Positions 1 to 64,000 of a stretch of DNA of 64,000 bases are shown piece after piece. Source of the DNA: Armatimonadota bacterium. Lineage in GTDB: Bacteria; Armatimonadota; SYMT01. Positions within the stretch are counted from its first letter, which is position 1; each line of letters opens with the position of its first letter. The stretch covers positions 800,001 to 864,000 of the forward strand of contig JAWLHY010000001.1 of NCBI GenBank assembly GCA_041690135.1. Reading direction: 5' to 3'. Below the pieces are notes generated by a model. It was not told the origin of the DNA. It searched no databases and saw nothing but the letters and a program-made list of their open reading frames with translations. The translations under genes and the position numbers were made by a program.

Positions 1-75
1 ACCCCTACTCCACCTGTTTCGGCAGGTCTCGTACCGGTTGGGAAGCGCGTGCCGCGTTTCGGCTTAAGCAAACGG

Positions 76-552
76 CTACCGCTCCGCGTTCAACTGCCGC
101 AGAACGGAGACCATTTCGATCGCCGTTACTGCCGCGTCGTATCCCTTGTTCCCCGCCTTGGTGCCGGCCCTTTCGAAGGCCTGTTCCACGTTCTCCGTGG
201 TCAGCACGCCGTTGATCACCGGCAGGCCGGTCTGGACCGCGATGTTCTGCAGCGCGGACGTCACCGACGATGCCAGGTGATCGTAATGCGAGGTCGCACC
301 GCGGATCAGAGCACCCAGGCATACGACTGCGTCGTATCGCCCGGAGCGGGCCATCTGCTGCGCCACCACCGGTATTTCAAAAGACCCCGGCACCCAGGCG
401 ACCGAAATTTCCGCCGCGTCCGCGCCGTGGCGGACAAACGCATCCTCCGCTCCCTTCAAGAGCTGCTGCGTCACCAATTCATTGAAGCGCGCGACCACAA
501 TTCCCACGCGCATCCCGGCGGCACTCATCTGCCCCTGGTATACCGTTGCCAT
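76..552 (-). CDS. ribH: 6,7-dimethyl-8-ribityllumazine synthase
   Basis: Motifs [42 protein letters not shown] and GTKAGNKG; lies directly downstream of ribBA. Confidence 0.97.
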
Positions 553-579
553 TGGCGTGTTCCCCAGATTCCCGTGCGA

Positions 580-1809
580 CTATTCCTCGGCTTTGGCGGA
601 CCGGAGATCGTCGGGCAGCAGGTGCCCCATCTTGTCCCGCTTCGTCTCGAGGTAGCGTTGATTGACTTCGTTGACCCCGCCCCGCAGGGGCACGGTCTCC
701 ACAATGGAGAGGCTGAAACCCTCCAGGCCGCCCCGCTTGCGCGGGTTGTTGGTCATCAGGCGCATCTTGCGGACCCCCAGGTCGTGGAGGATCTGCGCGC
801 CGATACCGTAGTCCCGCATATCCGGCGGGAAACCGAGCTGGCGGTTCGCCTCGACCGTATCATAGCCTTCGTCTTGCAGAGCATAAGCCCGGATCTTGTT
901 CGTGAGACCGATCCCCCGGCCCTCCTGCCCCTGCAGGTAAAGCAGGACGCCGCGGCCTTCCCGCTGAATGCGCTGCATCGCCAGGGATAGTTGCGTGCCG
1001 CAATCGCACCGGAGGGAATGGAGGATGTCGCCGGTAACGCAGCCGCTGTGCACTCGCACCAGGATCGGCTCCTCGGGGTCGATCTCTCCCAGCACCAGCG
1101 CGAGGTAGGGCGCCTTGTCGATGGTGGTCTCGTAAGCGTGGGCGGTGAACTCCCCGTGCTCGGTGGGGAGACGGCAGGTGGCCTCCCGGCGTACGTGCTT
1201 CTCCGACTTGAGGCGATGGGCAATCAGGTCCGCAATGGTCAGAATCCGCATGCCGTGAGTCGCGGCGAACCGGATCAGGGCTTCACCGCGCGCCATCTCG
1301 CCGTCTTCGGCCTTGATCTCGCAAATGACGCCCGCAGGCTCGAACCCGGCCAATCGGGCGAGGTCGACCGCCGCTTCGGTGTGACCGGCTCGCACGAGTA
1401 CGCCTCCCTCGCGAGCGCGCAGCGGACGTACGTGTCCGGGGCGCAGCAGGTCCTGGCTGCGCGTGCGCGGGTCGAGAAGGACGCGGATGGTATGCGCCTG
1501 TTCCTTGGCGGAGATGCCGGTGGTGGTGCCCTGGCGCGCATCTACGGTCACGGTGAACGCGGTCTGCAGGCGCGCCGTGCTCTCATTGACCATCAGCGGC
1601 AGGTCGAGTTGATCGAGACGGTGCCCTTCCAGGGGCACGCAGATCCACCCGCGCGCGTGCGTCTCCATGAAATTGACGGCCTCGGGAGTGATGCACTCCG
1701 CCGCCATGATCACGTCGCCTTCGTTTTCGCGGTCTTCACTGTCGACCACGATGACCATCTTGCCGGCGCGGATATCGGCAATGGCATCTTCCACACTGCA
1801 GAAAGACAT
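580..1809 (-). CDS. ribBA: Bifunctional DHBP synthase / GTP cyclohydrolase II
   Basis: RibB motifs DRENEGD, AFTVTVDA and RAGHTEA; RibA motifs RVHSGCVTGD, SLRCDCG, QEGRGIGL and MTNNP. Confidence 0.97.
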   Translation of the reverse strand: MSFCSVEDAIADIRAGKMVIVVDSEDRENEGDVIMAAECITPEAVNFMETHARGWICVPLEGHRLDQLDLPLMVNESTARLQTAFTVTVDARQGTTTGISAKEQAHTIRVLLDPRTRSQDLLRPGHVRPLRAREGGVLVRAGHTEAAVDLARLAGFEPAGVICEIKAEDGEMARGEALIRFAATHGMRILTIADLIAHRLKSEKHVRREATCRLPTEHGEFTAHAYETTIDKAPYLALVLGEIDPEEPILVRVHSGCVTGDILHSLRCDCGTQLSLAMQRIQREGRGVLLYLQGQEGRGIGLTNKIRAYALQDEGYDTVEANRQLGFPPDMRDYGIGAQILHDLGVRKMRLMTNNPRKRGGLEGFSLSIVETVPLRGGVNEVNQRYLETKRDKMGHLLPDDLRSAKAEE

Positions 1810-1968
1810 GGCTCAACCTTCCCCGGAGTGGCCCGCACCGGCATGCATGCCAACGTAAGTGCAATGGTGAACGGGCTCCTGTCCCCTTCTTTCTACGCAG
1901 GAAGGGACAGCGACGGTCTCCAAACGGTCCCGGAATGCCTTAGTGTATGCGCTGGACCCGGATTCTGG

Positions 1969-3636
1969 CTACCACCACCACGCCTGAAGAGTTTCTCGCG
2001 CGATTTGCTGTGCCGGAAGTGCCGTGTCCACGACTGTGAAGTCCGCATTCGGCGAAGGCGGTTCGTCGGGAAGCGGGTGCTCGCGGAGTTGGGTGTCGTA
2101 AACCGCGATCCCGGCATCGGAAGTAGCGTGCCCTGTCTGCGCCCGAGTGACGAGCCGCTCGCGGATCACCGCATCCGGACACTGGCAAACGATCATGCGA
2201 AGCCGTGCCCCACCTTTGGCAGCCAACTCGGCTGTGACCTCACGTTCCTTCGGGTCCAGGAACGTGGCGTCCAGGATCACCGAGTGCCCCAGCTTCAGGA
2301 GATGCGCCGCTCGGCTTCGCATCTCGCAGTAGACCGCCGCACGTTGGGCGGTGGTGTAGTGGCCGGGCTCCAGACGCCCGGTCGCCGGCACCTCCGCCAG
2401 CTCCTTTCGGAGCGTGTCGGACGAAAGCAGCACGGCGGGCATGCGACGGCACAACTCGCGGGCGAGGGCCGATTTGCCAGAGCCGGAATAGCCGACGACG
2501 ATCCACAACTCGGGAACCTTCCGGACAACCGTGTACGACCGGGCCAGGTCGAGGGCTGCACGGGCCAGATCGGCATGCAAGGTTCTCTCGTCAGGGTCGA
2601 TCTCCCCCTCCTGGGAAGCCAGGTAAGCGATCTTCCCCCGCACACAGGCGCGGTAGCAGAGGTAGAAAGGAAGGACCGCTTCCAGTTCGACGTCTTCGCT
2701 GACGTGCTGATATTCACGGACCAGGGTCGCGCGCAGATCGGTCCGGCCCGCGAGATCGAAGTCCATCGCCAGGTAGGCCAGATCGGCGGCAACGTCCTCG
2801 TAGCGAAAGCGATCGTTGAACTCGATGCAGTCGAAGATCTGGATGCCGTCCTGTATGCCTGGGGCCACGCAGATGTTCTGGAGACGCAGGTCGCCATGGC
2901 CATCGCGAATGCGTCCGGTCGCCATGCGTTTCCGAAACAGGGGGTCGCATTCGATCAGGAAGGCCTCGCTCCCGTGGCGGATAGCAGCGAGTTGTGTCTC
3001 CGGGAGCAGAGCGGGAACCGCCTTCTGGAGTACCTCGAAGTTCTCCCGCACGTTCCGGCGCAGCACCTCGGGCGCCCCGAATCCGCGAATGGTATCGTCC
3101 GTTTCCGCCTCCACATGGAAACGGGCAATCACGCGGGCGAGGCGTTCCACCTCCGGGTCCCGGAGATACGGAAGGCGGACCGGCAGCATCCACTCCTCGG
3201 GAAGGCGGCGCATGCGGACCGCCCATTCCACGACCGGACGGGGGTCTCCAGCCTCCCCGAACACCCAGCGCTCCCCCCGCTCCCCCTCCCGAACTACCGG
3301 GATCACTCCCACGTAGACTTCCGGACAGAGCCGGGCATTGAGCTCCACCTCACGGCGACAGTAGAGTTCCCGCTGTTCCAGGGTGCTGTAGTCCAGGAAG
3401 CCGAAGTTGACCGGCTTTTTGATCTTGTAGGCCCACCCCCCCGCCAGGAAGACCACCGAGCCATGCGTCTGGCGCACTTCCACCCGTTCCGTGCCCGGCG
3501 GGTAGCTTGAAGGACGGGAGAGTTCTGCAAGCAGGCGGGCGATTCGGTCACCCGAAATGTGGGATGCAATCCTGGAGCGTGGTGGACGTGACTCGGGCAT
3601 TTCACCGTCAGGGTTCCCGCTTGAACGTTCAGCCAC
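1969..3636 (-). CDS. Aminoglycoside-phosphotransferase-like kinase fused to an AAA_33/gluconate-kinase-like P-loop domain
   Basis: N-terminal QTHGS, YKIKKPV, HGDLRLQNI and DCIEFN; C-terminal GYSGSGKS, SSDTLRK and VILDATF. True start uncertain. Confidence 0.88.
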   Translation of the reverse strand: MAERSSGNPDGEMPESRPPRSRIASHISGDRIARLLAELSRPSSYPPGTERVEVRQTHGSVVFLAGGWAYKIKKPVNFGFLDYSTLEQRELYCRREVELNARLCPEVYVGVIPVVREGERGERWVFGEAGDPRPVVEWAVRMRRLPEEWMLPVRLPYLRDPEVERLARVIARFHVEAETDDTIRGFGAPEVLRRNVRENFEVLQKAVPALLPETQLAAIRHGSEAFLIECDPLFRKRMATGRIRDGHGDLRLQNICVAPGIQDGIQIFDCIEFNDRFRYEDVAADLAYLAMDFDLAGRTDLRATLVREYQHVSEDVELEAVLPFYLCYRACVRGKIAYLASQEGEIDPDERTLHADLARAALDLARSYTVVRKVPELWIVVGYSGSGKSALARELCRRMPAVLLSSDTLRKELAEVPATGRLEPGHYTTAQRAAVYCEMRSRAAHLLKLGHSVILDATFLDPKEREVTAELAAKGGARLRMIVCQCPDAVIRERLVTRAQTGHATSDAGIAVYDTQLREHPLPDEPPSPNADFTVVDTALPAQQIARETLQAWWW

Positions 3637-3687
3637 ACACGTGGAATTCGCCGTACAAGACTTGCGGATGGGGCTTTGGACGGGAAG

Positions 3688-3730
3688 AAACGCAGAGGGG
3701 GCAGCCCAGTGGGCCGCCCCCTCTGCGTTT
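3688..3730 (-). terminator. Intrinsic terminator closing the FHA-ParA-Hsp70-GrpE cluster
   Basis: Inverted repeat aaacgcagagggggc...gccccctctgcgttt, followed by tttctt on the minus strand, about 60 bp after the 3791 stop. Confidence 0.75.
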
Positions 3731-3790
3731 GGCTGGTCGGTGATTCATGGAGCTGCGCACCCGCTAAGCAGCACTTGCCGGATGCACTCC

Positions 3791-4651
3791 CTAGCCAGCG
3801 GGATTTGCCTCTCCCTGTGCCCCGCTCGATAGGTCCGCATCGGAACCGGTCGCCGGGATAACGGAAAGCGCCGCGAACACCTCCTGGTCGGCCATGGTCA
3901 GGGCCGGTTTGGCATGCTCCGGCGGGGTCTCGCTCACCATTCCCGTTTCGGCGGTTGGCAGGTCATCCGTGGACCCCACTCCCGACTTCGCGGCGGAAGC
4001 TTCCGGCACTGCCGCGGCGACGGCTGTCTCAGCTTTTGGTCCCGCAACTTCAACCGAGCCCGGTGAAGTCAGAGAACTGATAGGCGCCGAGGTCGCCATC
4101 CGTTCCCGCGGCGCCTCCAGGGGTAGGTCCAATTGCTCGACCGACTCGACCAACTCCGCCTCGCCGCGAATCACCACCTTCTCATACATCCGCCAGCAAG
4201 GAACGCGAATCCGGAGCAGGTCTCCCGGTTGGCAGCGGCCGATGATCGAATACGCCTCGTCCATTTCCGGGTCGTAGCGCTGCACTGCACCGCAGTAGGT
4301 GTCCGGGGTCAGGTGGATGCGATGCTCCAACTCATAGCGCCACACGTTCAGGATTTGCCGGCAATGGTCCGCCGTGGGAGGTTCTTTCCCGGGCGTCGTG
4401 GCATAGAGGAGCAGCCGGAGGGATGCTTCCAGCCGGTTCACGATGGACAGCACCGCTTCCTCACGGATCTGGGCTTTTACCTGCTCGGGAACATCCGCTA
4501 CGGCGCTTGCCCCCTGGTTCCAGGTATCCGCGAAGAGCGAATCTGGCGGTAGCTGGTAGTTCATGGCATCCTCCGGCCGTGGCAGCAGGGAGTGAAACAG
4601 ACGCTCCCACCATCCACGGGGTTCTTCAGCAACGGTTTGGACCTGGCTCAT
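3791..4651 (-). CDS. Divergent GrpE-like protein with N-terminal amphipathic segment and low-complexity C-terminal tail
   Basis: YDPEMDEAY...PGDLLRIRVPCWRMYEKVVIRGEAELV parallels the GrpE beta-domain pattern FDPxxHEA...PGxVxxVxxxGYxxxxRVLRPAxVxV; sits directly downstream of an Hsp70-family gene. Confidence 0.62.
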   Translation of the reverse strand: MSQVQTVAEEPRGWWERLFHSLLPRPEDAMNYQLPPDSLFADTWNQGASAVADVPEQVKAQIREEAVLSIVNRLEASLRLLLYATTPGKEPPTADHCRQILNVWRYELEHRIHLTPDTYCGAVQRYDPEMDEAYSIIGRCQPGDLLRIRVPCWRMYEKVVIRGEAELVESVEQLDLPLEAPRERMATSAPISSLTSPGSVEVAGPKAETAVAAAVPEASAAKSGVGSTDDLPTAETGMVSETPPEHAKPALTMADQEVFAALSVIPATGSDADLSSGAQGEANPAG

Positions 4652-4747
4652 CCTCGGTCTCCCTAGGGTCAGCCTCTAAATTCTTCCTTAGCACCGGCCA
4701 CGCTTGTAGATCGGATTGCACATCGGGCATCCAATCCCGTTCCGCGT

Positions 4748-6400
4748 CTAGGCTGCGGCCGTGTTCAACTTCATTTTCTGGCGCTGGACCTCCATGGCCT
4801 TGCCACGGAGGTAGCGCGTCACCAGGAGTTCGGCGGTAATCAGTTCGTGTTCATCCACCTGGCATGCCACCAGCACTTCGAACTGGTCGGGCGCCACGTT
4901 TCGAGCCCACGGGAGGGCCAGGGAGATCCGTTTCGTCAGCTTTTCCCACATCCCGCGCTCAAAGGAGGCAACCCGTTCCACCAGAGGCGAACGGCGCTGC
5001 CCGCTGAAGAACCGGATATGCACGTTGGCCGCGTTGGCATCCAGCCCCAACTGTTCCACTCGGATACGCAGCGGCGTGCGGGTTTGAAACGGGAGCTGCT
5101 GGCCGCGCGGCACCAGGAGCACCGGTTCCTCCCAGGCGCCGTTGTTGGCGGTGACGCCTCCCAGCATCCCGTTGGGGACGGCCACCCACACGGCGTGAGC
5201 GGCCCGGCGCACCGGAGCCAGTACGCCGCCGGCATTCGAGCGCACGAGCGGGACGTACGAGAGGCCGCGGGCCACACTCTGCTCCGGCTGCCGGTGGCGC
5301 CGAACCGTTCCGTTCTCCAGGGAGAGGTGCGGAAATACTTCCTTCAGCGCCCGGTCGACGAAGTACCAGCGAGAGTGACCACCGGTAAGGATCAGGTGCG
5401 TAATCTGGCGGGGGGCGAGGTTCCCCTCTTCCAGAGCGCCCCGCATCAACACGACAAACTGGTTGATGTACTCCGCGGCAAACATCTCGAACTCACCGCG
5501 GGTCAGGCGCACCCGGCGGGTTTCGTCATCCACCAACCAGAGCGACTCGTGCTCGTCCGCGCCCTCGCGGAGGCGGTTGGAGAACTCCTCTTTGAAACGG
5601 CGCACGTCCCGCAGCAGGGGTTGGCGATTGCGCTTTACGAACTGGGGATCCCAGTCGCGGGTCACGTAATCCAGCATCAACTGGTCGAGATCCCGCCCCC
5701 CGTAGGAGCGCCGGCCGTTGCCCCATGCCGGCACGGAGCCGGCGGGGTCCACGGGAATTGAGACCGGCCGCTGGTCCGGCGACATGGCGAGCTGGAGGAA
5801 TGCGAAGTCGGTAGTGCCCCCGCCCATGTCGATCATCAGGATCCGGCTGCCCGGCTTGGGGTGGAAGCCATCCCGGTCGTCGCACAGGTGGCTGTAGAGC
5901 GCCGCCATCGACTCTTCCTCGAGCCGCACGTTGGGGAAACCCGCTTCCATCGCCGCGCGCCGAGTTTCCTCACGCTGGTCGGCACTCCACTGGACGGGGT
6001 GCCCGACGATGGTTTCGAAGGCGACGTTCCCGTCTTTCTTGTCGAGCGGCACAACTTCCGCGGTGCGCTGCCGAAGGTGGGCCAGGAACTGCCGGGCCAG
6101 GAGGAAGGCTTCGCGACCATTCTCCGCGTGACCCAGTCGCAGCTTGAAGCCGCTGCGGGTGTACTCCGGATAAAAGGGCGCCTTCTCCTCGGCCAGTTCG
6201 CCGAACTGCGGCAACTGCTCGCCGCCGTCCCCGAGAAACACCACGGTGGGAAGCGTGGAGCGGTGGCTGAACGTGATGGCTTCGGGGCGCTGGATTGGGT
6301 CGGGGTCTACGTCACCGTTGCCACGGTCGTAGTAAGTGGCATAGGTGACGCAGCTATTGCTCGTCCCAAAATCGATTCCGATAACGTAAACCGTCTTCAT
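4748..6400 (-). CDS. Atypical Hsp70-family protein (about 550 aa; not canonical DnaK)
   Basis: Actin/Hsp70 motifs IGIDFGTSNS, EESMAAL, DMGGGTTD, YGGRDLD, LTGGHSR and PEQSVARG. ATG at 6400 chosen because it sits just before the first motif. Confidence 0.9.
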   Translation of the reverse strand: MKTVYVIGIDFGTSNSCVTYATYYDRGNGDVDPDPIQRPEAITFSHRSTLPTVVFLGDGGEQLPQFGELAEEKAPFYPEYTRSGFKLRLGHAENGREAFLLARQFLAHLRQRTAEVVPLDKKDGNVAFETIVGHPVQWSADQREETRRAAMEAGFPNVRLEEESMAALYSHLCDDRDGFHPKPGSRILMIDMGGGTTDFAFLQLAMSPDQRPVSIPVDPAGSVPAWGNGRRSYGGRDLDQLMLDYVTRDWDPQFVKRNRQPLLRDVRRFKEEFSNRLREGADEHESLWLVDDETRRVRLTRGEFEMFAAEYINQFVVLMRGALEEGNLAPRQITHLILTGGHSRWYFVDRALKEVFPHLSLENGTVRRHRQPEQSVARGLSYVPLVRSNAGGVLAPVRRAAHAVWVAVPNGMLGGVTANNGAWEEPVLLVPRGQQLPFQTRTPLRIRVEQLGLDANAANVHIRFFSGQRRSPLVERVASFERGMWEKLTKRISLALPWARNVAPDQFEVLVACQVDEHELITAELLVTRYLRGKAMEVQRQKMKLNTAAA

Positions 6401-6518
6401 GGATGACACATCTAACTGCAAGCTCTCGCCCGGTCTGCCCGGCGAGCTGATGTGGCGTGGCACGTTCGATAGGCCCGTGACACGTTATCGGCAGGGGTTC
6501 ATCGATTCTGGATACCAA

Positions 6519-7376
6519 TCATGCGGTCTGGGCCGCATTGATCAGGACCTGGGTCAATTGCCGGTAGGCCCAGGCGACCGGGGAGTCCGGGCGATAGAGG
6601 ACAATGGGGCGGTCCAACAGCAACCCTTCCCCCACCGTGGCGTCGCGAGGAATCGAAACCGGGAACAACGCCTGGCCCAGGCTGCGGCGGATGTGGGCTT
6701 CCAACTGTGCCTGGCGGGGATCCTGCTCCTCCACCATCGTCAGCAGCAGTCCCAGAAGACGCGCGGTGGCGCCGTCGGCCCGGGCATCCCGGAGTTGGCC
6801 CAGAATGCCGCCCAACGTGCGATAGGCCAGGGGGTGGCACTGGAAGACGACGACCACCTCATCGACCACCTGGCACAGCCGGCGCGTCATGTCCGCCACC
6901 GAGGGCCGCGTGTCCACGATGATGTACTCATAGTGGCCCGGTACTCGCTTGCCTAGCTCCGACAGCGCCCGGTGCAAGGCGTTGAGATCCACGGGCCGCC
7001 GGTCCTCCGCATACGGTAGGAGATCGAGGTTCGTCGCCACCTCGGGAATCACGAGATCGGACAGGTCCCACTGTTCGATGCCGAAAAGGCCCGGGTGTCC
7101 GGGGGCCACGGACGTGCCGAAACAGGCGGCCACGCTGCCGATCGGGTCCGTGTCCACGATCAACACGCGGTTTCCGGACTGGCCGAGACAGGCCGCCACG
7201 TTCACCGCCGACGCCGTTTTCCCGACGCCACCCTTCTGGCTCGCGAACATGATCCGCCGGACCGCGGCGCGCCGCGCCTCGTCGTGCAGTTCCGCAACAC
7301 CGGATTCCGCGCTTGCCCCGCCCCCTGGGCTGGCAGCGGTAGACCGGGCGCCACCAAACGGGTTGCTTTCCATCAT
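6519..7376 (-). CDS. ParA/Soj-family ATPase, soluble
   Basis: Deviant Walker A QKGGVGKT, plus VDTDP, YIIVDTRP, LLLTM, SIPRD and AWAYRQL. Confidence 0.92.
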   Translation of the reverse strand: MMESNPFGGARSTAASPGGGASAESGVAELHDEARRAAVRRIMFASQKGGVGKTASAVNVAACLGQSGNRVLIVDTDPIGSVAACFGTSVAPGHPGLFGIEQWDLSDLVIPEVATNLDLLPYAEDRRPVDLNALHRALSELGKRVPGHYEYIIVDTRPSVADMTRRLCQVVDEVVVVFQCHPLAYRTLGGILGQLRDARADGATARLLGLLLTMVEEQDPRQAQLEAHIRRSLGQALFPVSIPRDATVGEGLLLDRPIVLYRPDSPVAWAYRQLTQVLINAAQTA

Positions 7377-7444
7377 TTCTTGCTTTGACCTGTTGCGGGG
7401 AACGGCCAGGAGCCGTCCCGGGACTTAGATTTCCTGGGGCTCAT

Positions 7445-8422
7445 CTATCGGTGCGCCGCGCTTCCGGATTTGGCGGCGATCACGCGGCTCTTACCATTCT
7501 TGGCCGGGCCGTCCGAAGCTCGGCCCCCGCGCCCTGCCGTCATCCAGTAGCCGATGCCGGCGGCCAACAACACCAGAACGGCAATGGCGGCTACCGCCCA
7601 GTTGAGTTTGAAACCACCGGACTGGGGCATCGGCATCTGCTGCGAGCCGGCCTGGACCGGCGCTGCCGGCACGGAAGCCCCCATCGGCTGCGCCCGGCGA
7701 GCGGGCGGCGCCCACGCGGACGCCCCCGCGGAATTGCCGCCGTACATTCCATCGAGCTGGAGCCCACGGACCACGGCATCGCCCGCCGCCTGGTAGGCGG
7801 CTCGGCTCTGCTCGGAGGGTTCGGTGCGGCGCTCGACTTTCTGTTCCGCGCGGTGGGCCAGCCCCGAGTCTGTGGGGATCGGCGGGTTGAGTAGTCCATC
7901 CGGCCGGCGCGAGCGGAGTTCCAGCATCAACGTCCGCTGGGTGGGGTCCTGCTCGTCGAACATGGTGGGAAGCACGCCGATCAAGTGGATCTGCGGGCTG
8001 AGATCCCGCACGTTATCCAGCGCTGCTTCCGCTCCGTCCAGTGTCTTCAGGCTGACCGGCTCCACCGGAATCACCATCAACACCGCCGTCGAAAGCTGAA
8101 TCCATCCCCGGGCGAGCGGGTCATCCAGAGAGGGGGTGTCGACCACAGCCACGTCGAACAACCCTTCCAGTTCCTTGACCTTGGAAGGAAGTTCCCGCAG
8201 CGGGAGGACGCTGCTGCAGAGGTATCGCAAGCGCGGGTTCCGGGTCTGCTGGACGGAGCCGGTAGTCTCCTCGAGGCCGAGAATGAGACTCGCGCCCCGC
8301 TGGCGGTCCGCATCCACCAGGACCACGCGGACACCGCGCCGGGCCAGGTCTTCCGCGAGCATGACCGCGGAAGTCGTCTTTCCGGCCCCGCCTTTGTGAC
8401 TGATAATGGCAAGCGTTTTCAT
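7445..8422 (-). CDS. ParA-family ATPase with C-terminal transmembrane helix
   Basis: HKGGAGKTT, VDAD and VVDTP; Pro/Ala/Gln linker followed by hydrophobic WAVAAIAVLVLLAAGIGYW and a basic tail. Confidence 0.88.
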   Translation of the reverse strand: MKTLAIISHKGGAGKTTSAVMLAEDLARRGVRVVLVDADRQRGASLILGLEETTGSVQQTRNPRLRYLCSSVLPLRELPSKVKELEGLFDVAVVDTPSLDDPLARGWIQLSTAVLMVIPVEPVSLKTLDGAEAALDNVRDLSPQIHLIGVLPTMFDEQDPTQRTLMLELRSRRPDGLLNPPIPTDSGLAHRAEQKVERRTEPSEQSRAAYQAAGDAVVRGLQLDGMYGGNSAGASAWAPPARRAQPMGASVPAAPVQAGSQQMPMPQSGGFKLNWAVAAIAVLVLLAAGIGYWMTAGRGGRASDGPAKNGKSRVIAAKSGSAAHR

Positions 8423-8437
8423 GTGCAGCTCAAGTCT

Positions 8438-9196
8438 CTACCGGGGTGCCGTGCAGAGGGGATCGGCCGGCTCGTCCGGCTCCTCGGGATTTGGTTGTCC
8501 CAGCGCGTCCTGGAGCATTTCACCCAGTACAACATCCTCGGCTGTCAGGTGGTGGCTCCCCGGCGCTTCCAGGACCCGAATAATACTCGTCTGACCCATC
8601 TGGATCCGGTCGCCGTTCCGCAGCACGACCTCTTCTCCTGGCGTCAGGACGCGGCCGTTGAAGCGGGTGCCGGTTTCGCTCTGGAGATCCCGCAGTACGA
8701 ACCTCCCGCCCACTTTACCGATCCAGGCGTGGGCGGCGGCAACACCGGGGTCCATGAACAGGTCGATCTCGGGATGGATTCCCCGAGAAAAATCACGGCG
8801 CCCCACCAGGGCCTCATCCCGCACCAGCCAGGGGAACTTCCGGCGGGCCGAGCTGACCTCGATCTTCAGGTTGTGAATGCGGTGCGTAGCCTGAGCGTCG
8901 GCCTCATCGACCTCAATGGGTCGATCGGCATGCTGCTCGATGACGTTCAACACCTCTTGTTCAGATGGTGCCGTCCAGGCGCTAGATTCCTCCCTCGCCA
9001 GGGGGCGATCGGCAAGATTCGTAGTTTTCGGCTCCTGGGCGGTTTCCTCGCTGGCGTGGACGTTCGCCATCTCGTCTACGTCGAAATCGGGCCGGGCCCG
9101 CAGGTAGGCCCATTCATCCTCGGCGGCCGGGGAAGTGGGCGCCTGCGCGCCTTGCTTCTCCGCGTCATCACTTTTGCCGAACAGCCAGCGAAGCAT
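8438..9196 (-). CDS. FHA-domain protein with degenerate phosphothreonine site
   Basis: VGR...PEIDL...GVAAAH...LRDLQSETGTRFNG...LRNGDRIQMG gives the FHA fold pattern, with the SxxH Ser and STNG Asn replaced. Confidence 0.85.
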   Translation of the reverse strand: MLRWLFGKSDDAEKQGAQAPTSPAAEDEWAYLRARPDFDVDEMANVHASEETAQEPKTTNLADRPLAREESSAWTAPSEQEVLNVIEQHADRPIEVDEADAQATHRIHNLKIEVSSARRKFPWLVRDEALVGRRDFSRGIHPEIDLFMDPGVAAAHAWIGKVGGRFVLRDLQSETGTRFNGRVLTPGEEVVLRNGDRIQMGQTSIIRVLEAPGSHHLTAEDVVLGEMLQDALGQPNPEEPDEPADPLCTAPR

Positions 9197-9318
9197 TCAG
9201 GGATCCATCTCCCAGGCGACCGCTCCGACCCATGGACGATCACCAATCGATAGTAGTTATTCTGGCGCCCTGGCCTCCAGGCTGTAGGTGCCCGATAGAG
9301 AATGGCACCCTCAGGCAC

Positions 9319-10176
9319 CTAGAGGATGCCGTCCTCGCGCCCCAGGTCCAACGCCAGGTCCAGCACGTCTTTTCCGCTTCCGTCGGCCAGGAGAGGCGGA
9401 GCCGGCGCACGGGGATCCATCCGCGTGGTGACGAACGAGCCGCCGAACAGTTCATCCAGGCTTTCCGCGATGACCCGTTCTTCCTTCTCATTCTGGGAAG
9501 GCTGACGGACTACCCCCACCGGCACCACGTGGATGACCGACACATCTCCCAGTTGAATCACGTCTCCAGCACGCAGCTCCACCGTCTCACCGGAGGCGAG
9601 CCACCGCCCATTGTGGAGCGTCCCGTTCGTACTGCCGAGGTCCTGCAGGTGATACACCCCCGCCTTCAACCAGATCCGCGCATGGCGCCGCGATACGGCA
9701 TCATCCTGGCTGAGGTCCACTTCCGGATGACAGCCGCTCTCCAGATCCAGGCGACCAATGAGAAGCGCCTCGTCCACGGTACGCAGCATGCGCCGGACCC
9801 CCGAACGAACGTCGAGCGCGAGGGGCTGACGAACCGGTGCCGGAGGACCCAGGTTGGCCTCGCCCGGCTGCCCCGATGCATCCTCATGAGGCGCGTCCAA
9901 CAGTTCGTTGAGGAATTGCGGCTGGAGTTCTTCAAGGTCGCGCGAGAGGCGGGCCTCCAGTTCGGGGTCCGGTAAGAGCGCTCCGTCGCCTAGGGAGGCC
10001 TCTCCGGCACGATTCCCTACGGTACTCCGGGAATGAACGGCGGCCATCTCTTCCGAATCGAAGTCCGGGCGGGCCCGCAGGTAGGCCCAATCGTCGTCGC
10101 CTTCCGGACGCGGCGCGGCAGGGGGTGCCGAGCTTTCTTCCGGATCTGCTTTTTTCAGAAATCCCCAACGGAGCAT
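9319..10176 (-). CDS. FHA-domain protein, canonical
   Basis: IGR...PEVDL...VSRRHARI...QDLGSTNGTLHNG...LRAGDVIQLG. Confidence 0.92.
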   Translation of the reverse strand: MLRWGFLKKADPEESSAPPAAPRPEGDDDWAYLRARPDFDSEEMAAVHSRSTVGNRAGEASLGDGALLPDPELEARLSRDLEELQPQFLNELLDAPHEDASGQPGEANLGPPAPVRQPLALDVRSGVRRMLRTVDEALLIGRLDLESGCHPEVDLSQDDAVSRRHARIWLKAGVYHLQDLGSTNGTLHNGRWLASGETVELRAGDVIQLGDVSVIHVVPVGVVRQPSQNEKEERVIAESLDELFGGSFVTTRMDPRAPAPPLLADGSGKDVLDLALDLGREDGIL

Positions 10177-10530
10177 GACAGTCCATTCCGTCGCGGTCGG
10201 CGCGATGAGGGAGGATCGGGGCGGACAGAAGGAATACAGCTACAATTGTGGCACGTCGGGCATCGCTCTGGAGAGGCCTCGCGCGTCTCCGGCCGTTCCC
10301 GTCCCCGCCAGCCTGGACGATCCCCGTATGATCGGCATTCCAGGTACTACCGCAGGTAAGCGACAAAGCCTATCCTCGGACGCTAGCCCAGCTTCTCCTC
10401 CGGCAAGGACCCTAGCCGATACTCCGGCTAATACTCCGGAAGGATGATAGCAGACTAACTGGGAGAACGGAAGTGAGTCGATCCGCAGGCTCCTCGCTCC
10501 CCTGTCAAGTAACAGAGATCTAACACAACG

Positions 10531-11727
10531 ATGCATCCCTTGAAACGTCTTCTTTCGGTCGCGCTGCCGGCGGCCGTCCTCGCCGTTACTCTTGCCGCGC
10601 CTCCCGCGGGCGCTGAACCGAATACCTTGCAGCCCAAGCAGGTGGGTGACGGATGGATCCTCCTGTTCGACGGCAAGACACAGTTCGGCTGGGCGCCGCG
10701 GGGCGACGCCCGCTGGACTGTCGCCAACGGCAACCTGGTCCCCCTCCCCGGCACGGGGGCCGGCGTCCTCAGCACGACCACCGAGTTCGCCGACTACGAT
10801 CTGAAGGCGGACGTGTGGGTGGACAGCACCGCCAATAGCGGCATCTTCCTGCGCAGCCCCGGCACCGGCCCCATCAACCAGAACAACGCCTACGAAGTCA
10901 ACGTCTTCGATCCGCACCCGCAGTGGCCGTCCGGCAGCATCAACGACGTAGCCCGCGCGGCCGAACGGGTCAAAACGGTGGGCCGTTGGAACACCTACGA
11001 GATCACCGCGGACGGGCCGCGCCTGTTGGTCCGCGTGAACGGCCATACCGTGGTGAACACGACCGACGGCCGCTACGCCCGGGGTACGATCGGACTGCAG
11101 ACCAACGGGCAGGGCGACATTCGGTTCCGGAACGTGATGCTGAAGCCGCGCCGCACCAAGAGCCTGTTCAATGGTAAGGACCTGACCGGTTGGAAGGTGC
11201 TGCCGGACCGCAAATCGGTCTACTCGGTCACCCCCGAGGGTTATCTGAACGTGAAGAACGGGAACGGCGATATCCAGACCACGGGGGAGTTCGGGGACTT
11301 CGTCTTCCAACTCGATATCATCTCCAACGGCACCCACCTGAACAGCGGCGTGTTCTTCCGCGCCGAACCCGGCCAGTTCTGGAGCGGCTACGAAAGCCAG
11401 ATCCGGAACCAGTGGCTGGGGGATGACCGCACCAAGCCGGTCGATTACGGTACCGGCGGGGTTTACAACCGCCAGCCGGCACGCTTCGTCGTGCCCAGCG
11501 ATCGGCAGTGGTTCACCAAGACCATCGTCGCGCACGGGCCGCATATCGCGGTGTGGGTCAACGGCATCCAGGTGAGCGACTTTACCGACACCCGCCCGCC
11601 GCATGCCAGTGCCCGGCAGGGTTACCGCAGCAAGCCCGGCGTCATCAGCCTGCAGGGCCACGACCCGACGACGGACCTTTCGTTCCGCAACCTGCGCATT
11701 TCGGAGATGCCCGCACCGCGGAAGTAG
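10531..11727 (+). CDS. Secreted tandem DUF1080 (3-keto-disaccharide hydrolase-like) protein
   Basis: Signal peptide; two repeats of LF(D/N)GK..GW...NSG(I/V)F.R...G.I.LQ...FRN. Confidence 0.88.
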   Translation: MHPLKRLLSVALPAAVLAVTLAAPPAGAEPNTLQPKQVGDGWILLFDGKTQFGWAPRGDARWTVANGNLVPLPGTGAGVLSTTTEFADYDLKADVWVDSTANSGIFLRSPGTGPINQNNAYEVNVFDPHPQWPSGSINDVARAAERVKTVGRWNTYEITADGPRLLVRVNGHTVVNTTDGRYARGTIGLQTNGQGDIRFRNVMLKPRRTKSLFNGKDLTGWKVLPDRKSVYSVTPEGYLNVKNGNGDIQTTGEFGDFVFQLDIISNGTHLNSGVFFRAEPGQFWSGYESQIRNQWLGDDRTKPVDYGTGGVYNRQPARFVVPSDRQWFTKTIVAHGPHIAVWVNGIQVSDFTDTRPPHASARQGYRSKPGVISLQGHDPTTDLSFRNLRISEMPAPRK

Positions 11728-11739
11728 TTCGAATTGCAA

Positions 11740-11800
11740 ACCCGCAAGAGCCGAGGCCCCGCCGGAAATCCAATCCGGCGGGGCCTCGGCTCTTGCGGGT
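11740..11800. terminator. Perfect 27-bp inverted repeat between convergent genes (likely bidirectional terminator)
   Basis: Arms acccgcaagagccgaggccccgccgga and tccggcggggcctcggctcttgcgggt with a 7-nt loop. Confidence 0.75.
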
Positions 11801-11819
11801 CATTCAAGGACGAAGAGAG

Positions 11820-13547
11820 TTACTTCTTCTTGGGCGCCGGCTTCTTGACTGCCGGCTTCTTGACTGCCGGCTTGCGGGCGACGGGCTTCTTGGCCGGCGC
11901 CTTGGTGGCCGTGGGCTTCTTTACCGGCGCCTTGGGGTTGGTGGAGGGGGTCTTGGGCTGGGTGGAATCGCCACCGGCCGCGGCCGGCTCGGGATCGCGG
12001 TTCCAGGTGAGCGGCGGGAGTTGCGTCTCCTCCCCGGCTTCGACGATCACTTCCACCTCGTTGTTTTGCCAGTGCCCGATTCCGGTCAGCCGAAGATCCT
12101 GGCGCGGCTGGAAGTTCCGGAGCACCCGGTAAGTCCCCGGGCGCACGTTCGGCAGCACCACCTTGCCGGTCGGATCGACCGGAAGATCGATCCAACGCAT
12201 TCCGGCGGTTTCGGCTCCGGATTTGGGAACGAGACCCAAAGCGAGGGCGCCTTCGGGCGGAGCTTCACCATTGATCTTGATGGCCGAGATGAGCGTCCCC
12301 CCTCCCGGCGCGTAGAAGGCCCGGGGGGCGTTAGCGCTGTTCCGGCCGGGAAGCAGCACGTTCCGGCGCGGGATGAAGGCGCCTTCCGGCGGAAGCGGCA
12401 CGTCCTTCATCCGGAACGAGAAGGCGCGGCTGGCCTCTCCGTACTCCGAAACGTTGAGCCGGACCGAGCGGATGGGTTCCTTTACGGGGGCATACTGGGC
12501 CGTGATGTCGTAGGCCAGACCTCCCCCCACCTGACGAGTGCTCTTCTGATGGGTCGTGGGCGTGTGGAAGCCGCCCGCGGCGTCCACCAGCAGCGGCATG
12601 GGGAAGGCCTCCATCCCCTGTACCCGGATCGCTGAGTGCAGGGGAACTTGCACCCGGAAGGTCACGCTGGGCTGTGCGGCGTTATCGGCGGCGGGAACCG
12701 TGACCTTCTGCACTTCCACCACCATTCCGCCCGCCTCCTTCTTCGCGTTCTCCGGCGTCACCGGGAGCGCCACTTCAAAAGGATGGGTGCGCGCGGATTT
12801 ATAGGTGAGCAGATCTCCCTCGATCCAGACGAGCCGGGTCGCCTTCGGATGAACGCCGGACAGGCTTAGCGAGCAGGCCCATTCATCCGGCAGTAGCGTG
12901 CCGGCGAGCGTGGTGCTCGAGGAACTCACCAGGGCGCGCTCGCCGGTGAGGAGGTTGCCCTGGTCGTCCATGGCCACCACATTCTCGATCCCGGCAATCC
13001 GGTCGCTGTCCAGCTCACCCAGGTCGGCCTGGAGTTCCAGGGTCAGCGTCTGGTCGTCCTGGGAGATAGGTCCCCCCGCGAAATCAAGCGCTCGGGTGTT
13101 GCGCACGGAAACACGGCGAACAAAAAGCGAGATCCCCGCGTTCTCCACCAGGCCCACTTTCCTGGCAGGGGAAGCGGAAAGGGCCGACCCGGAGGGGAAG
13201 AGGAGGAACCGCCCCCACTGGCGCGACACCTGGAGCCGGTAGCGGGACTTCAAATCGCGGAGCGCTGTTGCGAGCGTAACGCCGCTCCATTTGAAACTGG
13301 ACTTTTCTTCCAGTATCCGGAGACTGGAGGGGAGCGCGACACCGGCAGGGCGGCGGGGCATCTGGATCTCCACCGGTACCCCCGAAGCTTTCGACAGCTG
13401 GGCGATCGCCTCCTCGGCCGTGGCATTCTGTACGTTCAGCGTTAGCTTGGGGTTGTCGGCCGGCGCAGGCGCCTGGATAACCACCCCCGCCACCAACATC
13501 CATCCCAGCGTCGACCGCTTCAGGTAATTTCGCACACACACCTCCAT
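11820..13547 (-). CDS. Secreted hypothetical protein: STN-like N-terminus, carboxypeptidase-regulatory-like C-domain, Lys/Pro/Ala tail
   Basis: Signal peptide then DNPKLTLNVQNATAEEAIAQLSKASG; LPNVRPGTYRV; PAVKK repeats. Start may instead be GTG 13535 after GGAGG. Confidence 0.7.
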   Translation of the reverse strand: MEVCVRNYLKRSTLGWMLVAGVVIQAPAPADNPKLTLNVQNATAEEAIAQLSKASGVPVEIQMPRRPAGVALPSSLRILEEKSSFKWSGVTLATALRDLKSRYRLQVSRQWGRFLLFPSGSALSASPARKVGLVENAGISLFVRRVSVRNTRALDFAGGPISQDDQTLTLELQADLGELDSDRIAGIENVVAMDDQGNLLTGERALVSSSSTTLAGTLLPDEWACSLSLSGVHPKATRLVWIEGDLLTYKSARTHPFEVALPVTPENAKKEAGGMVVEVQKVTVPAADNAAQPSVTFRVQVPLHSAIRVQGMEAFPMPLLVDAAGGFHTPTTHQKSTRQVGGGLAYDITAQYAPVKEPIRSVRLNVSEYGEASRAFSFRMKDVPLPPEGAFIPRRNVLLPGRNSANAPRAFYAPGGGTLISAIKINGEAPPEGALALGLVPKSGAETAGMRWIDLPVDPTGKVVLPNVRPGTYRVLRNFQPRQDLRLTGIGHWQNNEVEVIVEAGEETQLPPLTWNRDPEPAAAGGDSTQPKTPSTNPKAPVKKPTATKAPAKKPVARKPAVKKPAVKKPAPKKK

Positions 13548-13583
13548 CTTTCACTTCGACCGGTTCGGCCGTTAGGTACCGCC

Positions 13584-15209
13584 TTACTTCTTTCGAGCGG
13601 GAGCCGGCTTCGACCCGGTCCCGCCCGCCGCCGGGGCGGGGCCGGCGCTCCAGCGGAGCACCGGCAGTGCCTGTTCCTTGCCGGCGACCACCTGCACTCG
13701 CACTTCGTAGCCCTGCCAGTGCCCCCCCGGACGGACAGGCGTGTCGCCCCGGTACTTGCGCAACACCCGGTAAGTACCGGGACGAATCTCCTCAAGACGC
13801 ACCTTTCCGTCCGGCCCGATCATCGCTTCGGTCCAGCGCACGGGCCCCCATCCCGTGGCGGTGCGGGCGGCGAGGCCGAGCTGGACGACACCCTGGGGGA
13901 TCGGCTTGTCCGCCACGGCCACGCTCCCCACCAGGGTGCCGCCGCCCTTCTGGTAGAAGGGATGCTCCGCCTCCGGCGGGGCCGCGGGACGCGGTGCGGG
14001 GGCGGGACCTCCCGCGCGCGGGACCACGAGGCTCGCCTCCGGCAGAGGGATATCGGACATCCGGAAGGAGAACAACTTCACCGGCTCCGACTTCTCCACG
14101 ATCTCCCACACCAGCTTCACCGGCTTCTCCGCCATGCCGGGAAAGATCCAGGTGGTATCGCTCACTTGCCATTGCCCATCGCTGGATGAACCGCCGCCGC
14201 GGAAAGTGGAGCCCGGGTAGGACTTGCCGGACTCTCCCACCGCAATAGGTGGCAGCCCCCAACCGCCGGCACGGGAACTGAAGCGGGCGCCCACCGGGCT
14301 GAACACGCGGATGCGGACACTGGGACCGAAGTCCTGAGCCTGGTGAGCGAAGCGCGGTCCGGGTAGATCCGCCTCGTCCCCTTCTTCCTCTGCTTTAGGA
14401 ATCACCTGGAAGCGAGAGGCCACGATCAACATGGGGCCTACTTCCCGGCGAAAGCTCTTGCCCGGCAGGGGAAGGGGGATTTCGGCCCGGTGCTGCTTCA
14501 CGTGCTTGTAGACCATCAGGTCGCCTTCCACCGATACCAGCTTCCTGGCTTTCGAGTGCGGGGAACCGAGATGCAACCCGCCGACCCACTCATCCGGAAA
14601 CTGGTTGGAGTATCCCCCGTAATAGCCGCCGTTTTGATTGGGAGCCTGCAGCACATTTCCCTGGTCGTCGCGCGCCAGCACGTTGTCGAGCCCGGCCACG
14701 GTGTCTCCGTCGCCGTTGGGAATCTCCGCCGCCACCTGGAGATTCAGGCTGCTGTTGCTGTAGCTGGCCCCCGGACCCGCGAAGTTGACGTGACGGTTCT
14801 CGTTGACGCTGACTGAGCGCACGCTGAGCTGCACGCCGCTCTTCTGGACGACCCCCACCGGCTTGCCCGCCGGCGCCCCGCCGGTGAGATAGAGCATGTA
14901 CCGGCCACCGTTGCGGTTGGGCTGGAGATTGAAGCGCGCACAGAGATCCCGCAGGGCGCGGCCGAGGGTGGCATTCGACCAATCGAAGGTCACACGCTCG
15001 GAGGCGAGGTGACCGGCCGAGAGATCGAGGGGAATGCCCGAGGCCTCGCCCAGTTTCTTCAAAGCCTCGCTCAGGGGGGCGTCCTGGATCTTCAGGGCGA
15101 TCTTCGGGTTATCCGCGCGAGCCGGGCCGGAACCGGCTGCAAAAAGGGCCGCGGAAAGTATCGCCCCGGAGGCCAGCGGATAAGGAATACGGGAAGCGGA
15201 GCGGGTCAT
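13584..15209 (-). CDS. Secreted hypothetical protein, tandem paralogue of 11820-13547
   Basis: Shares ADNPK, DDQGN, PDEW, EGDL, FSFRM.D.PLP, FY..GGGTL and RPGTYRVLR with its neighbour; GGAG precedes ATG 15209. Confidence 0.75.
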   Translation of the reverse strand: MTRSASRIPYPLASGAILSAALFAAGSGPARADNPKIALKIQDAPLSEALKKLGEASGIPLDLSAGHLASERVTFDWSNATLGRALRDLCARFNLQPNRNGGRYMLYLTGGAPAGKPVGVVQKSGVQLSVRSVSVNENRHVNFAGPGASYSNSSLNLQVAAEIPNGDGDTVAGLDNVLARDDQGNVLQAPNQNGGYYGGYSNQFPDEWVGGLHLGSPHSKARKLVSVEGDLMVYKHVKQHRAEIPLPLPGKSFRREVGPMLIVASRFQVIPKAEEEGDEADLPGPRFAHQAQDFGPSVRIRVFSPVGARFSSRAGGWGLPPIAVGESGKSYPGSTFRGGGSSSDGQWQVSDTTWIFPGMAEKPVKLVWEIVEKSEPVKLFSFRMSDIPLPEASLVVPRAGGPAPAPRPAAPPEAEHPFYQKGGGTLVGSVAVADKPIPQGVVQLGLAARTATGWGPVRWTEAMIGPDGKVRLEEIRPGTYRVLRKYRGDTPVRPGGHWQGYEVRVQVVAGKEQALPVLRWSAGPAPAAGGTGSKPAPARKK

Positions 15210-15484
15210 TACGGATCTCCCAAGCCCGCCGGAGCGAGGCATCGCCTCGGCACATGGGGACGTGCGGCCCGGAGAGACGGAACTCCGGGGGGCTCGACGA
15301 CGGTTCGTGCGGAGGACACCACTGGTTGGACGCAGGTGGCTTAAGCTATGTTACCGGGAAGCAGCGGCCAACGCAGTAAGCGGCCGGCCTCGTTCACACC
15401 TGCAGGATACACTGTACCGGGTCCATTGGGCAACGAAGCCGCCCCGGCGCGACCGGCTCACCCTGGAGATTCTCGGGAGAAAAG

Positions 15485-17071
15485 ATGATGTCTTCTAACG
15501 GTTCTCATCCTCCATCTTCACCCACTGGCACCGGTAGGCACGAGCCGTCCCATCCCCGGATCGGCGTACCAGAGCTGGCCGGCGTTTGCACCTACACCGA
15601 GGCCGCCGGCACCGGGCTGGGCGTGGAGGAGAACGTCCGCCGCCTGAAACGGTATGCCTGGGTGGAAGCGGGCATGACCGACCTGATGCTCGCCCGTCTG
15701 ACCGCTACCCCGGAGTGGGAGGTGAAAGGTGGACTTTCCCTTCACGTGTGGCTCGATGCGGAGCACGCACGCTGGCTGCAGGCGCGGATCGCCGAGCTCC
15801 GTTCCCCTCCCCACAACTTCCACCTGGCCCCCGACGCCCCCCTGGACTCCTGGCTGCAGGAGGCACTCCGCTCGGCAACGACGGTCGAGTTGCTCACGGC
15901 GCTTTACCGGGTGATGAAGCCAGCGCTGCTCGACGCTTACCGGGCCCACCTGGAAGAGACGCATCCCCTGATCGACTACCCTACTCGCCGCATCCTTCGC
16001 TTCATGATCCTGGAGGAAGAAGAGATGCTGGACTGGGGTGAGGCGGCCCTGGAGGCGCTCCTGACGGATGACGCGAAGCGCGAGGAAGCGCGGGCGTGGG
16101 AAGCACACCTCCGCGCCTACCTGGAGGCCGCCGGCGGGATTGTGGGGGGAGACGCCGTGATCCCCGGCGCGACCGGAGCAGAGCAGGCCGCCCCCGCCGA
16201 AGAGAGCCCGGTATCTCGTGTTGCCAGCCAGCCGACCTCCTTCCGCGTAGCGGCGCCGGAACTCCGGCCGTTCCCGGCTCCTCGCGCGACGGCTCCGCTG
16301 GAGCCGGACTTTTTCCCGCACCGGGACGCACGGTTCGAAAGCTTCAACTACCACTTCCCCCCGCACTGGATCTACGCCCAGCGCGATCGTCCGGCGGATG
16401 AGCGGATGCTGGCGCTCGTCTGCAAGCGCCTCCTCGAAATGGACGTGCCCGAAATGATGACCTCCATCCTCTGGCGTGCCCGGCAGGAGGCGCTCGCGGC
16501 CGGAAAGCCGAAGCCGTGGGACTACACGGCCGACATGTGCCGGCAGATCTGGGATGAAGCGCGGCACAGCATGATGGGCGAGGTGTGGCTGGCGAACCGC
16601 GGCATCGACTTCACCCGCGTTCCCCTCAATATCGGATTCTCACTGGGCCTGAACCAGCTGGCGACCGCCCGTGAGGCCCACGCCACTCTCTACTGGATCG
16701 AGCAGGGTCTGATGCCGCGCACGACCGGCAAGGCTTACGAGTGGCGCACCGCCGTGGAATCCGGGGATGCCCTGGCGAAACTGTTCATGGATTACGACTG
16801 GGCCGACGAAGTGCTGCACGTTCACATCGGCCGGCGGTGGCTGGTGAAGGAGATCGGCAGTCGCGAGGAGGCGGAGCAGCTTGGGGCCGAGGCGTTCGGC
16901 CGGGTCATGGCGATGCGCCGGACCCGCGCGATCGATGGCGCGGCCGAGACGGAGCAGCGGGAATGGTGGCCCGATTTCTGCGAAGCCGTCCTGGGTTATC
17001 GCCCCGCTCCCCTGGCCGCGGAGGTCTACGAAACGCCGGATGCGGACGCTCCCTGGCTGAAGAACGCGTGA
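15485..17071 (+). CDS. Ferritin-like (DUF455-like) diiron-type protein with two helical modules
   Basis: ExxH-type motifs DEARH and DEVLH in the C-half; degenerate DAEH in the N-half. Confidence 0.65.
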   Translation: MMSSNGSHPPSSPTGTGRHEPSHPRIGVPELAGVCTYTEAAGTGLGVEENVRRLKRYAWVEAGMTDLMLARLTATPEWEVKGGLSLHVWLDAEHARWLQARIAELRSPPHNFHLAPDAPLDSWLQEALRSATTVELLTALYRVMKPALLDAYRAHLEETHPLIDYPTRRILRFMILEEEEMLDWGEAALEALLTDDAKREEARAWEAHLRAYLEAAGGIVGGDAVIPGATGAEQAAPAEESPVSRVASQPTSFRVAAPELRPFPAPRATAPLEPDFFPHRDARFESFNYHFPPHWIYAQRDRPADERMLALVCKRLLEMDVPEMMTSILWRARQEALAAGKPKPWDYTADMCRQIWDEARHSMMGEVWLANRGIDFTRVPLNIGFSLGLNQLATAREAHATLYWIEQGLMPRTTGKAYEWRTAVESGDALAKLFMDYDWADEVLHVHIGRRWLVKEIGSREEAEQLGAEAFGRVMAMRRTRAIDGAAETEQREWWPDFCEAVLGYRPAPLAAEVYETPDADAPWLKNA

Positions 17072-17346
17072 TCGCCCGTTGCAGAATACTCTCAATGCCC
17101 CAATGGGAGGGTACGGGCGTACCCGGCGCGAAGATAGGGGTATCCTGTAGCAGGTGACGCAAGCGCCTGCTCCGCGTCTGGATAGTTAGGGCGCGCGCGT
17201 GGTCTTCACGCGACGAGTAGATTCTTTTCCCGGCTCACCGGTCGATCCTCGCTTGCACCCGTAGGATGGGCCGGGCGTATCGTTCCTGACGGGAGCCGGG
17301 TCGGTAGGCGTGCAGCTTCTACCAACTCTCACCGGAGACAACACTG

Positions 17347-17865
17347 ATGCGATTCAAAACGTTTGCTGCGATGGGCGCCGCTGTCGTCGTTGCGGGCGCC
17401 GTTTGGGCGGCCCAGGGCAAGTTGAATGCCGACTGGTCCAGCCCCACCAAGGGTACCTTCGCCGCACCCGCCGCCGAGGTGGGCACCATGCCAAGCAAGG
17501 AGTCCCCGTGGACCGTCACCACGATCACCTCTTCGGTGAAGGGCAAGCCGGTTCCGGGCAAGGCGGTCAGCCTCACGGGCGAGATCGTGGACCTCTCCTG
17601 CTACCTGCAGGTGGGCAAGCATGGCGACAAACATCGCGACTGCGGCCAGAAGTGCGTCCGCAACGGCCAGCCGGTGGGCCTGGTCACGCAGGACGGCAGC
17701 GTCTACATGCTCATCGATGAAGAGCACGATCCGCGCCGCGACGGTCTTACCAACTTCCGCCAGTTTGCCGTCGACAACATGGCTTACGTGGTCAAAGTCA
17801 ACGGTACGCTGACGAAGGTGGACGACCAGAAGGCCCTTTACGTCCAGGGCTACTTGAAGAAGTAG
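17347..17865 (+). CDS. Secreted hypothetical protein with Cys/His motif
   Basis: Signal peptide; LTGEIVDLSCYL...HGDKHRDCGQKCVRNGQPVGL; GGAG ribosome-binding site. Confidence 0.75.
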   Translation: MRFKTFAAMGAAVVVAGAVWAAQGKLNADWSSPTKGTFAAPAAEVGTMPSKESPWTVTTITSSVKGKPVPGKAVSLTGEIVDLSCYLQVGKHGDKHRDCGQKCVRNGQPVGLVTQDGSVYMLIDEEHDPRRDGLTNFRQFAVDNMAYVVKVNGTLTKVDDQKALYVQGYLKK

Positions 17866-17887
17866 CTCCCATCGGAACCAGGTACGC

Positions 17888-18949
17888 ATGAAGTACAGCA
17901 AACGACACTGGCTGCCCGGCATCCTCGGCGGTAGCCTGGTGGCTCTCGTGGGGATTACGGTGGCGGCTTCGGTGGCCGACGCCCAGAGGTCCCAGGGCCC
18001 CAAGCCGCCGCTCGGCCTGCCGCCGATTCCGTGGCCTGCCGACAACCCTTACTCGCCGGAGAAAGAGGAGCTGGGACGGCTCCTCTACTACGACAAGCGC
18101 CTGTCTTCGGATAACACGGTCGCGTGCGCCAGTTGCCACGCGCCGGAGTCCGCCTTCACTGACGGGAAGGCGTTCTCGTCGGGGATCAAGGGACAGTTGG
18201 GCGGACGCAGCGCGCCCACGGTTATCAACCGCGCATACAGCACCCTCCAGTTCTGGGACGGGCGGGCGGCAACGCTGGAAGAGCAGGCCAAGGGTCCGAT
18301 CGCCAATCCGGTCGAAATGACCATGGAGAAGGACCAGGCGGCCGCGCACAAAGCGTGCATCGTGCGCCTGAAGGGCATCCCCGGCTACGTGCAGCGGTTC
18401 AAGAAGGCCTTCGGAACCGAGGACTTCAACATCGATCACGTGGCCCAGGCGATCGCCACCTACGAGCGGACGGTCCTTTCCGGCAACTCGCCGTACGACC
18501 GTTACGAAAACGGGGATAAGAACGCCCTTACCCCGGCCCAGAAGCGCGGGTACGACGTCTTCTTCAAGAAGGCGGCGTGCGATAGCTGCCACCTTGGCTT
18601 CAACTTCACCGATGGCTCCTATGAGAACATCGGGATCGGCATGGACAAGGCCAGCCCGGACCTGGGCCGGTACATGGTCACCAAGCGCGAGGACGAAAAG
18701 GGTGCCTTCAAGACCCCGACCTTGCGCGATATTGCCCGGACCGCCCCTTACATGCACGACGGCAGCCTCAAGACGCTGGAAGAGGTGGTCGAGCACTACA
18801 ACAAGGGCGGGATCAAGAACCCCTGGCTGGACGAGCGGATGAAACCGCTCAACCTCTCGCCGCAGGAGAAGAAGGACCTCGTGGAGTTCATGAAGGCCCT
18901 CAGCGGCGAAGGCTGGCAGCATCACCAGGCCCCCAAGAAGTTCCCCTAG
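17888..18949 (+). CDS. Di-heme cytochrome c peroxidase family protein, MauG-like
   Basis: CASCH and CDSCH heme motifs, QFWDGRA, FKTPTLR, APYMHDG, VVEHY; signal peptide. Confidence 0.93.
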   Translation: MKYSKRHWLPGILGGSLVALVGITVAASVADAQRSQGPKPPLGLPPIPWPADNPYSPEKEELGRLLYYDKRLSSDNTVACASCHAPESAFTDGKAFSSGIKGQLGGRSAPTVINRAYSTLQFWDGRAATLEEQAKGPIANPVEMTMEKDQAAAHKACIVRLKGIPGYVQRFKKAFGTEDFNIDHVAQAIATYERTVLSGNSPYDRYENGDKNALTPAQKRGYDVFFKKAACDSCHLGFNFTDGSYENIGIGMDKASPDLGRYMVTKREDEKGAFKTPTLRDIARTAPYMHDGSLKTLEEVVEHYNKGGIKNPWLDERMKPLNLSPQEKKDLVEFMKALSGEGWQHHQAPKKFP

Positions 18950-18994
18950 CGGACCGTTCGCGTAAGCCCGATCCGTAAGGAGCTTAAACAAGCC

Positions 18995-19034
18995 AAGACC
19001 CGTGGGACAGGACCCTGTCTCACGGGTCTTCTTT
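18995..19034 (+). terminator. Intrinsic terminator
   Basis: Hairpin aagacccgtgggacagg/cctgtctcacgggtctt followed by cttt. Confidence 0.7.
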
Positions 19035-19153
19035 ATGGTCTATGAGCCGGTAAGAAATAGGCCCACGGATCCGTGGAACGGCGGGTATAACACTCGGGTG
19101 GGAAGCGCCGCATTTCCAGCCAGGCAATAGCGTGCCAGGCTGGTGGGAGCTCT

Positions 19154-20206
19154 ATGGGTAGTACGGATCAGGAAAGAGCAGCCACACAAGTGCGCCGCCG
19201 GCGCCTTGTTTCTCTGATTTCCGGCGCCTGTTGGCTCGGCATCCTCGCGGTATGGGGGGTGACGCGCGGAGTGGCGGAGAGCGCCTGGTGGGGTTCCTTA
19301 CTCCTGTACCTCCCCCAGGCAGGATACGCGCTTCCGGTGCTGCCGCTGCTCCTACTCTCGGCCCGGCAGCGGAATCGCACTGCACTGGCCATAAACACGG
19401 CGAGCCTGCTAGTGGTCGCCGGTCCCATGATGGGCTTTAACCTCCCCCGCCCTCGGTACCCCGCCCCGCCCTCCGCGCCGCGGGTCCGGGTGCTCGCTTA
19501 CAACATTCTGGGCCCGCGCGGAAGTCTGGAGGAAGTAAGAGAGCACGTGCGGAGCTATCGGCCCGACGTGGTGGTGTTCTCGGAGGCACGTCACTACCGG
19601 CAAGACGCCCGATTCTTTCGCGAACTGACCGCCCTCTTTCCGGGATGGCACTCCACTTGCGCCGCGGATGTTTTCGTGGCCAGCCGGTGGGCCTTTCGCG
19701 AGACGCACCACACCCCGCTCATTCCCGCGGACGTCACCGATCCTTCCACCGAACGGGAAATCGTCCACGCGGCCGTCCGCGCCCCGTTCGGCGAGTTTCA
19801 GGTCGTTGGGGTTCACTTCCGGGCCCCCATGTACCCGATCACCCTTCGTAAGGAGCGCCACCGGCTCGACCGCTACTTGAATCACACCGGCGCGGAACGT
19901 ACTCGACAATTGCGGGCCCTGGAGCAATATCTTTTGAAGGTGCGCGGTCCCGTGTTGCTCTGCGGCGACTTCAATACCCCTCCGGCCGGCCGGATCTATT
20001 CCCGCCTGACGCAAGGATATCGGGACGCGTTTAGCGAAGTTGGCCTCGGCTGGGGATATACGTATCCTTCGAGTTTTCCATTGCTCCGGATCGATTACGT
20101 TTTTTGCAGCGCCCACTGGAACACATTGCGGGCCGTCGTGGGGCCCAAACCGGGCTCGGACCACCGCCCGTTGTTCGTAGAGCTGGCTCTCCACGATGCT
20201 CGATAA
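19154..20206 (+). CDS. Endonuclease/exonuclease/phosphatase (EEP) family protein with N-terminal TM helices
   Basis: VLAYNI, PDVVVFSE, GDFNTP, RIDYVF and GSDHRP. Confidence 0.9.
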   Translation: MGSTDQERAATQVRRRRLVSLISGACWLGILAVWGVTRGVAESAWWGSLLLYLPQAGYALPVLPLLLLSARQRNRTALAINTASLLVVAGPMMGFNLPRPRYPAPPSAPRVRVLAYNILGPRGSLEEVREHVRSYRPDVVVFSEARHYRQDARFFRELTALFPGWHSTCAADVFVASRWAFRETHHTPLIPADVTDPSTEREIVHAAVRAPFGEFQVVGVHFRAPMYPITLRKERHRLDRYLNHTGAERTRQLRALEQYLLKVRGPVLLCGDFNTPPAGRIYSRLTQGYRDAFSEVGLGWGYTYPSSFPLLRIDYVFCSAHWNTLRAVVGPKPGSDHRPLFVELALHDAR

Positions 20207-20537
20207 GAAGAACCTCTCGCATCCGGTGCCCCGGTCCTCACTCCTGCTGGCCGGGTTGGGTTTTCTGCTGGCGGCCCTGATGCTGGCGCTCTTCCTTTCC
20301 AGTCAACTGGCGGTATTGGAAGCTCAGAACTACCTCCGGAAGCACTACCAGATCGACGCCGATCTTCCGGTAAAGGGAATTCGTCCCACGCTGGTCCAGG
20401 AGCCTCTGGCCTCCAACCGACCGATGCCTCCACTCGGTTTCTGCTGGGCCATCGAAGTGGATGCGGACTTCATCCAGGCAGAATTGAGCGTCAACCCCTG
20501 GACCCGGGAGGTCATCGACTGGGAGATCGAGATCTGA
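20196..20537 (+). CDS. Small membrane-anchored hypothetical protein
   Basis: Overlaps the EEP stop; one hydrophobic helix; C-terminal VNPWTREVI resembles PepSY-like ends. Confidence 0.65.
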   Translation: MLDKKNLSHPVPRSSLLLAGLGFLLAALMLALFLSSQLAVLEAQNYLRKHYQIDADLPVKGIRPTLVQEPLASNRPMPPLGFCWAIEVDADFIQAELSVNPWTREVIDWEIEI

Positions 20538-20782
20538 TCGTCCGCTCGATAGTCACAGTTGCCGCAGGCACGCCCGGATGTCTCCCACGCTGTAGTCCAG
20601 GGACGTCACTGTTGGGGAGCGTCCAACAGTGACGCCCCTGTTTCTCGCGACGGCTCCAGGGGAACTTGCGAAGCAGGGGGCGCAGCGGTCACCGTCGTGC
20701 ACACGGCGCTGGAATGCGTCGTGCAATTCACTCCGCGCGTAGGAACCCTCGCTCGGTCGGTAACTTCGCTGGAAAGGGAACC

Positions 20783-22822
20783 ATGTTCACCTCGGGTAGG
20801 ACCGACGGAACCGGCCTCGTGGAAATCGATCCATGGTTGGCCTCCTATGTGGAGCCGCTCCGGGAGCGGTACGCGCGCTACCAGGAAGCGTTAAGACGGA
20901 TCGAGGCGCAAGGGGGACTGTTGGGCCCGGTCAGCCAGGGGCACCGGTTCTTTGGGCTAAATCGGGGCCACCGGAATGGGAAGCCGGGAGTGTGGTACCG
21001 CGAGTGGGCGCCGGCGGCCCGGTCGCTCGCCCTGATCGGCGACTTCAACGCCTGGGATCGCGGCGCTCACCCCCTCGAGCGAGACACCCACGGGACTTGG
21101 CATCTTTTCCTGCCGGATGAGGATTACGCCCACCGGCTGGTTCACGGCAGCCGGGTGAAGGTCCATGTGGACTCGGAGATCGGCCCGCAGGACCGCATTC
21201 CGGCCTACATCCGGCGCGTCGTGCAGGATGAGGAGACGCACGCCTTTTCCGGTCAGTTCTGGGACCCGCCGCAGCCCTACGTGTTCCGGAGTGCGGTTCC
21301 CTCCCTACATTACGGGCTCAAGATCTACGAGGCCCACGTGGGCATGGCGGTAGAAGAGGAACGGGTGGGGACCTTTGCGGAGTTCACCCGGTTCGTGCTC
21401 CCGCGTGCCGCCCGCCTGGGGTATAACGCCATCCAGCTCATGGCGGTGATGGAGCACCCCTACTACGGCTCTTTCGGCTATCACGTGAGCAACTTTTTCG
21501 CGGTTGCCTCGCGGTTCGGAACCCCGGAAGAGCTCAAGGAATTGATCGACACGGCGCACGGAATGGGGTTGCGGGTCCTGCTGGACCTCGTCCACAGCCA
21601 CAGCGTCAAGAACCTGAACGAAGGGCTTAACCGCTTCGACGGCACGGACCACCACTATTTCCACTCCGGCCCGCGCGGAGAGCACCCGGCGTGGGACTCG
21701 TTGCTCTTCGACTACAGCAAGTTCGAGGTGCAGCGGTTCCTCCTCAGCAACGTCCGTTTCTGGCTGGAAGAGTTCCGTTTCGACGGCTTCCGCTTCGACG
21801 GCGTGACCAGCATGCTGTACCTCGATCACGGCCTCGGAAAGGCTTTCACCAGCTACGACGACTACTTCGGTCCGAACGTGGACCTGGACGCCGTCGCGTA
21901 CCTGATGCTGGCCAACCAGCTTACCCATGCCCTCAATCCGGGTGCCGTTTCCGTGGGCGAGGATGTCTCCGGGATGGTAGGGCTGGCGCGTCCGGTGGAC
22001 GAAGGGGGGCTGGGGTTCGACTACCGGCTGGCCATGGGCGTGCCGGACTTCTGGATCCGGCTCTTGAAAGAGCACCCCGACGAAGAGTGGTCGATGCAGG
22101 AGATCTACCACACCCTTCTGAATCGTCGTCCCGGCGAGAAACACGTGGGCTACGTGGAAAGCCACGACCAGGCGCTGGTGGGTGACAAGACGGTGGCCTT
22201 CAGGCTGATGGACCAGGAGATGTACACCAGCATGGACCGGGCGCGCCGCAACGCGGTGGTGGACCGGGGGCTGGCGCTCCATAAGATGATGCGATTGGCC
22301 ACCTTCACCCTGGCGGGCGAGGGTTACCTCACCTTCATGGGCAACGAGTTCGGCCACCCGGAGTGGATCGACTTCCCCCGCGAAGGTAACGACTACTCCT
22401 ACCGCTATGCCCGCCGGCAGTGGTCCCTGGCCGATAACCCTTTCCTCCGCTACCAGGGTCTCCAGGAGTTCGACCGCGCCATGCTCGCCCTGGACACACA
22501 GTTCGACGTCCTCACGGATCCGTTCATCGAGCTCCTGTATGCGGACGACGAAAAGAAGCTCCTCATTTACCGGCGGGGCCCGCTAGTCCTGGCCTTCAAC
22601 TTCCACCCCACCGAGTCGTACGCGGACCTGCGAATCCCTATCCCCGACCCCACCGACTATCGGATCGTGCTGAGCACCGACCAGCACGCCTTCGACGGCT
22701 TCGACCGCGTCGTGGAAGGCACGCATTTCCCCTGGCAGAACGTCCCCTACCTCGACCGCGAGCAGAGCTTGCAGATCTACCTCCCCAGCCGCACCGCCCA
22801 GGTCCTCCGTCCGGAAAAATAA
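20783..22822 (+). CDS. glgB: 1,4-alpha-glucan branching enzyme, GH13_8 (eukaryote-like) type
   Basis: YREWAP, IYEAHVGM, EHPYYGSFGYHV, FRFDGVTSMLY, ESHDQALVGDKT and FMGNEFGHPEWIDFPR. Confidence 0.93.
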   Translation: MFTSGRTDGTGLVEIDPWLASYVEPLRERYARYQEALRRIEAQGGLLGPVSQGHRFFGLNRGHRNGKPGVWYREWAPAARSLALIGDFNAWDRGAHPLERDTHGTWHLFLPDEDYAHRLVHGSRVKVHVDSEIGPQDRIPAYIRRVVQDEETHAFSGQFWDPPQPYVFRSAVPSLHYGLKIYEAHVGMAVEEERVGTFAEFTRFVLPRAARLGYNAIQLMAVMEHPYYGSFGYHVSNFFAVASRFGTPEELKELIDTAHGMGLRVLLDLVHSHSVKNLNEGLNRFDGTDHHYFHSGPRGEHPAWDSLLFDYSKFEVQRFLLSNVRFWLEEFRFDGFRFDGVTSMLYLDHGLGKAFTSYDDYFGPNVDLDAVAYLMLANQLTHALNPGAVSVGEDVSGMVGLARPVDEGGLGFDYRLAMGVPDFWIRLLKEHPDEEWSMQEIYHTLLNRRPGEKHVGYVESHDQALVGDKTVAFRLMDQEMYTSMDRARRNAVVDRGLALHKMMRLATFTLAGEGYLTFMGNEFGHPEWIDFPREGNDYSYRYARRQWSLADNPFLRYQGLQEFDRAMLALDTQFDVLTDPFIELLYADDEKKLLIYRRGPLVLAFNFHPTESYADLRIPIPDPTDYRIVLSTDQHAFDGFDRVVEGTHFPWQNVPYLDREQSLQIYLPSRTAQVLRPEK

Positions 22823-22862
22823 GGGGAGGGGAGCGCGCCGCGTGCGGCGCGCTCCCCTCCCC
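22823..22862. terminator. GC-rich hairpin between convergent genes
   Basis: ggggaggggagcgcgccgc/gcggcgcgctcccctcccc directly after the glgB stop. Confidence 0.65.
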
Positions 22863-22914
22863 ACTTCAAATGCCTTTCGGACCCGGCTGCTCTACGCAGC
22901 CGGCCGTTCCGTTA

Positions 22915-23562
22915 CTACAGCGAGAACTGCCCGAAGTAGCTGTTGTTCTGGTCCGTCAGGCTCCACGACTTCTGGAAGCTGGGCTCCTTGACCTCCAGGC
23001 CCAGGCAGTAGCCCGCCTTCGCGGCCTTCACCGGCACGCCCGGCTTGCCCCAGAGCTCGTAGGGCTGCTTGCAGCAAAGCTCGCCCACCTGCTTGCGGAC
23101 CTTCACGAGGGCCACGCCGGTCGCCTGCACGCGGAACTGGTCGCCGCGCGAGTCGAAGCTGATGGGGGTCGTCTTCACCGCCGCGATCGCCCCCGTGGCG
23201 GTGGAGGCGCGCTCCTTCAACAGGCCGACGAACGCCTCCCGCTGGGCCGGGCTGGCCGCCGCGTCGACGTAAATCACCGAGCGCCGCTGGGCGCCTTCGA
23301 CGTCCAGATGGCGGTCGGCGGCGACCACGGCAATGGCCGTGACGCCCTTGAGGCTGACGCCGTTGAACTCGCCGTCGGTGACGTTCCACACCAGCACGGC
23401 ATCGCGCCCGGACGAGACGATTTCGCCCTCGTGGTGGCAGGCGCCCACATACACGTTAGCGGAGCGTGATTCCAGGTATTCTCCGGTCACGCTCGGAGCC
23501 GCCCCGGCCGACCCCGCCAGAAGTGCGGCGGCGAGCGCGGCGCCCAGATAAGACAGTTTCAT
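22915..23562 (-). CDS. Secreted DUF1326-like protein
   Basis: Signal peptide; GEYLESRSANVYVGAC...W.V..G.FNGV.L.G; strong GAGGAGG before ATG 23562. Confidence 0.7.
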   Translation of the reverse strand: MKLSYLGAALAAALLAGSAGAAPSVTGEYLESRSANVYVGACHHEGEIVSSGRDAVLVWNVTDGEFNGVSLKGVTAIAVVAADRHLDVEGAQRRSVIYVDAAASPAQREAFVGLLKERASTATGAIAAVKTTPISFDSRGDQFRVQATGVALVKVRKQVGELCCKQPYELWGKPGVPVKAAKAGYCLGLEVKEPSFQKSWSLTDQNNSYFGQFSL

Positions 23563-23744
23563 CCCGAACCTCCTCCTCTCGTGCGTGATCAGCGCACTTC
23601 CGTTCCACCCGTGGAGCTCCACGGGCCGGGAGCCGTCCGCGGGAGCCGTCATAACGACTTACGCTACAGACACCCGAACGGGCACCTCTGTTTCCGGTAT
23701 CCTGGCGGCATGGTGTACCCCTTGATGACGACTCGTTCGACCTC

Positions 23745-23773
23745 TTGACAGGCACGCACGGGGGTGGCATAAT
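23745..23773 (+). promoter_or_regulatory. Sigma70-type promoter of the tRNA
   Basis: TTGACA, 17-bp spacer, CATAAT with extended -10 TG; ends 12 bp before the tRNA. Confidence 0.85.
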
Positions 23774-23785
23774 CCTGCAGTCCGA

Positions 23786-23858
23786 GGCAGGGTAGCTCAG
23801 TGGTTAGAGCAACGGATTCATAACCCGTAGGTCGTGGGTTCAAATCCCACCTCTGCTA
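23786..23858 (+). tRNA. tRNA with CAT anticodon, probably elongator tRNA-Met (Ile2 not excluded); CCA not encoded
   Basis: Acceptor GGCAGGG/CTCTGCT plus A; D-arm GCTC-AGTGGTTA-GAGC; anticodon loop TTCATAA; T-arm GTGGG-TTCAAAT-CCCAC. Lacks the three consecutive G:C anticodon-stem pairs of initiator tRNA. Confidence 0.93.
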
Positions 23859-23893
23859 TTTGTCCAACTATCGTCCGTCCTTCCAAAAACCTT

Positions 23894-23925
23894 GGCCGCA
23901 CCCTTTCGGGTGCGGCCTTTTGTTT
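23894..23925 (+). terminator. Intrinsic terminator after the tRNA
   Basis: ggccgcaccc-tttc-gggtgcggcc followed by ttttgttt. Confidence 0.88.
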
Positions 23926-24043
23926 GCCTCTCCAGCTACTGTGGCGGGACGCCCGCGCTCCGGCCCTTCGCCTCATTCGCTCGATTGGCGGATCACGCCG
24001 CCTCCTGATCCTCATCGTAATCCCCATCCTGATCGGCCGCAGG

Positions 24044-26854
24044 CTACGGCCTTTCCCGGTACTTCTCCCACAACCGGGTGTGCTTGGACTCGAGCGAAAT
24101 GGAACGGCCGTTGATGAACACGTGCCGCACCGGGGTCCGGATCTCCAGCAGGTCGCCGTCGGTGACGACCAGGTTGGCGACCTTTCCCGGCTCCAGGCTG
24201 CCGAGGCGGTCTCCCACCCCCAGGATCTGGGCGGGGTACAGGGTGATGGAGCGCAGCGCTTCCGCCTCGCTCAGGCCGCTGCCGGCGGCGGTGCCGGCCT
24301 CGAACGGCAGGTTGCGCGTCTTGGAAGTATCCCCCGCGGAGATGGCGAAGCGCACCCCGGCCCGTGCCAGGATCGCCGGGGTGGCGTAGGGCAGGTCGTA
24401 GGGGTCGTCCTCGTGGGTGGGTAGGCGTTGGAGGGGACCGTAGATCACCGGCACGTCCTTCTCCTTCAGCAGCGACGTGACCTTGGCCGCCTCCGCCCCA
24501 CCCAGGATCACCAGGCACAGCTTCTGCTGGTCCGCATACTCCACGGCCCGCCGGATCTCGCCCCGGGAGTTGGCGCGCCAGAGGAGCGGCACCGTCCCGC
24601 GCAGGAGCGGGATCAGCGCTTCCAGCTTCGCGTCGTGACGGACCGTGGCGCTGCTGGTCGCCTCCTTCGCCGTGAGGTAATGGCGGGCCTGGTCGAGTAG
24701 GTCGGTCAATGCCTTCAGGCGGGTATCCGTCTCGCGCCGCTCGTCTTCGCCGGGACCGCCGCGGTAGCTGAAGTCGCTCGCCTCGAACCGGCGTCCGGAC
24801 CGTCCGCTTGGCACCCGGCCGGTATGGCCGGCGGACTTGGTGACCACCATCTCCTCCACGGTCCAGCCGTCGAGGTTGATCAGCGTGGCCTGGCCGCCCA
24901 GGAGATCGCCGCTGGGGACCGATAGCACCGTAGTGACGCCGTTCACCCGGGTGACGGGGATGTGCTCGCTGGCGGGATGGATGGCGTCGTAGGCGCGCAG
25001 TTGCGGATTGAGGCTGCCGAGGTCGGAGACGTCGTTGCTTTCCCGGACCGCGCCGATCTCACCCAGGCCGAGCTGCGTAAGGCCATCGATCATGCCCGGG
25101 TAGACCCGCAGGCCGGTCGCATCGATCACCTTCGCCCCCGCCGGGACCTTCACATTCGTGCCGACGGCCGCGATCCGATTCCCCTGGATCAGCACCGTGC
25201 CCCGTTCCAGGACCGGGCCGCTCACCGGGTAGACCCGAGCGTTCACCAGGGCGGTGAACGCGCCCGTCAGTTTCGGCGCGGGGCTTCCGGTTGCGCCACC
25301 TTCAGCCGGAGGCTGGCTCGGGGCCGGAGCGCCAAGGGGTTGGGGCGAGTAACTGAGAAAATCCGGATTTCCAGAGGGAGGCCGCGCAAGCGCCGTCACT
25401 CCGGCAAGCCTCACTGCCCTGCCCTGAGAAACAGGTTCGTGCCACGTGGTCAAAGACTGTACAGTTACTTCCCTCAACCCCTTTGCTGCGGAATGCGTCG
25501 AGGGTGCGCTCGCCTTCGCGCTGCTGTCGCCGGTGCTCTTCTTGCCGGCTTCTTCCGCACGCAGCTGCTTCTTGAGCGCCTCGACTTCCTTCTGGCGGGC
25601 CAGTTCCTTATCCCGGTCGAAATAGAGCCGCCCGTCGATCCACACCTTCTGCGGGAGCGCGCGCGTGCTGAGCGGGTGGTGGTTGTAGAGGACGAGATCT
25701 GCGTCTTTACCCACGTCCAGCGAGCCGACCCAGGCGTCGATGCCGAGCTGCCGGGCCGGGTTGAGGGTGATCAGGCGGAGCGCCTCGATTTCGGTGAGAC
25801 CGCCGTACTTCACGCACTTGGCGGCTTCCTGGTTCAGATGGCGGGCTTCCTCCGCACTGTCGGAGTTGATCGAGACCCCCACCCCCTTGCGGGTCATGAT
25901 CGCCGCGTTGTAGGGGATGGCGTCGTAGGCCTCCAACTTGAAGGCCCACCAGTCCGAAAACGTGGAAGCCCCGGCCCCGTGGGTGGCGATCTCGCGGGCC
26001 ACCTTGTAGCCTTCCAGCACGTGCTGGAACGTGGCCACGCGGAAGCCGAACTCTTCCGCCAGCCGGATCATTGTCAGGATCTCGTCCGCGCGGTAGCAGT
26101 GGCAGTGGACGAGCCGCTTCCCCTGCAGGACCTCCACCAGCGGTTCCAGTTCCAGGTCGCGGCGCGGCGGAATGGCCTTCACCCCGGCGCGAGACTTCGC
26201 TGCGTAATCCTTCCACTCCTGCTCGTACCGGCGCGCGCGCAGAAAGGCATCGCGGATCACGTCCGCCACGCCCATCCGGGAAGCGGGATAGCGCCCCCCA
26301 CCCGTCGCCCCGGAGCGCTTGGGGTTCTCCCCCAGCGCAAACTTGATCCCCGGCGGCGCCTGCCGGAACTTCAACCCGGCCGCATCCTGCCCCCAGCGCA
26401 GCTTGATGACCTGGTTCTTGCCCCCGATCGGGTTTGCGCTGCCGTGCAGGATGTTCGAGGTCGTGACCCCGCCCGCCAGGTCCCGGTAGATGTCGATATC
26501 CTCGGGGTCGATCACGTCCTCGGTTCCGACCATGGAGGTGACCGAGCGGGTGCCTTCATTCACACTCCCGGCGATGGCGATGTGGGCGTGGCAGTCGATG
26601 ATGCCGGGCATCAGGTACTGGCCGGCGGCTTCCACGATCTCCGCATCCGGCGGCACTTCGAGGTTCTTTCCCACTGCCGCGATGCGGCCGTCCCGGACGA
26701 GCACGGCGCCGCCGGGGATGGGGGCGCCGCTCACCGTCAGCACGGTGGCGCCGCGGATCAGGAGGGCCCGTTTTGCCTGGGCGCCGGCCCGGGAAACGAG
26801 GGTCAGCACCACGAGGGCGGACCAGAGCAGCGCCCAGGTGCGCGGGGTCTTCAT
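24044..26854 (-). CDS. Secreted double-domain amidohydrolase (imidazolonepropionase-like)
   Basis: Domain 1: PGIIDCHAH, KFALGENPK, HCHCYRADE, FQHVLEGY, INSDS. Domain 2: PGMIDGLTQ, GSLEPGKVANL. Confidence 0.9.
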   Translation of the reverse strand: MKTPRTWALLWSALVVLTLVSRAGAQAKRALLIRGATVLTVSGAPIPGGAVLVRDGRIAAVGKNLEVPPDAEIVEAAGQYLMPGIIDCHAHIAIAGSVNEGTRSVTSMVGTEDVIDPEDIDIYRDLAGGVTTSNILHGSANPIGGKNQVIKLRWGQDAAGLKFRQAPPGIKFALGENPKRSGATGGGRYPASRMGVADVIRDAFLRARRYEQEWKDYAAKSRAGVKAIPPRRDLELEPLVEVLQGKRLVHCHCYRADEILTMIRLAEEFGFRVATFQHVLEGYKVAREIATHGAGASTFSDWWAFKLEAYDAIPYNAAIMTRKGVGVSINSDSAEEARHLNQEAAKCVKYGGLTEIEALRLITLNPARQLGIDAWVGSLDVGKDADLVLYNHHPLSTRALPQKVWIDGRLYFDRDKELARQKEVEALKKQLRAEEAGKKSTGDSSAKASAPSTHSAAKGLREVTVQSLTTWHEPVSQGRAVRLAGVTALARPPSGNPDFLSYSPQPLGAPAPSQPPAEGGATGSPAPKLTGAFTALVNARVYPVSGPVLERGTVLIQGNRIAAVGTNVKVPAGAKVIDATGLRVYPGMIDGLTQLGLGEIGAVRESNDVSDLGSLNPQLRAYDAIHPASEHIPVTRVNGVTTVLSVPSGDLLGGQATLINLDGWTVEEMVVTKSAGHTGRVPSGRSGRRFEASDFSYRGGPGEDERRETDTRLKALTDLLDQARHYLTAKEATSSATVRHDAKLEALIPLLRGTVPLLWRANSRGEIRRAVEYADQQKLCLVILGGAEAAKVTSLLKEKDVPVIYGPLQRLPTHEDDPYDLPYATPAILARAGVRFAISAGDTSKTRNLPFEAGTAAGSGLSEAEALRSITLYPAQILGVGDRLGSLEPGKVANLVVTDGDLLEIRTPVRHVFINGRSISLESKHTRLWEKYRERP

Positions 26855-28230
26855 CGGTGGTCCTCCTCGTGGTGGTCTTCCGCGGGGCGAGCAGCGGCCG
26901 GTGCGGCGGGCGCGGTCTTCCCGGGCTCGAAATGGCGGCCGTCGATGAACAGGAACCGCACCCGGGTCTTTTCCGCGAAGAGGTCTCCGTCGGTCACCGT
27001 CAGGTTCGCGATCTTGCCTCGCTCCAGCGAGCCCAACTGGCGCTCGGCGCCGAGGATCTCGGCCGCGGTGAGGGTCAGCGCGCGCAGGGCGGTGTCCGGA
27101 GGGAGACCGGCCTGGACCGATCGCCGGATGTTCCGGAGGAAGTCGCGGGAAGCCAGGCCTTCGGAGGCGAAGGCGAACCGGACGCCCGCCCGGTGCAGCT
27201 CGCCGGGGTTCTTCGGGGCCTCCACGCGCTGGCGCAGGCTCCGCAGGGACTCCTCTTCATCCGGGTCGGGGTTCTTCGGCTTCTCGGGGAAGTTGACGGT
27301 GAGCAGCACCGGAACCCGCTTCGCCGCCAGCGCCTTCGCCGTTTCTCCCGCGCGGTTGCCGCCCAGGAGGAAGGGGTTCACGTCCAGCGTCTCCGCCAAC
27401 TCCAGGGCGCGCACGATCTGGGGCGGGTCGCCTCCGGGGATCGCCACCGGCAGCTCCCGGCGCGCCGCGGGCCGCAGCGCTTCCCACGTCCGGTGGGTCT
27501 CCGGCCGCCGCAGGCCCAGCGGGTCCTGGGCATACAGGCTCCAGGCCTCCGCGTTCCGGCGGGCATCGAGGAACGTCTGGCGGATGTAGGCCAGCACCCC
27601 CATCAGCGATCCGGGATAGCCGCTCCGGGCGGAGCTCAGCCGCAGGTGCAGCGCCACGGGAGAGCGGACCACCGCCGTGTCCCGGTCGCCGTTCAGGTTC
27701 ACGAGGGCGCTCTGGCCCGCGAAGATCCCCCGGTTGGGGAGGGTGAGGACAGTCGTAAAACCGGACTGCCGTGCCGCCTCGATCTTGCTGTTCGCTACGG
27801 CCAGCATATCCGCCACGCGCACGTGGGCCTGCTGGTCCGGGTCTTCCGGCGGGGCATCCGGAGAGCGCGGCGGGGGCGAAGAAGAGCTGGGCGGCGGCGT
27901 GGGAAGCCCGATCTCCGTGCCGGCATCGATCAGGCCCGGGTAAACCGTCAGGTTCTTGCCTTCATAGATCCGCGCCTCGGGAGGGATAGCCACCCCCGCG
28001 CCGACCGCCTCGATGAGGCCTTCCCGGATAACGACAGTCCCCTTCTCCAACGGTGGACCGGACACCGGCACGATCCGGGCATCGCGGATGGCGAACACCT
28101 CCGGCGGGTCGCTCCAGGCCTGGGGCAGGCTTCCGGCCAGGAGCAGCCCGGCCAGCAGCCCAACGGCACTTTGGGTCCCCCACTGGGGAACGCGGCGGAG
28201 CGGCCACCCCGCATCTTCGCAGCCCGCCAT
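26851..28230 (-). CDS. Secreted amidohydrolase-family protein with degenerate metal site
   Basis: VYPGLIDAGT, YPGSLMG and GSLERGKIANL; 4-bp overlap with the next gene. Start uncertain. Confidence 0.87.
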   Translation of the reverse strand: MAGCEDAGWPLRRVPQWGTQSAVGLLAGLLLAGSLPQAWSDPPEVFAIRDARIVPVSGPPLEKGTVVIREGLIEAVGAGVAIPPEARIYEGKNLTVYPGLIDAGTEIGLPTPPPSSSSPPPRSPDAPPEDPDQQAHVRVADMLAVANSKIEAARQSGFTTVLTLPNRGIFAGQSALVNLNGDRDTAVVRSPVALHLRLSSARSGYPGSLMGVLAYIRQTFLDARRNAEAWSLYAQDPLGLRRPETHRTWEALRPAARRELPVAIPGGDPPQIVRALELAETLDVNPFLLGGNRAGETAKALAAKRVPVLLTVNFPEKPKNPDPDEEESLRSLRQRVEAPKNPGELHRAGVRFAFASEGLASRDFLRNIRRSVQAGLPPDTALRALTLTAAEILGAERQLGSLERGKIANLTVTDGDLFAEKTRVRFLFIDGRHFEPGKTAPAAPAAARPAEDHHEEDHR

Positions 28231-28394
28231 ACTTTATCTCCTCGCCACCCGGTGAAGAGCCGGGGTGCTTTGATCTTGAATTGTTCAGCCTGGACTTTTC
28301 CTACCGTCGAGGAGTCGCATCATCGGCGTGGCCGAGCCCCAAGAGCTTTCGAGAAGGCACGCGGGTCGTAGGCTCAAACGGTTCACCCTGGTTT

Positions 28395-28541
28395 GTAGTA
28401 GCGGGCTTTAGCCCGCGTGCTTGCGATCCCATTCACGGCACCTGTTCTGAACAGATGCCCCTCGCAGCGTCCACGGTGCCCCAGGGGACAGGCACCACAT
28501 CCCCTATCGCGAGTGCGGACAGCGCTAAAGCGCTTGACTAC
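28395..28541. repeat. Inverted pair of GTAG-footed REP-like hairpins
   Basis: GTAG-TA-GCGGGC-TTTA-GCCCGC on plus (28395-28416) and GTAG-TCA-AGCGC-TTTA-GCGCT on minus (28521-28541). Confidence 0.6.
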
Positions 28542-28635
28542 AAGCCAGAGGTCCCTGTTCGCAGTTACGCGGTTTGAGGATCGACCCCGGCCGGAAGCCC
28601 ACGGGCGTTAGTCTGTGGGCTCCCGTTTTCCGGCG

Positions 28636-29832
28636 TCACCTGGATCTCTGTTCGATCACCGCGCGGATGCGCCGCAGCCCTTCCATCAGCAACTCGCGGG
28701 AGGTGGCGAAGGAGATGCGGATGTACTCCTGGTCCTCGCCCACGTTCCGCGTGCCGAAGTTGCTGCGGGCCAGCACCGCCACGTTGCCGTCGTAGAGCAT
28801 GGTGTGCTGGAACTCCTCGGCGTTCTTCAGGCCCAGCAGCCGGCAGGCTTCGGTGACGTTGGGGAAGGCATAGAACGCCCCCTGCGGCATCACGCAGGAG
28901 ATGCCCGGGATCGCATTGAGCTCCGCCACCGCCATGTCGCGGCGGGCCTTGAACTCGCCGATCATCGCGCGGACGGCATCCTGCGGACCATTCAGCGCCT
29001 CCACACCGGCGTCCTGGACAAAGGTAGAGGTGCAGGAGACGATGTTCGTGTTCATCTGCGCGACCTTCTCCGCCAGCGCCACCGGCATGGCCCCGTAGCC
29101 CAGGCGCCAGCCGGTCATCGCGTAGGTCTTGGAGAAGCCGTCGAGGACGATAGTCCGCTCCTTCATCCCGGGAATCTGGGTGATGCTGACGTGCTGCCCC
29201 TCGAAGAGGAACTCGCTGTAGATCTCGTCCGCCAGCACCCAGGCGTCGCACTCCAGCGCGATCTCCGCTATCGCCTCCATATCCTGCCGGCTCAGCACGC
29301 CGCCCGTGGGGTTGTTGGGCGAGTTGAGGACGATCAGCCGCGTCTTCGCGGAGGCCGCCTGGCGGAGTTGGTCCAGGTCGATCCGGAACTCGCGCGGCTC
29401 CACCAGCGCCATCGGCACGGGCGTCGCGCCGGCGAAGTTGATGACCGACTCATAGATCGGAAAGCCGGGGTTGGGGTAAATCACCTCATCGCCCGGCTCG
29501 GCAATCGCCATGATGGTGTGGAACAGGATCGGCTTGGCGCCGGGGGTCACCACGATCTCTTCCGGGCTGAACTCCACCCCGCGCGAGCGGGTGAGATACG
29601 CCGCCGCCGCCTCGCGGAGCGGAGGAATGCCGGCCGAGGGGCCGTAGTGGGTGCGGCCCGCGTCCAGCGACCGCTTCGCCGCCTCCCGGATATTCTCCGG
29701 GGTGTCGAAGTCCGGGTCGCCGATGCCCAGGCTCACGATGTCCCGGCCCTGCGCCGCAAGCTTCTGCACCTGCGCCAGCACCGTAAAGGCGTTTTCCGTC
29801 CCCAACCGGGACATGCGTTCAGCAAACTTCAT
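28636..29832 (-). CDS. PLP-dependent aminotransferase class I/II (aspartate aminotransferase-like)
   Basis: LGIGDPDF, NSPNNPTG, ADEIY, GFSKTYAMTGWRLG and GAFYAF. Confidence 0.95.
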   Translation of the reverse strand: MKFAERMSRLGTENAFTVLAQVQKLAAQGRDIVSLGIGDPDFDTPENIREAAKRSLDAGRTHYGPSAGIPPLREAAAAYLTRSRGVEFSPEEIVVTPGAKPILFHTIMAIAEPGDEVIYPNPGFPIYESVINFAGATPVPMALVEPREFRIDLDQLRQAASAKTRLIVLNSPNNPTGGVLSRQDMEAIAEIALECDAWVLADEIYSEFLFEGQHVSITQIPGMKERTIVLDGFSKTYAMTGWRLGYGAMPVALAEKVAQMNTNIVSCTSTFVQDAGVEALNGPQDAVRAMIGEFKARRDMAVAELNAIPGISCVMPQGAFYAFPNVTEACRLLGLKNAEEFQHTMLYDGNVAVLARSNFGTRNVGEDQEYIRISFATSRELLMEGLRRIRAVIEQRSR

Positions 29833-29926
29833 CCGTCACTCCTCTGGAACTGGAACGTGAAGACGCCGCCGTCTCCCCTCCTCAATCAGCCGTTCTCATT
29901 CTAACATCTCAAGTGGTGAAAGCCGG

Positions 29927-30400
29927 TCACGCTTCGTCCACGGCGGGCTGGAACAGGATCCGGCAGGCCTGGAGGATGTTCTTCACGCGGCGTCGCAGTT
30001 CCGCATCCGCGAGCTGTTCCGGGTTCTCCAGGGGCAGGCGAACGATGAACCGGAAGGCCGGGCGCTCGAAGAAATGCTCCATCGGCAGCGGCTCCTCCCC
30101 CAGGTCGCACAACTCGTCGCCCAGGAGGTCGTCGAGATCCCCGCCGTTGTCGAGGACCATCTCCTCGATCTCTTCGTTGATCATGCGCCCTTCGGTTCCG
30201 AACCCCACCTGGAGCTCGCCCTTCTCCAGGTCGACACGCGCCTCGTAGTAGCTCTTCTTGCCCACACAGAGCCGGACCGAACTGTCCCAGTCCCGCGCCT
30301 GGTCCCCCTCCAGCACCAGGATCGGATCGTAGGTTGCGTCGGATCGGTATTCGCCGACCATCCAGTCCCGGAACGCCGCCACCTGGGAATGTACTTGCAT
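29927..30400 (-). CDS. Acidic hypothetical protein (157 aa)
   Basis: AAGGAG before ATG 30400; GC3-rich codon usage; no recognised motif. Confidence 0.75.
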   Translation of the reverse strand: MQVHSQVAAFRDWMVGEYRSDATYDPILVLEGDQARDWDSSVRLCVGKKSYYEARVDLEKGELQVGFGTEGRMINEEIEEMVLDNGGDLDDLLGDELCDLGEEPLPMEHFFERPAFRFIVRLPLENPEQLADAELRRRVKNILQACRILFQPAVDEA

Positions 30401-30435
30401 CTGCGATCTCCTTGAAAAGTGCCCGCCGGCAGAGC

Positions 30436-30700
30436 GAATGGGAGTATAGGGGAAAGGGAGAATGGGTGACCCGGAACACCTGCGAAGGTTCATTTTGCTC
30501 CTGTAGCGTCCCAATCCCTCTACCGTCCGGTCGCCGTCTCGACCTACCACGAATTCTCCCCACACGCCGGCTTCCCCATTCCCTCCGCCCCCATGACGGC
30601 CATCGGGCACACGGGCTCCCATTCGCCCGTTCACTCTGGCACAGAGGCACCACTCTGGAACACTTGGGCTCCCGTTCCCCACTCTCCCCATCTCCCATTC
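30436..30700. repeat. Inverted arrays of degenerate octamers (GAATGGGA-like)
   Basis: gaatggga-gtataggg-gaaaggga-gaatgggt at 30436-30467; complementary (t)cccattc-type runs at about 30616-30632 and 30670-30700. Confidence 0.5.
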
Positions 30701-30819
30701 GTTCGGGTACCCAGCCGGCAGCAGTGGATCAAGGAGGAGAACCCGGAACCGTAGTGCATTTACTATCTGGCAATGACTTTGAGCGCCGGAGTGCCGGACA
30801 CCGTCCGGGAGGAGAACCG

Positions 30820-31551
30820 ATGGGCAAGCTGGAGGGGAAGGTCGCTATCGTTACGGGTGGGAACCGCGGGATCGGCGCGGCGATCGCCCGGGCCTTCGTG
30901 CGCGAGGGATGCGCGGTGACCGTGGCCGCGCGGGATGCGGCGAAGCTGGAAGAGGCGGCAGCGGAGCTGGAGGGCATGGGCGGCCGCGTGCTGGCGGTGC
31001 CGACCGACATCACGAGCGAAAGCGACGTGGAGGCGCTGTTCGAGCGCAGCCAGGCGCACCACGGCCGGCTCGATATCCTGGTCAACAACGCGGGGGCGTT
31101 CGACGGCGGTCCGCTGGACGAGTTGACCCTGGAGACCTGGGAAAAGGTGATGGCGGTCAACCTGCGGGGACCGTTCCTCTGCACTCGCGCCGCCTTCCGG
31201 ATCATGAAGCCGCAGCGGGGTGGGCGAATCATCAACATCGCCAGCATTTCCGCCCAGCGGGTCCGGATGAACTCCGCGCCCTACAGCACCAGCAAGCACG
31301 GCCTCTGGGGCCTCACGCAGTGTACGGCGCTGGAAGGCCGCGAGTACGGGATTGCAGCGAGTTGTCTCCACCCCGGCAACGCCCTCAACGACAAGCGCGC
31401 CCTCGGCATGACCGAAGCGGACCGCGAGCCGATGATGACCTGCGACGAGCTGGCCGAGACGGCCCTGCTAATGGCCTCGCTCCCGCCGCACGTAAACATG
31501 CTGGAGGCCATCGTGCTCCCGGTCGAGCAGCTCTACATCGGCCGCGGCTAA
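30820..31551 (+). CDS. Short-chain dehydrogenase/reductase
   Basis: TGGNRGIG, DILVNNAG and YSTSK (YxxxK); GGAGGAG ribosome-binding site. Confidence 0.95.
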   Translation: MGKLEGKVAIVTGGNRGIGAAIARAFVREGCAVTVAARDAAKLEEAAAELEGMGGRVLAVPTDITSESDVEALFERSQAHHGRLDILVNNAGAFDGGPLDELTLETWEKVMAVNLRGPFLCTRAAFRIMKPQRGGRIINIASISAQRVRMNSAPYSTSKHGLWGLTQCTALEGREYGIAASCLHPGNALNDKRALGMTEADREPMMTCDELAETALLMASLPPHVNMLEAIVLPVEQLYIGRG

Positions 31552-31628
31552 CGGACCCGGCCTGAAAGAGTCTCACGAAGAAAGCCGGCAAACGGCACAA
31601 CCCAACGAAGCAGATTGCGAGTAGATCC

Positions 31629-33044
31629 TTGGCAACCGCAACCACCGCCACCGATACCGCCGCGGCCGTTGAGGCTCCCGCGGCGCATCCGACCACGGGA
31701 CAACCGTGGGCCTACATCCCCATCCTCTACTTCCTGGAGGGGCTACCGAACATTCTGGTCACCGCCTTCGCCGGGCTGATGTTCAAGGACCTGGGGATCA
31801 CGAATGACCGGATCGGCCTCTGGACGAACCTCATCGCGCTGGCGTGGACGGCCAAGATGCTGTGGGGTCCCCTGGTCGATCTCACACTCACCAAGCGGCG
31901 CTGGACGCTGCTCACCCAGGGGTTGATGGTGCTGCTCATCGCGGCGCTGGCGTGGGCGGTCACCCTCCCCAGCTTCTTTACCGCGTGCCTGGTCATGCTC
32001 ACCGGCCTCGCGTTCGTCTCCGCCACGCACGACATCGCCGCCGACGGCTTCTACCTGCTGGCGCTGGATAAGCAGACCCAGGCCTTCTTTGTCGGCGTGC
32101 GCAGTACCTTCTACCGGCTCTCAGTCATGTTCGGCAGCGGAACCCTGATCTGGTTGGCCGGCAGCCTTGCGCTGCTGCATTCGCCGGAGGGAGAGGGCGC
32201 GAGCAAAGTGCCCGGATGGCTCGCATCGCTGGACAGCGCGGCCGCGCCCCTGGTGGCGGACCCGACGCGGCGCTCCTGGGCGCTGGCCCTCGGTTTCGGA
32301 GCCCTCGTTTATGGATTGCTCTTCGTGGTCAACAGCCTGCTGCTTCCGAAGCCGCCGACGGACAGCCCGGAGCACCGGCCCGCCCCGGGCGAGCAGGTGC
32401 CGTGGAAAGAGGCGTTCGCGGCGTTCTTCCAGCAGCCGAAGATCTTCTGGATCCTCTCGTTCATCGTCTTCTACCGCTTCGGCGAATCGATGATCGGCAC
32501 GATGTCCGGCCTCTTCCTCCGGGACACCGTGGACAAAGGCGGGCTGGGCGTTCCCACCGCCGTCATCGGCAGCATCACCGGCTACTACGGCGTGGCGGCC
32601 CTCACCCTCGGCGGCATTCTGGGTGGTTTCGTCATCTCAAAGTACGGCATCAAGCGGTGCCTCTGGCCGATGGTCCTGTCGCTCAACGTCCCCAACCTCT
32701 TCTACGTCTGGGCGGCCTTCGCGCACCCCGGCATCGAATCGGTGAAGTGGCTGATCGCGGTCGACCAGTTCGGTTACGGCTTCGGCTTCAGTGCCTACAT
32801 GGTCTACCTGATGTTCATCTGCCAGGGCAGCCGCTATGAGACGAGCAGCTACGCCATCGCAACGGGCCTGATGGCGCTGGGCGCGCGCGGTGCGGGAATG
32901 CTAAGCGGGTACCTGCAGACGAGCCTGGGCTACGCCAACTTCTTCATCGTGGTCTGCCTGCTCACCATCCCCGGCATGATCACCCTCTTCTTCATCCCGC
33001 TGGACAAGAAGGACGTCTTCACCGCACCCGTAGATCTGGACTGA
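31629..33044 (+). CDS. MFS transporter, AmpG family
   Basis: LYFLEGLP, KMLWGPLVD, SATHDIAADGFY and YAIATGLM; many TM helices; TTG start. Confidence 0.88.
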   Translation: MATATTATDTAAAVEAPAAHPTTGQPWAYIPILYFLEGLPNILVTAFAGLMFKDLGITNDRIGLWTNLIALAWTAKMLWGPLVDLTLTKRRWTLLTQGLMVLLIAALAWAVTLPSFFTACLVMLTGLAFVSATHDIAADGFYLLALDKQTQAFFVGVRSTFYRLSVMFGSGTLIWLAGSLALLHSPEGEGASKVPGWLASLDSAAAPLVADPTRRSWALALGFGALVYGLLFVVNSLLLPKPPTDSPEHRPAPGEQVPWKEAFAAFFQQPKIFWILSFIVFYRFGESMIGTMSGLFLRDTVDKGGLGVPTAVIGSITGYYGVAALTLGGILGGFVISKYGIKRCLWPMVLSLNVPNLFYVWAAFAHPGIESVKWLIAVDQFGYGFGFSAYMVYLMFICQGSRYETSSYAIATGLMALGARGAGMLSGYLQTSLGYANFFIVVCLLTIPGMITLFFIPLDKKDVFTAPVDLD

Positions 33045-33059
33045 CGGATTGGAACGAGT

Positions 33060-33925
33060 CCACAGATGACGCAGCCCTACGGCCCGTATGGGATGGGAAA
33101 GATGGAAAGAGAAGCGGGGGAGGGCGAACCCATTTGATCTTTGCGATGATGGGTGGAGTTCTGTCGAATGAGACCCGGAGATATTGGGGTCCTGCAGAAA
33201 GCCATTGGGATAGCGCTTATTAGCAAGCCGTGCCGGTGAGAGCCCGATAGTCGGTTCTTTGCCGAGATATCTCTCGGACTCCGGGCAGGGTACAAGATGC
33301 TATCCTGCTTACCAATGCAAAGTTCTGGTGCGGAGGCCGGGCAAGGGACAAGCAGCCGTTTGTTTAACCAGAACGGGATCCTCGTCCATGCCCGGCGCAA
33401 GCGTCCGTAGGGAAGTCCCCGAGGTACCGGGGTTTTGCGCAAAACCCCTGGCATCTGCCCCGCCCCAAGCCGGTACCGGCTAAGTATCCCGAAGGCTAGC
33501 TCGCTGCCGAGGTATCCCTCGGACTCCGGGCAGGGTACGCGATGTTATCCGAGTTACCCGGATAGGTTCTGGCGCGTAAGGCAGGTAGGGGTCCAAGCGC
33601 TGTCCTCGTAACCAGTATTCGATATTGATCCATGCCCGGAGTCCCCGAGATATCGGGGGCCTGCGCAAAACCATTGGGATATCACACGCTCCCAATTCGG
33701 CAACCACACAGGATCCCTTGGTGGGGTCTCTGCCGAGATATCTCTCGGACTCCGGGCAGGGTGCAGCATGCCACCCTATATAGCAGGATTGGGTTCTGGT
33801 CCGTATGCCGAGTGGGGTGCAAGAAGCTATCCGGTTCATCAGGATTCGAGCCTAGGGTACGTGCCCGGCGCGAGGTCCATTTACCCGGCCCCCCAATCAT
33901 CCCCTTCAATCTGTGAAATCTGTGG
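33060..33925. repeat. Three tandem units of about 230-245 bp with alternating inverted REP-like hairpins, bounded by inverted CCACAGAT motifs
   Basis: Unit A gccgag(a/g)tatc(t/c)ctcggactccgggcagggt at 33261, 33506 and 33732; unit B (..cccgagatatcgggggcctgcgcaaaaccattgggat-like) at about 33171, 33414 and 33631. Confidence 0.85.
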
Positions 33926-35198
33926 CTCCCCCGCGTTCCTCGGTCCGGACCGCCAGGGCTTTGTCGATCCGTTCCTGCAGCGGGGGGTGGCTGAACATCC
34001 AGTACTTGATGAACGGGGGCGGCGAGGGGTGGCTGAGGTTCATCTCGCTGAGCTTGATAAACGCCGACGCCGCGGCCCGGCCGTCGCCGGTCAGGCGCAG
34101 CCCGAAGGTGTCGGCGCGGGACTCGATGGTCCGGGAGATAGCCGCCTCCACCGGGCTGCCGAAGAAGTTGATCAACATCAGGATCAACATCAGCACCGGC
34201 AGTGAGGCCAGGTCCTGCAGATCCCGCACCTGCCAGCGGTCGCCCTGGCGGCGGATCAGGACTCGCGCCACGCGGTCGGTGAACCAGAGCACGAAGAGGC
34301 TGCCCGCGATGCTGAAGGCCACCCCGATGGGGACGTGCCTCTCCACGTAGTGGCCCATTTCGTGCGCCATGATGAAGGCGACCTCATCATCGTCCAGCTT
34401 GTTCAGCAGGTTGTCCCACAGCACGATCCGGGCTGAGCCGCCCAGGCCGGTCACGTAGGCGTTGATCGCCTTAGTGCGCTGGCTGGCATCTACCTCGAAA
34501 ACACGACTTCGCTCGATGCCCGCCTCGCTCGCCAGTTCCAGAATCCGTTGTTTCAAGGGGCTGTCCGGGAGGGGCCGGAAGCGGTTGAAGAGCGGATCCA
34601 CCACGAGCGGCGCCACCACCACGGAGAAGATGATCAGCGGGATGGAGGCGAGCCAGAAGCCGAACCACCAGGTGGCCGGTTTGCGGCGCAGCGTCCAGTA
34701 GAGCAGCGCCACCACGGGCGAGGTGAGGAGTAGGCTAAGGCCGGTGCTCTTGGCCTGGTCCAGCAGCCATCCTTCCAGCTTTTGGTTTGAGAGCCCGTAC
34801 TGATGCGGCAGGAAGAAGCTGGAATAGAAGCTGAGGGGCAGCGTCAGCAGTCCGTAGGCCAGCATCAGGAGCGGGACGTAGATAAAAGCCTGGACCAATC
34901 CATGCCGCCCCTTACGCTCCGCCAGGTCCCGGAGGCGCGCGCTGACGCCGCCGCGCAGGATTACGAGCAGGGCCAGGGCATGGACCAGTGTGCCGGCGAA
35001 GTAGAGGGCGTAGCGGGTCCGGGAGTAGCGGACCATCTCCGGCGTGACGCGGACTGTCAATTCCCCGTTCTTGCCCTCCTCCTGCACGGTGGGCTGGAGC
35101 GCTTCCGGCTGCGCCGCCGCACTCTTTGGAAGCAGCGCGGCCGCAAACGCCAGGCCAAAGATCGCCCCCACCGCAATTCCGTAAAGCAGCTTTCGCAT
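33906..35198 (-). CDS. M48 family metallopeptidase (Ste24/CAAX protease-like)
   Basis: NAYVTGLG, HEMGH, ESRAD and SHPPLQERI; multiple TM helices. Confidence 0.93.
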   Translation of the reverse strand: MRKLLYGIAVGAIFGLAFAAALLPKSAAAQPEALQPTVQEEGKNGELTVRVTPEMVRYSRTRYALYFAGTLVHALALLVILRGGVSARLRDLAERKGRHGLVQAFIYVPLLMLAYGLLTLPLSFYSSFFLPHQYGLSNQKLEGWLLDQAKSTGLSLLLTSPVVALLYWTLRRKPATWWFGFWLASIPLIIFSVVVAPLVVDPLFNRFRPLPDSPLKQRILELASEAGIERSRVFEVDASQRTKAINAYVTGLGGSARIVLWDNLLNKLDDDEVAFIMAHEMGHYVERHVPIGVAFSIAGSLFVLWFTDRVARVLIRRQGDRWQVRDLQDLASLPVLMLILMLINFFGSPVEAAISRTIESRADTFGLRLTGDGRAAASAFIKLSEMNLSHPSPPPFIKYWMFSHPPLQERIDKALAVRTEERGGATDFTD

Positions 35199-35268
35199 CC
35201 AGACCCTGCTCCTCAACTTGTCTCCGCGCAATCCGCGTTACCTGGTACGTAGAGGGCCGCGTTTCGCG

Positions 35269-35351
35269 CAGGGCTCAACCTCTCCGTTCCGGTACCGCAC
35301 CGTCCCCGCCCAGGGCTGAACTCCTGGGCTCTGGTACTGCACCGTCCCCGC
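35269..35351. repeat. Imperfect 41-bp direct repeat, two copies
   Basis: cagggctcaacctctccgttccggtaccgcaccgtccccgc and cagggctgaactcctgggctctggtactgcaccgtccccgc. Confidence 0.6.
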
Positions 35352-35596
35352 ACCCCCTCGGGGCGTAAACCTTCGCGGGCACGTATCACGCGCATGCCTG
35401 GCTCAACTATCCAGACGCTGGGCCACGCCCATCTGCCTAACCCAGGAACCCCAACCGCCGCCCTGTGCCTCCACCGGGCGCCTGCGTAGGTTTACGCCCG
35501 GGTACCCGCGCGCGGGTGTGGGGTGCAGGGGCCGTGCTTTTCCAGAGCCCGGCCGTTCAGGACCGGGGCGGACGGTGCACCGGTGCGGATTCACCC

Positions 35597-36193
35597 TCAC
35601 CTCGGACCCGCCCCCACGACCAGGATCTCCTCGACTACCGCCCCCGAACCCACCAACTCCTCCCAGGAGTCCGTACCGCCCGTCTTACCGGCGGGAAACT
35701 CGAAACAGAAACTCCGGCCGGGTGCTTTCGCGAACAGGGCGCATACGTTCCCCTCTCCCGTAGCCACTGTTCCGCGACCGTAGAGCTCCCCCAGGCGACG
35801 CGCGGTGTCGCCGACGCGCGCGTCCTCCGGGGTGGCCAGGGTGTCCGATACGACCCGGATCCTCCAGACCCGCTCGTTCTGGAGTTCCGCCAGGAGCAGG
35901 TCCGTTCCCTGGTGACCCACAACGAGGGTTGGGGCGGGCATCCCCTCTAACTGGCGCTCTTCCCGGTTGACCTCCAGCTCCGGCTGCCGGACCTCCTCCG
36001 GAGTCATCCCCAGGCGCACCGGCCCCGCCGAGTCCGCGGTGATAAGCCGGCTGGAAAGAGCGTGAGGCTCCGGCCGGGTAACCGGCGCGGAGTCCGAGGC
36101 GTTGTTCACGCTCGGGGCACTATTGCATCCCAGCAGAGATGCGACCCCGAGCGTGACGAGCCAACTTGGTGCTTTCCTAGAAGTCGAACTGAT
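35597..36193 (-). CDS. Hypothetical lipoprotein; track start is GTG 36109, proposed start is ATC 36193
   Basis: In-frame upstream extension reads ISSTSRKAPSWLVTLGVASLLG-C; mature part has GPVRLGMT and RVGDT repeats. Confidence 0.6.
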   Translation of the reverse strand: MSSTSRKAPSWLVTLGVASLLGCNSAPSVNNASDSAPVTRPEPHALSSRLITADSAGPVRLGMTPEEVRQPELEVNREERQLEGMPAPTLVVGHQGTDLLLAELQNERVWRIRVVSDTLATPEDARVGDTARRLGELYGRGTVATGEGNVCALFAKAPGRSFCFEFPAGKTGGTDSWEELVGSGAVVEEILVVGAGPR

Positions 36194-37220
36194 CGATATT
36201 CTCCTTGGTGAACTTCATCGGCTCACCCAGTTGCACGACCTGCCCCTCGACTTTCTTTTCCCCAAGATCGCCGGCCTTGAACGTGGTATCGCCGGGCTTC
36301 AGCTCGCCCCGGGCCACGGCGCGGGCCACCTGCACCGTCAGGTAGCCCAGATCGACCGGATTCCAGAGGATGACCGTCTTCACCACGCCCCGGTCGACGA
36401 ACTCCTTCATCACCTTAGGCGTGCCCAATCCGACCACCGCCACCTGGCCCGTCTTGCCGGCCTGCTCGACCGCCTGGGCCGCGCCAGGAAGCGCGACGGA
36501 GGTCATGCCCCAGATCCCCTTCACGTCCGGGTTGGCTTTGAGGATCGCCTGGGCCTTCTCGAACGAGACCTTCTGGTTCTCACCCGCGTATTCCGTGGCG
36601 ACCACGGTCATCTTCGGGTACTTCTCTTGCCGATAGGCGTCCATCTCCTTCAGCCACGCGGACTGGTTCGGAGCAGTCGAGGAAGAGCTGACCACGGCCA
36701 CCTTCGCCTCGGGACCCGCCTGCGCGGCCATCTCGTCCACCAGAGCGACCGCAATGTCGTGGCCGCCGACCTGGTTGATGAAGAACTGCCGCTTCGACCG
36801 CTCCGCGTTTGCGTCCGCGTCGTAGGTGATCACGTTCACGCCCGCATCGCGAGCGCGGCTGAGGGAGGTGGAGATCTGCTCGGGGTCATTACAGGCCACC
36901 GCCACTGCGTCGAATTTCTGGAGCGCCCAGGCGTCGACCATCTGGCTCTGGTCTTCACTCTTGTCCTGGATGGGACCGTCGTAGACCAGTTCCACGTCGC
37001 CCAACTGCTGGGCGGCCTTCTTCGCGCCTTCCTCGCAGGCATTGAAGTACGGGATGCCCTTCTGCTTGGGCATCACGGCGATCCGGAGCGTTCCGCCGCT
37101 GCTTCCCGCCCCCGCCGTGGAAGTGGCCTGGGGGGTGCCGGAAGTACTGGAAGAAGGGGTGGTGCACCCGGCCAACACCGCGAGCAGGCCGGCTGTACAG
37201 AGGGCAGAAGTAACGCGCAT
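36177..37220 (-). CDS. Sugar ABC substrate-binding lipoprotein (RhaS/LsrB-like)
   Basis: Lipobox LAGC; MPKQKGIPYF, ITYDAD, LWNPVDLGY and FTKENIDQFDF. Confidence 0.9.
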   Translation of the reverse strand: MRVTSALCTAGLLAVLAGCTTPSSSTSGTPQATSTAGAGSSGGTLRIAVMPKQKGIPYFNACEEGAKKAAQQLGDVELVYDGPIQDKSEDQSQMVDAWALQKFDAVAVACNDPEQISTSLSRARDAGVNVITYDADANAERSKRQFFINQVGGHDIAVALVDEMAAQAGPEAKVAVVSSSSTAPNQSAWLKEMDAYRQEKYPKMTVVATEYAGENQKVSFEKAQAILKANPDVKGIWGMTSVALPGAAQAVEQAGKTGQVAVVGLGTPKVMKEFVDRGVVKTVILWNPVDLGYLTVQVARAVARGELKPGDTTFKAGDLGEKKVEGQVVQLGEPMKFTKENIDQFDF

Positions 37221-37497
37221 TCACTATCTCCACGCGGACGAGGTCCGCATTCATCGGCGGCCGGGCTCCCCTTCACTGGAGAGGCGGCCTTCATCTATCG
37301 TCGGCTAACGCTTGAGGTCTTGAGTTCCGACTGCGGAATACGGTATAGTTGTCCGGTTCGCCGGTGCTTTCGCCCTCCTTTGCGGCACATCTCTTTTTAC
37401 GAGCGTCCGGCGCTGCAGGTTTTTTGCCCGTGTTCGAGGGGATGTTCGGCCCCGGCCGCCCCCAGGTAACCGGCCGTTCCGGGATGGAGAAAATCCG

Positions 37498-37650
37498 ATG
37501 GCATCGCGACGCACCGTAATGATCCACGACAAGAAGCGCAACTCGACCGCCCGCAAGCGCACCCACCGGGAGCGGATCGAGCGCGCCCAGGAGCAGGCCA
37601 AGCTGCTGGCGAAGCTGACCGCCCAGGCCCGCGCCGAAGCTAAAGCCTAG
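37498..37650 (+). CDS. Small basic protein (50 aa), absent from the ORF track
   Basis: MASRRTVMIHDKKRNSTARKRTHRERIERAQEQAKLLAKLTAQARAEAKA; GGAG ribosome-binding site; strong GC3 bias; downstream hairpin. Confidence 0.72.
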   Translation: MASRRTVMIHDKKRNSTARKRTHRERIERAQEQAKLLAKLTAQARAEAKA

Positions 37651-37693
37651 TCGCAGCGGTCCACACTGCGGCCGATTTGGCGTTTCTATGATT

Positions 37694-37727
37694 TATGGGA
37701 CGGGTCTATCTGACCGGTCCCATATTT
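37694..37727 (+). terminator. Probable terminator after the small ORF
   Basis: Hairpin tatgggacgggtc/gaccggtcccata followed by ttt. Confidence 0.5.
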
Positions 37728-37740
37728 GCTTAGGCTCCTC

Positions 37741-38226
37741 ATGCAATCTCCACGCCTCTCCGGCTTCGTTTTTGCCGCGCTCCTGGCGGGTTCCGTTTTG
37801 AACCTGGCAGCCGGAGTGCGCCGCCCGGTCGTGGAGCGCGCCATTCTGGCGGGCAACCACTACGCGGCGGCGGACCGTGCAGCGGCCAGCGTGGAGAAGC
37901 TTCTTCCCCCCGGGGCGCCGCTCGCCCTGGTCGTCTATGACGACGATCTCCTGGGCGAGCTGGACTGCGCCATCTGGGCCGACTACCGATTCAAATGGCT
38001 GCTCTATCCGCGGAAGTTCGAGGTCTATCGCCGCACTGCGGGAGACGCACTCCAGCCGGATGCGCGCTACGTCGAAACAAGCGGGTTATCACCACGGCCG
38101 CCGGCCGCCGGCTCCTATTTGCTCTTCTTCCGCGTTACCGCCCCGCCGGAGTTGCTCGCGCGGCCTCTGGAGCTCGTGGCAACCGGCGAGAACTGGACCC
38201 TGGCCCGCCTGACCGGTGAGGATTGA
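37741..38226 (+). CDS. Membrane-anchored hypothetical protein
   Basis: N-terminal hydrophobic helix; WLLYPR motif; 6 bp from the next gene. Confidence 0.68.
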   Translation: MQSPRLSGFVFAALLAGSVLNLAAGVRRPVVERAILAGNHYAAADRAAASVEKLLPPGAPLALVVYDDDLLGELDCAIWADYRFKWLLYPRKFEVYRRTAGDALQPDARYVETSGLSPRPPAAGSYLLFFRVTAPPELLARPLELVATGENWTLARLTGED

Positions 38227-38232
38227 ACCCAG

Positions 38233-39618
38233 GTGGAAGCTCTCCTCAAGCTGCTGGTACTGATAGCCTGCGGCGTTCTCTACGTCGGTGCGGACCGGCG
38301 GCCCCGACCAGTCGGGCAGCTCCTGGCGCTGGGGCACCTCACGGGAGCGGCGGCGCTCGCCTTCGGCGTTACCCTCGGCCTGGCGGTGCTCGACCGGGTC
38401 GACGCGCGGTTTGCCATAGGGTCGCTCCTGGCGTTGGCCGCCGCGGGCCTGATTCGCCACGCGCGGTCCTCCTCCGCGGACAACACCGTCTCTGCTCCGG
38501 AGGGGGAACCCGCGGATGGAGCGGGACCGGGGCCTTCCGGCCGTTGGAACCCGCTCCTCGTCCTGCTGATCGGCGTCGGACTCCTGACCGCCGCCTCCCG
38601 GGTATTCCTGCTGCCGCTCGACTGGGACGGCTGGGCGATCTGGCAGCTCAAGGCGCGCGCGATGACGAGCGGTCAACTGAAAGAGCTGCTCACCGATCCC
38701 CGTTACCAGTACAGCCACCAGGAGTATCCCCTGCTGGTCCCTTCACACACCTGGTGGCTGTCCGGTTCGCACTTCTCGGCCCGTCTCGCGCAGGTGGGGG
38801 GACTGCTGTTCCTGCTCGACCTGTTCGCCCTGTTCTACTACGAGGCCCGCGCGCGCGTAGGAAGCACCTGGGCGCTGGCGGGTGGCGCTGCGCTGCTCTC
38901 CTGGGCGTTGATCCCCAAGCACACCGCTTCCGGCTTCTCCGACATCCCCATGGCGGCTTTTGCCTTTGGAGCGATGACGTTCCTGGTGCGCGGCGAACTG
39001 CGCCTGCTGGTACTGCTGTTGACGGGAGCCCTGTTGACCAAAAACGAAGGGCTCTTCACCCTGGGGGCCTGCCTGGTGGTGGCGGCACTCCCGTCCCGTT
39101 GGGTGGACGCTGCCGAGCCGCCGGAGCGCCGCGCACAGGGTCCGGGATCCGCCCGCCGTTTCTTTCCCCTGGGCGTGGTTCTCGCCACCGCGGCCGCGAC
39201 GCTTCTCCCCTGGGTCCTGGTGAAGCGCCGGTGGGAGATCCCCAGCGAGTTCCTCGATCCGCGGCGGTGGCCGCATCTCGACGCCGCGGAGATCGTCCGG
39301 CGGCTCTGGGTGGTGACGCAGGGCTTTGCAGGCCAGTTCGTCAGCGTGGGGCCATGGTATCCCGGTTGGGGGTTCACCTGGTTCCTGGCGCTGCTCGGCC
39401 TGGGGCTTTCCCTGCGGCACCGGCTCCGCACTACTCTCCCCTACTGGCTCCTCGTGGCCGCCCACTTCGCGGGCGCCACGCTGGCGTATCTCCTCACCCA
39501 CACCAGCCCCGCCCTGCACCTCTCGCGGTCTCTCGACCGGCTTATGCTCCACGTAGCTCCCGCCGCCCTCCTCGCAACCCTGGTGGCCGTAGTCGCTTCT
39601 GCGCAGCGCAAGTCGTGA
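38233..39618 (+). CDS. Polytopic membrane protein, GT-C-fold (GT39/PMT-like) glycosyltransferase candidate
   Basis: WDGWAIWQLKAR, HQEYPLLVP, SDIP, TKNEG and SLDRL; more than ten hydrophobic segments. Confidence 0.68.
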   Translation: MEALLKLLVLIACGVLYVGADRRPRPVGQLLALGHLTGAAALAFGVTLGLAVLDRVDARFAIGSLLALAAAGLIRHARSSSADNTVSAPEGEPADGAGPGPSGRWNPLLVLLIGVGLLTAASRVFLLPLDWDGWAIWQLKARAMTSGQLKELLTDPRYQYSHQEYPLLVPSHTWWLSGSHFSARLAQVGGLLFLLDLFALFYYEARARVGSTWALAGGAALLSWALIPKHTASGFSDIPMAAFAFGAMTFLVRGELRLLVLLLTGALLTKNEGLFTLGACLVVAALPSRWVDAAEPPERRAQGPGSARRFFPLGVVLATAAATLLPWVLVKRRWEIPSEFLDPRRWPHLDAAEIVRRLWVVTQGFAGQFVSVGPWYPGWGFTWFLALLGLGLSLRHRLRTTLPYWLLVAAHFAGATLAYLLTHTSPALHLSRSLDRLMLHVAPAALLATLVAVVASAQRKS

Positions 39619-39628
39619 AGCCGCCCTG

Positions 39629-41398
39629 TCAGAGCTCTTTCACGTACTGGATCACATCCTGGAGCTCGTCCGGCGTTAGCAGGTGGGCCTTTCCGTGCAG
39701 CTTCGTGGGGTTATGCTTCTGGAAGATCTCCTCGAGCGTCTTCGCCCGGCCGTCGTGCATGTACGGGTAGCTGTCGTACACCCCCGCCAGATGCGGCACG
39801 TCGAGCATCACCCCCTCCGGCGTGGTGCCCATCCAGGCCTTCCGTTGCGCTCCGGACTTGGGACCGTTGTGGCAGGTGATGCACTCCGCCTTGCCGGTGA
39901 AGAGTGTCTTGCCGCGGAGACCTGCTTCCGTGTGGGACCCGTCCGGATTGCGGTAGGGGTTCGGCGGTATCGGCAGCGCCTTCAGATAATTCACCACGGC
40001 GCGAAGTTGGGCGTCTTCAAGCCGGGGCGCTTGCAGCAAGCCCGTCACCTCTTCCTGGACGAAGTCTTCCAGGGTCTTGTCATGCCCGCTCCACCGGAAT
40101 GGCGCCGTGTCCGCGATGTTCCCGCGCAAGCTGCGGACGTTCCGGTTGATCTCCTTGCCCAGGCCGTCCGGCACGTGGACGAACTTCCAGGAGATCCCGT
40201 CGGTGTGACCGTCCGGATGGCAGGAGTTGCAGCTGAATTGGCCGCCTTTCACGATGGTCGCCGTGTTGAACAGGAAGCGTCCTTCCAGGTGCGGGTCTTT
40301 GCGGGACGTCGGCCCGAGATTGATCCTCCGCGTGACCTGGAGAGTTTCCGGATCGATCACGGCCAGGTCGTTGCCGAGGTGGTTGGCGACCCACACTTCC
40401 TTCCCATCGGGAGTAAAGGACAAGCCCTTCGGCATCGCACCCACCGCCCGGACGACCTTCGGCTCCCCGCTGCCGCTCCGCAGGCTCAGCACGTTGACGC
40501 TGTGCCCGCCGCTGCAGGTGATGAACGCGCGGCGCACCTGGGGATCGAACACCACCGTGTCCGGGTCGGCCACGTCCTTACCCAGGAAGTCCAGCCAGAT
40601 GTTTTCCGCGCCGTTCTGTCCCCCGTTGGGCACCTGGTGGAACGCCTGGTTCGACCAGATCCCGATCGCCGTTTCGGTCGGGCGCTCGTTCTGGGCCCGC
40701 TGGCCCACGGTGTAGACCAGCCGTCCGTTGGGGTAGACCGCCACGCCCCGCAGGTTCACGGCTGGGGTCGGCCCCTGGGCAACAGCCCGACGCGCCGCGG
40801 TATCGATGAAGGTCACCGAGCCCTGGGTCATGTTGGCCGTAACGAGCACTCGCCCGTCCGGGGTGAGCGAAAGCGCCCGGGGTCGGCGTCCCGTGGGGAT
40901 CTGGGCCGCTACGGTGCGCGAGGCGAGATCGAGCACCGCCACCTGGTCCAACTGGCTGATCGAGACGTAGGCGGCCTTGCCGTCGGGCGCCACCACCACG
41001 TCGTACGGCATCCCGCGCATCGGCACGAGTTGCACCTTTCGGGTGGACAGGTCGATCAAGGCGAGCGACTCGCTGAAGCTATTGGTCACCAGGGCGGTGG
41101 TTCCGTCCGGCGTTACGGCCACGCCCGTGGGCTGCATGCCGCCGGTGGGGATGTGGTGCAGCACCTTGCCGCTGGCCGTTTCGATCAGGGCGAGGGCCCC
41201 CTCGTCGAACTCGGTCACCACCGCGCGCGACCCATCCGGGGTAAAGGCGACCTCGAAGGGTCCGCGGTTGCCATCGAGCGCGGGCCGGACCTGAGCGGCG
41301 CTCGGCGGCTCCTGGGTGCGCGCGAGCCCGGCCATGGTGCAAACCAGCAGGGCGGATGACGAGGTGATGAGAGCGGAACGACGGAAACTCGATCTCAT
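39629..41398 (-). CDS. Secreted YncE/YVTN beta-propeller fused to a di-heme cytochrome c peroxidase-like domain
   Basis: Repeats of P.gva.tPDG...vtN; CNSCH, CITCH and PYMHDGRA; signal peptide from ATG 41398. Confidence 0.88.
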   Translation of the reverse strand: MRSSFRRSALITSSSALLVCTMAGLARTQEPPSAAQVRPALDGNRGPFEVAFTPDGSRAVVTEFDEGALALIETASGKVLHHIPTGGMQPTGVAVTPDGTTALVTNSFSESLALIDLSTRKVQLVPMRGMPYDVVVAPDGKAAYVSISQLDQVAVLDLASRTVAAQIPTGRRPRALSLTPDGRVLVTANMTQGSVTFIDTAARRAVAQGPTPAVNLRGVAVYPNGRLVYTVGQRAQNERPTETAIGIWSNQAFHQVPNGGQNGAENIWLDFLGKDVADPDTVVFDPQVRRAFITCSGGHSVNVLSLRSGSGEPKVVRAVGAMPKGLSFTPDGKEVWVANHLGNDLAVIDPETLQVTRRINLGPTSRKDPHLEGRFLFNTATIVKGGQFSCNSCHPDGHTDGISWKFVHVPDGLGKEINRNVRSLRGNIADTAPFRWSGHDKTLEDFVQEEVTGLLQAPRLEDAQLRAVVNYLKALPIPPNPYRNPDGSHTEAGLRGKTLFTGKAECITCHNGPKSGAQRKAWMGTTPEGVMLDVPHLAGVYDSYPYMHDGRAKTLEEIFQKHNPTKLHGKAHLLTPDELQDVIQYVKEL

Positions 41399-41724
41399 AG
41401 GTCTTTGGTGCCGGAGAAGTGAAAGTACAATGAAGAAAAGCGAAGTGGGGTGGATCGCAAATGCCCGGAACGGCCGGCGGCCAAACCCATAGACGCCGCG
41501 CCCCCCGGGGAGTTTCAAGGCGTACGAGGAATACGTCACACCCAACCGGACGCATCGCACCCGAACCCATGTAGTATAGGAACATACGTGGATCAGGCGT
41601 CGCTGGGCACCCGGGAGATCCGGGTGAGTCGCCTGGTTGCGCCCAGGCCGGATAGCCCCATCTCCTGTCCGTCCGGATGCCGGTCTCCGCATTCGGAACT
41701 GCATACCATACCCGAGGCACAGTT

Positions 41725-42273
41725 ATGAGACTTGACCGATCCCACCTCGTCGCGGGAGCCGCAGTCGCCCTGGTGGGGTCTCTGACCGTGGCCGCGCAAA
41801 GCGCGGCTCCGACCACCGCCCCCAAGCGGGAAGATCCGGCGTTGGCAGAAGCACGCATGCAGATTCAGGTGCTCACGGAGTTCTACCGCCAGGCAATCAC
41901 TGAGGCGCATGAGACCTGGGTGAGGGACGGCACCCCTCCGGCCGCCACGGTGCTCAAGCAGCTTTTCCCGCTGATGGAGAAGAAGGGCTGGCCCCGAACG
42001 CAGTGGCTCAGTGTCAATGGCCAGCCCGTGAACCCCGCGAACGCCCCACGCGACCGGTTCGAGGAGCAGGCTGCCCGGGCGCTCCGCCGTGGAGAGATCT
42101 TGGTCGAGGAGGTCCGGGGGAATAGCTACCGGGCCGTAGTGACCGTTCCGTTCACCGGCTCCTGCTACAAGTGTCACCCCACGAACAAGCCCCTTCATGG
42201 CCAGGGCGCGCTGAGTTTCCACTTGAACCTTGCGGCCCGAGACCGACGACCTCTCATGCCAAACAAGCGTTAA
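41725..42273 (+). CDS. DUF3365 (Tll0287-like) c-type heme protein
   Basis: Signal peptide; PVNPANAPRDRFE, CYKCH and GALS. Confidence 0.8.
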   Translation: MRLDRSHLVAGAAVALVGSLTVAAQSAAPTTAPKREDPALAEARMQIQVLTEFYRQAITEAHETWVRDGTPPAATVLKQLFPLMEKKGWPRTQWLSVNGQPVNPANAPRDRFEEQAARALRRGEILVEEVRGNSYRAVVTVPFTGSCYKCHPTNKPLHGQGALSFHLNLAARDRRPLMPNKR

Positions 42274-43181
42274 AAACCGGTTCCCTTGAAGAGCAACGTG
42301 GCAGAGCGGATTGTGGATGCGTGGGCCGCCACTGTTTCCTCCAGGGTAGGGGCGTAACCGCCGCCCATCACGGTGACCACAGGCACTCCCGTCGCCAGGC
42401 AACGACCGATGACCAGTTCATCCCGGCGGCGCAAGCCCGCTCGGGTGAGAGCCAGCCGTCCCAGTCGATCCCCCGCCAGGGGATCGATGCCGGCCTGAAA
42501 GAACACCAACTCGGGACGGAACCGCTTCCAGATCTCATCCAGTTCCGTGGCGAGAATCCGCAGGTACTCCTCGTCTTCCACGCCATCCTGGAGGCCGACG
42601 TCCCGCGAGCCGGGAATCTTCTTCAGCGGGTAGTTGCTCTCGCAGTGGATGGAGAAGGTAAACACCCGCGGATCATCTCGCAGGATGGCGGCGGTGCCGT
42701 TTCCCTGGTGCACGTCACAATCGATCACCGCGATCCGGCGGTGGAAGCCCTCCGCCTGCAGCACCCGGATCGCGACCGCCATGTCGTTGAAAGCGCAGTA
42801 CCCCTCCCCGTGATCAGCGAACGCGTGGTGCGAGCCCCCGGCGAGGTTGCAGGCCACCCCGGTTTCCAGGGCCGCCCGCGCCGCCCGGAGCGTGCCTCCC
42901 GTGGCATACAGCGCGCGACGCCGCAGGGCTGGTGTCCACGGGAACCCCAGCCGGCGCTCCTCCCCGGCGGTCAACTCACCTGCCAGGAAGCGATGGACGT
43001 AATCGGCCGTGTGCGCCAGCAGCAACTCGGCCTCGGTCGCCGGCTCGGCCCAGAGGATCTCTGCGTCCGAGATGACGTCCTCCGCCCGCAGCGCCTCGAA
43101 CACCCGCCGGTACTTCGCCATCGGGAAGCGGTGATGCTCCCCCAGGTCAAAACTGTAGTGCGGACTGTACGCGACCTTCAC
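42270..43181 (-). CDS. Histone-deacetylase-family (Zn-dependent) deacylase
   Basis: HRFPMAKY, GGSHHA, GYCAFND, DCDVHQGNGT, GDRLG and GGGY; GTG start overlaps the upstream stop. Confidence 0.93.
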   Translation of the reverse strand: MKVAYSPHYSFDLGEHHRFPMAKYRRVFEALRAEDVISDAEILWAEPATEAELLLAHTADYVHRFLAGELTAGEERRLGFPWTPALRRRALYATGGTLRAARAALETGVACNLAGGSHHAFADHGEGYCAFNDMAVAIRVLQAEGFHRRIAVIDCDVHQGNGTAAILRDDPRVFTFSIHCESNYPLKKIPGSRDVGLQDGVEDEEYLRILATELDEIWKRFRPELVFFQAGIDPLAGDRLGRLALTRAGLRRRDELVIGRCLATGVPVVTVMGGGYAPTLEETVAAHASTIRSATLLFKGTGF

Positions 43182-44068
43182 TGCGGATAAATCAGATACC
43201 CCTTCCGCTCCGTCCGCGCCGCCAGCACGTGTCCCGTGCCGGTCGTCACGTAGAGGGTGCTCAGGTCCGGTCCGCCCCACGTGCAGTTCGTGGGCCGATC
43301 GAATGGAACGGGGTGGGTCTCCAGCACGCGTCCGGTGGGAGAGAAGACGTAGATCATCGGACCGGGACCGCTTTCCTCCCAGCCGGCCGTCGCCACGATG
43401 TTCCCCTCCACGTCGAGGCACATCCCGTCGATGCTGCGGTGAGGATAGAAGTTGTGGAGCACGCGGTGCGCTCCGAGCGAGCCGTCCGCCTGGATCGGAT
43501 AGGCGCGCAGCTCTCGCTTGCGGTCCACGCCGTATTCACTCTGGGCGACGTAGAGCGTGGACTGGTCCGGAGAGATCAGCAGTCCATTCGGCCGGGTGGT
43601 ATCGAAGGTCACTCGCTCCAAACGCCACGAGGGGTCGCCCTCTGTTCCGGAGGGTGCTGCACGGAAGACCGATTCGTGGTCGAGTTCCATGTCGTCCCGG
43701 AAGTCGCCGTAGCGCGGATCGGTAAACCACAGACGGCCCTCCCGGTCGAAGGCCAGGTCATTCGGGCTGTTGAGGCGCGCCCCCTCGAAGCGATCGGCGA
43801 TTACGGTGACCTCGCCGTCCGATTCGTACCGGACGATCCGGCGCCCCTCTCCGGAGCCCTGGCAGCCGTAGAGCCGCCCGGCGCGGTCGAACATCAGGCC
43901 ATTGCCCTGGTGCGTCCCTTCCCGGTATACCGTGGTCTCCCCACTCCGGGGATCGTACCGCAAGATCCGGCTGCTGGGGATGTCCGAGAAAAGGAGCGCC
44001 TCACCCTCCCAGGCCGGTCCTTCCGTAAAGCCAAAGGGACCCGCCACCACCTCGAATTGCCACGCCAT
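43178..44068 (-). CDS. SMP-30/gluconolactonase family protein
   Basis: FTEGPAW, LNSPNDL, WFTDP, PNGL, DGMCLD and PTNCTWGG. Confidence 0.93.
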   Translation of the reverse strand: MAWQFEVVAGPFGFTEGPAWEGEALLFSDIPSSRILRYDPRSGETTVYREGTHQGNGLMFDRAGRLYGCQGSGEGRRIVRYESDGEVTVIADRFEGARLNSPNDLAFDREGRLWFTDPRYGDFRDDMELDHESVFRAAPSGTEGDPSWRLERVTFDTTRPNGLLISPDQSTLYVAQSEYGVDRKRELRAYPIQADGSLGAHRVLHNFYPHRSIDGMCLDVEGNIVATAGWEESGPGPMIYVFSPTGRVLETHPVPFDRPTNCTWGGPDLSTLYVTTGTGHVLAARTERKGYLIYPQ

Positions 44069-44397
44069 TGTAGTTCTCCCGCTGGGTCGAAAGTGTGTTC
44101 CGGTCAGGTTTTATCGCGTCCGATCGGCCCGGCCCGCGAAACAGATGGTAAACCGCCGTACCGGATATGGAAAGATGCCTTCAGCAACGGATCGGATCAA
44201 GTAAAGAAACAGGCGCTCTCCGGATTACTTGTAGCCCATGGTGGGATAGGTCCGGCGAGAATTTCCCCACGACGGCCGATAGCGGACCCAACGGCCGACG
44301 GCCATACTGGGAGAGGTCCTACCGGGGCGGATCTCACCGGGAGCGCAAGAAACGGAACGGCTCGGCGAACCGGCAAAGGTGCGGAGGAAACGAAGCG

Positions 44398-44892
44398 ATG
44401 ACCTGGTTCGATGGATTGATACTACTGGTTGGGTTGGCGGTGGTTGCCTGGGAAGTGCGACAGGAAGCCGGTCGCAGCCTGTTGGATACGATCGCGGTAC
44501 TGGGGGCAGCCCACTGTTCCAGCCAATACGGGCCGGCGGTCACCCGCATGCTCCATTGGAAGCCGCTGCCGGGCACAGAGACGTCGCCGGGGGCGCAGAT
44601 TCTCTGCTTCTTCGCCGTGTTGGCGCTGGGTCTCTGGATTGGGCGCACGGTGCACTGTCAACTCCGGTGGTCCATGGACCAGTTCGACTGGATGTTCGGC
44701 ATGGCGTTCGCCGTGGTGATTACGGTGACGGCCGGGCACCTGCTGACCGACGTCGTCGCGCGGCAGGCGATTCTGGCCAACGGCGCGTTGCCGGAATACT
44801 TCGACAGCTCCCTTCTCGCCGAGGAACTGCGTTCCTTCCGGAGCTATCACTACGTGCTGGAGACGTTCCACAACGCGCAGGGGTCGCGTTGA
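44398..44892 (+). CDS. CvpA-like membrane protein
   Basis: MTWFDGLIL start, four TM helices, D..FG..F pattern and late S.L motif; GAGG ribosome-binding site. Confidence 0.6.
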   Translation: MTWFDGLILLVGLAVVAWEVRQEAGRSLLDTIAVLGAAHCSSQYGPAVTRMLHWKPLPGTETSPGAQILCFFAVLALGLWIGRTVHCQLRWSMDQFDWMFGMAFAVVITVTAGHLLTDVVARQAILANGALPEYFDSSLLAEELRSFRSYHYVLETFHNAQGSR

Positions 44893-44968
44893 CGCACCCC
44901 CAGACGGGTGGTACAATGGCCTGATTGGTCGGATTTCGGCAATCCTCACTCCCATTCAGGCGCATCCT

Positions 44969-45982
44969 ATGATCACCCGTCGCTCCCTGCTCGCAGCCCC
45001 GCTCCTGCTCGTCGCCGGCGGATGTGGTCCTTCCCAGCCAGGCACCACCGGCAACGACCCCTCCACGGCCGGGGCTCCCGCCTCCGCCGAGGCGCTGAAG
45101 GTTGGGCTCGTCACAAACGGCTCGCTGGCCGACAGTGGTTGGAACTCCCTGGCGGGGCAGGGCCTGGAGCAGATGAAGAGCGAGTTGGGTGCTTCCACGA
45201 GCCATCAGAACGCGGGGGCAGCCCAGGCGGAGGAAGCTCTCCGTGGTTTCGCCCGGGACGGGTTCAAGCTCGTGTTCGCGCACGGCAGCGAGTTCGGCGA
45301 TGCCGCGAAACGGGTGGGTGAAGAGTACCCGGAGACCTACTTCGTGGTTAGCAGCGGCGAGGTGGAGGCGGCCAACGTCGCTTCCCTGGTGTTCGATTTC
45401 GGCGAGGCGACCTACCTTGCGGGCATGGCGGCCGCTGGTCTCTCCAAGAGCGGCAAAGCCGGTCAGATCGGGGGGCAGGACTTCCCTCCCGTCGTTCAGG
45501 GGTTCAAGCTGTTCGAACAGGGCGGCAAAGCCGTCAACCCCAACTTCGCCACCACCATCACGTACCTGGGTAACTGGTCGGATGCCAATGCCGCCAAGGA
45601 GAAGGCGCTGGCGATGATCAACGACGGTGCGGACGTCATCTTCCAGAATTGCGACGCCGCCGGGTCCGGGATCTTCCAGGCTGCCGAGGAAAACCAGGAT
45701 AAGGGGATCCTGGTGATCGGCTCGAATGCGAACCAGAACGATCTCAAGCCGGAGGTGATCGCGGCCAGCGCGGTGATCGATGTCCCGAAGACCTTCATGA
45801 CCGTGGCCCGGGACGTGAAGGAAGGGCGCTTCAAGGGCGGGATCTACCGCGAGAGCCTGAAGAGCGACACGGTCTACCTCGCCATTAACGATCGCTTCAA
45901 GGACCGGATTCCGGCGGAAGTGATGAAGAAGATCGAGGAAGCCGAGAAGTCCATCCGGGAAGGTAGCCTCAAGCTGGTCTAA
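44969..45982 (+). CDS. BMP-family ABC substrate-binding lipoprotein (nucleoside-type), twin-arginine-like signal
   Basis: TRRSLL...GGC; DSGWN, YLAGMAA, YLGNWSD and GADVIF. Confidence 0.9.
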   Translation: MITRRSLLAAPLLLVAGGCGPSQPGTTGNDPSTAGAPASAEALKVGLVTNGSLADSGWNSLAGQGLEQMKSELGASTSHQNAGAAQAEEALRGFARDGFKLVFAHGSEFGDAAKRVGEEYPETYFVVSSGEVEAANVASLVFDFGEATYLAGMAAAGLSKSGKAGQIGGQDFPPVVQGFKLFEQGGKAVNPNFATTITYLGNWSDANAAKEKALAMINDGADVIFQNCDAAGSGIFQAAEENQDKGILVIGSNANQNDLKPEVIAASAVIDVPKTFMTVARDVKEGRFKGGIYRESLKSDTVYLAINDRFKDRIPAEVMKKIEEAEKSIREGSLKLV

Positions 45983-47514
45983 TGACTGTTCACATGAGGG
46001 GGATCGTAAAGCAGTTCGATGCCACCCGGGCCCTCAACGGGGTGGACTTCGAGTTGCTGCCGGGGGAGATCCATGCCCTGCTGGGTGAGAACGGCGCCGG
46101 CAAGTCGACCCTCATGCAGGTCCTCTCGGGGCTTTATCCGCCGGACGCGGGGACGATCGAGGTGCGGGGTACGCCGGTCCGGTTCCGTTCCGCGCGGGAT
46201 GCCACGCGGGCTGGGATCGGGATGGTGCATCAGCATTTCACGCTGGTCGAGAACTTCACCGTCGCGGAAAATCTGGCCCTCGCCCTCCCCTCCCAAACTC
46301 CTTTCTTCCTCCCGCGCCGCCATCTCGCGGCGGAGGCCCTGGCCCTCGCCGAGCACCTTGGCTGGAAGCTGGACCCCAATACACCCGTCTGGCAGTTGCC
46401 GGTCGGCGTGCAGCAGCGGTTGGAGATCGTCAAGGTCCTGGCCCAGCAACCGGAGATCCTCATCTTCGACGAGCCGACCGCCGTGCTCGCCCCGGTCGAG
46501 TTGGACGAGCTGTTCTCCGTGCTCGCCCGCTTGCGTTCCGAAGGAAAATCGATCGTCTTCATCAGCCATAAGCTGAACGAAGTGATGCGCCTTTGTGATC
46601 GGGTGACTGTGCTGCGGCGCGGGGAGAACGCCGGCACCGTGGCGGTGGCCGACACGAACCCGGAAGATCTCGCGCGACGGATGGTCGGCGATCAGGCCGA
46701 ACGAGAACTGGAAGCTGAGTGCCCCGACGCGATCCCGGCTCCGGGTGCTGGCGCGGGTGAGACCGTGCTCGGAATCAAGAACCTCTGGGTGCGGGATGCG
46801 CGGGGGGTGGACGCTCTGCGTGGAGTTTCCCTCGAACTTCGGGAAGGAGAGATTCTCGGGGTTGCCGGGGTGGACGGAAACGGACAGGCGGAGCTTGCGG
46901 AGGCCGTGCTCGGTCTCTGCCGTGCGTCGCGGGGCACGGTGGAGTTCCACTATCGCAACGGCGCCCGGGGCACCCCGGTTCGCAGCGAGATCGGCTACGT
47001 CCCGCAGGACCGGCGCCGGGAAGGGCTGGTGCCAAGCATGTCCGTGCGCGACAACCTGATCCTGGAATTGCACCAGGAGCCGGGGGCGAGTTGGGGGCCC
47101 TGGTTGCGTTGGAGTTATCTGAACGGGCGAGCGGCCGAAATGGTGAGCGCCTATGATGTTCGGACCGCTTCCCTCGCCCAACCGGCCGGCACGCTCTCCG
47201 GGGGTAACCAGCAGAAGATCGTGATCGGGCGCGCGCTGGACAAGCAGCCACGGTTGCTGGTGGTCGTGAACCCGACCCGCGGCGTGGATGTGGGCGCTAC
47301 CGCTTACGTTCACGAGCAACTCGTGGCCCAGCGGCGGCGCGGCGCGGCCATCCTCTTGATCTCCACCGAGCTCGACGAAGTGATCCGCCTCTCGGATCGT
47401 GTCGCCGTGCTCTATGAAGGGGAGCTCATGGGGATCGTTCCTCCCTCCACGCCCCGAGAGCAATTGGGTTTGATGATGGGCGGCAAGCGGACCACGGATC
47501 ATGCCCTCGCGTAA
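45982..47514 (+). CDS. ABC ATP-binding protein, two-domain sugar/nucleoside type
   Basis: GENGAGKST, GMVHQHF, DEPTAVL, LSGGNQQK and PTRGVDVG. Confidence 0.95.
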   Translation: MTVHMRGIVKQFDATRALNGVDFELLPGEIHALLGENGAGKSTLMQVLSGLYPPDAGTIEVRGTPVRFRSARDATRAGIGMVHQHFTLVENFTVAENLALALPSQTPFFLPRRHLAAEALALAEHLGWKLDPNTPVWQLPVGVQQRLEIVKVLAQQPEILIFDEPTAVLAPVELDELFSVLARLRSEGKSIVFISHKLNEVMRLCDRVTVLRRGENAGTVAVADTNPEDLARRMVGDQAERELEAECPDAIPAPGAGAGETVLGIKNLWVRDARGVDALRGVSLELREGEILGVAGVDGNGQAELAEAVLGLCRASRGTVEFHYRNGARGTPVRSEIGYVPQDRRREGLVPSMSVRDNLILELHQEPGASWGPWLRWSYLNGRAAEMVSAYDVRTASLAQPAGTLSGGNQQKIVIGRALDKQPRLLVVVNPTRGVDVGATAYVHEQLVAQRRRGAAILLISTELDEVIRLSDRVAVLYEGELMGIVPPSTPREQLGLMMGGKRTTDHALA

Positions 47515-48640
47515 GTGGGCCTCGGTCGCCCTCGGGAGCCTGATCGCTGTTCTGGCTCTGGTCCTGGTGGTTGCCGTCGTCATTGCCCTGGTGGTGCTGG
47601 CGCTGGGAGGTCAACCCGGGGAGGCGCTCTCCGCGATCCTGACCGGTTCGACCGGCACGCCCGCCGGGCTCACCGAGACGCTCATCAAGGCGACCCCGTT
47701 GATCCTGACCGGTCTTTGCATCACGGTCGCCTTCCGCTGCGGCATCTGGAACATCGGCGCAGAGGGCCAACTGCTGATGGGCATGCTGGGGTCGGCGGCC
47801 ACTGCCCTGGCACTGCCTCCCCTTCCTCCCCTGCTCGCCGCCCCGCTCTGCCTCCTCGCGGGCGCTGCTTCCGGAGCTGCCTGGGCCGGCTTTGCCGCCT
47901 GGCTCAAGGTCCGGCGGGACATCCCGGAAGTGATCAGCACGATCATGCTGAACTTCCTGGCTGTCTACCTGATCGAATACCTGGTGCGGGGCCCCATGCG
48001 GGACGCCCAGAGCATCAACGACTGGAGCCCGCCCATGCCGGAGTGGACCCAGTTGGCGCGGCTGCGCGAAATCTCCGGCATTCGGCAGGTCGGCGGAGGC
48101 ACACTGTCTCTACCCAATGGTCAGCCGGTGCTTGCTTTCGGCCTGGACGCGGGCCATCTCCACCTCGGGGTGCTGTTGGCGATAGCGACCGCCGGCGCCG
48201 TCTGGCTCTGGCTAGCCCGAACAGGCGTGGGGTTCCGGATCCGGGCCGTGGGGTTCAATCCGGTCGCCGCGCTGACTGCCGGCATGCCGGTGAGCCGGAC
48301 CGTATGGATCGCCTTCCTCGCCAGCGGGGCATTGGCGGGATTGGGTGGCGCCGTCGAACAGCTCTCGGTGATCTCCCGGCTGCACCGCTTCGCTCCGGGC
48401 GAGCCCGGCTACGGCTTCTCCGGCATCGCCGTGGCCTTGCTGGCGCAGCTTCATCCTGCCGGCGTGCTCGGCTCCGCCCTCTTCTTCGGCGCCCTCTCCG
48501 CCGGCTGCGACCGCATGCAGCGCGTGGCCGGGATCAGTTTCCACGTGGCCTACGTCATCCAGGCCGTCATCGTGCTCCTCCTCGCGTGCCTCCCTCAAGG
48601 GCTGTCCCGCTTCCGCGCCCGTCACAAAACCGGGAACTAA
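47501..48640 (+). CDS. ABC permease, nucleoside type
   Basis: PLILTGL, NIGAEGQ, EVISTIMLN and GYGFSGIAVALL. Confidence 0.93.
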   Translation: MPSRKWASVALGSLIAVLALVLVVAVVIALVVLALGGQPGEALSAILTGSTGTPAGLTETLIKATPLILTGLCITVAFRCGIWNIGAEGQLLMGMLGSAATALALPPLPPLLAAPLCLLAGAASGAAWAGFAAWLKVRRDIPEVISTIMLNFLAVYLIEYLVRGPMRDAQSINDWSPPMPEWTQLARLREISGIRQVGGGTLSLPNGQPVLAFGLDAGHLHLGVLLAIATAGAVWLWLARTGVGFRIRAVGFNPVAALTAGMPVSRTVWIAFLASGALAGLGGAVEQLSVISRLHRFAPGEPGYGFSGIAVALLAQLHPAGVLGSALFFGALSAGCDRMQRVAGISFHVAYVIQAVIVLLLACLPQGLSRFRARHKTGN

Positions 48641-48944
48641 GCGTAAAGAAGGGTGCGCATACTCTGTGGACGTAAGGCGCTCGCAGCCGGGCTGCCACTG
48701 CCTGTACCGGCTGGCGTCACGGACTCTCAACGTGCACTTGCCCGAAACGCAGGGCACCTCGGAGAGGAATGGCGTGTCTGAGCGTTGAAAGAAGATGCCG
48801 GATTAGCCGTTTCGGTAGCAGACCCGGTGTCCTCGATCGGGCGGCCCACCGGTCGTTAGCGCGGCCGGACGCCTGTTGTTAACCTGCCAGCGACCGCTTG
48901 CGCTCGCTGTAGACCACCCTATCCAGCAAGGAGAATCTCCAGAG

Positions 48945-49322
48945 ATGACTCGATTCCATCGAGCCCTGTTCGGCGCAGTGGCGGCCGCCGCCGTCGTATC
49001 GCTGCCGTTGGTTACGGCCTCGGCTGCCGCGCCCAAGAAGAAGGCCCCCGCAAAGAAGGCTGCCCCCGCCAAGGCGAAGGGCGATGTGAAGGCCGGCCTT
49101 ACCGCCTTCAAGGCCGAAGGCTGCACCGGCTGCCACAAGACCAAGGATTTCGCCGACGCCGGCACCATCGGCCCGGATCTCAGCAAGATCGCCGCCGAGC
49201 ACAAGGCGCCGGAAATCGCGGCCTACATCAAGAAGCCAAAGTCCGGCAGCATCATGCCCGCCTTCAAGGGCCCGCAGAAGGCCATCGACGACATGACCGC
49301 TTACCTCCTCACCCAGAAGTAA
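48945..49322 (+). CDS. Monoheme cytochrome c with Lys/Ala-rich linker
   Basis: Signal peptide; CTGCH, GPDL and SIMP; AAGGAG ribosome-binding site. Confidence 0.88.
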   Translation: MTRFHRALFGAVAAAAVVSLPLVTASAAAPKKKAPAKKAAPAKAKGDVKAGLTAFKAEGCTGCHKTKDFADAGTIGPDLSKIAAEHKAPEIAAYIKKPKSGSIMPAFKGPQKAIDDMTAYLLTQK

Positions 49323-49347
49323 GCAGCCTCTGTCGTTGGCAAACAGT

Positions 49348-49385
49348 AAGGCCCGGCTGCCCCACTTCAGGGGCAGCCGGGCCTT
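49348..49385. terminator. Bidirectional terminator
   Basis: aaggcccggctgcccc/ggggcagccgggcctt between convergent genes. Confidence 0.78.
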
Positions 49386-49415
49386 TATTCATCCAGACCG
49401 ATGCAATGCCCAGTA

Positions 49416-50144
49416 TCAGACCAAACGGTAGCCCAGGTCTTCCAGTCGAATCTGGGGCTGGTACCCCAGGCGCTCGCGGGCTTTGTCGAGATCCCAGCGA
49501 CGGTGTGAGGACTCCCCGACCAGGTGGATGACCTCGTAACCCAGGCCGGAGACCGTGGCGGCCATTTCGTAGGCGCGGCAGAGCTCCGGTATGGCAATCC
49601 ATTGGGGAAGGATCGGCTGCTCGCGCACCGCCGGGTCTTCCAGATCGACCGGTTTCGCGATTCGCAGGCAGACGGCGGAGAGCCCGAACCGCTGGTGGTA
49701 GTCGCGCGCGATCACCTCCCCCAGGTGCTTGGTGATGGCGTAACTGCCGACCGGTCGCGCTTCGGCATCCGGACCGACGGGTTCGTCCGGACCGTAGCCC
49801 CAGACCACCGTCAGGCTGCTGGTGTAGACCACTCGCCCCACCCCACAGCGGCGGGCCGCCTCGAAGACGTTGTAGGTCCCCTTGACGTTGACGTCGAAGC
49901 GCAGGGAGTTAAACGCGTCGTCCTCGAAGTCGCCCTCGTGGCCGGAAGCGATCGCCAGGTGGATGACCGCGTCGACCCCCTCGCACGCAGCCTCGACTTC
50001 CGCGATCCGGGTAATATCCACCGCTCGCCAGCCGGGTTCATTTGGTGCGTGGAGATCCGCCAGCACCAGTTCGTGGCGGGGTGCCAGGAACGGCGCGAGT
50101 CGGCGGCCGACGAAGCCGCTCGCGCCGGTGATGAGGATTCTCAC
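49416..50144 (-). CDS. NAD-dependent epimerase/dehydratase (uronate-dehydrogenase-like)
   Basis: ITGASGFVG, IHLA and YAITK; GTG start overlaps the TPR gene stop. Confidence 0.9.
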   Translation of the reverse strand: MRILITGASGFVGRRLAPFLAPRHELVLADLHAPNEPGWRAVDITRIAEVEAACEGVDAVIHLAIASGHEGDFEDDAFNSLRFDVNVKGTYNVFEAARRCGVGRVVYTSSLTVVWGYGPDEPVGPDAEARPVGSYAITKHLGEVIARDYHQRFGLSAVCLRIAKPVDLEDPAVREQPILPQWIAIPELCRAYEMAATVSGLGYEVIHLVGESSHRRWDLDKARERLGYQPQIRLEDLGYRLV

Positions 50145-51946
50145 TGGTCTTCGTCCTGGACGGCATTCAACAGGGCGAGCATCGACCGCGCCTGCCGGCA
50201 CTCGGGCGCCAACTGCAGCACCTTGCGGAGCGGAGACACGCCCTCGTCCTTGTTACGCCGCTGCGCGTAGTACTGTCCCATCGCGTAGTACGGAGCCCAC
50301 CAGTCGTTCCGAGATTGCGTCACGTCCGTCAGCAGGTCCAGGGCTTCCTCCGAGAAGCCGGCGGAAGCATAGACCCGCGCCAGGGCGTAGCTCGCGGGCC
50401 AGCAGTCGCGGTGGACCTTCTGCACCTGCTGCAGTAGGGCGCGCCAGGCGGTGGCGGAAACCGAGTATTTCCCGCGGATCTCCACCTCCCCGGCGACCTC
50501 TTCACCCTCTTTCCGCCAGACGAAGCCCGCCCAGCGCTCGTCGCTCTTCTGGTAAGCCAGTTCGGGAGCCTTGGCACTGGGGCCTTCGACCCAGGCCAGC
50601 AAGGCAGTGGCTTCCATCTCCGGGCTGGTGCGCGCTGTGCCCTTCAGTTCGCGGGCGGCGAGGAGGGCCGCCTTCGCGGGCTCCCGCTGGGCCGCGGCCA
50701 ACCACGCCAGCCCGGCACGATAACGGGCCTGGAGCAGGTCTTCCCGCGCCTGGGGATGCGTCTTGCCGCGTACCTTCTCCGCGCGATCCGCTGCTTCCGT
50801 CATCGCCTTGGCCGCCTCGGGCCACTTTCCGGAGAGAACCAGCAGCGAGCCCCAGGTGTTCCAGGTCTGGGCCGAGGCGTCGGGACGCTGGGCCGCTTCC
50901 CGGAAGTAGGCTTCCGCTGCGGGGTAGTTCCGCTGCCGTGCGTGGAAATTCGCCAACTGCGCCCGGGCCTGGGTGTGGAGCACGGGCAGTTTCCGGGTGT
51001 CGGCCAGTGTGATGAGACGGTTGTAGGTTCCCTCCGCTTCCTTGACACCGCCCGTTCGTTCATAAGTCCGTGCCAGCTCGTAGTAGAGCTCGCCCGCCGT
51101 AGGATGCTTGGCGATGCCCGCCTGGTACTCCGCGACGGCGTCCGGAACTCGGTTCAGGACCACAAACCGCTGGGCGCGGAGCCGGTACGCGTCCGGGGTT
51201 TCGGGCGCCAGTTCCAGGTAGGTGACCGCCGCGGCATCTTCCTGGCGACCGCGATTCAGTTCCTGGTTCACCTCCACCAGGTACAGCCATGCATCCGCGC
51301 GTTTCGGGTCGGCGGCGATTACCGCCTCGAGGGGGTCGAGCGCCCGCGACCGATTCCCCAGAACCCGGACGTAGAGGTAACCGAGGGCGAAGTTCCAGTC
51401 GAGGGTCTGCGGCCTGGCGGCCATTCCTCTGGAGAGGATCGCCACCGCCTGGTCGACGGTCTCCGGGGCTGCCATTTGCCGCACCAGTTCCAGAAGCTCC
51501 TTCTGGTTACCCAGGGCGAAGTGGGCGATCAGCAGGCCACCGGAAAGTCCTGCTCCCTGGGGCGCTGCGTTCCGCGCCGCTTCGAACGCCTTCAGGGCCG
51601 GTGCGGCCTGGCCGGCATCGAGATGTCCCCAGCCGGTCTTCTCCCAGAGGTCCCAGTCCTCCGGCGTCAATTCGGCGGCCTGCTGAAGGACTTTGGCGGC
51701 CTCCGCGTAATTGCCGACCCCCTGCAGGTCTTCGGCATAGAAGGCTAATTGTTGAGCCTGGGTCTCTTTAGGCAGGCGCGGGTTGATCACCGGTTTCCGG
51801 ACCGTGGGCAGGCGCCGCGCGGGCATCGGCTTTGCGCCGGTCGCGGCGGGCGCTGACCGGACTGCCCCGGTCTGCGCCCCCACCCCCGTCGCCGCCAGGG
51901 TTCCCAATACCACCGCCCAACCTGCCGCCTTGCTCCGGTTGCCCAT
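50141..51946 (-). CDS. Secreted tetratricopeptide-repeat protein
   Basis: Signal peptide; multiple TPR patterns such as AVAEYQAGIAKHP and LRKVLQLAPE. Confidence 0.85.
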   Translation of the reverse strand: MGNRSKAAGWAVVLGTLAATGVGAQTGAVRSAPAATGAKPMPARRLPTVRKPVINPRLPKETQAQQLAFYAEDLQGVGNYAEAAKVLQQAAELTPEDWDLWEKTGWGHLDAGQAAPALKAFEAARNAAPQGAGLSGGLLIAHFALGNQKELLELVRQMAAPETVDQAVAILSRGMAARPQTLDWNFALGYLYVRVLGNRSRALDPLEAVIAADPKRADAWLYLVEVNQELNRGRQEDAAAVTYLELAPETPDAYRLRAQRFVVLNRVPDAVAEYQAGIAKHPTAGELYYELARTYERTGGVKEAEGTYNRLITLADTRKLPVLHTQARAQLANFHARQRNYPAAEAYFREAAQRPDASAQTWNTWGSLLVLSGKWPEAAKAMTEAADRAEKVRGKTHPQAREDLLQARYRAGLAWLAAAQREPAKAALLAARELKGTARTSPEMEATALLAWVEGPSAKAPELAYQKSDERWAGFVWRKEGEEVAGEVEIRGKYSVSATAWRALLQQVQKVHRDCWPASYALARVYASAGFSEEALDLLTDVTQSRNDWWAPYYAMGQYYAQRRNKDEGVSPLRKVLQLAPECRQARSMLALLNAVQDEDQ

Positions 51947-52044
51947 CAGTTGCACCTGCCCTGGAAAAGCCGCTCTCCTACCCATTAGACGCTCGTATCC
52001 GGCACTTGACGACTGGGATTCGGTATCGCCTTGCGCCTGCCTCT

Positions 52045-52080
52045 CTTTGCGTCCTCTGCGCGCTCCGCGACCTTTGCGTT
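52045..52080. repeat. Four degenerate 9-mer tandem repeats (CTYTGCG-type)
   Basis: ctttgcgtc-ctctgcgcg-ctccgcgac-ctttgcgtt. Confidence 0.55.
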
Positions 52081-52107
52081 GAAATCGACCGTGCCGTCGG
52101 ACCCAGA

Positions 52108-52986
52108 TCAGGACTCGGCAAACAGCGCCGCCGCGAACTCCTTGCCCCGGAACACGTCGAAGTCGGTCGCCTTCTCCCCCGTTCCTACGAACTTGATGGG
52201 AATCTTCATTTCATCCTTCACGGTGATAATGACCCCACCGCGCGCGGTGCCGTCCATCTTCGTAAGGATGATGCCGGTGAGCGGCACGATCTCCGCGAAG
52301 CTTTGCGCCTGCGAGATTGCGTTCTGCCCAATGGTGGCGTCCAGGACCAGCAGCACCTCGTCGGTCGGCCTCCCAAGGGCCCGCTCCGCCACGCGCTGCA
52401 CCTTCTTCAGCTCTTCCATCAGGTGGGTCTTCGTGTGGAGACGGCCTGCCGTGTCGGCAATGACCATGTCGGCACCGCGCGCCTTCGCCGCCTGAACCGC
52501 ATCAAACACCACGGCCGCCGGGTCGGTGCCTTCCCGGTGGCGCACCAGGTCGATCCCCAGCCGGTCCGCCCACACCTGGAGCTGGTCGATGGCCGCCGCG
52601 CGGAAGGTATCCGCCGCCGCCAGGAGGACCTTCTTGCCCTGGCGGTTGAAATAGTGCGCGAGCTTGGCGGCTGAAGTGGTCTTCCCCGTCCCGTTGACGC
52701 CGACGATCAGTACCAGGGTCGGGTCCGGCGTACCCCAGTTGATGCCCCGCTGGCCCTCGGAGAGGACGCGCTCGATCTCTCCCTTGAGCCAATCCATCAC
52801 CTCTTCCGCGCTGGAGTAGCGGTTCTTGCGGGTCGCCTGGCGCAAGTCTTCCACCAGCCGGGTGGCGGTGTGGACCCCCACGTCGGATTCGATCAGGGTC
52901 TCCTCCAGCTCATCGAACAACGCGTCGTCGAACTTTGTCCGGCCCTGGAAAACCTGGGTCACCTTCTGGAACAAGCCGCGGAACAT
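52108..52986 (-). CDS. ftsY: SRP receptor FtsY (NG-only form)
   Basis: [31 protein letters not shown] and GTGEK; AGGAGG before ATG 52986. Confidence 0.96.
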
Positions 52987-53881
52987 GCTGCCTCCTGATT
53001 CCTGCGCCCGCCCGGCGGACGATACCGCCCAGGATGTTACACCGCCCGCTTCGGCCGAAGCAAGTGCGCTCGCGCCGAACGGCCGCGCTCCCCGGAAACG
53101 GGGCAACGACCTGGAGGGCGCGGAATGGACCCGCTTCTCCATCAGCGTGTGGAACGACATCCGCAAGACCGCCGAAGAGCAGTCCCTCAAGCACCCCGCC
53201 ATGTTCCCCGTGATGCTGGTGCAGCGCGTCATCCGCGCTTTCACGCGGGACGCCCAGATCCGGATCCTCGATCCATTCTGCGGCTCGGGCTCCACGCTGG
53301 TGGCGGCCCGGACCCTTGGGCGCCAGGGGATCGGGTTCGAAGTCTGCGACGACTATGTCCAACTGGCCCGCCGGCGGGTTGCCGAGCTGGAAGGTCCCGA
53401 ACCGCTGATCTTCCCGGAGAGCGCGCTGCGGATTCCCGAACGCCTCGAAGCGGACAGCGTCGACCTGTGCGTGACCTCACCCCCCTACTGGGATATCCTC
53501 TCGCAGAAGCGGACGGCCGACAACCGGGAGATCCGCGATTATGGCCCCGCTGATGAGGACCTCTCCCGGGTCCACGACTACGAGGCTTTCATCGACCGCC
53601 TGGGAGACGTCTTCACCGGGGTCTACCGGGTACTGAAGCCCGGAGCCTATTGCGTGGTGAACGTGATGGACCTGCGGAAGAAGTCGCAGTTCTACCCCCT
53701 CCACAGCGATCTGGCTTCCCGGCTCTCCGACCCCGCCCGGGGCGGTCTGTTCCTCTACGATGACCTGATCGTGTGGGACCGCCGCGCCGATTACAACTAC
53801 CTCCGTCCGCTTGGCTATCCGGCCGTCTTCCGTATTAACAAGGTCCACGAGTTTCTCATCATCCTTCGGAAGTCGCCCTGA
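52985..53881 (+). CDS. Amino (N4C/N6A) DNA methyltransferase
   Basis: HPAMFP, LDPFCGSGST (motif I) followed by VTSPPY (motif IV), VLKPG and HEFLI. Confidence 0.88.
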   Translation: MLPPDSCARPADDTAQDVTPPASAEASALAPNGRAPRKRGNDLEGAEWTRFSISVWNDIRKTAEEQSLKHPAMFPVMLVQRVIRAFTRDAQIRILDPFCGSGSTLVAARTLGRQGIGFEVCDDYVQLARRRVAELEGPEPLIFPESALRIPERLEADSVDLCVTSPPYWDILSQKRTADNREIRDYGPADEDLSRVHDYEAFIDRLGDVFTGVYRVLKPGAYCVVNVMDLRKKSQFYPLHSDLASRLSDPARGGLFLYDDLIVWDRRADYNYLRPLGYPAVFRINKVHEFLIILRKSP

Positions 53882-53990
53882 TAAGAGCGCCACGAAGCTC
53901 GACTGCGGGTTGGAATTGGCGCCTGCTACTTTTTGGCACACGCCGAACCAGGACATGGTTGCCTGTCCGTAGAAAGAGGGACGGGCAACC

Positions 53991-54950
53991 ATGTCGATGC
54001 AAGCAGCGCCGAAAACCGTTAGTCGCCCCCGGACCCGCCCGTGGTCCGCTACGCGGGTCCGCACCTTCCAGGAATGCCGCCGGAAATACTACTTCCGGTA
54101 TCACCTGGCGCCCCTCGCGCGTAAGCCGGGTGCGCCGCCGCTCGCCTACCAGATAGACCGGGTCAAAGACCTGGTCGGCCTGGAAGCATGGGCCGGCGAC
54201 CTGGTCCACCACGTGATCGAAACGGCGCTCAATCGCTGGCGAGCGCGCCGCGACTACACCGAGACGGAAGCCCTGGCACAGGCCAACCGCATGCTCAGCA
54301 GCCAGTACCGCGACTCCCACGACTACTGGAACGCCCATCCCGACTCCTACACCCGCCGGCCGGTGCTGCTCGACATGCACTACTACTCCGACGCCGGGCT
54401 TAGTAAGGACCGGGCGCAGAAGTTGCGGGAGACCGTCCACCAGTCACTACGCTCCTTCTTCCGGTCCGACCTGGCTCTCCGCCTGCGGGCGCTCGATCCC
54501 GGGGACTGGCGCCCGATCGACCGGAATGCATCCGCACGCCTGGAAGACGATACCTTGATCCTCGTAAAACCGGACTTCGCCTTTGTGGATGGGGACCGGT
54601 TGATGATCCTGGACTGGAAGACCGGCCGTCCCGACCCCTACTGGGAGATGATCCAGGTTACCTGCTACGCGCTCTATGCGGCGGACCGCTGGGGGTACTC
54701 GCTGGAGCAGATCGATCCCCGGGTGGTGCATCTGTTTCCGGAGTTCCGCTTCTCGGACACAGAATACACGTGGGACAGCATTCAGGACGTGAAGTTCCTG
54801 ATCCGCGAGTCGCAGGCGGAGATCGTGGACCTGGTCGGCACCGAAGAATTGCCGCCGCAAGAGCGCTTCCCCTGTACGGAAGATGGGATGCGCTGCCGGT
54901 GGTGCCAGTTCCGCGGAGTGTGCGAGGGCGCCCGCCGGGACGGAGAGTGA
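53991..54950 (+). CDS. PD-(D/E)xK nuclease, RecB/AddB/Cas4-like with four-Cys Fe-S staple
   Basis: WS.T...FQEC; G..VH; KPD...ILDWKTG; Q..CY; C-terminal CRWCQFRGVC. Confidence 0.88.
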   Translation: MSMQAAPKTVSRPRTRPWSATRVRTFQECRRKYYFRYHLAPLARKPGAPPLAYQIDRVKDLVGLEAWAGDLVHHVIETALNRWRARRDYTETEALAQANRMLSSQYRDSHDYWNAHPDSYTRRPVLLDMHYYSDAGLSKDRAQKLRETVHQSLRSFFRSDLALRLRALDPGDWRPIDRNASARLEDDTLILVKPDFAFVDGDRLMILDWKTGRPDPYWEMIQVTCYALYAADRWGYSLEQIDPRVVHLFPEFRFSDTEYTWDSIQDVKFLIRESQAEIVDLVGTEELPPQERFPCTEDGMRCRWCQFRGVCEGARRDGE

Positions 54951-55132
54951 GCTTTGAAGCGGGCTTGGCGGGCGTGAACGCTCCGGGCACGACATTTCTC
55001 TCACCCAGGCGCACACTCCGCTGGTTGCTTCCGGCAGGAAGCGATAATGAAGGTGTAGAACGTACCGGAGCCGTCCCGGCGGGTGGATTTTCCCGTATTT
55101 CGCGGCCGTTCCTTCCGTTAGTTGTTGAACCC

Positions 55133-57034
55133 ATGCCCTCCCTCGCTACCGGCGATACCTCGTTACAGCAGCGGCTGCACCGCCGCGAGCGCGAACTCCG
55201 TGCCATCCACCGGATCACGGCGGCGCTCCACGCCCGCACCGGCCTCGACGAACTGGAGCGGGAGGCGCTCAACGCGGCCATCGAGACGTTGAGCGCGGCG
55301 GGCGGGACGATCTACCTCCACGATCCGGTACGGAAGGTCCTGGTTTTCCGCTATGTCGTCGGTGCCAGTCCGGAGATCACCCGGAAATTGACCGGGATGG
55401 AGATGCCGGACGACCAGGGCATTGCCGGCGAAGTTTTCCGCACCGGAGAGAGCCGGATCACGCTGCGGGTCTCCGATGACGAGGCGCACTACGCCGAGAT
55501 CGACGCCCGGACCAACTTCCGCACCGAAAGCGCTCTCACCGCACCTTTACGGAGCGTGGGGGGCAAAATGCTGGGGGTGATGCAGCTCCAGAACCGCCAG
55601 GAAGGGCAGTTCGACGACGCCGACCTCGAACTGTTGGAGATCGTCGCCACCCAGGCCGCCTCCGCAATCGAGACAGCGTGTTTGTATGAGGAGGCCCGGC
55701 GTGCCGCCGAGAGCCGGCTGAACCGGCGTGAACGCGAGTTGCGGGCTATTCGCCGGATCACCGCCGCCCTGCACGCGCGCACCAACCTGGACGAACTGGA
55801 GCGTGAAGCCCTCAACACGGCGATCGAAACCCTGGAGGCGTCCGGCGGCACCATTTACCTTCACGATCCCAATAAGAAGGTTCTGATCTTCCGTTACGTG
55901 GTGGGAGCCACCCCGGAAATCACGAAGAAACTGACCGGTCTGGAGATGCCGGACGACCGGGGCATTTCCGGCGAAGTGTTCCACTCGGGAGAGGGCCGGA
56001 TCACCCTGAAGGTGTCGGAAGACAGCAGCCACAACCGCGAAGTCGACGCCCGCACCCAGTTCCGAACGGAGAGCACCATTACCGTGCCGCTGAAGAGCAT
56101 GGCGGGGCACACGCTGGGGGTGATGCAGCTACTCAACCGGCGGCAAGGTCACTTCGATGAGGACGACCTGGAGGTACTGGCGATCATCAGTGCCCAGGCG
56201 GCTTCCGCCATCGAGACGGCCCGGCTTTATGAAGAAGCCCGGCGTGCCTCGGTCATCCACCTGATCGGCGATATCAGCCACGACGTGAAGAACTTCCTGA
56301 CGCCGGTCGTGACGGGTACCCAGACGCTCGAGATGATGATGGACTCGATGTTCGAGGACCTCCAGCGGGAGATCCCGAACCTGCCCGAGCCGAACCGTAA
56401 GGCCGTCGATTGGGCGGTGGGCGGCGTACGCGACTTCTACCAGGAAGCGGTGGGGATGGTGTACGACGGCGCGCGGGACGCCCAGGAGAGGGTTAGGGAG
56501 ATCGCCGACGCCATCAAGGGGATCACTTCCAAGCCGCACTTCGAGCTCACGGACATCCGCGAGCGAGTAGAGCAGGTCGCCAAGTACCTCAAGCCCGTGG
56601 CCGAGCGGGAGTCCGTGACCATCGACCTTTCCGGCATCCGGGACACCGAGCCCGTGGAGATCGACCGAAAGGGCTTCTACAACGCCCTTTACAACCTGAT
56701 CAACAACGCCATACCGGAAACGCCGGCGGGCGGAATGATCATGGTCCGCACGCAGGCGATCGACTTCGAAGGGCGGCCCGGCCTGGAGATCCAGGTGGCG
56801 GACACCGGCAAGGGCATGCCTTGCCATGTCCGCGAGCGGATTCTCTCCGGGGACAGCATCAGCACCAAGCCCGGCGGAACGGGCCTGGGCACTAAGATTG
56901 TCCTCAATGTGGTGGAACTTCACCACGGGAAGATCGACATCTGGAGCGAACCGGGAAAGGGCACCACCTTCATTATCCGGATCCCTCTGCGACAGCCGCG
57001 TCCGGAGCCGGAAGGTGCCGTAGCCCCCGCGTGA
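55133..57034 (+). CDS. Cytoplasmic GAF-GAF histidine kinase
   Basis: Two near-identical GAF repeats; H-box SHDVKN, N-box NLINNA, DTGKGM and GTGLG. Confidence 0.92.
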   Translation: MPSLATGDTSLQQRLHRRERELRAIHRITAALHARTGLDELEREALNAAIETLSAAGGTIYLHDPVRKVLVFRYVVGASPEITRKLTGMEMPDDQGIAGEVFRTGESRITLRVSDDEAHYAEIDARTNFRTESALTAPLRSVGGKMLGVMQLQNRQEGQFDDADLELLEIVATQAASAIETACLYEEARRAAESRLNRRERELRAIRRITAALHARTNLDELEREALNTAIETLEASGGTIYLHDPNKKVLIFRYVVGATPEITKKLTGLEMPDDRGISGEVFHSGEGRITLKVSEDSSHNREVDARTQFRTESTITVPLKSMAGHTLGVMQLLNRRQGHFDEDDLEVLAIISAQAASAIETARLYEEARRASVIHLIGDISHDVKNFLTPVVTGTQTLEMMMDSMFEDLQREIPNLPEPNRKAVDWAVGGVRDFYQEAVGMVYDGARDAQERVREIADAIKGITSKPHFELTDIRERVEQVAKYLKPVAERESVTIDLSGIRDTEPVEIDRKGFYNALYNLINNAIPETPAGGMIMVRTQAIDFEGRPGLEIQVADTGKGMPCHVRERILSGDSISTKPGGTGLGTKIVLNVVELHHGKIDIWSEPGKGTTFIIRIPLRQPRPEPEGAVAPA

Positions 57035-57067
57035 TATACGGGTAACCTTCCGGGTATCATAGTTCCA

Positions 57068-58039
57068 ATGAGCTTCTTGGATACCCTCAAGGAAGTCTCC
57101 GCCCATACGGTGCGGAAGGAAGCGGCGCGCCTGTTTGTCCTGGCCATTGCCGGCGACAAAGACAGCGTGGACGCCGTGTGCGCGCAACTCCTCGACGGCG
57201 CAAGCCCGGAGGAGCGACAGGTTGCCGCGACCTACCTGTTTTGCGCCTCGCCGCCCTACTCGGAAGCAGACGAAAAGCGGCTGCGCCATGCGGACCTGCT
57301 TGTATCGCTTCCGGGAGGGCCGGGCCTCACCGATTTCCGTCCGGCGGATACCCTCCAGGTCGCGCGCCCCGAGGATCTCGTCGGACACGTGCTGGAACAC
57401 CGTCCCGACCTGTGGGTGCCGTTGGGCCGCCGTCTGCCGGGCTTCCGGCAGCAGGCCGCCGAATCGGTCATCCGCGGCGTGAGCCGGGTCAACGCGGAGT
57501 TTGCCGCCATCGCGGGGATTCCCACGGTACTGCCGGTCCTCGGCCCCGTCCTGGGGGTGGTGGCCGGCGCGGACGTCCTCATCCTGACCAAGAACCAGGT
57601 CCTGATGATCTTCCGCCTGGCGGCAATCTACGGAGAGGATCTCGGCCTCCGAGACCGCTACCGGGAAGTGTTAACGGTGATTGGCGGCGCCTTCGGCTGG
57701 CGGACCCTGGCCCGGCATGTCCTGGGTCTGGTACCGGGTGGGGTCGGCCTGGGGATACGGGCGCTCATCGCCTACTCGGGAACCTACGCCACCGGTCGCG
57801 TCGCGCAGATGCTCTTCGACGAGGGCCGCCGTCCCGATCGCCGGGAGATGCGCCGGATCTACGAGGATGCCGCCGCGCTGGCGAAGGGGACGCTCGACAC
57901 CCTGCGCCCGAAGCGGGAGCTACCGGAAGAACGCAAAGCCCTCCCGGAAGGGAGCCTACCGGACCTATCAGATCAGGAGACTTCGGACAGCGAGAGTTCC
58001 ACCGCCCCAACGGCACCTTCGGGCAAGACGGATATGTAG
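57068..58039 (+). CDS. DUF697/YcjF-like protein
   Basis: D..ILTKNQVLMIFRLAAIYG, GGAFGWRTLAR and IAYSGTYATG. Confidence 0.7.
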   Translation: MSFLDTLKEVSAHTVRKEAARLFVLAIAGDKDSVDAVCAQLLDGASPEERQVAATYLFCASPPYSEADEKRLRHADLLVSLPGGPGLTDFRPADTLQVARPEDLVGHVLEHRPDLWVPLGRRLPGFRQQAAESVIRGVSRVNAEFAAIAGIPTVLPVLGPVLGVVAGADVLILTKNQVLMIFRLAAIYGEDLGLRDRYREVLTVIGGAFGWRTLARHVLGLVPGGVGLGIRALIAYSGTYATGRVAQMLFDEGRRPDRREMRRIYEDAAALAKGTLDTLRPKRELPEERKALPEGSLPDLSDQETSDSESSTAPTAPSGKTDM

Positions 58040-58044
58040 GGGAC

Positions 58045-58368
58045 TTACCCGTTCTTGTAGTCGATGAAGTCCGCAAGGTCCTGAACCGTTCCGTGAGCGA
58101 TCCATCGCTGGAGTTCATCGAGACCAGCGTCCGGAATCGTCAGGCCCAGACTCGCTGACAGTTCCAGGCCCTCTTCCAGCAGCATCGTAAATTCGATCAG
58201 GTCCAGAGAATCGTCCGTGAGCTCGCTGGCGGGTACCTCTCCGCGGGAGGCGTTGTCCGGCGCTCCCCGGTCCATGAGGATGCGGATCCGGGTTTCCGGC
58301 TTGATCACAGCTTCTTCGATACCGATGGCTGCAGCGAGCACCCGGCGGAGCTTCTCAAAGGTCGTCAT
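58045..58368 (-). CDS. Acyl-carrier-protein-like protein with insertions
   Basis: TFEKLRRVL...I.PET...DSLDLIEFTMLLEE...IPD...TVQDLADFI. Confidence 0.72.
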   Translation of the reverse strand: MTTFEKLRRVLAAAIGIEEAVIKPETRIRILMDRGAPDNASRGEVPASELTDDSLDLIEFTMLLEEGLELSASLGLTIPDAGLDELQRWIAHGTVQDLADFIDYKNG

Positions 58369-58553
58369 CGCAGTTTCTTCACCTACCTGGCGGCCCTACG
58401 GCGGGAATCACCGATCACGAGTATGGAAACGTAGGAGCCCCGGCTCTGGTTGCCCTCGGCATGTACCCGATCAGCGCCTGCAAACACGCACGCCCTAACG
58501 CACCCCGCCGCCCTTGCACCGATCCGTGGTCGCCGCCGGGTACGAAACTCCAC

Positions 58554-59252
58554 CTACGGCGGCGAAACGCGCCGGTACTCGACAAACTTTCCCTCCTCAT
58601 CGAGCAGCGGGACCAGGATGCGATCGTAGGGCTCCTTCGCATTCTTTCGGACATAGACCTCCGCGCCATCTTCCGCGTTGCCGATCGTTCGCAGTTCGGC
58701 GGTGGTATCCGCAATCGTCCGTTCTTCGGCCGCTCTCCAGGTCCGGTCTTCGAACCGAAGTTCCATCGGCATGCCGGTACTGCGGAACTCCTTCTGGGAA
58801 GGGGCAGCGGGGGCCGTTTCCGCCGGTTTCGGCGACTTGCGCTCGGAGGGGGTTGGTTCGCCCGTCTTTCCGGTTGTGGACGGGTGGCGAGTGACCGCGC
58901 CTTCTCCGGCGCGCTCACCTTCTTCCCGAGTGCCATCCTCTCGTTCAATGATGATGGTCCGTTCCCGCACCACGGGCGGGCTGGCCGGCTGGGTAGGTTC
59001 GGCAGGCGCCGCGGGCGGCGAGGGTTCTACCGGTTGGGTGGGTTCCGCCGGCGGTGGCGTTGCGGGGGCACCCGGAGGCGGGAAGGGGACGATCTCCGGA
59101 CTGTCCGGAGGTGACGGGGCCTGCACCACCGTGGTAGAGTCAGGGGCGTCGCCGCGGTTCGAGGCGACGATAGCCATGGTAAAGATGAACAGCGCGACGA
59201 CCGCTGCAAGGATTGCCCAGAACCAGGGCTGGCGGTGCACCGGACCCGACAT
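58554..59252 (-). CDS. Membrane-anchored Pro-rich hypothetical protein
   Basis: N-terminal TM helix, repeated PAEPTQP, small C-terminal domain. Confidence 0.75.
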   Translation of the reverse strand: MSGPVHRQPWFWAILAAVVALFIFTMAIVASNRGDAPDSTTVVQAPSPPDSPEIVPFPPPGAPATPPPAEPTQPVEPSPPAAPAEPTQPASPPVVRERTIIIEREDGTREEGERAGEGAVTRHPSTTGKTGEPTPSERKSPKPAETAPAAPSQKEFRSTGMPMELRFEDRTWRAAEERTIADTTAELRTIGNAEDGAEVYVRKNAKEPYDRILVPLLDEEGKFVEYRRVSPP

Positions 59253-59351
59253 GGAAAACTCCCGTATCTATGAGAAGAACCGGCGCTAGAGGCCGTATCT
59301 TTCGCTCAGGCGATACCCGGTGCGGGGCGCGCCACAAACAGAGGAGCTTTG

Positions 59352-59552
59352 ATGGACCCGACCCTTTTGATTGCGGTGGGCGTGCTGCACCTGGTTGCGG
59401 CCGTTGATGTATGGTTTTCGCAACTGACGCGCACGGCCAAAACCCTGTGGACCCTGGCGCTGGTCTTCCTGCCGGTTATCGGTATCGTGGCCTGGCTGTT
59501 GACCCGAAGCTCGGCCCACCAGGGCGTGGATGAGGGAGCGCTCGCCGGTTAG
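59352..59552 (+). CDS. Small PLDc_N-like two-TM protein
   Basis: A.VDV......K.LW...VFLPVIG..AWLL; GAGGAG ribosome-binding site. Confidence 0.78.
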   Translation: MDPTLLIAVGVLHLVAAVDVWFSQLTRTAKTLWTLALVFLPVIGIVAWLLTRSSAHQGVDEGALAG

Positions 59553-59671
59553 CCTGACCGGCGCTCCGCCGTTGCGCGGATCGAATTGAAGAGGAGAGGA
59601 ATGGGGAATGGGGGGATGCTTCCATTCCTCCATTCCCCGTTTCTACGCGGTGGAAAGCTGCCGCACCGGGA

Positions 59672-61579
59672 TTAGCGAAACGCCCGGGACCAGAGGATAC
59701 CGCCGCCACCCACCAGGTGATTGCTCCCCAGGCGCTGGTCGAGGAACGCAATGGCCAGCAGACCGCCGCCAAGGCTCCGCCGCACTCGCAGCGTTGCGCG
59801 CTCTTCCACGTCTTCCCGACGCGCGTATTCGACGAAGACATCCAGCTTGTGCTGATGGTAGAACCACGGCACGTAGAAGCCGGCCGTATAGATCTGCCGG
59901 TTGTGGCTATCGATGCCGGCCTCCCCATACACGTCCAGGACGTTCTTCTTGATGGGATGGGCTCCGTCCACGGACCAACCGATGCTGGTCTCCTCCTCCC
60001 GGTTGAAGAGCGCGGAATAGCCGGCATACCCCAGACCCACCGGCGCTTGCCCACGCAGGAAGCCGCCGGAGAAGCCGCCGTCCCGGAACACGTCGGAGTC
60101 GATGACGTAACCACCCATTTGCCGGAATCGACCCTTGATCGGCAACTCGTAGAGGATGGTATCGGAACTCTCCAGGTCGAGGAGGGTTCCCGTGCGCGTG
60201 TTGTTGGCGGGACCGAGGAAGAGGTGCTGCCGGCCAGCGGTCAGCTTTCCGTATTTCCCCTTCACCTCGAAAAAGGCTTCACTCAGGTCGTGCTCGCTCT
60301 GCCCGTTCAGTAACTGATAGCGGTAACCGATTTCGGTATAAATGTCGCCGGAAACCGCCTGGTAGCGAAGGCGCGTCCCGAGGACATCATCGTCGTTGGT
60401 GCCGATAGCGAACGGCTCAAACCGCCACACCTGGTTCTTTCCGGCTTCCACGGCGGGAGCCCGGGTGAGCACCTGCGGCTGAAAGATCCGCTCCGGTGAG
60501 GGGAGCTGTGTGTTCTGCGCCAGGAAGATCGGCTGTCGCTGGGACGATTGCGCGCCCAGCCCGCGGAAGCCGCGGAGCCCGAACTTGCCCGGAGAGTCGC
60601 CCGGGCCGAAGTCGCAGAAGAACTGGTTGTCGTCCTCCGTGCTGTCGCGGATCGCGCGGCGGAATGGGAACTCCCGATCCTGGATGTCTTCGTGGGTCGC
60701 GGTACCGGGAAGCACGTAATTCTGCGTGCCGTCCTCCATCTGCTGGAAGTAGGGAGTGCGCTGAATGTAGGCGAAGTTCTCGTTCGGCACGCGGTAGGCC
60801 GGCCGCGGCCCGCCGTTCCGCGGAACCGTCGTTCCGGTATTGCGGCCCAACTCCACGACGTCGGCACCCGGCTTCTGGGCCAGCACATAGCCGCTCACCG
60901 GCGCGCCCGGAGCGGGTACCGGGACTGCGGGGGCAAAAGTAACGGTGCCGGTGGCCGGGTCGAATGCCGTGACCTGCCGCCGTTGACCATTGAGCGGCCC
61001 GTCTACGAAACGGATCTCCCCCCCTCGCCAGTCCTCCGTCGCATCGATCAGGTTCGGGTCCACCAGTGTGGTCGCCGTTAGGGCCGTAGGGCTTCCGGCT
61101 GCGACCGGGTTGTCCTCCGAGGAAACAAAGACGCGGCCTTCGTAGCAGCGCACTTCCGCCTCACCCGTCTCCTCATTCACCTGGAAGTGGACCTTGGTGC
61201 CGCGTACGGCGGCGATGGCATTACCGCCGGAGATCCGCCCGGGAGCCCGGAAATCCATCACCACCTGTCCCCGAAGGAGGCGGGCCTGGCGACGGTCGGC
61301 ACTGGTGACGACCAGTTCGCTTAGTTCTCCCAGGCGGAGAATGCTCATATCGGGGAAGCGCACGCCCACGGCGGAACGCCCACCGGTCCGCACTCGCTCG
61401 CCCTGTTGAATGGGGGTGTCGATCGGTGCATCCACCAGGCGCCCCTGCGGCCCCGTCGTCTTCTTGACAACCCGCACGACCTCTCGCACCCGCGCTACCT
61501 TCGGGGCCTGCGCCTGGGTAACGGCGGGTACCCCCGTGAGTACTGCGGCCAGTCCTAACCCTACTCCGCTTGCACGCAT
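59672..61579 (-). CDS. Secreted FecR-domain protein with inserted domain and probable C-terminal beta-barrel
   Basis: GERVRTG..S...F.D.S.LRLG, AAVRGT and EGRVFV; C-terminal alternating aromatic/Gly strands. Confidence 0.78.
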   Translation of the reverse strand: MRASGVGLGLAAVLTGVPAVTQAQAPKVARVREVVRVVKKTTGPQGRLVDAPIDTPIQQGERVRTGGRSAVGVRFPDMSILRLGELSELVVTSADRRQARLLRGQVVMDFRAPGRISGGNAIAAVRGTKVHFQVNEETGEAEVRCYEGRVFVSSEDNPVAAGSPTALTATTLVDPNLIDATEDWRGGEIRFVDGPLNGQRRQVTAFDPATGTVTFAPAVPVPAPGAPVSGYVLAQKPGADVVELGRNTGTTVPRNGGPRPAYRVPNENFAYIQRTPYFQQMEDGTQNYVLPGTATHEDIQDREFPFRRAIRDSTEDDNQFFCDFGPGDSPGKFGLRGFRGLGAQSSQRQPIFLAQNTQLPSPERIFQPQVLTRAPAVEAGKNQVWRFEPFAIGTNDDDVLGTRLRYQAVSGDIYTEIGYRYQLLNGQSEHDLSEAFFEVKGKYGKLTAGRQHLFLGPANNTRTGTLLDLESSDTILYELPIKGRFRQMGGYVIDSDVFRDGGFSGGFLRGQAPVGLGYAGYSALFNREEETSIGWSVDGAHPIKKNVLDVYGEAGIDSHNRQIYTAGFYVPWFYHQHKLDVFVEYARREDVEERATLRVRRSLGGGLLAIAFLDQRLGSNHLVGGGGILWSRAFR

Positions 61580-61660
61580 CTTGCTTTCACTATCTCCCAC
61601 ACGCCGCACGCCGGCCGAGCCGGGCGCGGGCGTTTCAATTCACTCGTTCCGACCGGGCTC

Positions 61661-64000
61661 TTAGCGCCGGCGCAGTTCGCATCCAAAAGCCCGGATCTGG
61701 ACGCGGGCCACCTTCTTCTTCGCGTCGTTGGAGAAGATCCGGATCTCGGCGGGGTATCTCGCATGGCGAACCGGTCTGAACTCCACCCGTACCTGCAGGC
61801 TTTCTCCGGGAGCCAGTCCAAAGTAGTACCGCTCCCCGTCGCCGAGCGGGGTCGGCGTATCCTTCTTCAGCAGAATCCGGAAGGGATCGCCCAGGTTCGT
61901 CATCTCCGCGGTAAGGAAGCCCTTACCGATATTGCGGATGGTGAACTCCCGCTGCACTGTGTCGTTCAGGTCCACCAGTCCGAAATTGAGGGTGGCGGGT
62001 GTGATCTGGATGCGACCTGGAACATAGGCGGCCACCGTAAAGCTGCCGCCCGGCTCCGTCGCCTGATTTCCCGAGGCATCCTGCGCGCGGATCGCTACGG
62101 TGTAGGTCACGGTCTGTAACGTGTCATTGGCCGGCGCCGTGAACTGCCCCTCGTAGACGTTGTTGCCCACGTGGGTGAGCGGCACCTGGGCGATGACCGC
62201 CGCCGACCGCGGTCGGTTGCGCTTCTTGCCCTTCTTCCCCTTCACCACCGGCGGCTCGAGGCTCACTTCCGCCGTCACCTGGTCGACACCCACGTTGTCG
62301 TTGACGGTCGCGCGGATGGTAACCGTCCCCCCATCCGCAGTAAGGGAGTCCGGGGTAACCACCGGTGCGGAGATGACGGGCGCCGTGGTGTCGGGAGCCG
62401 CTACCGTCACCGTGCCGCAGTCCTGGCTCGTGCTGTTTCCTGCCGCGTCCTCTGCTTTGAGGGCGACGGTGTATACCACGGGCATCGAAGCGGCGTTTCC
62501 AGCCAGGGTGAAGAGCGCCGACCAGTTGTCGCCCGAGCCCCGCGTCAACGGAACGTCCACCGGCGAGCCCCCTGCGGGAGTGACCGTCGCCTTCACGGCG
62601 CCGACGCCCACATTATCCGTAATGACGGCCGTCAGGTTGATCTGACCGCCGGTGTGCGGAAGCTCCGTGGGGTCCACCGAGCAACTCACGATCTCGGGGG
62701 CGACACCGTCCGCCGCTTCCTGCGTGATGGTGCCGCAGTCGACATGGGTCTCGTTTCCGACCGCGTCGTAGGCGAACAACTTGACGGTGTACACCTTCTC
62801 TACCGGGTCGGGGTTGAGGGGAATGGGAATATCGGCGCTGAAGTCGTTCTCCGAGCCCGGCTCCAGGGGCACGGCAAAGGACGTAGTGTCCGGGCGGATC
62901 ACCAGTGCCTGGACGTACTCCACCGCCACATTGTCCACGATGGTGGCGTCGATCGGCACCAACCCACCCTCGACCGGGAGGGTGTCGGTGCCCAGGGCAC
63001 AGTCGATGATTACCGGCGACACGTCGTCGACACCCGCCACGGTCACCTGTATTCCGGGCAGGCGGTTGGTATTGCCGTTGATATCGGTGGCTTCAAATTC
63101 CACCAGGTAGTATTTCGGGACCGAGTCAAGGTTCTCCGGGATCGGAATGCTGCCTTCGTACTTGTCCGCCAGGGTCTCCCCCAGTTGGACGCGCGTCTCG
63201 GACTCGTCCGGATGGAACACCACGGCCTCTACCCGGTCGATGCCGAGGTTGTCCACCGCCAGCACCTTGGCCTGAACATCCCCGCCCGCAGCGAGCAACT
63301 CCGTGGGGCTGAGGAACGGGTCCAGGAGGGTGGGGACCTGACAATCGATCAGTGCGACTGTAAAGTCGCGGCCGGTACTAACCTCTTCCGTGAAGCCTGC
63401 CACGGCGATGTTGCCGAACGGATCGGTATCCACGGCGCGCGCGACGTCCTCCGCTTCCGCGGTACCCGCATAGGTGCGACGCCAGTTGAGCGTCCCCGTC
63501 GGACTGTATCGCACCACTTCGAAATCCTGGTGCGCCTCGCCGATCGTGGTGACCATCGCCGACACGATGAAATCGTGTGCGTCGAGGGCGAGATCCCGCA
63601 CCTCTTGATCTCCCGCCTCGGCGATCTGCCGCGTCCAGGTCGCGGAGCCCGTGCCGCTGTTCAACTTGACGATCAGGTGGTCGTACCCGTTGCCCTCCGT
63701 GGCCACATTGCCGGCCGCGACCACCTGGTTTTGCGAATCGATCGCCACGTCGGTGGCCACGTCGTCCGTAAAAGTGGACTGAGTGGGGTAAATGTAGATC
63801 CAGTCCTGGTCACCCGTGGCGCCGGACAGCTTGACTACCGCAAACTCCCTTGCTTCTCCCGAAGGAGCGAGCCACCCAGCAATCACCACGTTTCCCGCAG
63901 CGTCCGTCGCCACGTCGTGGCCCGTGCCCGCAACGGGCTCGTTCATCAAGTCGACACGCTTGATCCAGTGATCCGTGAGACCGAAGTCCCCGTCGATCTT
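61661..64000 (-). CDS. Large surface protein, 5-prime partial: beta-propeller repeats, four Ig-like repeats and an ASH/choice-of-anchor-D-like C-domain
   Basis: Frame is open to the window edge; D..GN...aG repeats; four DN.(g/a)(v/i)..V.A...A.D..GN repeats; LNFGLV...IRNIGKG.L...I.SND. Confidence 0.82.
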   Translation of the reverse strand, partial: KIDGDFGLTDHWIKRVDLMNEPVAGTGHDVATDAAGNVVIAGWLAPSGEAREFAVVKLSGATGDQDWIYIYPTQSTFTDDVATDVAIDSQNQVVAAGNVATEGNGYDHLIVKLNSGTGSATWTRQIAEAGDQEVRDLALDAHDFIVSAMVTTIGEAHQDFEVVRYSPTGTLNWRRTYAGTAEAEDVARAVDTDPFGNIAVAGFTEEVSTGRDFTVALIDCQVPTLLDPFLSPTELLAAGGDVQAKVLAVDNLGIDRVEAVVFHPDESETRVQLGETLADKYEGSIPIPENLDSVPKYYLVEFEATDINGNTNRLPGIQVTVAGVDDVSPVIIDCALGTDTLPVEGGLVPIDATIVDNVAVEYVQALVIRPDTTSFAVPLEPGSENDFSADIPIPLNPDPVEKVYTVKLFAYDAVGNETHVDCGTITQEAADGVAPEIVSCSVDPTELPHTGGQINLTAVITDNVGVGAVKATVTPAGGSPVDVPLTRGSGDNWSALFTLAGNAASMPVVYTVALKAEDAAGNSTSQDCGTVTVAAPDTTAPVISAPVVTPDSLTADGGTVTIRATVNDNVGVDQVTAEVSLEPPVVKGKKGKKRNRPRSAAVIAQVPLTHVGNNVYEGQFTAPANDTLQTVTYTVAIRAQDASGNQATEPGGSFTVAAYVPGRIQITPATLNFGLVDLNDTVQREFTIRNIGKGFLTAEMTNLGDPFRILLKKDTPTPLGDGERYYFGLAPGESLQVRVEFRPVRHARYPAEIRIFSNDAKKKVARVQIRAFGCELRRR

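What the first reader, a model, noticed from the sequence alone, without database searches (positions are those of the whole stretch)
6519..8422. Both ParAs replace the DNA-binding arginines and share an acidic EQDP motif
Known: B. subtilis Soj binds DNA through R189 (TMLDARTN) and R218 (IPRNVRL). Seen: the equivalent segments here are TMVEEQDPRQ / IPRDATV and TMFDEQDPTQ / IPTDSGL, while the KGGxGKT signature lysine is intact. Inference: these ATPases dimerise but do not use the nucleoid as a matrix. The shared EQDP suggests common origin and perhaps a heterodimer.
Basis: partly seen in the sequence, partly recalled or inferred. Interest (0 to 1): 0.7.

Follow-up and report, generated by a model that had tools for sequence, protein, structure and literature searches.

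The report
Membrane-tethered pair of ParA-like ATPases
Two neighbouring ParA-type ATPases have swapped their DNA-binding patch for acidic residues, and one is anchored in the membrane, so they probably work as a conserved pair at the membrane, not on the chromosome.

Summary
In HMMER alignments to Thermus thermophilus Soj, ParA-2 (6519-7376) has Q218/T247 and ParA-1 (7445-8422) has Q158/G187 where Soj has its two DNA-binding arginines. KGGxGKT is intact in both. A basic residue sits at these two sites in 6 and 1 of 105 ParA-2 orthologues, 4 and 2 of 93 ParA-1 orthologues, and all 39 canonical relatives. Conserved Asp replaces neighbouring neutral residues. The literal EQDP is not conserved (3 of 111; 3 of 97). 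The shared pattern is D-x-x-D-x-x-Q.

New here:
- ParA-1 carries a C-terminal transmembrane helix (87 of 93 orthologues). ParA-2 has no anchor.
- The genome has no canonical Soj, MinD or MinC, and its ParBs lack the N-terminal ParA-contact peptide.
- The pair lies in a conserved FHA / ParA-1 / ParA-2 / lidless Hsp70 / GrpE-like cluster.
- A homologous tandem pair occurs in Planctomycetota (10 of 25 loci) in the same order, with the anchor on the other partner and often behind a Ser/Thr kinase.

Best reading: a membrane-tethered heterotypic ParA switch, not a nucleoid system. The heterodimer is inferred only, because the complex predictor was unavailable. Common origin of the two genes is unresolved.

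The parts
9319..10176 (-). FHA-domain protein 1 (285 aa). N-terminal MLRWGFLKK and DDWAYLRARPDFD motifs, FHA domain at residues 140-210, C-terminal DVLDLALDLG motif.
   Evidence: Pfam FHA 1.3e-15, 58 bits against cut-off 20.7. The motifs are shared with FHA2 and with homologues in 3 related genomes.
8438..9196 (-). FHA-domain protein 2 (252 aa), paralogue of FHA1.
   Evidence: Pfam FHA 1.2e-10. phmmer against FHA1 gives 3.9e-32.
7445..8422 (-). ParA-1: SH-type ParA/MinD-family ATPase (SHKGGAGKT). ATPase domain about 1-225, Ala/Pro/Gln-rich linker, transmembrane helix, basic 27-aa tail.
   Evidence: Pfam CbiA 3.9e-17 and AAA_31 3.1e-15. Every NCBIfam family scores below its curated cut-off. About 95 orthologue clusters.
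7937..7966 (-). ParA-1 residues 153-162, TMFDEQDPTQ. Q158 stands where Soj R189 stands.
   Evidence: Alignment to TtSoj; column counts.
7859..7879 (-). ParA-1 residues 182-188, IPTDSGL. T184 and G187 stand where Soj R215 and R218 stand.
   Evidence: Alignment to TtSoj; column counts.
7529..7597 (-). ParA-1 residues 276-298, the predicted transmembrane helix (AVAAIAVLVLLAAGIGYWM...).
   Evidence: Kyte-Doolittle 19-residue mean of 2.25. A segment scoring 1.6 or more after residue 200 is present in 87 of 93 orthologues.
6519..7376 (-). ParA-2: SQ-type ParA/MinD-family ATPase (SQKGGVGKT). Soluble, with no C-terminal extension. The N-terminal 35 residues or so are not conserved, so the true start may lie downstream.
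   Evidence: Pfam AAA_31 5.5e-23. TtSoj 3.9e-31. 111 orthologue clusters at 55% identity or more, then a gap to 36% or less.
6711..6740 (-). ParA-2 residues 213-222, TMVEEQDPRQ. Q218 stands where Soj R189 stands.
   Evidence: Alignment to TtSoj; column counts.
6633..6653 (-). ParA-2 residues 242-248, IPRDATV. R244 and T247 stand where Soj R215 and R218 stand.
   Evidence: Alignment to TtSoj; column counts.
4748..6463 (-). Hsp70-like protein: nucleotide-binding domain plus a beta-rich C-terminal domain, no helical lid. The likely start is the Met at 6400 (MKTVYVIGIDFG).
   Evidence: Pfam HSP70 6e-17. DnaK NBD 1dkg_D 2e-12. The AF2 model (pLDDT 60.6) matches lid-less or two-domain DnaK, 2v7y at 8e-18. 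68-78% identical in 4 related genomes.
3791..4651 (-). GrpE-like protein (286 aa; the public call starts 29 aa later). Two long helices plus a small beta domain, then an acidic disordered tail.
   Evidence: No Pfam, NCBIfam or PADLOC hit. 78 orthologue clusters, all named 'hypothetical'. AF2 mean pLDDT 67, core 83-96. All of the Foldseek top 10 are GrpE, best E 4.6e-3. VIA Z 7.0 to 1dkg_B over 130 residues, rmsd 10 A. Atlas lead to GrpE at 0.87.

Best explanation
The two genes are not chromosome-partition Soj proteins. They are a conserved heterotypic pair of ParA/MinD-family ATPases: an 'SH-type' (ParA-1) followed by an 'SQ-type' (ParA-2).

Shown:
- Both keep all ATP-binding, hydrolysis and dimer-sandwich residues.
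- The basic nucleoid-binding patch is replaced by conserved acidic residues.
- One partner carries a transmembrane anchor: ParA-1 here, the SQ-type partner in Planctomycetota.

Inferred mechanism:
- ATP drives association of soluble ParA-2 with membrane-tethered ParA-1, as a heterodimer or higher hetero-complex. The MinD-like 'ATP = on the membrane' cycle is thus split over two polypeptides.
- The switch is read or set by Ser/Thr phospho-signalling, through FHA proteins here and a kinase gene directly upstream in Planctomycetota.
- In this Armatimonadota family it is coupled to a dedicated lid-less Hsp70 with a GrpE-like exchange factor, which may be either client or effector.

The cargo is unknown.
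For: (1) Patch loss. See the observation check. Net charge of the helix 8-10 region is -3.3 for ParA-2 and -2.0 for ParA-1, against +1.0 for canonical relatives.

(2) Anchor. ParA-1 has a TM-like segment in 87/93 orthologues. ParA-2 ends with the core fold.

(3) Wider rule. I examined 147 representatives nearest to ParA-2. Of the 102 with no basic residue at either site, 48 have a TM-like segment in a C-terminal extension. Of the 31 with both arginines, 0 do.

(4) Not Soj.
- Both score below every curated NCBIfam cut-off.
- Trees place ParA-2 with the anchored Planctomycetota clade (100/99) and ParA-1 with the Planctomycetota SH-type (97/93), apart from the Soj clade that holds Armatimonadota Soj.
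- Other families of the phylum have soj next to parB (5 of 6 loci; a Soj match in 123 of 151 genomes).
- This genome (97% complete) has no Soj, MinD or MinC.
- None of its 3 ParB genes is next to a ParA. None has the N-terminal basic LGRGL-type peptide that the ParB of L016 has.

(5) Pair conserved.
- ParA-1 / ParA-2 / Hsp70 / GrpE-like are adjacent in 4 of 4 related loci fetched.
- 38 contig lengths recur in both homologue tables (my count).
- In a Planctomycetota order, 23 of 121 genomes have the SQ-type. Of 25 loci, 10 show SH-type directly upstream of SQ-type.
- All 10 SH-type proteins are short. 10 of 12 complete SQ-type ORFs score 1.9 or more on the TM measure.

(6) Phospho-signalling link.
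- Here there are two FHA genes upstream.
- In Planctomycetota a protein-kinase gene lies directly upstream on the same strand in 5 of 10 pair loci.

(7) Housekeeping-like setting.
- The flanks are riboflavin genes and a 3-keto-disaccharide hydrolase. The hydrolase flank is kept in 4 of 4 relatives.
- PADLOC gave only weak N-terminal P-loop hits.
Against: - No interaction was tested. The complex predictor was unavailable, so the heterodimer rests on gene order and the swapped anchor alone.
- The AU test does not reject ParA-1 and ParA-2 as one clade (delta lnL 6.3, p 0.375). The 'ancient pair' reading is therefore favoured, not proven.
- Only 10 of 25 Planctomycetota loci showed a pair. In 5 my Walker-A pattern found no ORF at all, and 10 showed the SQ-type alone within +/-1.5 kb.
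- Planctomycetota are rich in kinases, so kinase adjacency may partly be background.
- ParA-1 keeps conserved arginines near the lost ones (R163 80/93, R172 62/93, R173 72/93, R191 90/93). These could form a shifted basic patch. No electrostatic surface could be computed.
- The tail after the ParA-1 TM helix is strongly basic, which is odd for an N-in/C-out anchor.
- The Hsp70/GrpE-like genes were not found beside the Planctomycetota pair in L059.
- The GrpE call rests on weak fold matches (E 4.6e-3; Z 7.0 at rmsd 10 A) to a model of mean pLDDT 67.
Confidence: 0.5

Rival explanations
1. Two independent homodimeric ATPases that merely share an operon. ParA-1 is a membrane-anchored homodimer, possibly still touching DNA or acidic lipids through R163/R191. 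ParA-2 is a soluble homodimer with its own unknown partner. No heterodimer forms.
For: - Both proteins keep every residue needed for a symmetric homodimer, and neither shows a degenerate site.
- They are only 27-30% identical to each other.
- Solved ParA/MinD proteins in the hit lists are homodimers (recalled for the dimer state).
- ParA-1 keeps conserved arginines near the lost patch.
Against: - ParA-2 has no DNA patch, no amphipathic tail and no TM segment, so on its own it has no matrix.
- The anchor sits on the other partner in Planctomycetota. That is easy to explain only if one anchor serves both.
- In Planctomycetota the SH-type partner has KGGTGRT, with Arg in place of the P-loop Lys. 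That asymmetry fits a heterotypic pair.
Confidence: 0.2
2. A biological-conflict (immune or abortive) module. It would be analogous to the systems in which one or two paralogous NTPases are coupled to HSP70 and GrpE, or to the PCTM systems (ParA with a C-terminal TM domain). The ParA pair would act as the sensor switch.
For: - PMC7159879 passages describe conflict systems with one or two paralogous GTPases plus HSP70, and a theme with HSP70 plus GrpE and kinase-linked variants.
- The preprint 10.64898/2026.10.19.760177 (sections 12, 18 and 28 read) describes receptor-like ParA with a C-terminal TM domain (PCTM).
- The same preprint gives Arg for the Walker A Lys as the hallmark of its immune clade ConB2. 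The Planctomycetota SH-type partner has that Arg.
- A V4R domain, which the preprint treats in conflict contexts, lies upstream in some Planctomycetota loci.
Against: - No effector domain (nuclease, TIR, caspase, SLATT and the like) is present in the cluster.
- PADLOC gave only weak P-loop hits.
- The cluster is single-copy with strongly conserved sequence (Hsp70-like 68-78% identity across genera) and conserved housekeeping flanks.
- Orthologues of ParA-2 were found in 5 of 6 other genomes of the family; the sixth is 69% complete.
- The preprint states that nearly all immune ParAs keep the DNA-binding interface. These two do not.
- ParA-1 has Lys, not Arg, in Walker A.
Confidence: 0.15
3. ParA-2 is the much-diverged chromosomal ParA of a lineage that moved soj away from parB. 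It would still segregate the origin together with the orphan ParB, using the membrane (through ParA-1) instead of the nucleoid as its track.
For: - ParA-2 is the closest thing to Soj in the genome (TtSoj 3.9e-31).
- Canonical Soj was not found in G000 or in 4 of the 6 other family genomes. The 2 matches are weak, at 36-39% identity.
- ParB is retained.
Against: - Trees place ParA-2 with the anchored Planctomycetota clade (100/99), not inside the Soj clade that holds Armatimonadota Soj.
- It is not adjacent to any parB.
- The canonical ParB (274-aa frame on C12) starts within about 9 residues of its ParB_N domain. It lacks the basic N-terminal peptide seen in the ParB of L016. That such a peptide is the ParA contact is recalled knowledge.
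- Soj is also missing in several other families of the phylum that lack this pair: f8 0/3, f17 0/5, f19 0/3.
Confidence: 0.07

Closest known systems
Soj / chromosomal ParA (T. thermophilus Soj, PDB 1wcv/2bek; H. pylori Soj-DNA, 6iuc)
   Same: Best solved relative of both proteins. Same deviant Walker A with signature Lys, DxD switch, Walker B and overall length of the core.
   Different: - The four-residue basic DNA patch is reduced to 1 residue (ParA-2) or 0-1 (ParA-1), with two added conserved Asp.
- There is no adjacent parB.
- They fall in separate clades in the trees.
- ParA-1 has a TM helix.
MinD / FlhG (membrane-type ParA/MinD ATPases)
   Same: Members of the family that use the membrane, not the nucleoid, and that lack the Soj arginines. 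This is recalled knowledge; the preprint's section 10 passage gives the two categories.
   Different: - MinD binds through a C-terminal amphipathic helix that depends on ATP dimerisation. Here a true TM helix sits on one protein and the partner has no anchor.
- TIGR01968 scores are 31.6 and 37.9 bits against a cut-off of 212.9.
- No MinC was found.
PCTM systems (ParA with C-terminal TM domain) and receptor-like ParAs, preprint 10.64898/2026.10.19.760177
   Same: Cytoplasmic ParA domain followed by a TM segment (type-II single TM), proposed there to act as a membrane-linked switch (section 18; section 28).
   Different: - PCTM belongs to ConB2, with Arg for the Walker A Lys and an upstream effector gene. 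ParA-1 has KGGAGKT and FHA genes upstream, with no effector.
- The main text has no hit for 'two ParA', 'heterodimer', 'paralogous', 'GrpE' or 'Armatimonad'.
- Its supplements could not be read.
GTPase-centred conflict systems with HSP70 and GrpE (PMC7159879)
   Same: One or two paralogous P-loop NTPases encoded with an HSP70 and GrpE, sometimes with kinase or FHA parts (passages).
   Different: - The NTPases there are TRAFAC GTPases, with variable effectors and sporadic distribution.
- Here the NTPases are SIMIBI ParA-like proteins, no effector is present, and the cluster is inherited with its flanks within one family.
DnaK-GrpE chaperone pair
   Same: The Hsp70-like NBD matches the DnaK NBD (1dkg_D 2e-12). 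Its model matches two-domain DnaK. The downstream protein has a GrpE-like two-helix plus beta-domain topology.
   Different: - Both are far below family cut-offs: HscA/DnaK NCBIfam 56-64 bits against 620-822, and no GrpE Pfam hit.
- There is no helical lid and no J-protein gene in the cluster.

Membership tests
Chromosomal ParA / Soj | Deviant Walker A KGGxGK[ST] with signature lysine, DxD switch, Walker B Asp | tested here: met
   K48, K53, D75, D77 and D155 are invariant in 39 ParA-2 orthologues. K10, K15, D37, D39 and D95 are invariant or at 90% or more in 34 ParA-1 orthologues.
Chromosomal ParA / Soj | Basic non-specific DNA-binding patch (BsSoj R189/K201/R215/R218 = TtSoj R182/R194/R208/R211) | tested here: not met
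   Basic residues at the four sites: ParA-2 6, 101, 12 and 1 of 105; ParA-1 4, 42, 2 and 2 of 93. Canonical relatives average 3.92 of 4. The surface itself was not modelled.
Chromosomal ParA / Soj | Encoded next to parB; ParB carries an N-terminal ParA-contact peptide | tested here: not met
   None of the 3 ParB_N genes of the genome has a ParA neighbour. Their N-termini lack a basic LGRGL-type peptide. In other families of the phylum, 5 of 6 loci have soj next to parB.
Chromosomal ParA / Soj | Falls inside the Soj clade and reaches curated family scores | tested here: not met
   Separate clades with 97/93 and 100/99 support. NF041546 scores 66 bits against a cut-off of 180.
MinD | Curated MinD score; C-terminal amphipathic membrane-targeting helix; MinC/MinE partners | tested here: not met
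   TIGR01968 scores 31.6 and 37.9 bits against 212.9. ParA-2 ends with the core fold, and ParA-1 has a TM helix instead. MinC_C was not found in the genome. MinE was not searched.
PCTM / ConB2 ParA (preprint 2026) | ParA domain followed by C-terminal TM segment(s) | tested here: met
   For ParA-1 only: a TM-like segment in 87 of 93 orthologues.
PCTM / ConB2 ParA (preprint 2026) | Arg in place of the Walker A Lys; effector gene directly upstream | tested here: not met
   ParA-1 has KGGAGKT, and Lys is present in 89 of 89 aligned orthologues. The upstream genes are FHA proteins. The PG motif after sensor-1 was not examined.
Hsp70 | Actin-like nucleotide-binding domain of Hsp70 type, substrate-binding beta domain, helical lid | tested here: inconclusive
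   Pfam HSP70 scores 61.5 bits against a cut-off of 20.6, but only over residues 149-378. DnaK equivalog scores are far below cut-off. The low-confidence model (pLDDT 60.6) aligns to two-domain DnaK, and no lid helices are predicted.
GrpE | GrpE sequence family; long paired helices plus a small beta domain | tested here: inconclusive
   No Pfam or NCBIfam hit. The fold matches best to GrpE chains (Foldseek top 10 of 10, best E 4.6e-3; Z 7.0). Binding to the Hsp70-like protein was not tested.
FHA domain proteins | FHA domain over the Pfam gathering score | tested here: met
   58 and 42.1 bits against a cut-off of 20.7.

The most novel reading that the evidence does not exclude
A split MinD-like machine. 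An obligate heterotypic ParA pair in which ATP-dependent pairing of a soluble subunit with a transmembrane-anchored subunit creates a membrane on/off cycle. It would be gated by Ser/Thr phosphorylation through FHA or kinase partners. It would serve as the spatial organiser (division-site or polarity marker, or chaperone-assisted assembly of a membrane complex) in lineages that have lost both Soj and the Min system. The pair would be ancient, shared by Armatimonadota and Planctomycetota, with the anchor free to sit on either subunit.
Probability: 0.25. Interest if true: 0.8.

Novelty: new variant of a known kind. Interest (0 to 1): 0.58.

Why it matters
ParA/MinD ATPases are the main spatial organisers of bacterial cells. 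All well-studied ones work as homodimers on the nucleoid or, through an amphipathic helix, on the membrane. A conserved two-gene heterotypic pair with a true membrane anchor on one subunit would be a third design. Here the anchor sits on different subunits in two phyla.

It occurs in a lineage with no Soj and no Min system, and in relatives of bacteria whose division is poorly understood. It may therefore point to an unstudied positioning or signalling mechanism.

It is directly testable with two proteins, ATP, liposomes and DNA. It also warns that 'chromosome partitioning protein' labels on these genes, which are common in the source names, are probably wrong.

Tried and rejected
- Complex prediction. 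The job was 2 copies of ParA-1 residues 1-222 plus 2 copies of ParA-2 residues 38-282, as a homo-versus-hetero competition. Nothing was folded.
- Gene conversion as the source of the shared EQDP. DNA identity around the motif is 43 of 78 bases, with only the GAGCAGGAYCCC core alike. Not supported.
- Recent tandem duplication. ML trees separate the two genes, but the AU test leaves it open (p 0.375). A clade of all four groups was not recovered.
- Defence system. PADLOC gave only weak N-terminal P-loop hits (PDC-M28B 3e-6 and 9e-8; PprDinG 4e-4) and nothing for the other five proteins.
- A GrpE-like partner for the Hsp70-like paralogue. The 336-aa protein behind the paralogue on C3 shows no similarity to the GrpE-like protein (best E 4.3).
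- Hsp70-like or GrpE-like genes beside other ParA-1-like genes. tblastn over 80 loci found them only in the 4 family loci.
- Phylum-wide search for the anchored SQ-type in Planctomycetota. 2 of 101 genomes at E 1e-20 or better. It was found only on narrowing to the order, 23 of 121.
- Earlier notes of this scan. Four look-ups returned nothing.
- Literature. 'ParA-like' + 'Armatimonadetes' gave 0 papers. The listings showed no title describing a tandem ParA pair or a ParA-Hsp70-GrpE cluster. Only the two Aravind-group papers were opened.
- Atlas search. It gave only unnamed clusters, plus a sub-threshold GrpE lead.
- My first motif regexes were too narrow and were replaced by alignments. My first statement that Arg 'never' occurs at the sites was wrong and was corrected by full column counts.
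Full report
WHAT IS THERE. On the minus strand of window 1-10200 lie seven co-directional genes:
- FHA1 (10176-9319)
- FHA2 (9196-8438)
- ParA-1 (8422-7445, 325 aa)
- ParA-2 (7376-6519, 285 aa)
- an Hsp70-like protein (6463-4748)
- a 286-aa protein with no family hit (4651-3791)
- an APH + AAA_33 fusion (3636-1969)

Pfam and NCBIfam confirm the FHA, ParA/MinD-superfamily and HSP70 assignments. Neither ParA reaches the curated cut-off of any NCBIfam family. The flanks are riboflavin genes and a 3-keto-disaccharide hydrolase.

The window is G000:C1:800001-864000 of a 9.1-Mb genome in 25 contigs, 97% complete. Source names of close homologues say Armatimonadota.

THE OBSERVATION. The best solved relative of both proteins is T. 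thermophilus Soj (E 3.9e-31 and 4e-15).

Passages of PMC6393308 equate the basic DNA patch of BsSoj (R189/K201/R215/R218) with TtSoj R182/R194/R208/R211. Counting along the gap-free HMMER alignments, these positions are Q218/R230/R244/T247 in ParA-2 and Q158/R170/T184/G187 in ParA-1.

Full column counts:

| Patch site | ParA-2 basic (n=105) | ParA-1 basic (n=93) |
|---|---|---|
| R189 equivalent | 6 | 4 |
| K201 equivalent | 101 | 42 |
| R215 equivalent | 12 | 2 |
| R218 equivalent | 1 | 2 |

Thirty-nine canonical relatives average 3.92 of 4 basic residues and have no acidic residue at the two neighbouring sites. At those neighbouring sites both families carry Asp: D219 103/105 and D245 104/105 in ParA-2; D/E159 79/93 and D185 93/93 in ParA-1.

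Net charge of the region is -3.3 (ParA-2), -2.0 (ParA-1) and +1.0 (canonical).

The literal EQDP is a local coincidence: 3 of 111 and 3 of 97 orthologues. The shared conserved pattern is D-x-x-D-x-x-Q. An early statement of mine that Arg never occurs at these sites was wrong, and one search corrects it.

(a) ParA-1 is membrane-anchored. A hydrophobic 19-mer (Kyte-Doolittle 2.25) lies at residues 276-294, behind an Ala/Pro/Gln-rich linker. 87 of 93 orthologues have such a segment; the six without are the short ones. ParA-2 ends with the core fold and has no anchor.

(b) These are the only ParA/MinD-type genes of the genome.
- The other CbiA/AAA_31 hits are Mrp/NUBPL, ArsA, BioD-like, CobQ, SRP54/FtsY and long tyrosine-kinase-like proteins.
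- MinD is not found over its cut-off, MinC is not found, and FtsZ is present.

(c) There are three ParB genes, none next to a ParA.
- Their N-termini lack the basic LGRGL-type peptide that the ParB of L016 carries. That this peptide contacts ParA is recalled knowledge.
- In other families of the phylum, soj sits next to parB in 5 of 6 loci.
- A Soj match (E 1e-40 or better) is present in 123 of 151 genomes. In this family only 2 of 7 genomes have a match, both weak at 36-39% identity.

THE CLUSTER.
- ParA-2 has 111 orthologue clusters at 55% identity or more, then a gap to 36% or less. ParA-1 has about 95 and the 286-aa protein 78.
- 38 contig lengths recur in the ParA-1 and ParA-2 tables (my count).
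- In 4 of 4 related loci the order ParA-1, ParA-2, Hsp70-like, 286-aa protein is kept, with the hydrolase gene divergent upstream.
- An FHA gene precedes the cluster in 2 of these loci. A third has a 188-aa homologue that keeps the N- and C-terminal motifs but not the FHA domain. In the fourth none was recognised.
- The APH/AAA_33 gene is not kept next to the cluster.
- Among one genome per species (GTDB), ParA-1 orthologues occur in only 4 records. Identity then drops from 54% or more to 35% or less.
- The 286-aa protein folds (mean pLDDT 67; core blocks 83-96) into two long helices plus a small beta domain. All of the Foldseek top 10 are GrpE (best E 4.6e-3). VIA-align gives Z 7.0 to GrpE 1dkg_B over 130 residues, but at rmsd 10 A. 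The Atlas gave a sub-threshold GrpE lead. I call it GrpE-like with moderate confidence.
- The Hsp70-like NBD matches the DnaK NBD (2e-12). Its low-confidence model (pLDDT 60.6) matches two-domain, lid-less DnaK.

RELATIVES OUTSIDE THE FAMILY.
- At 50% clustering, the ParA-2 family is a single representative (plus one fragment). It is followed by proteins of 35-41% identity with an N-terminal ParA domain and long C-terminal extensions.
- Of 147 such representatives, 102 lack a basic residue at both arginine sites, and 48 of those have a TM-like segment in the extension. None of the 31 with both arginines has one.
- One member is named ParA family protein of Telmatocola sphagniphila.
- A Planctomycetota MAG locus (L059) shows two tandem genes: a 259-aa SHKGGTGRT protein, then a 636-aa SHKGGVGKT protein with a Pro-rich linker and TM helices.
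- In that MAG's order, 23 of 121 genomes have the anchored type. Of 25 loci (+/-1.5 kb), 10 show the pair, always with the short SH...GRT gene upstream. Ten show one gene only, and in five my pattern found none.
- All 10 upstream proteins are short. 10 of 12 complete downstream ORFs score 1.9 or more for a TM segment.

Trees:

| Tree | ParA-1 + Planctomycetota SH-type | ParA-2 + anchored type (+P0112) |
|---|---|---|
| 87 rows, quick, SH-aLRT | 96 | 98 |
| 54 rows, careful, UFBoot/SH-aLRT | 97/93 | 100/99 |

In both trees the canonical Soj clade, which includes Armatimonadota Soj, stands apart. Against this, an AU test does not reject holding ParA-1 and ParA-2 together (delta lnL 6.3, p 0.375). 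A clade of all four groups was not recovered.

Orthology of the pairs is therefore favoured by:
- the trees,
- the gene order,
- the SH/SQ signature before KGG: H in 89/89 aligned ParA-1 orthologues and all 10 upstream Planctomycetota proteins; Q in 103/105 ParA-2 orthologues and 19/20 downstream Planctomycetota proteins.

It is not proven.

In 5 of the 10 Planctomycetota pair loci a protein-kinase gene lies directly upstream on the same strand. Some also have heme oxygenase, 2Fe-2S ferredoxin, V4R and phycobilisome-like genes further upstream.

HOW IT MOST LIKELY WORKS.

Shown:
- Both ATPases look catalytically and dimer-competent.
- The nucleoid patch is replaced by acidic residues.
- One partner is anchored in the membrane.
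- The pair is conserved.
- FHA or kinase genes travel with it.

Inferred:
- ATP-dependent association of soluble ParA-2 with anchored ParA-1. This is a MinD-like membrane cycle split over two chains.
- Control by Ser/Thr phosphorylation.
- In this family, coupling to a dedicated Hsp70/GrpE-like pair.

The strongest argument for partnership is that the anchor sits on the SH-type here and on the SQ-type in Planctomycetota, while the unanchored partner has no other matrix determinant. The Arg-for-Lys P-loop of the Planctomycetota SH-type adds the kind of asymmetry seen in heterotypic NTPase pairs; that comparison is recalled.

The cargo is unknown. Weak points are listed in the Against line.

RIVALS.
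- Independent homodimers (0.2).
- A conflict system of the NTPase + HSP70 + GrpE or PCTM kind (0.15). Passages of PMC7159879 and sections 12, 18 and 28 of preprint 10.64898/2026.10.19.760177 bear on this. The preprint says immune ParAs almost all keep the DNA interface, and here there is no effector and the setting is conserved and housekeeping-like.
- A diverged partition ParA working with the orphan ParB (0.07).

NOVELTY.
- Non-DNA-binding, membrane-type ParA/MinD proteins are well known. TM-anchored ParAs were described in the October 2026 preprint.
- I did not find a conserved heterotypic ParA pair with an anchor on either partner, or its link to FHA, kinase, Hsp70 or GrpE-like genes, in print.
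- The preprint's main text has no hit for 'heterodimer', 'two ParA', 'paralogous', 'GrpE' or 'Armatimonad'. Its supplements were closed and may place these clades.
- I rate this a new variant of a known kind, with interest 0.58.

NOT DONE.
- No binding or complex prediction.
- No electrostatic surface.
- No expression data.
- MinE was not searched.

Noticed in passing
G000:C12:39078-39899 (L023:994-1815, minus); also G000:C2:837623-838834 and G000:C16:36120-37202: The genome has three ParB_N + HTH_ParB proteins but no canonical ParA. The one with a ParB_C domain (274-aa frame) begins within about 9 residues of its ParB_N domain. None of the three shows the basic LGRGL-type N-terminal peptide seen in the ParB of another Armatimonadota family (L016).
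   Followed up: partly
G000:C3:936033-937667 (L041:8034-9668) and neighbours L041:9940-16556: A close paralogue of the Hsp70-like protein (phmmer 4.9e-195; 56% identity) lies elsewhere in the genome. It is followed by a 336-aa protein with no family hit, a convergent 550-aa FHA protein, and a 981-aa Ser/Thr kinase with WD40 repeats. No ParA and no GrpE-like gene lie beside it.
   Followed up: partly
L157:690-9797 (also L154, L156, L162): In several Planctomycetota genomes the ParA pair ends a run of genes: Fer2-kinase, heme oxygenase, 2Fe-2S ferredoxin, V4R protein, phycobilisome-like protein, V4R protein, Ser/Thr kinase. This could be a bilin- or redox-sensing signalling operon. The five-locus ORF clusters suggest it recurs.
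   Followed up: partly
window 7445-7528 (ParA-1 residues 299-325): The 27-residue tail after the ParA-1 transmembrane helix is strongly basic (R, R, K, K, R, K, H, R). This is unexpected for the outside end of an N-in/C-out anchor. The segment may be a hairpin, or the tail may bind something at the membrane surface.
   Followed up: no
window 11820-13547 and 13584-15242 (minus): Two adjacent proteins of 575 and 552 aa have no Pfam hit. They look alike by eye and both end in Lys/Pro/Ala-rich tails. They lie just beyond the hydrolase gene that flanks the cluster.
   Followed up: no
window 8438-10176; L042:6280-7146, L043:8052-8921, L044:8416-8979: The proteins upstream of ParA-1 share three short motifs outside the FHA domain: N-terminal M(L)RWGFxKK, then DEWAFLRxRPDFDxxEMA, and C-terminal DLLDLALExGExAGL. 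One relative keeps the motifs but has no FHA domain. The basic N-terminal peptide is a candidate ParA-contact peptide. This was not tested.
   Followed up: partly
window 1969-3636 (minus): A 555-aa fusion of an APH-type phosphotransferase region and an AAA_33 kinase-like P-loop domain (with a Zeta-toxin-like hit at 7.4e-9) lies directly downstream of the cluster. It is not kept there in the four related loci.
   Followed up: partly
G000:C6:103836-105065 (L007:1438-2667): An ArsA/Get3-type ATPase with a C-terminal ArsA_HSP20 domain (Pfam 2.4e-71 and 1.2e-14). It is another SIMIBI ATPase of the genome and is unrelated to the pair.
   Followed up: no
P0305, P0343, P0313, P0333: Some relatives of the anchored SQ-type carry the ParA domain at the N-terminus of very long proteins of 995-1734 aa. 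One is named 'WD40 repeat protein/BcsQ' by its source.
   Followed up: no
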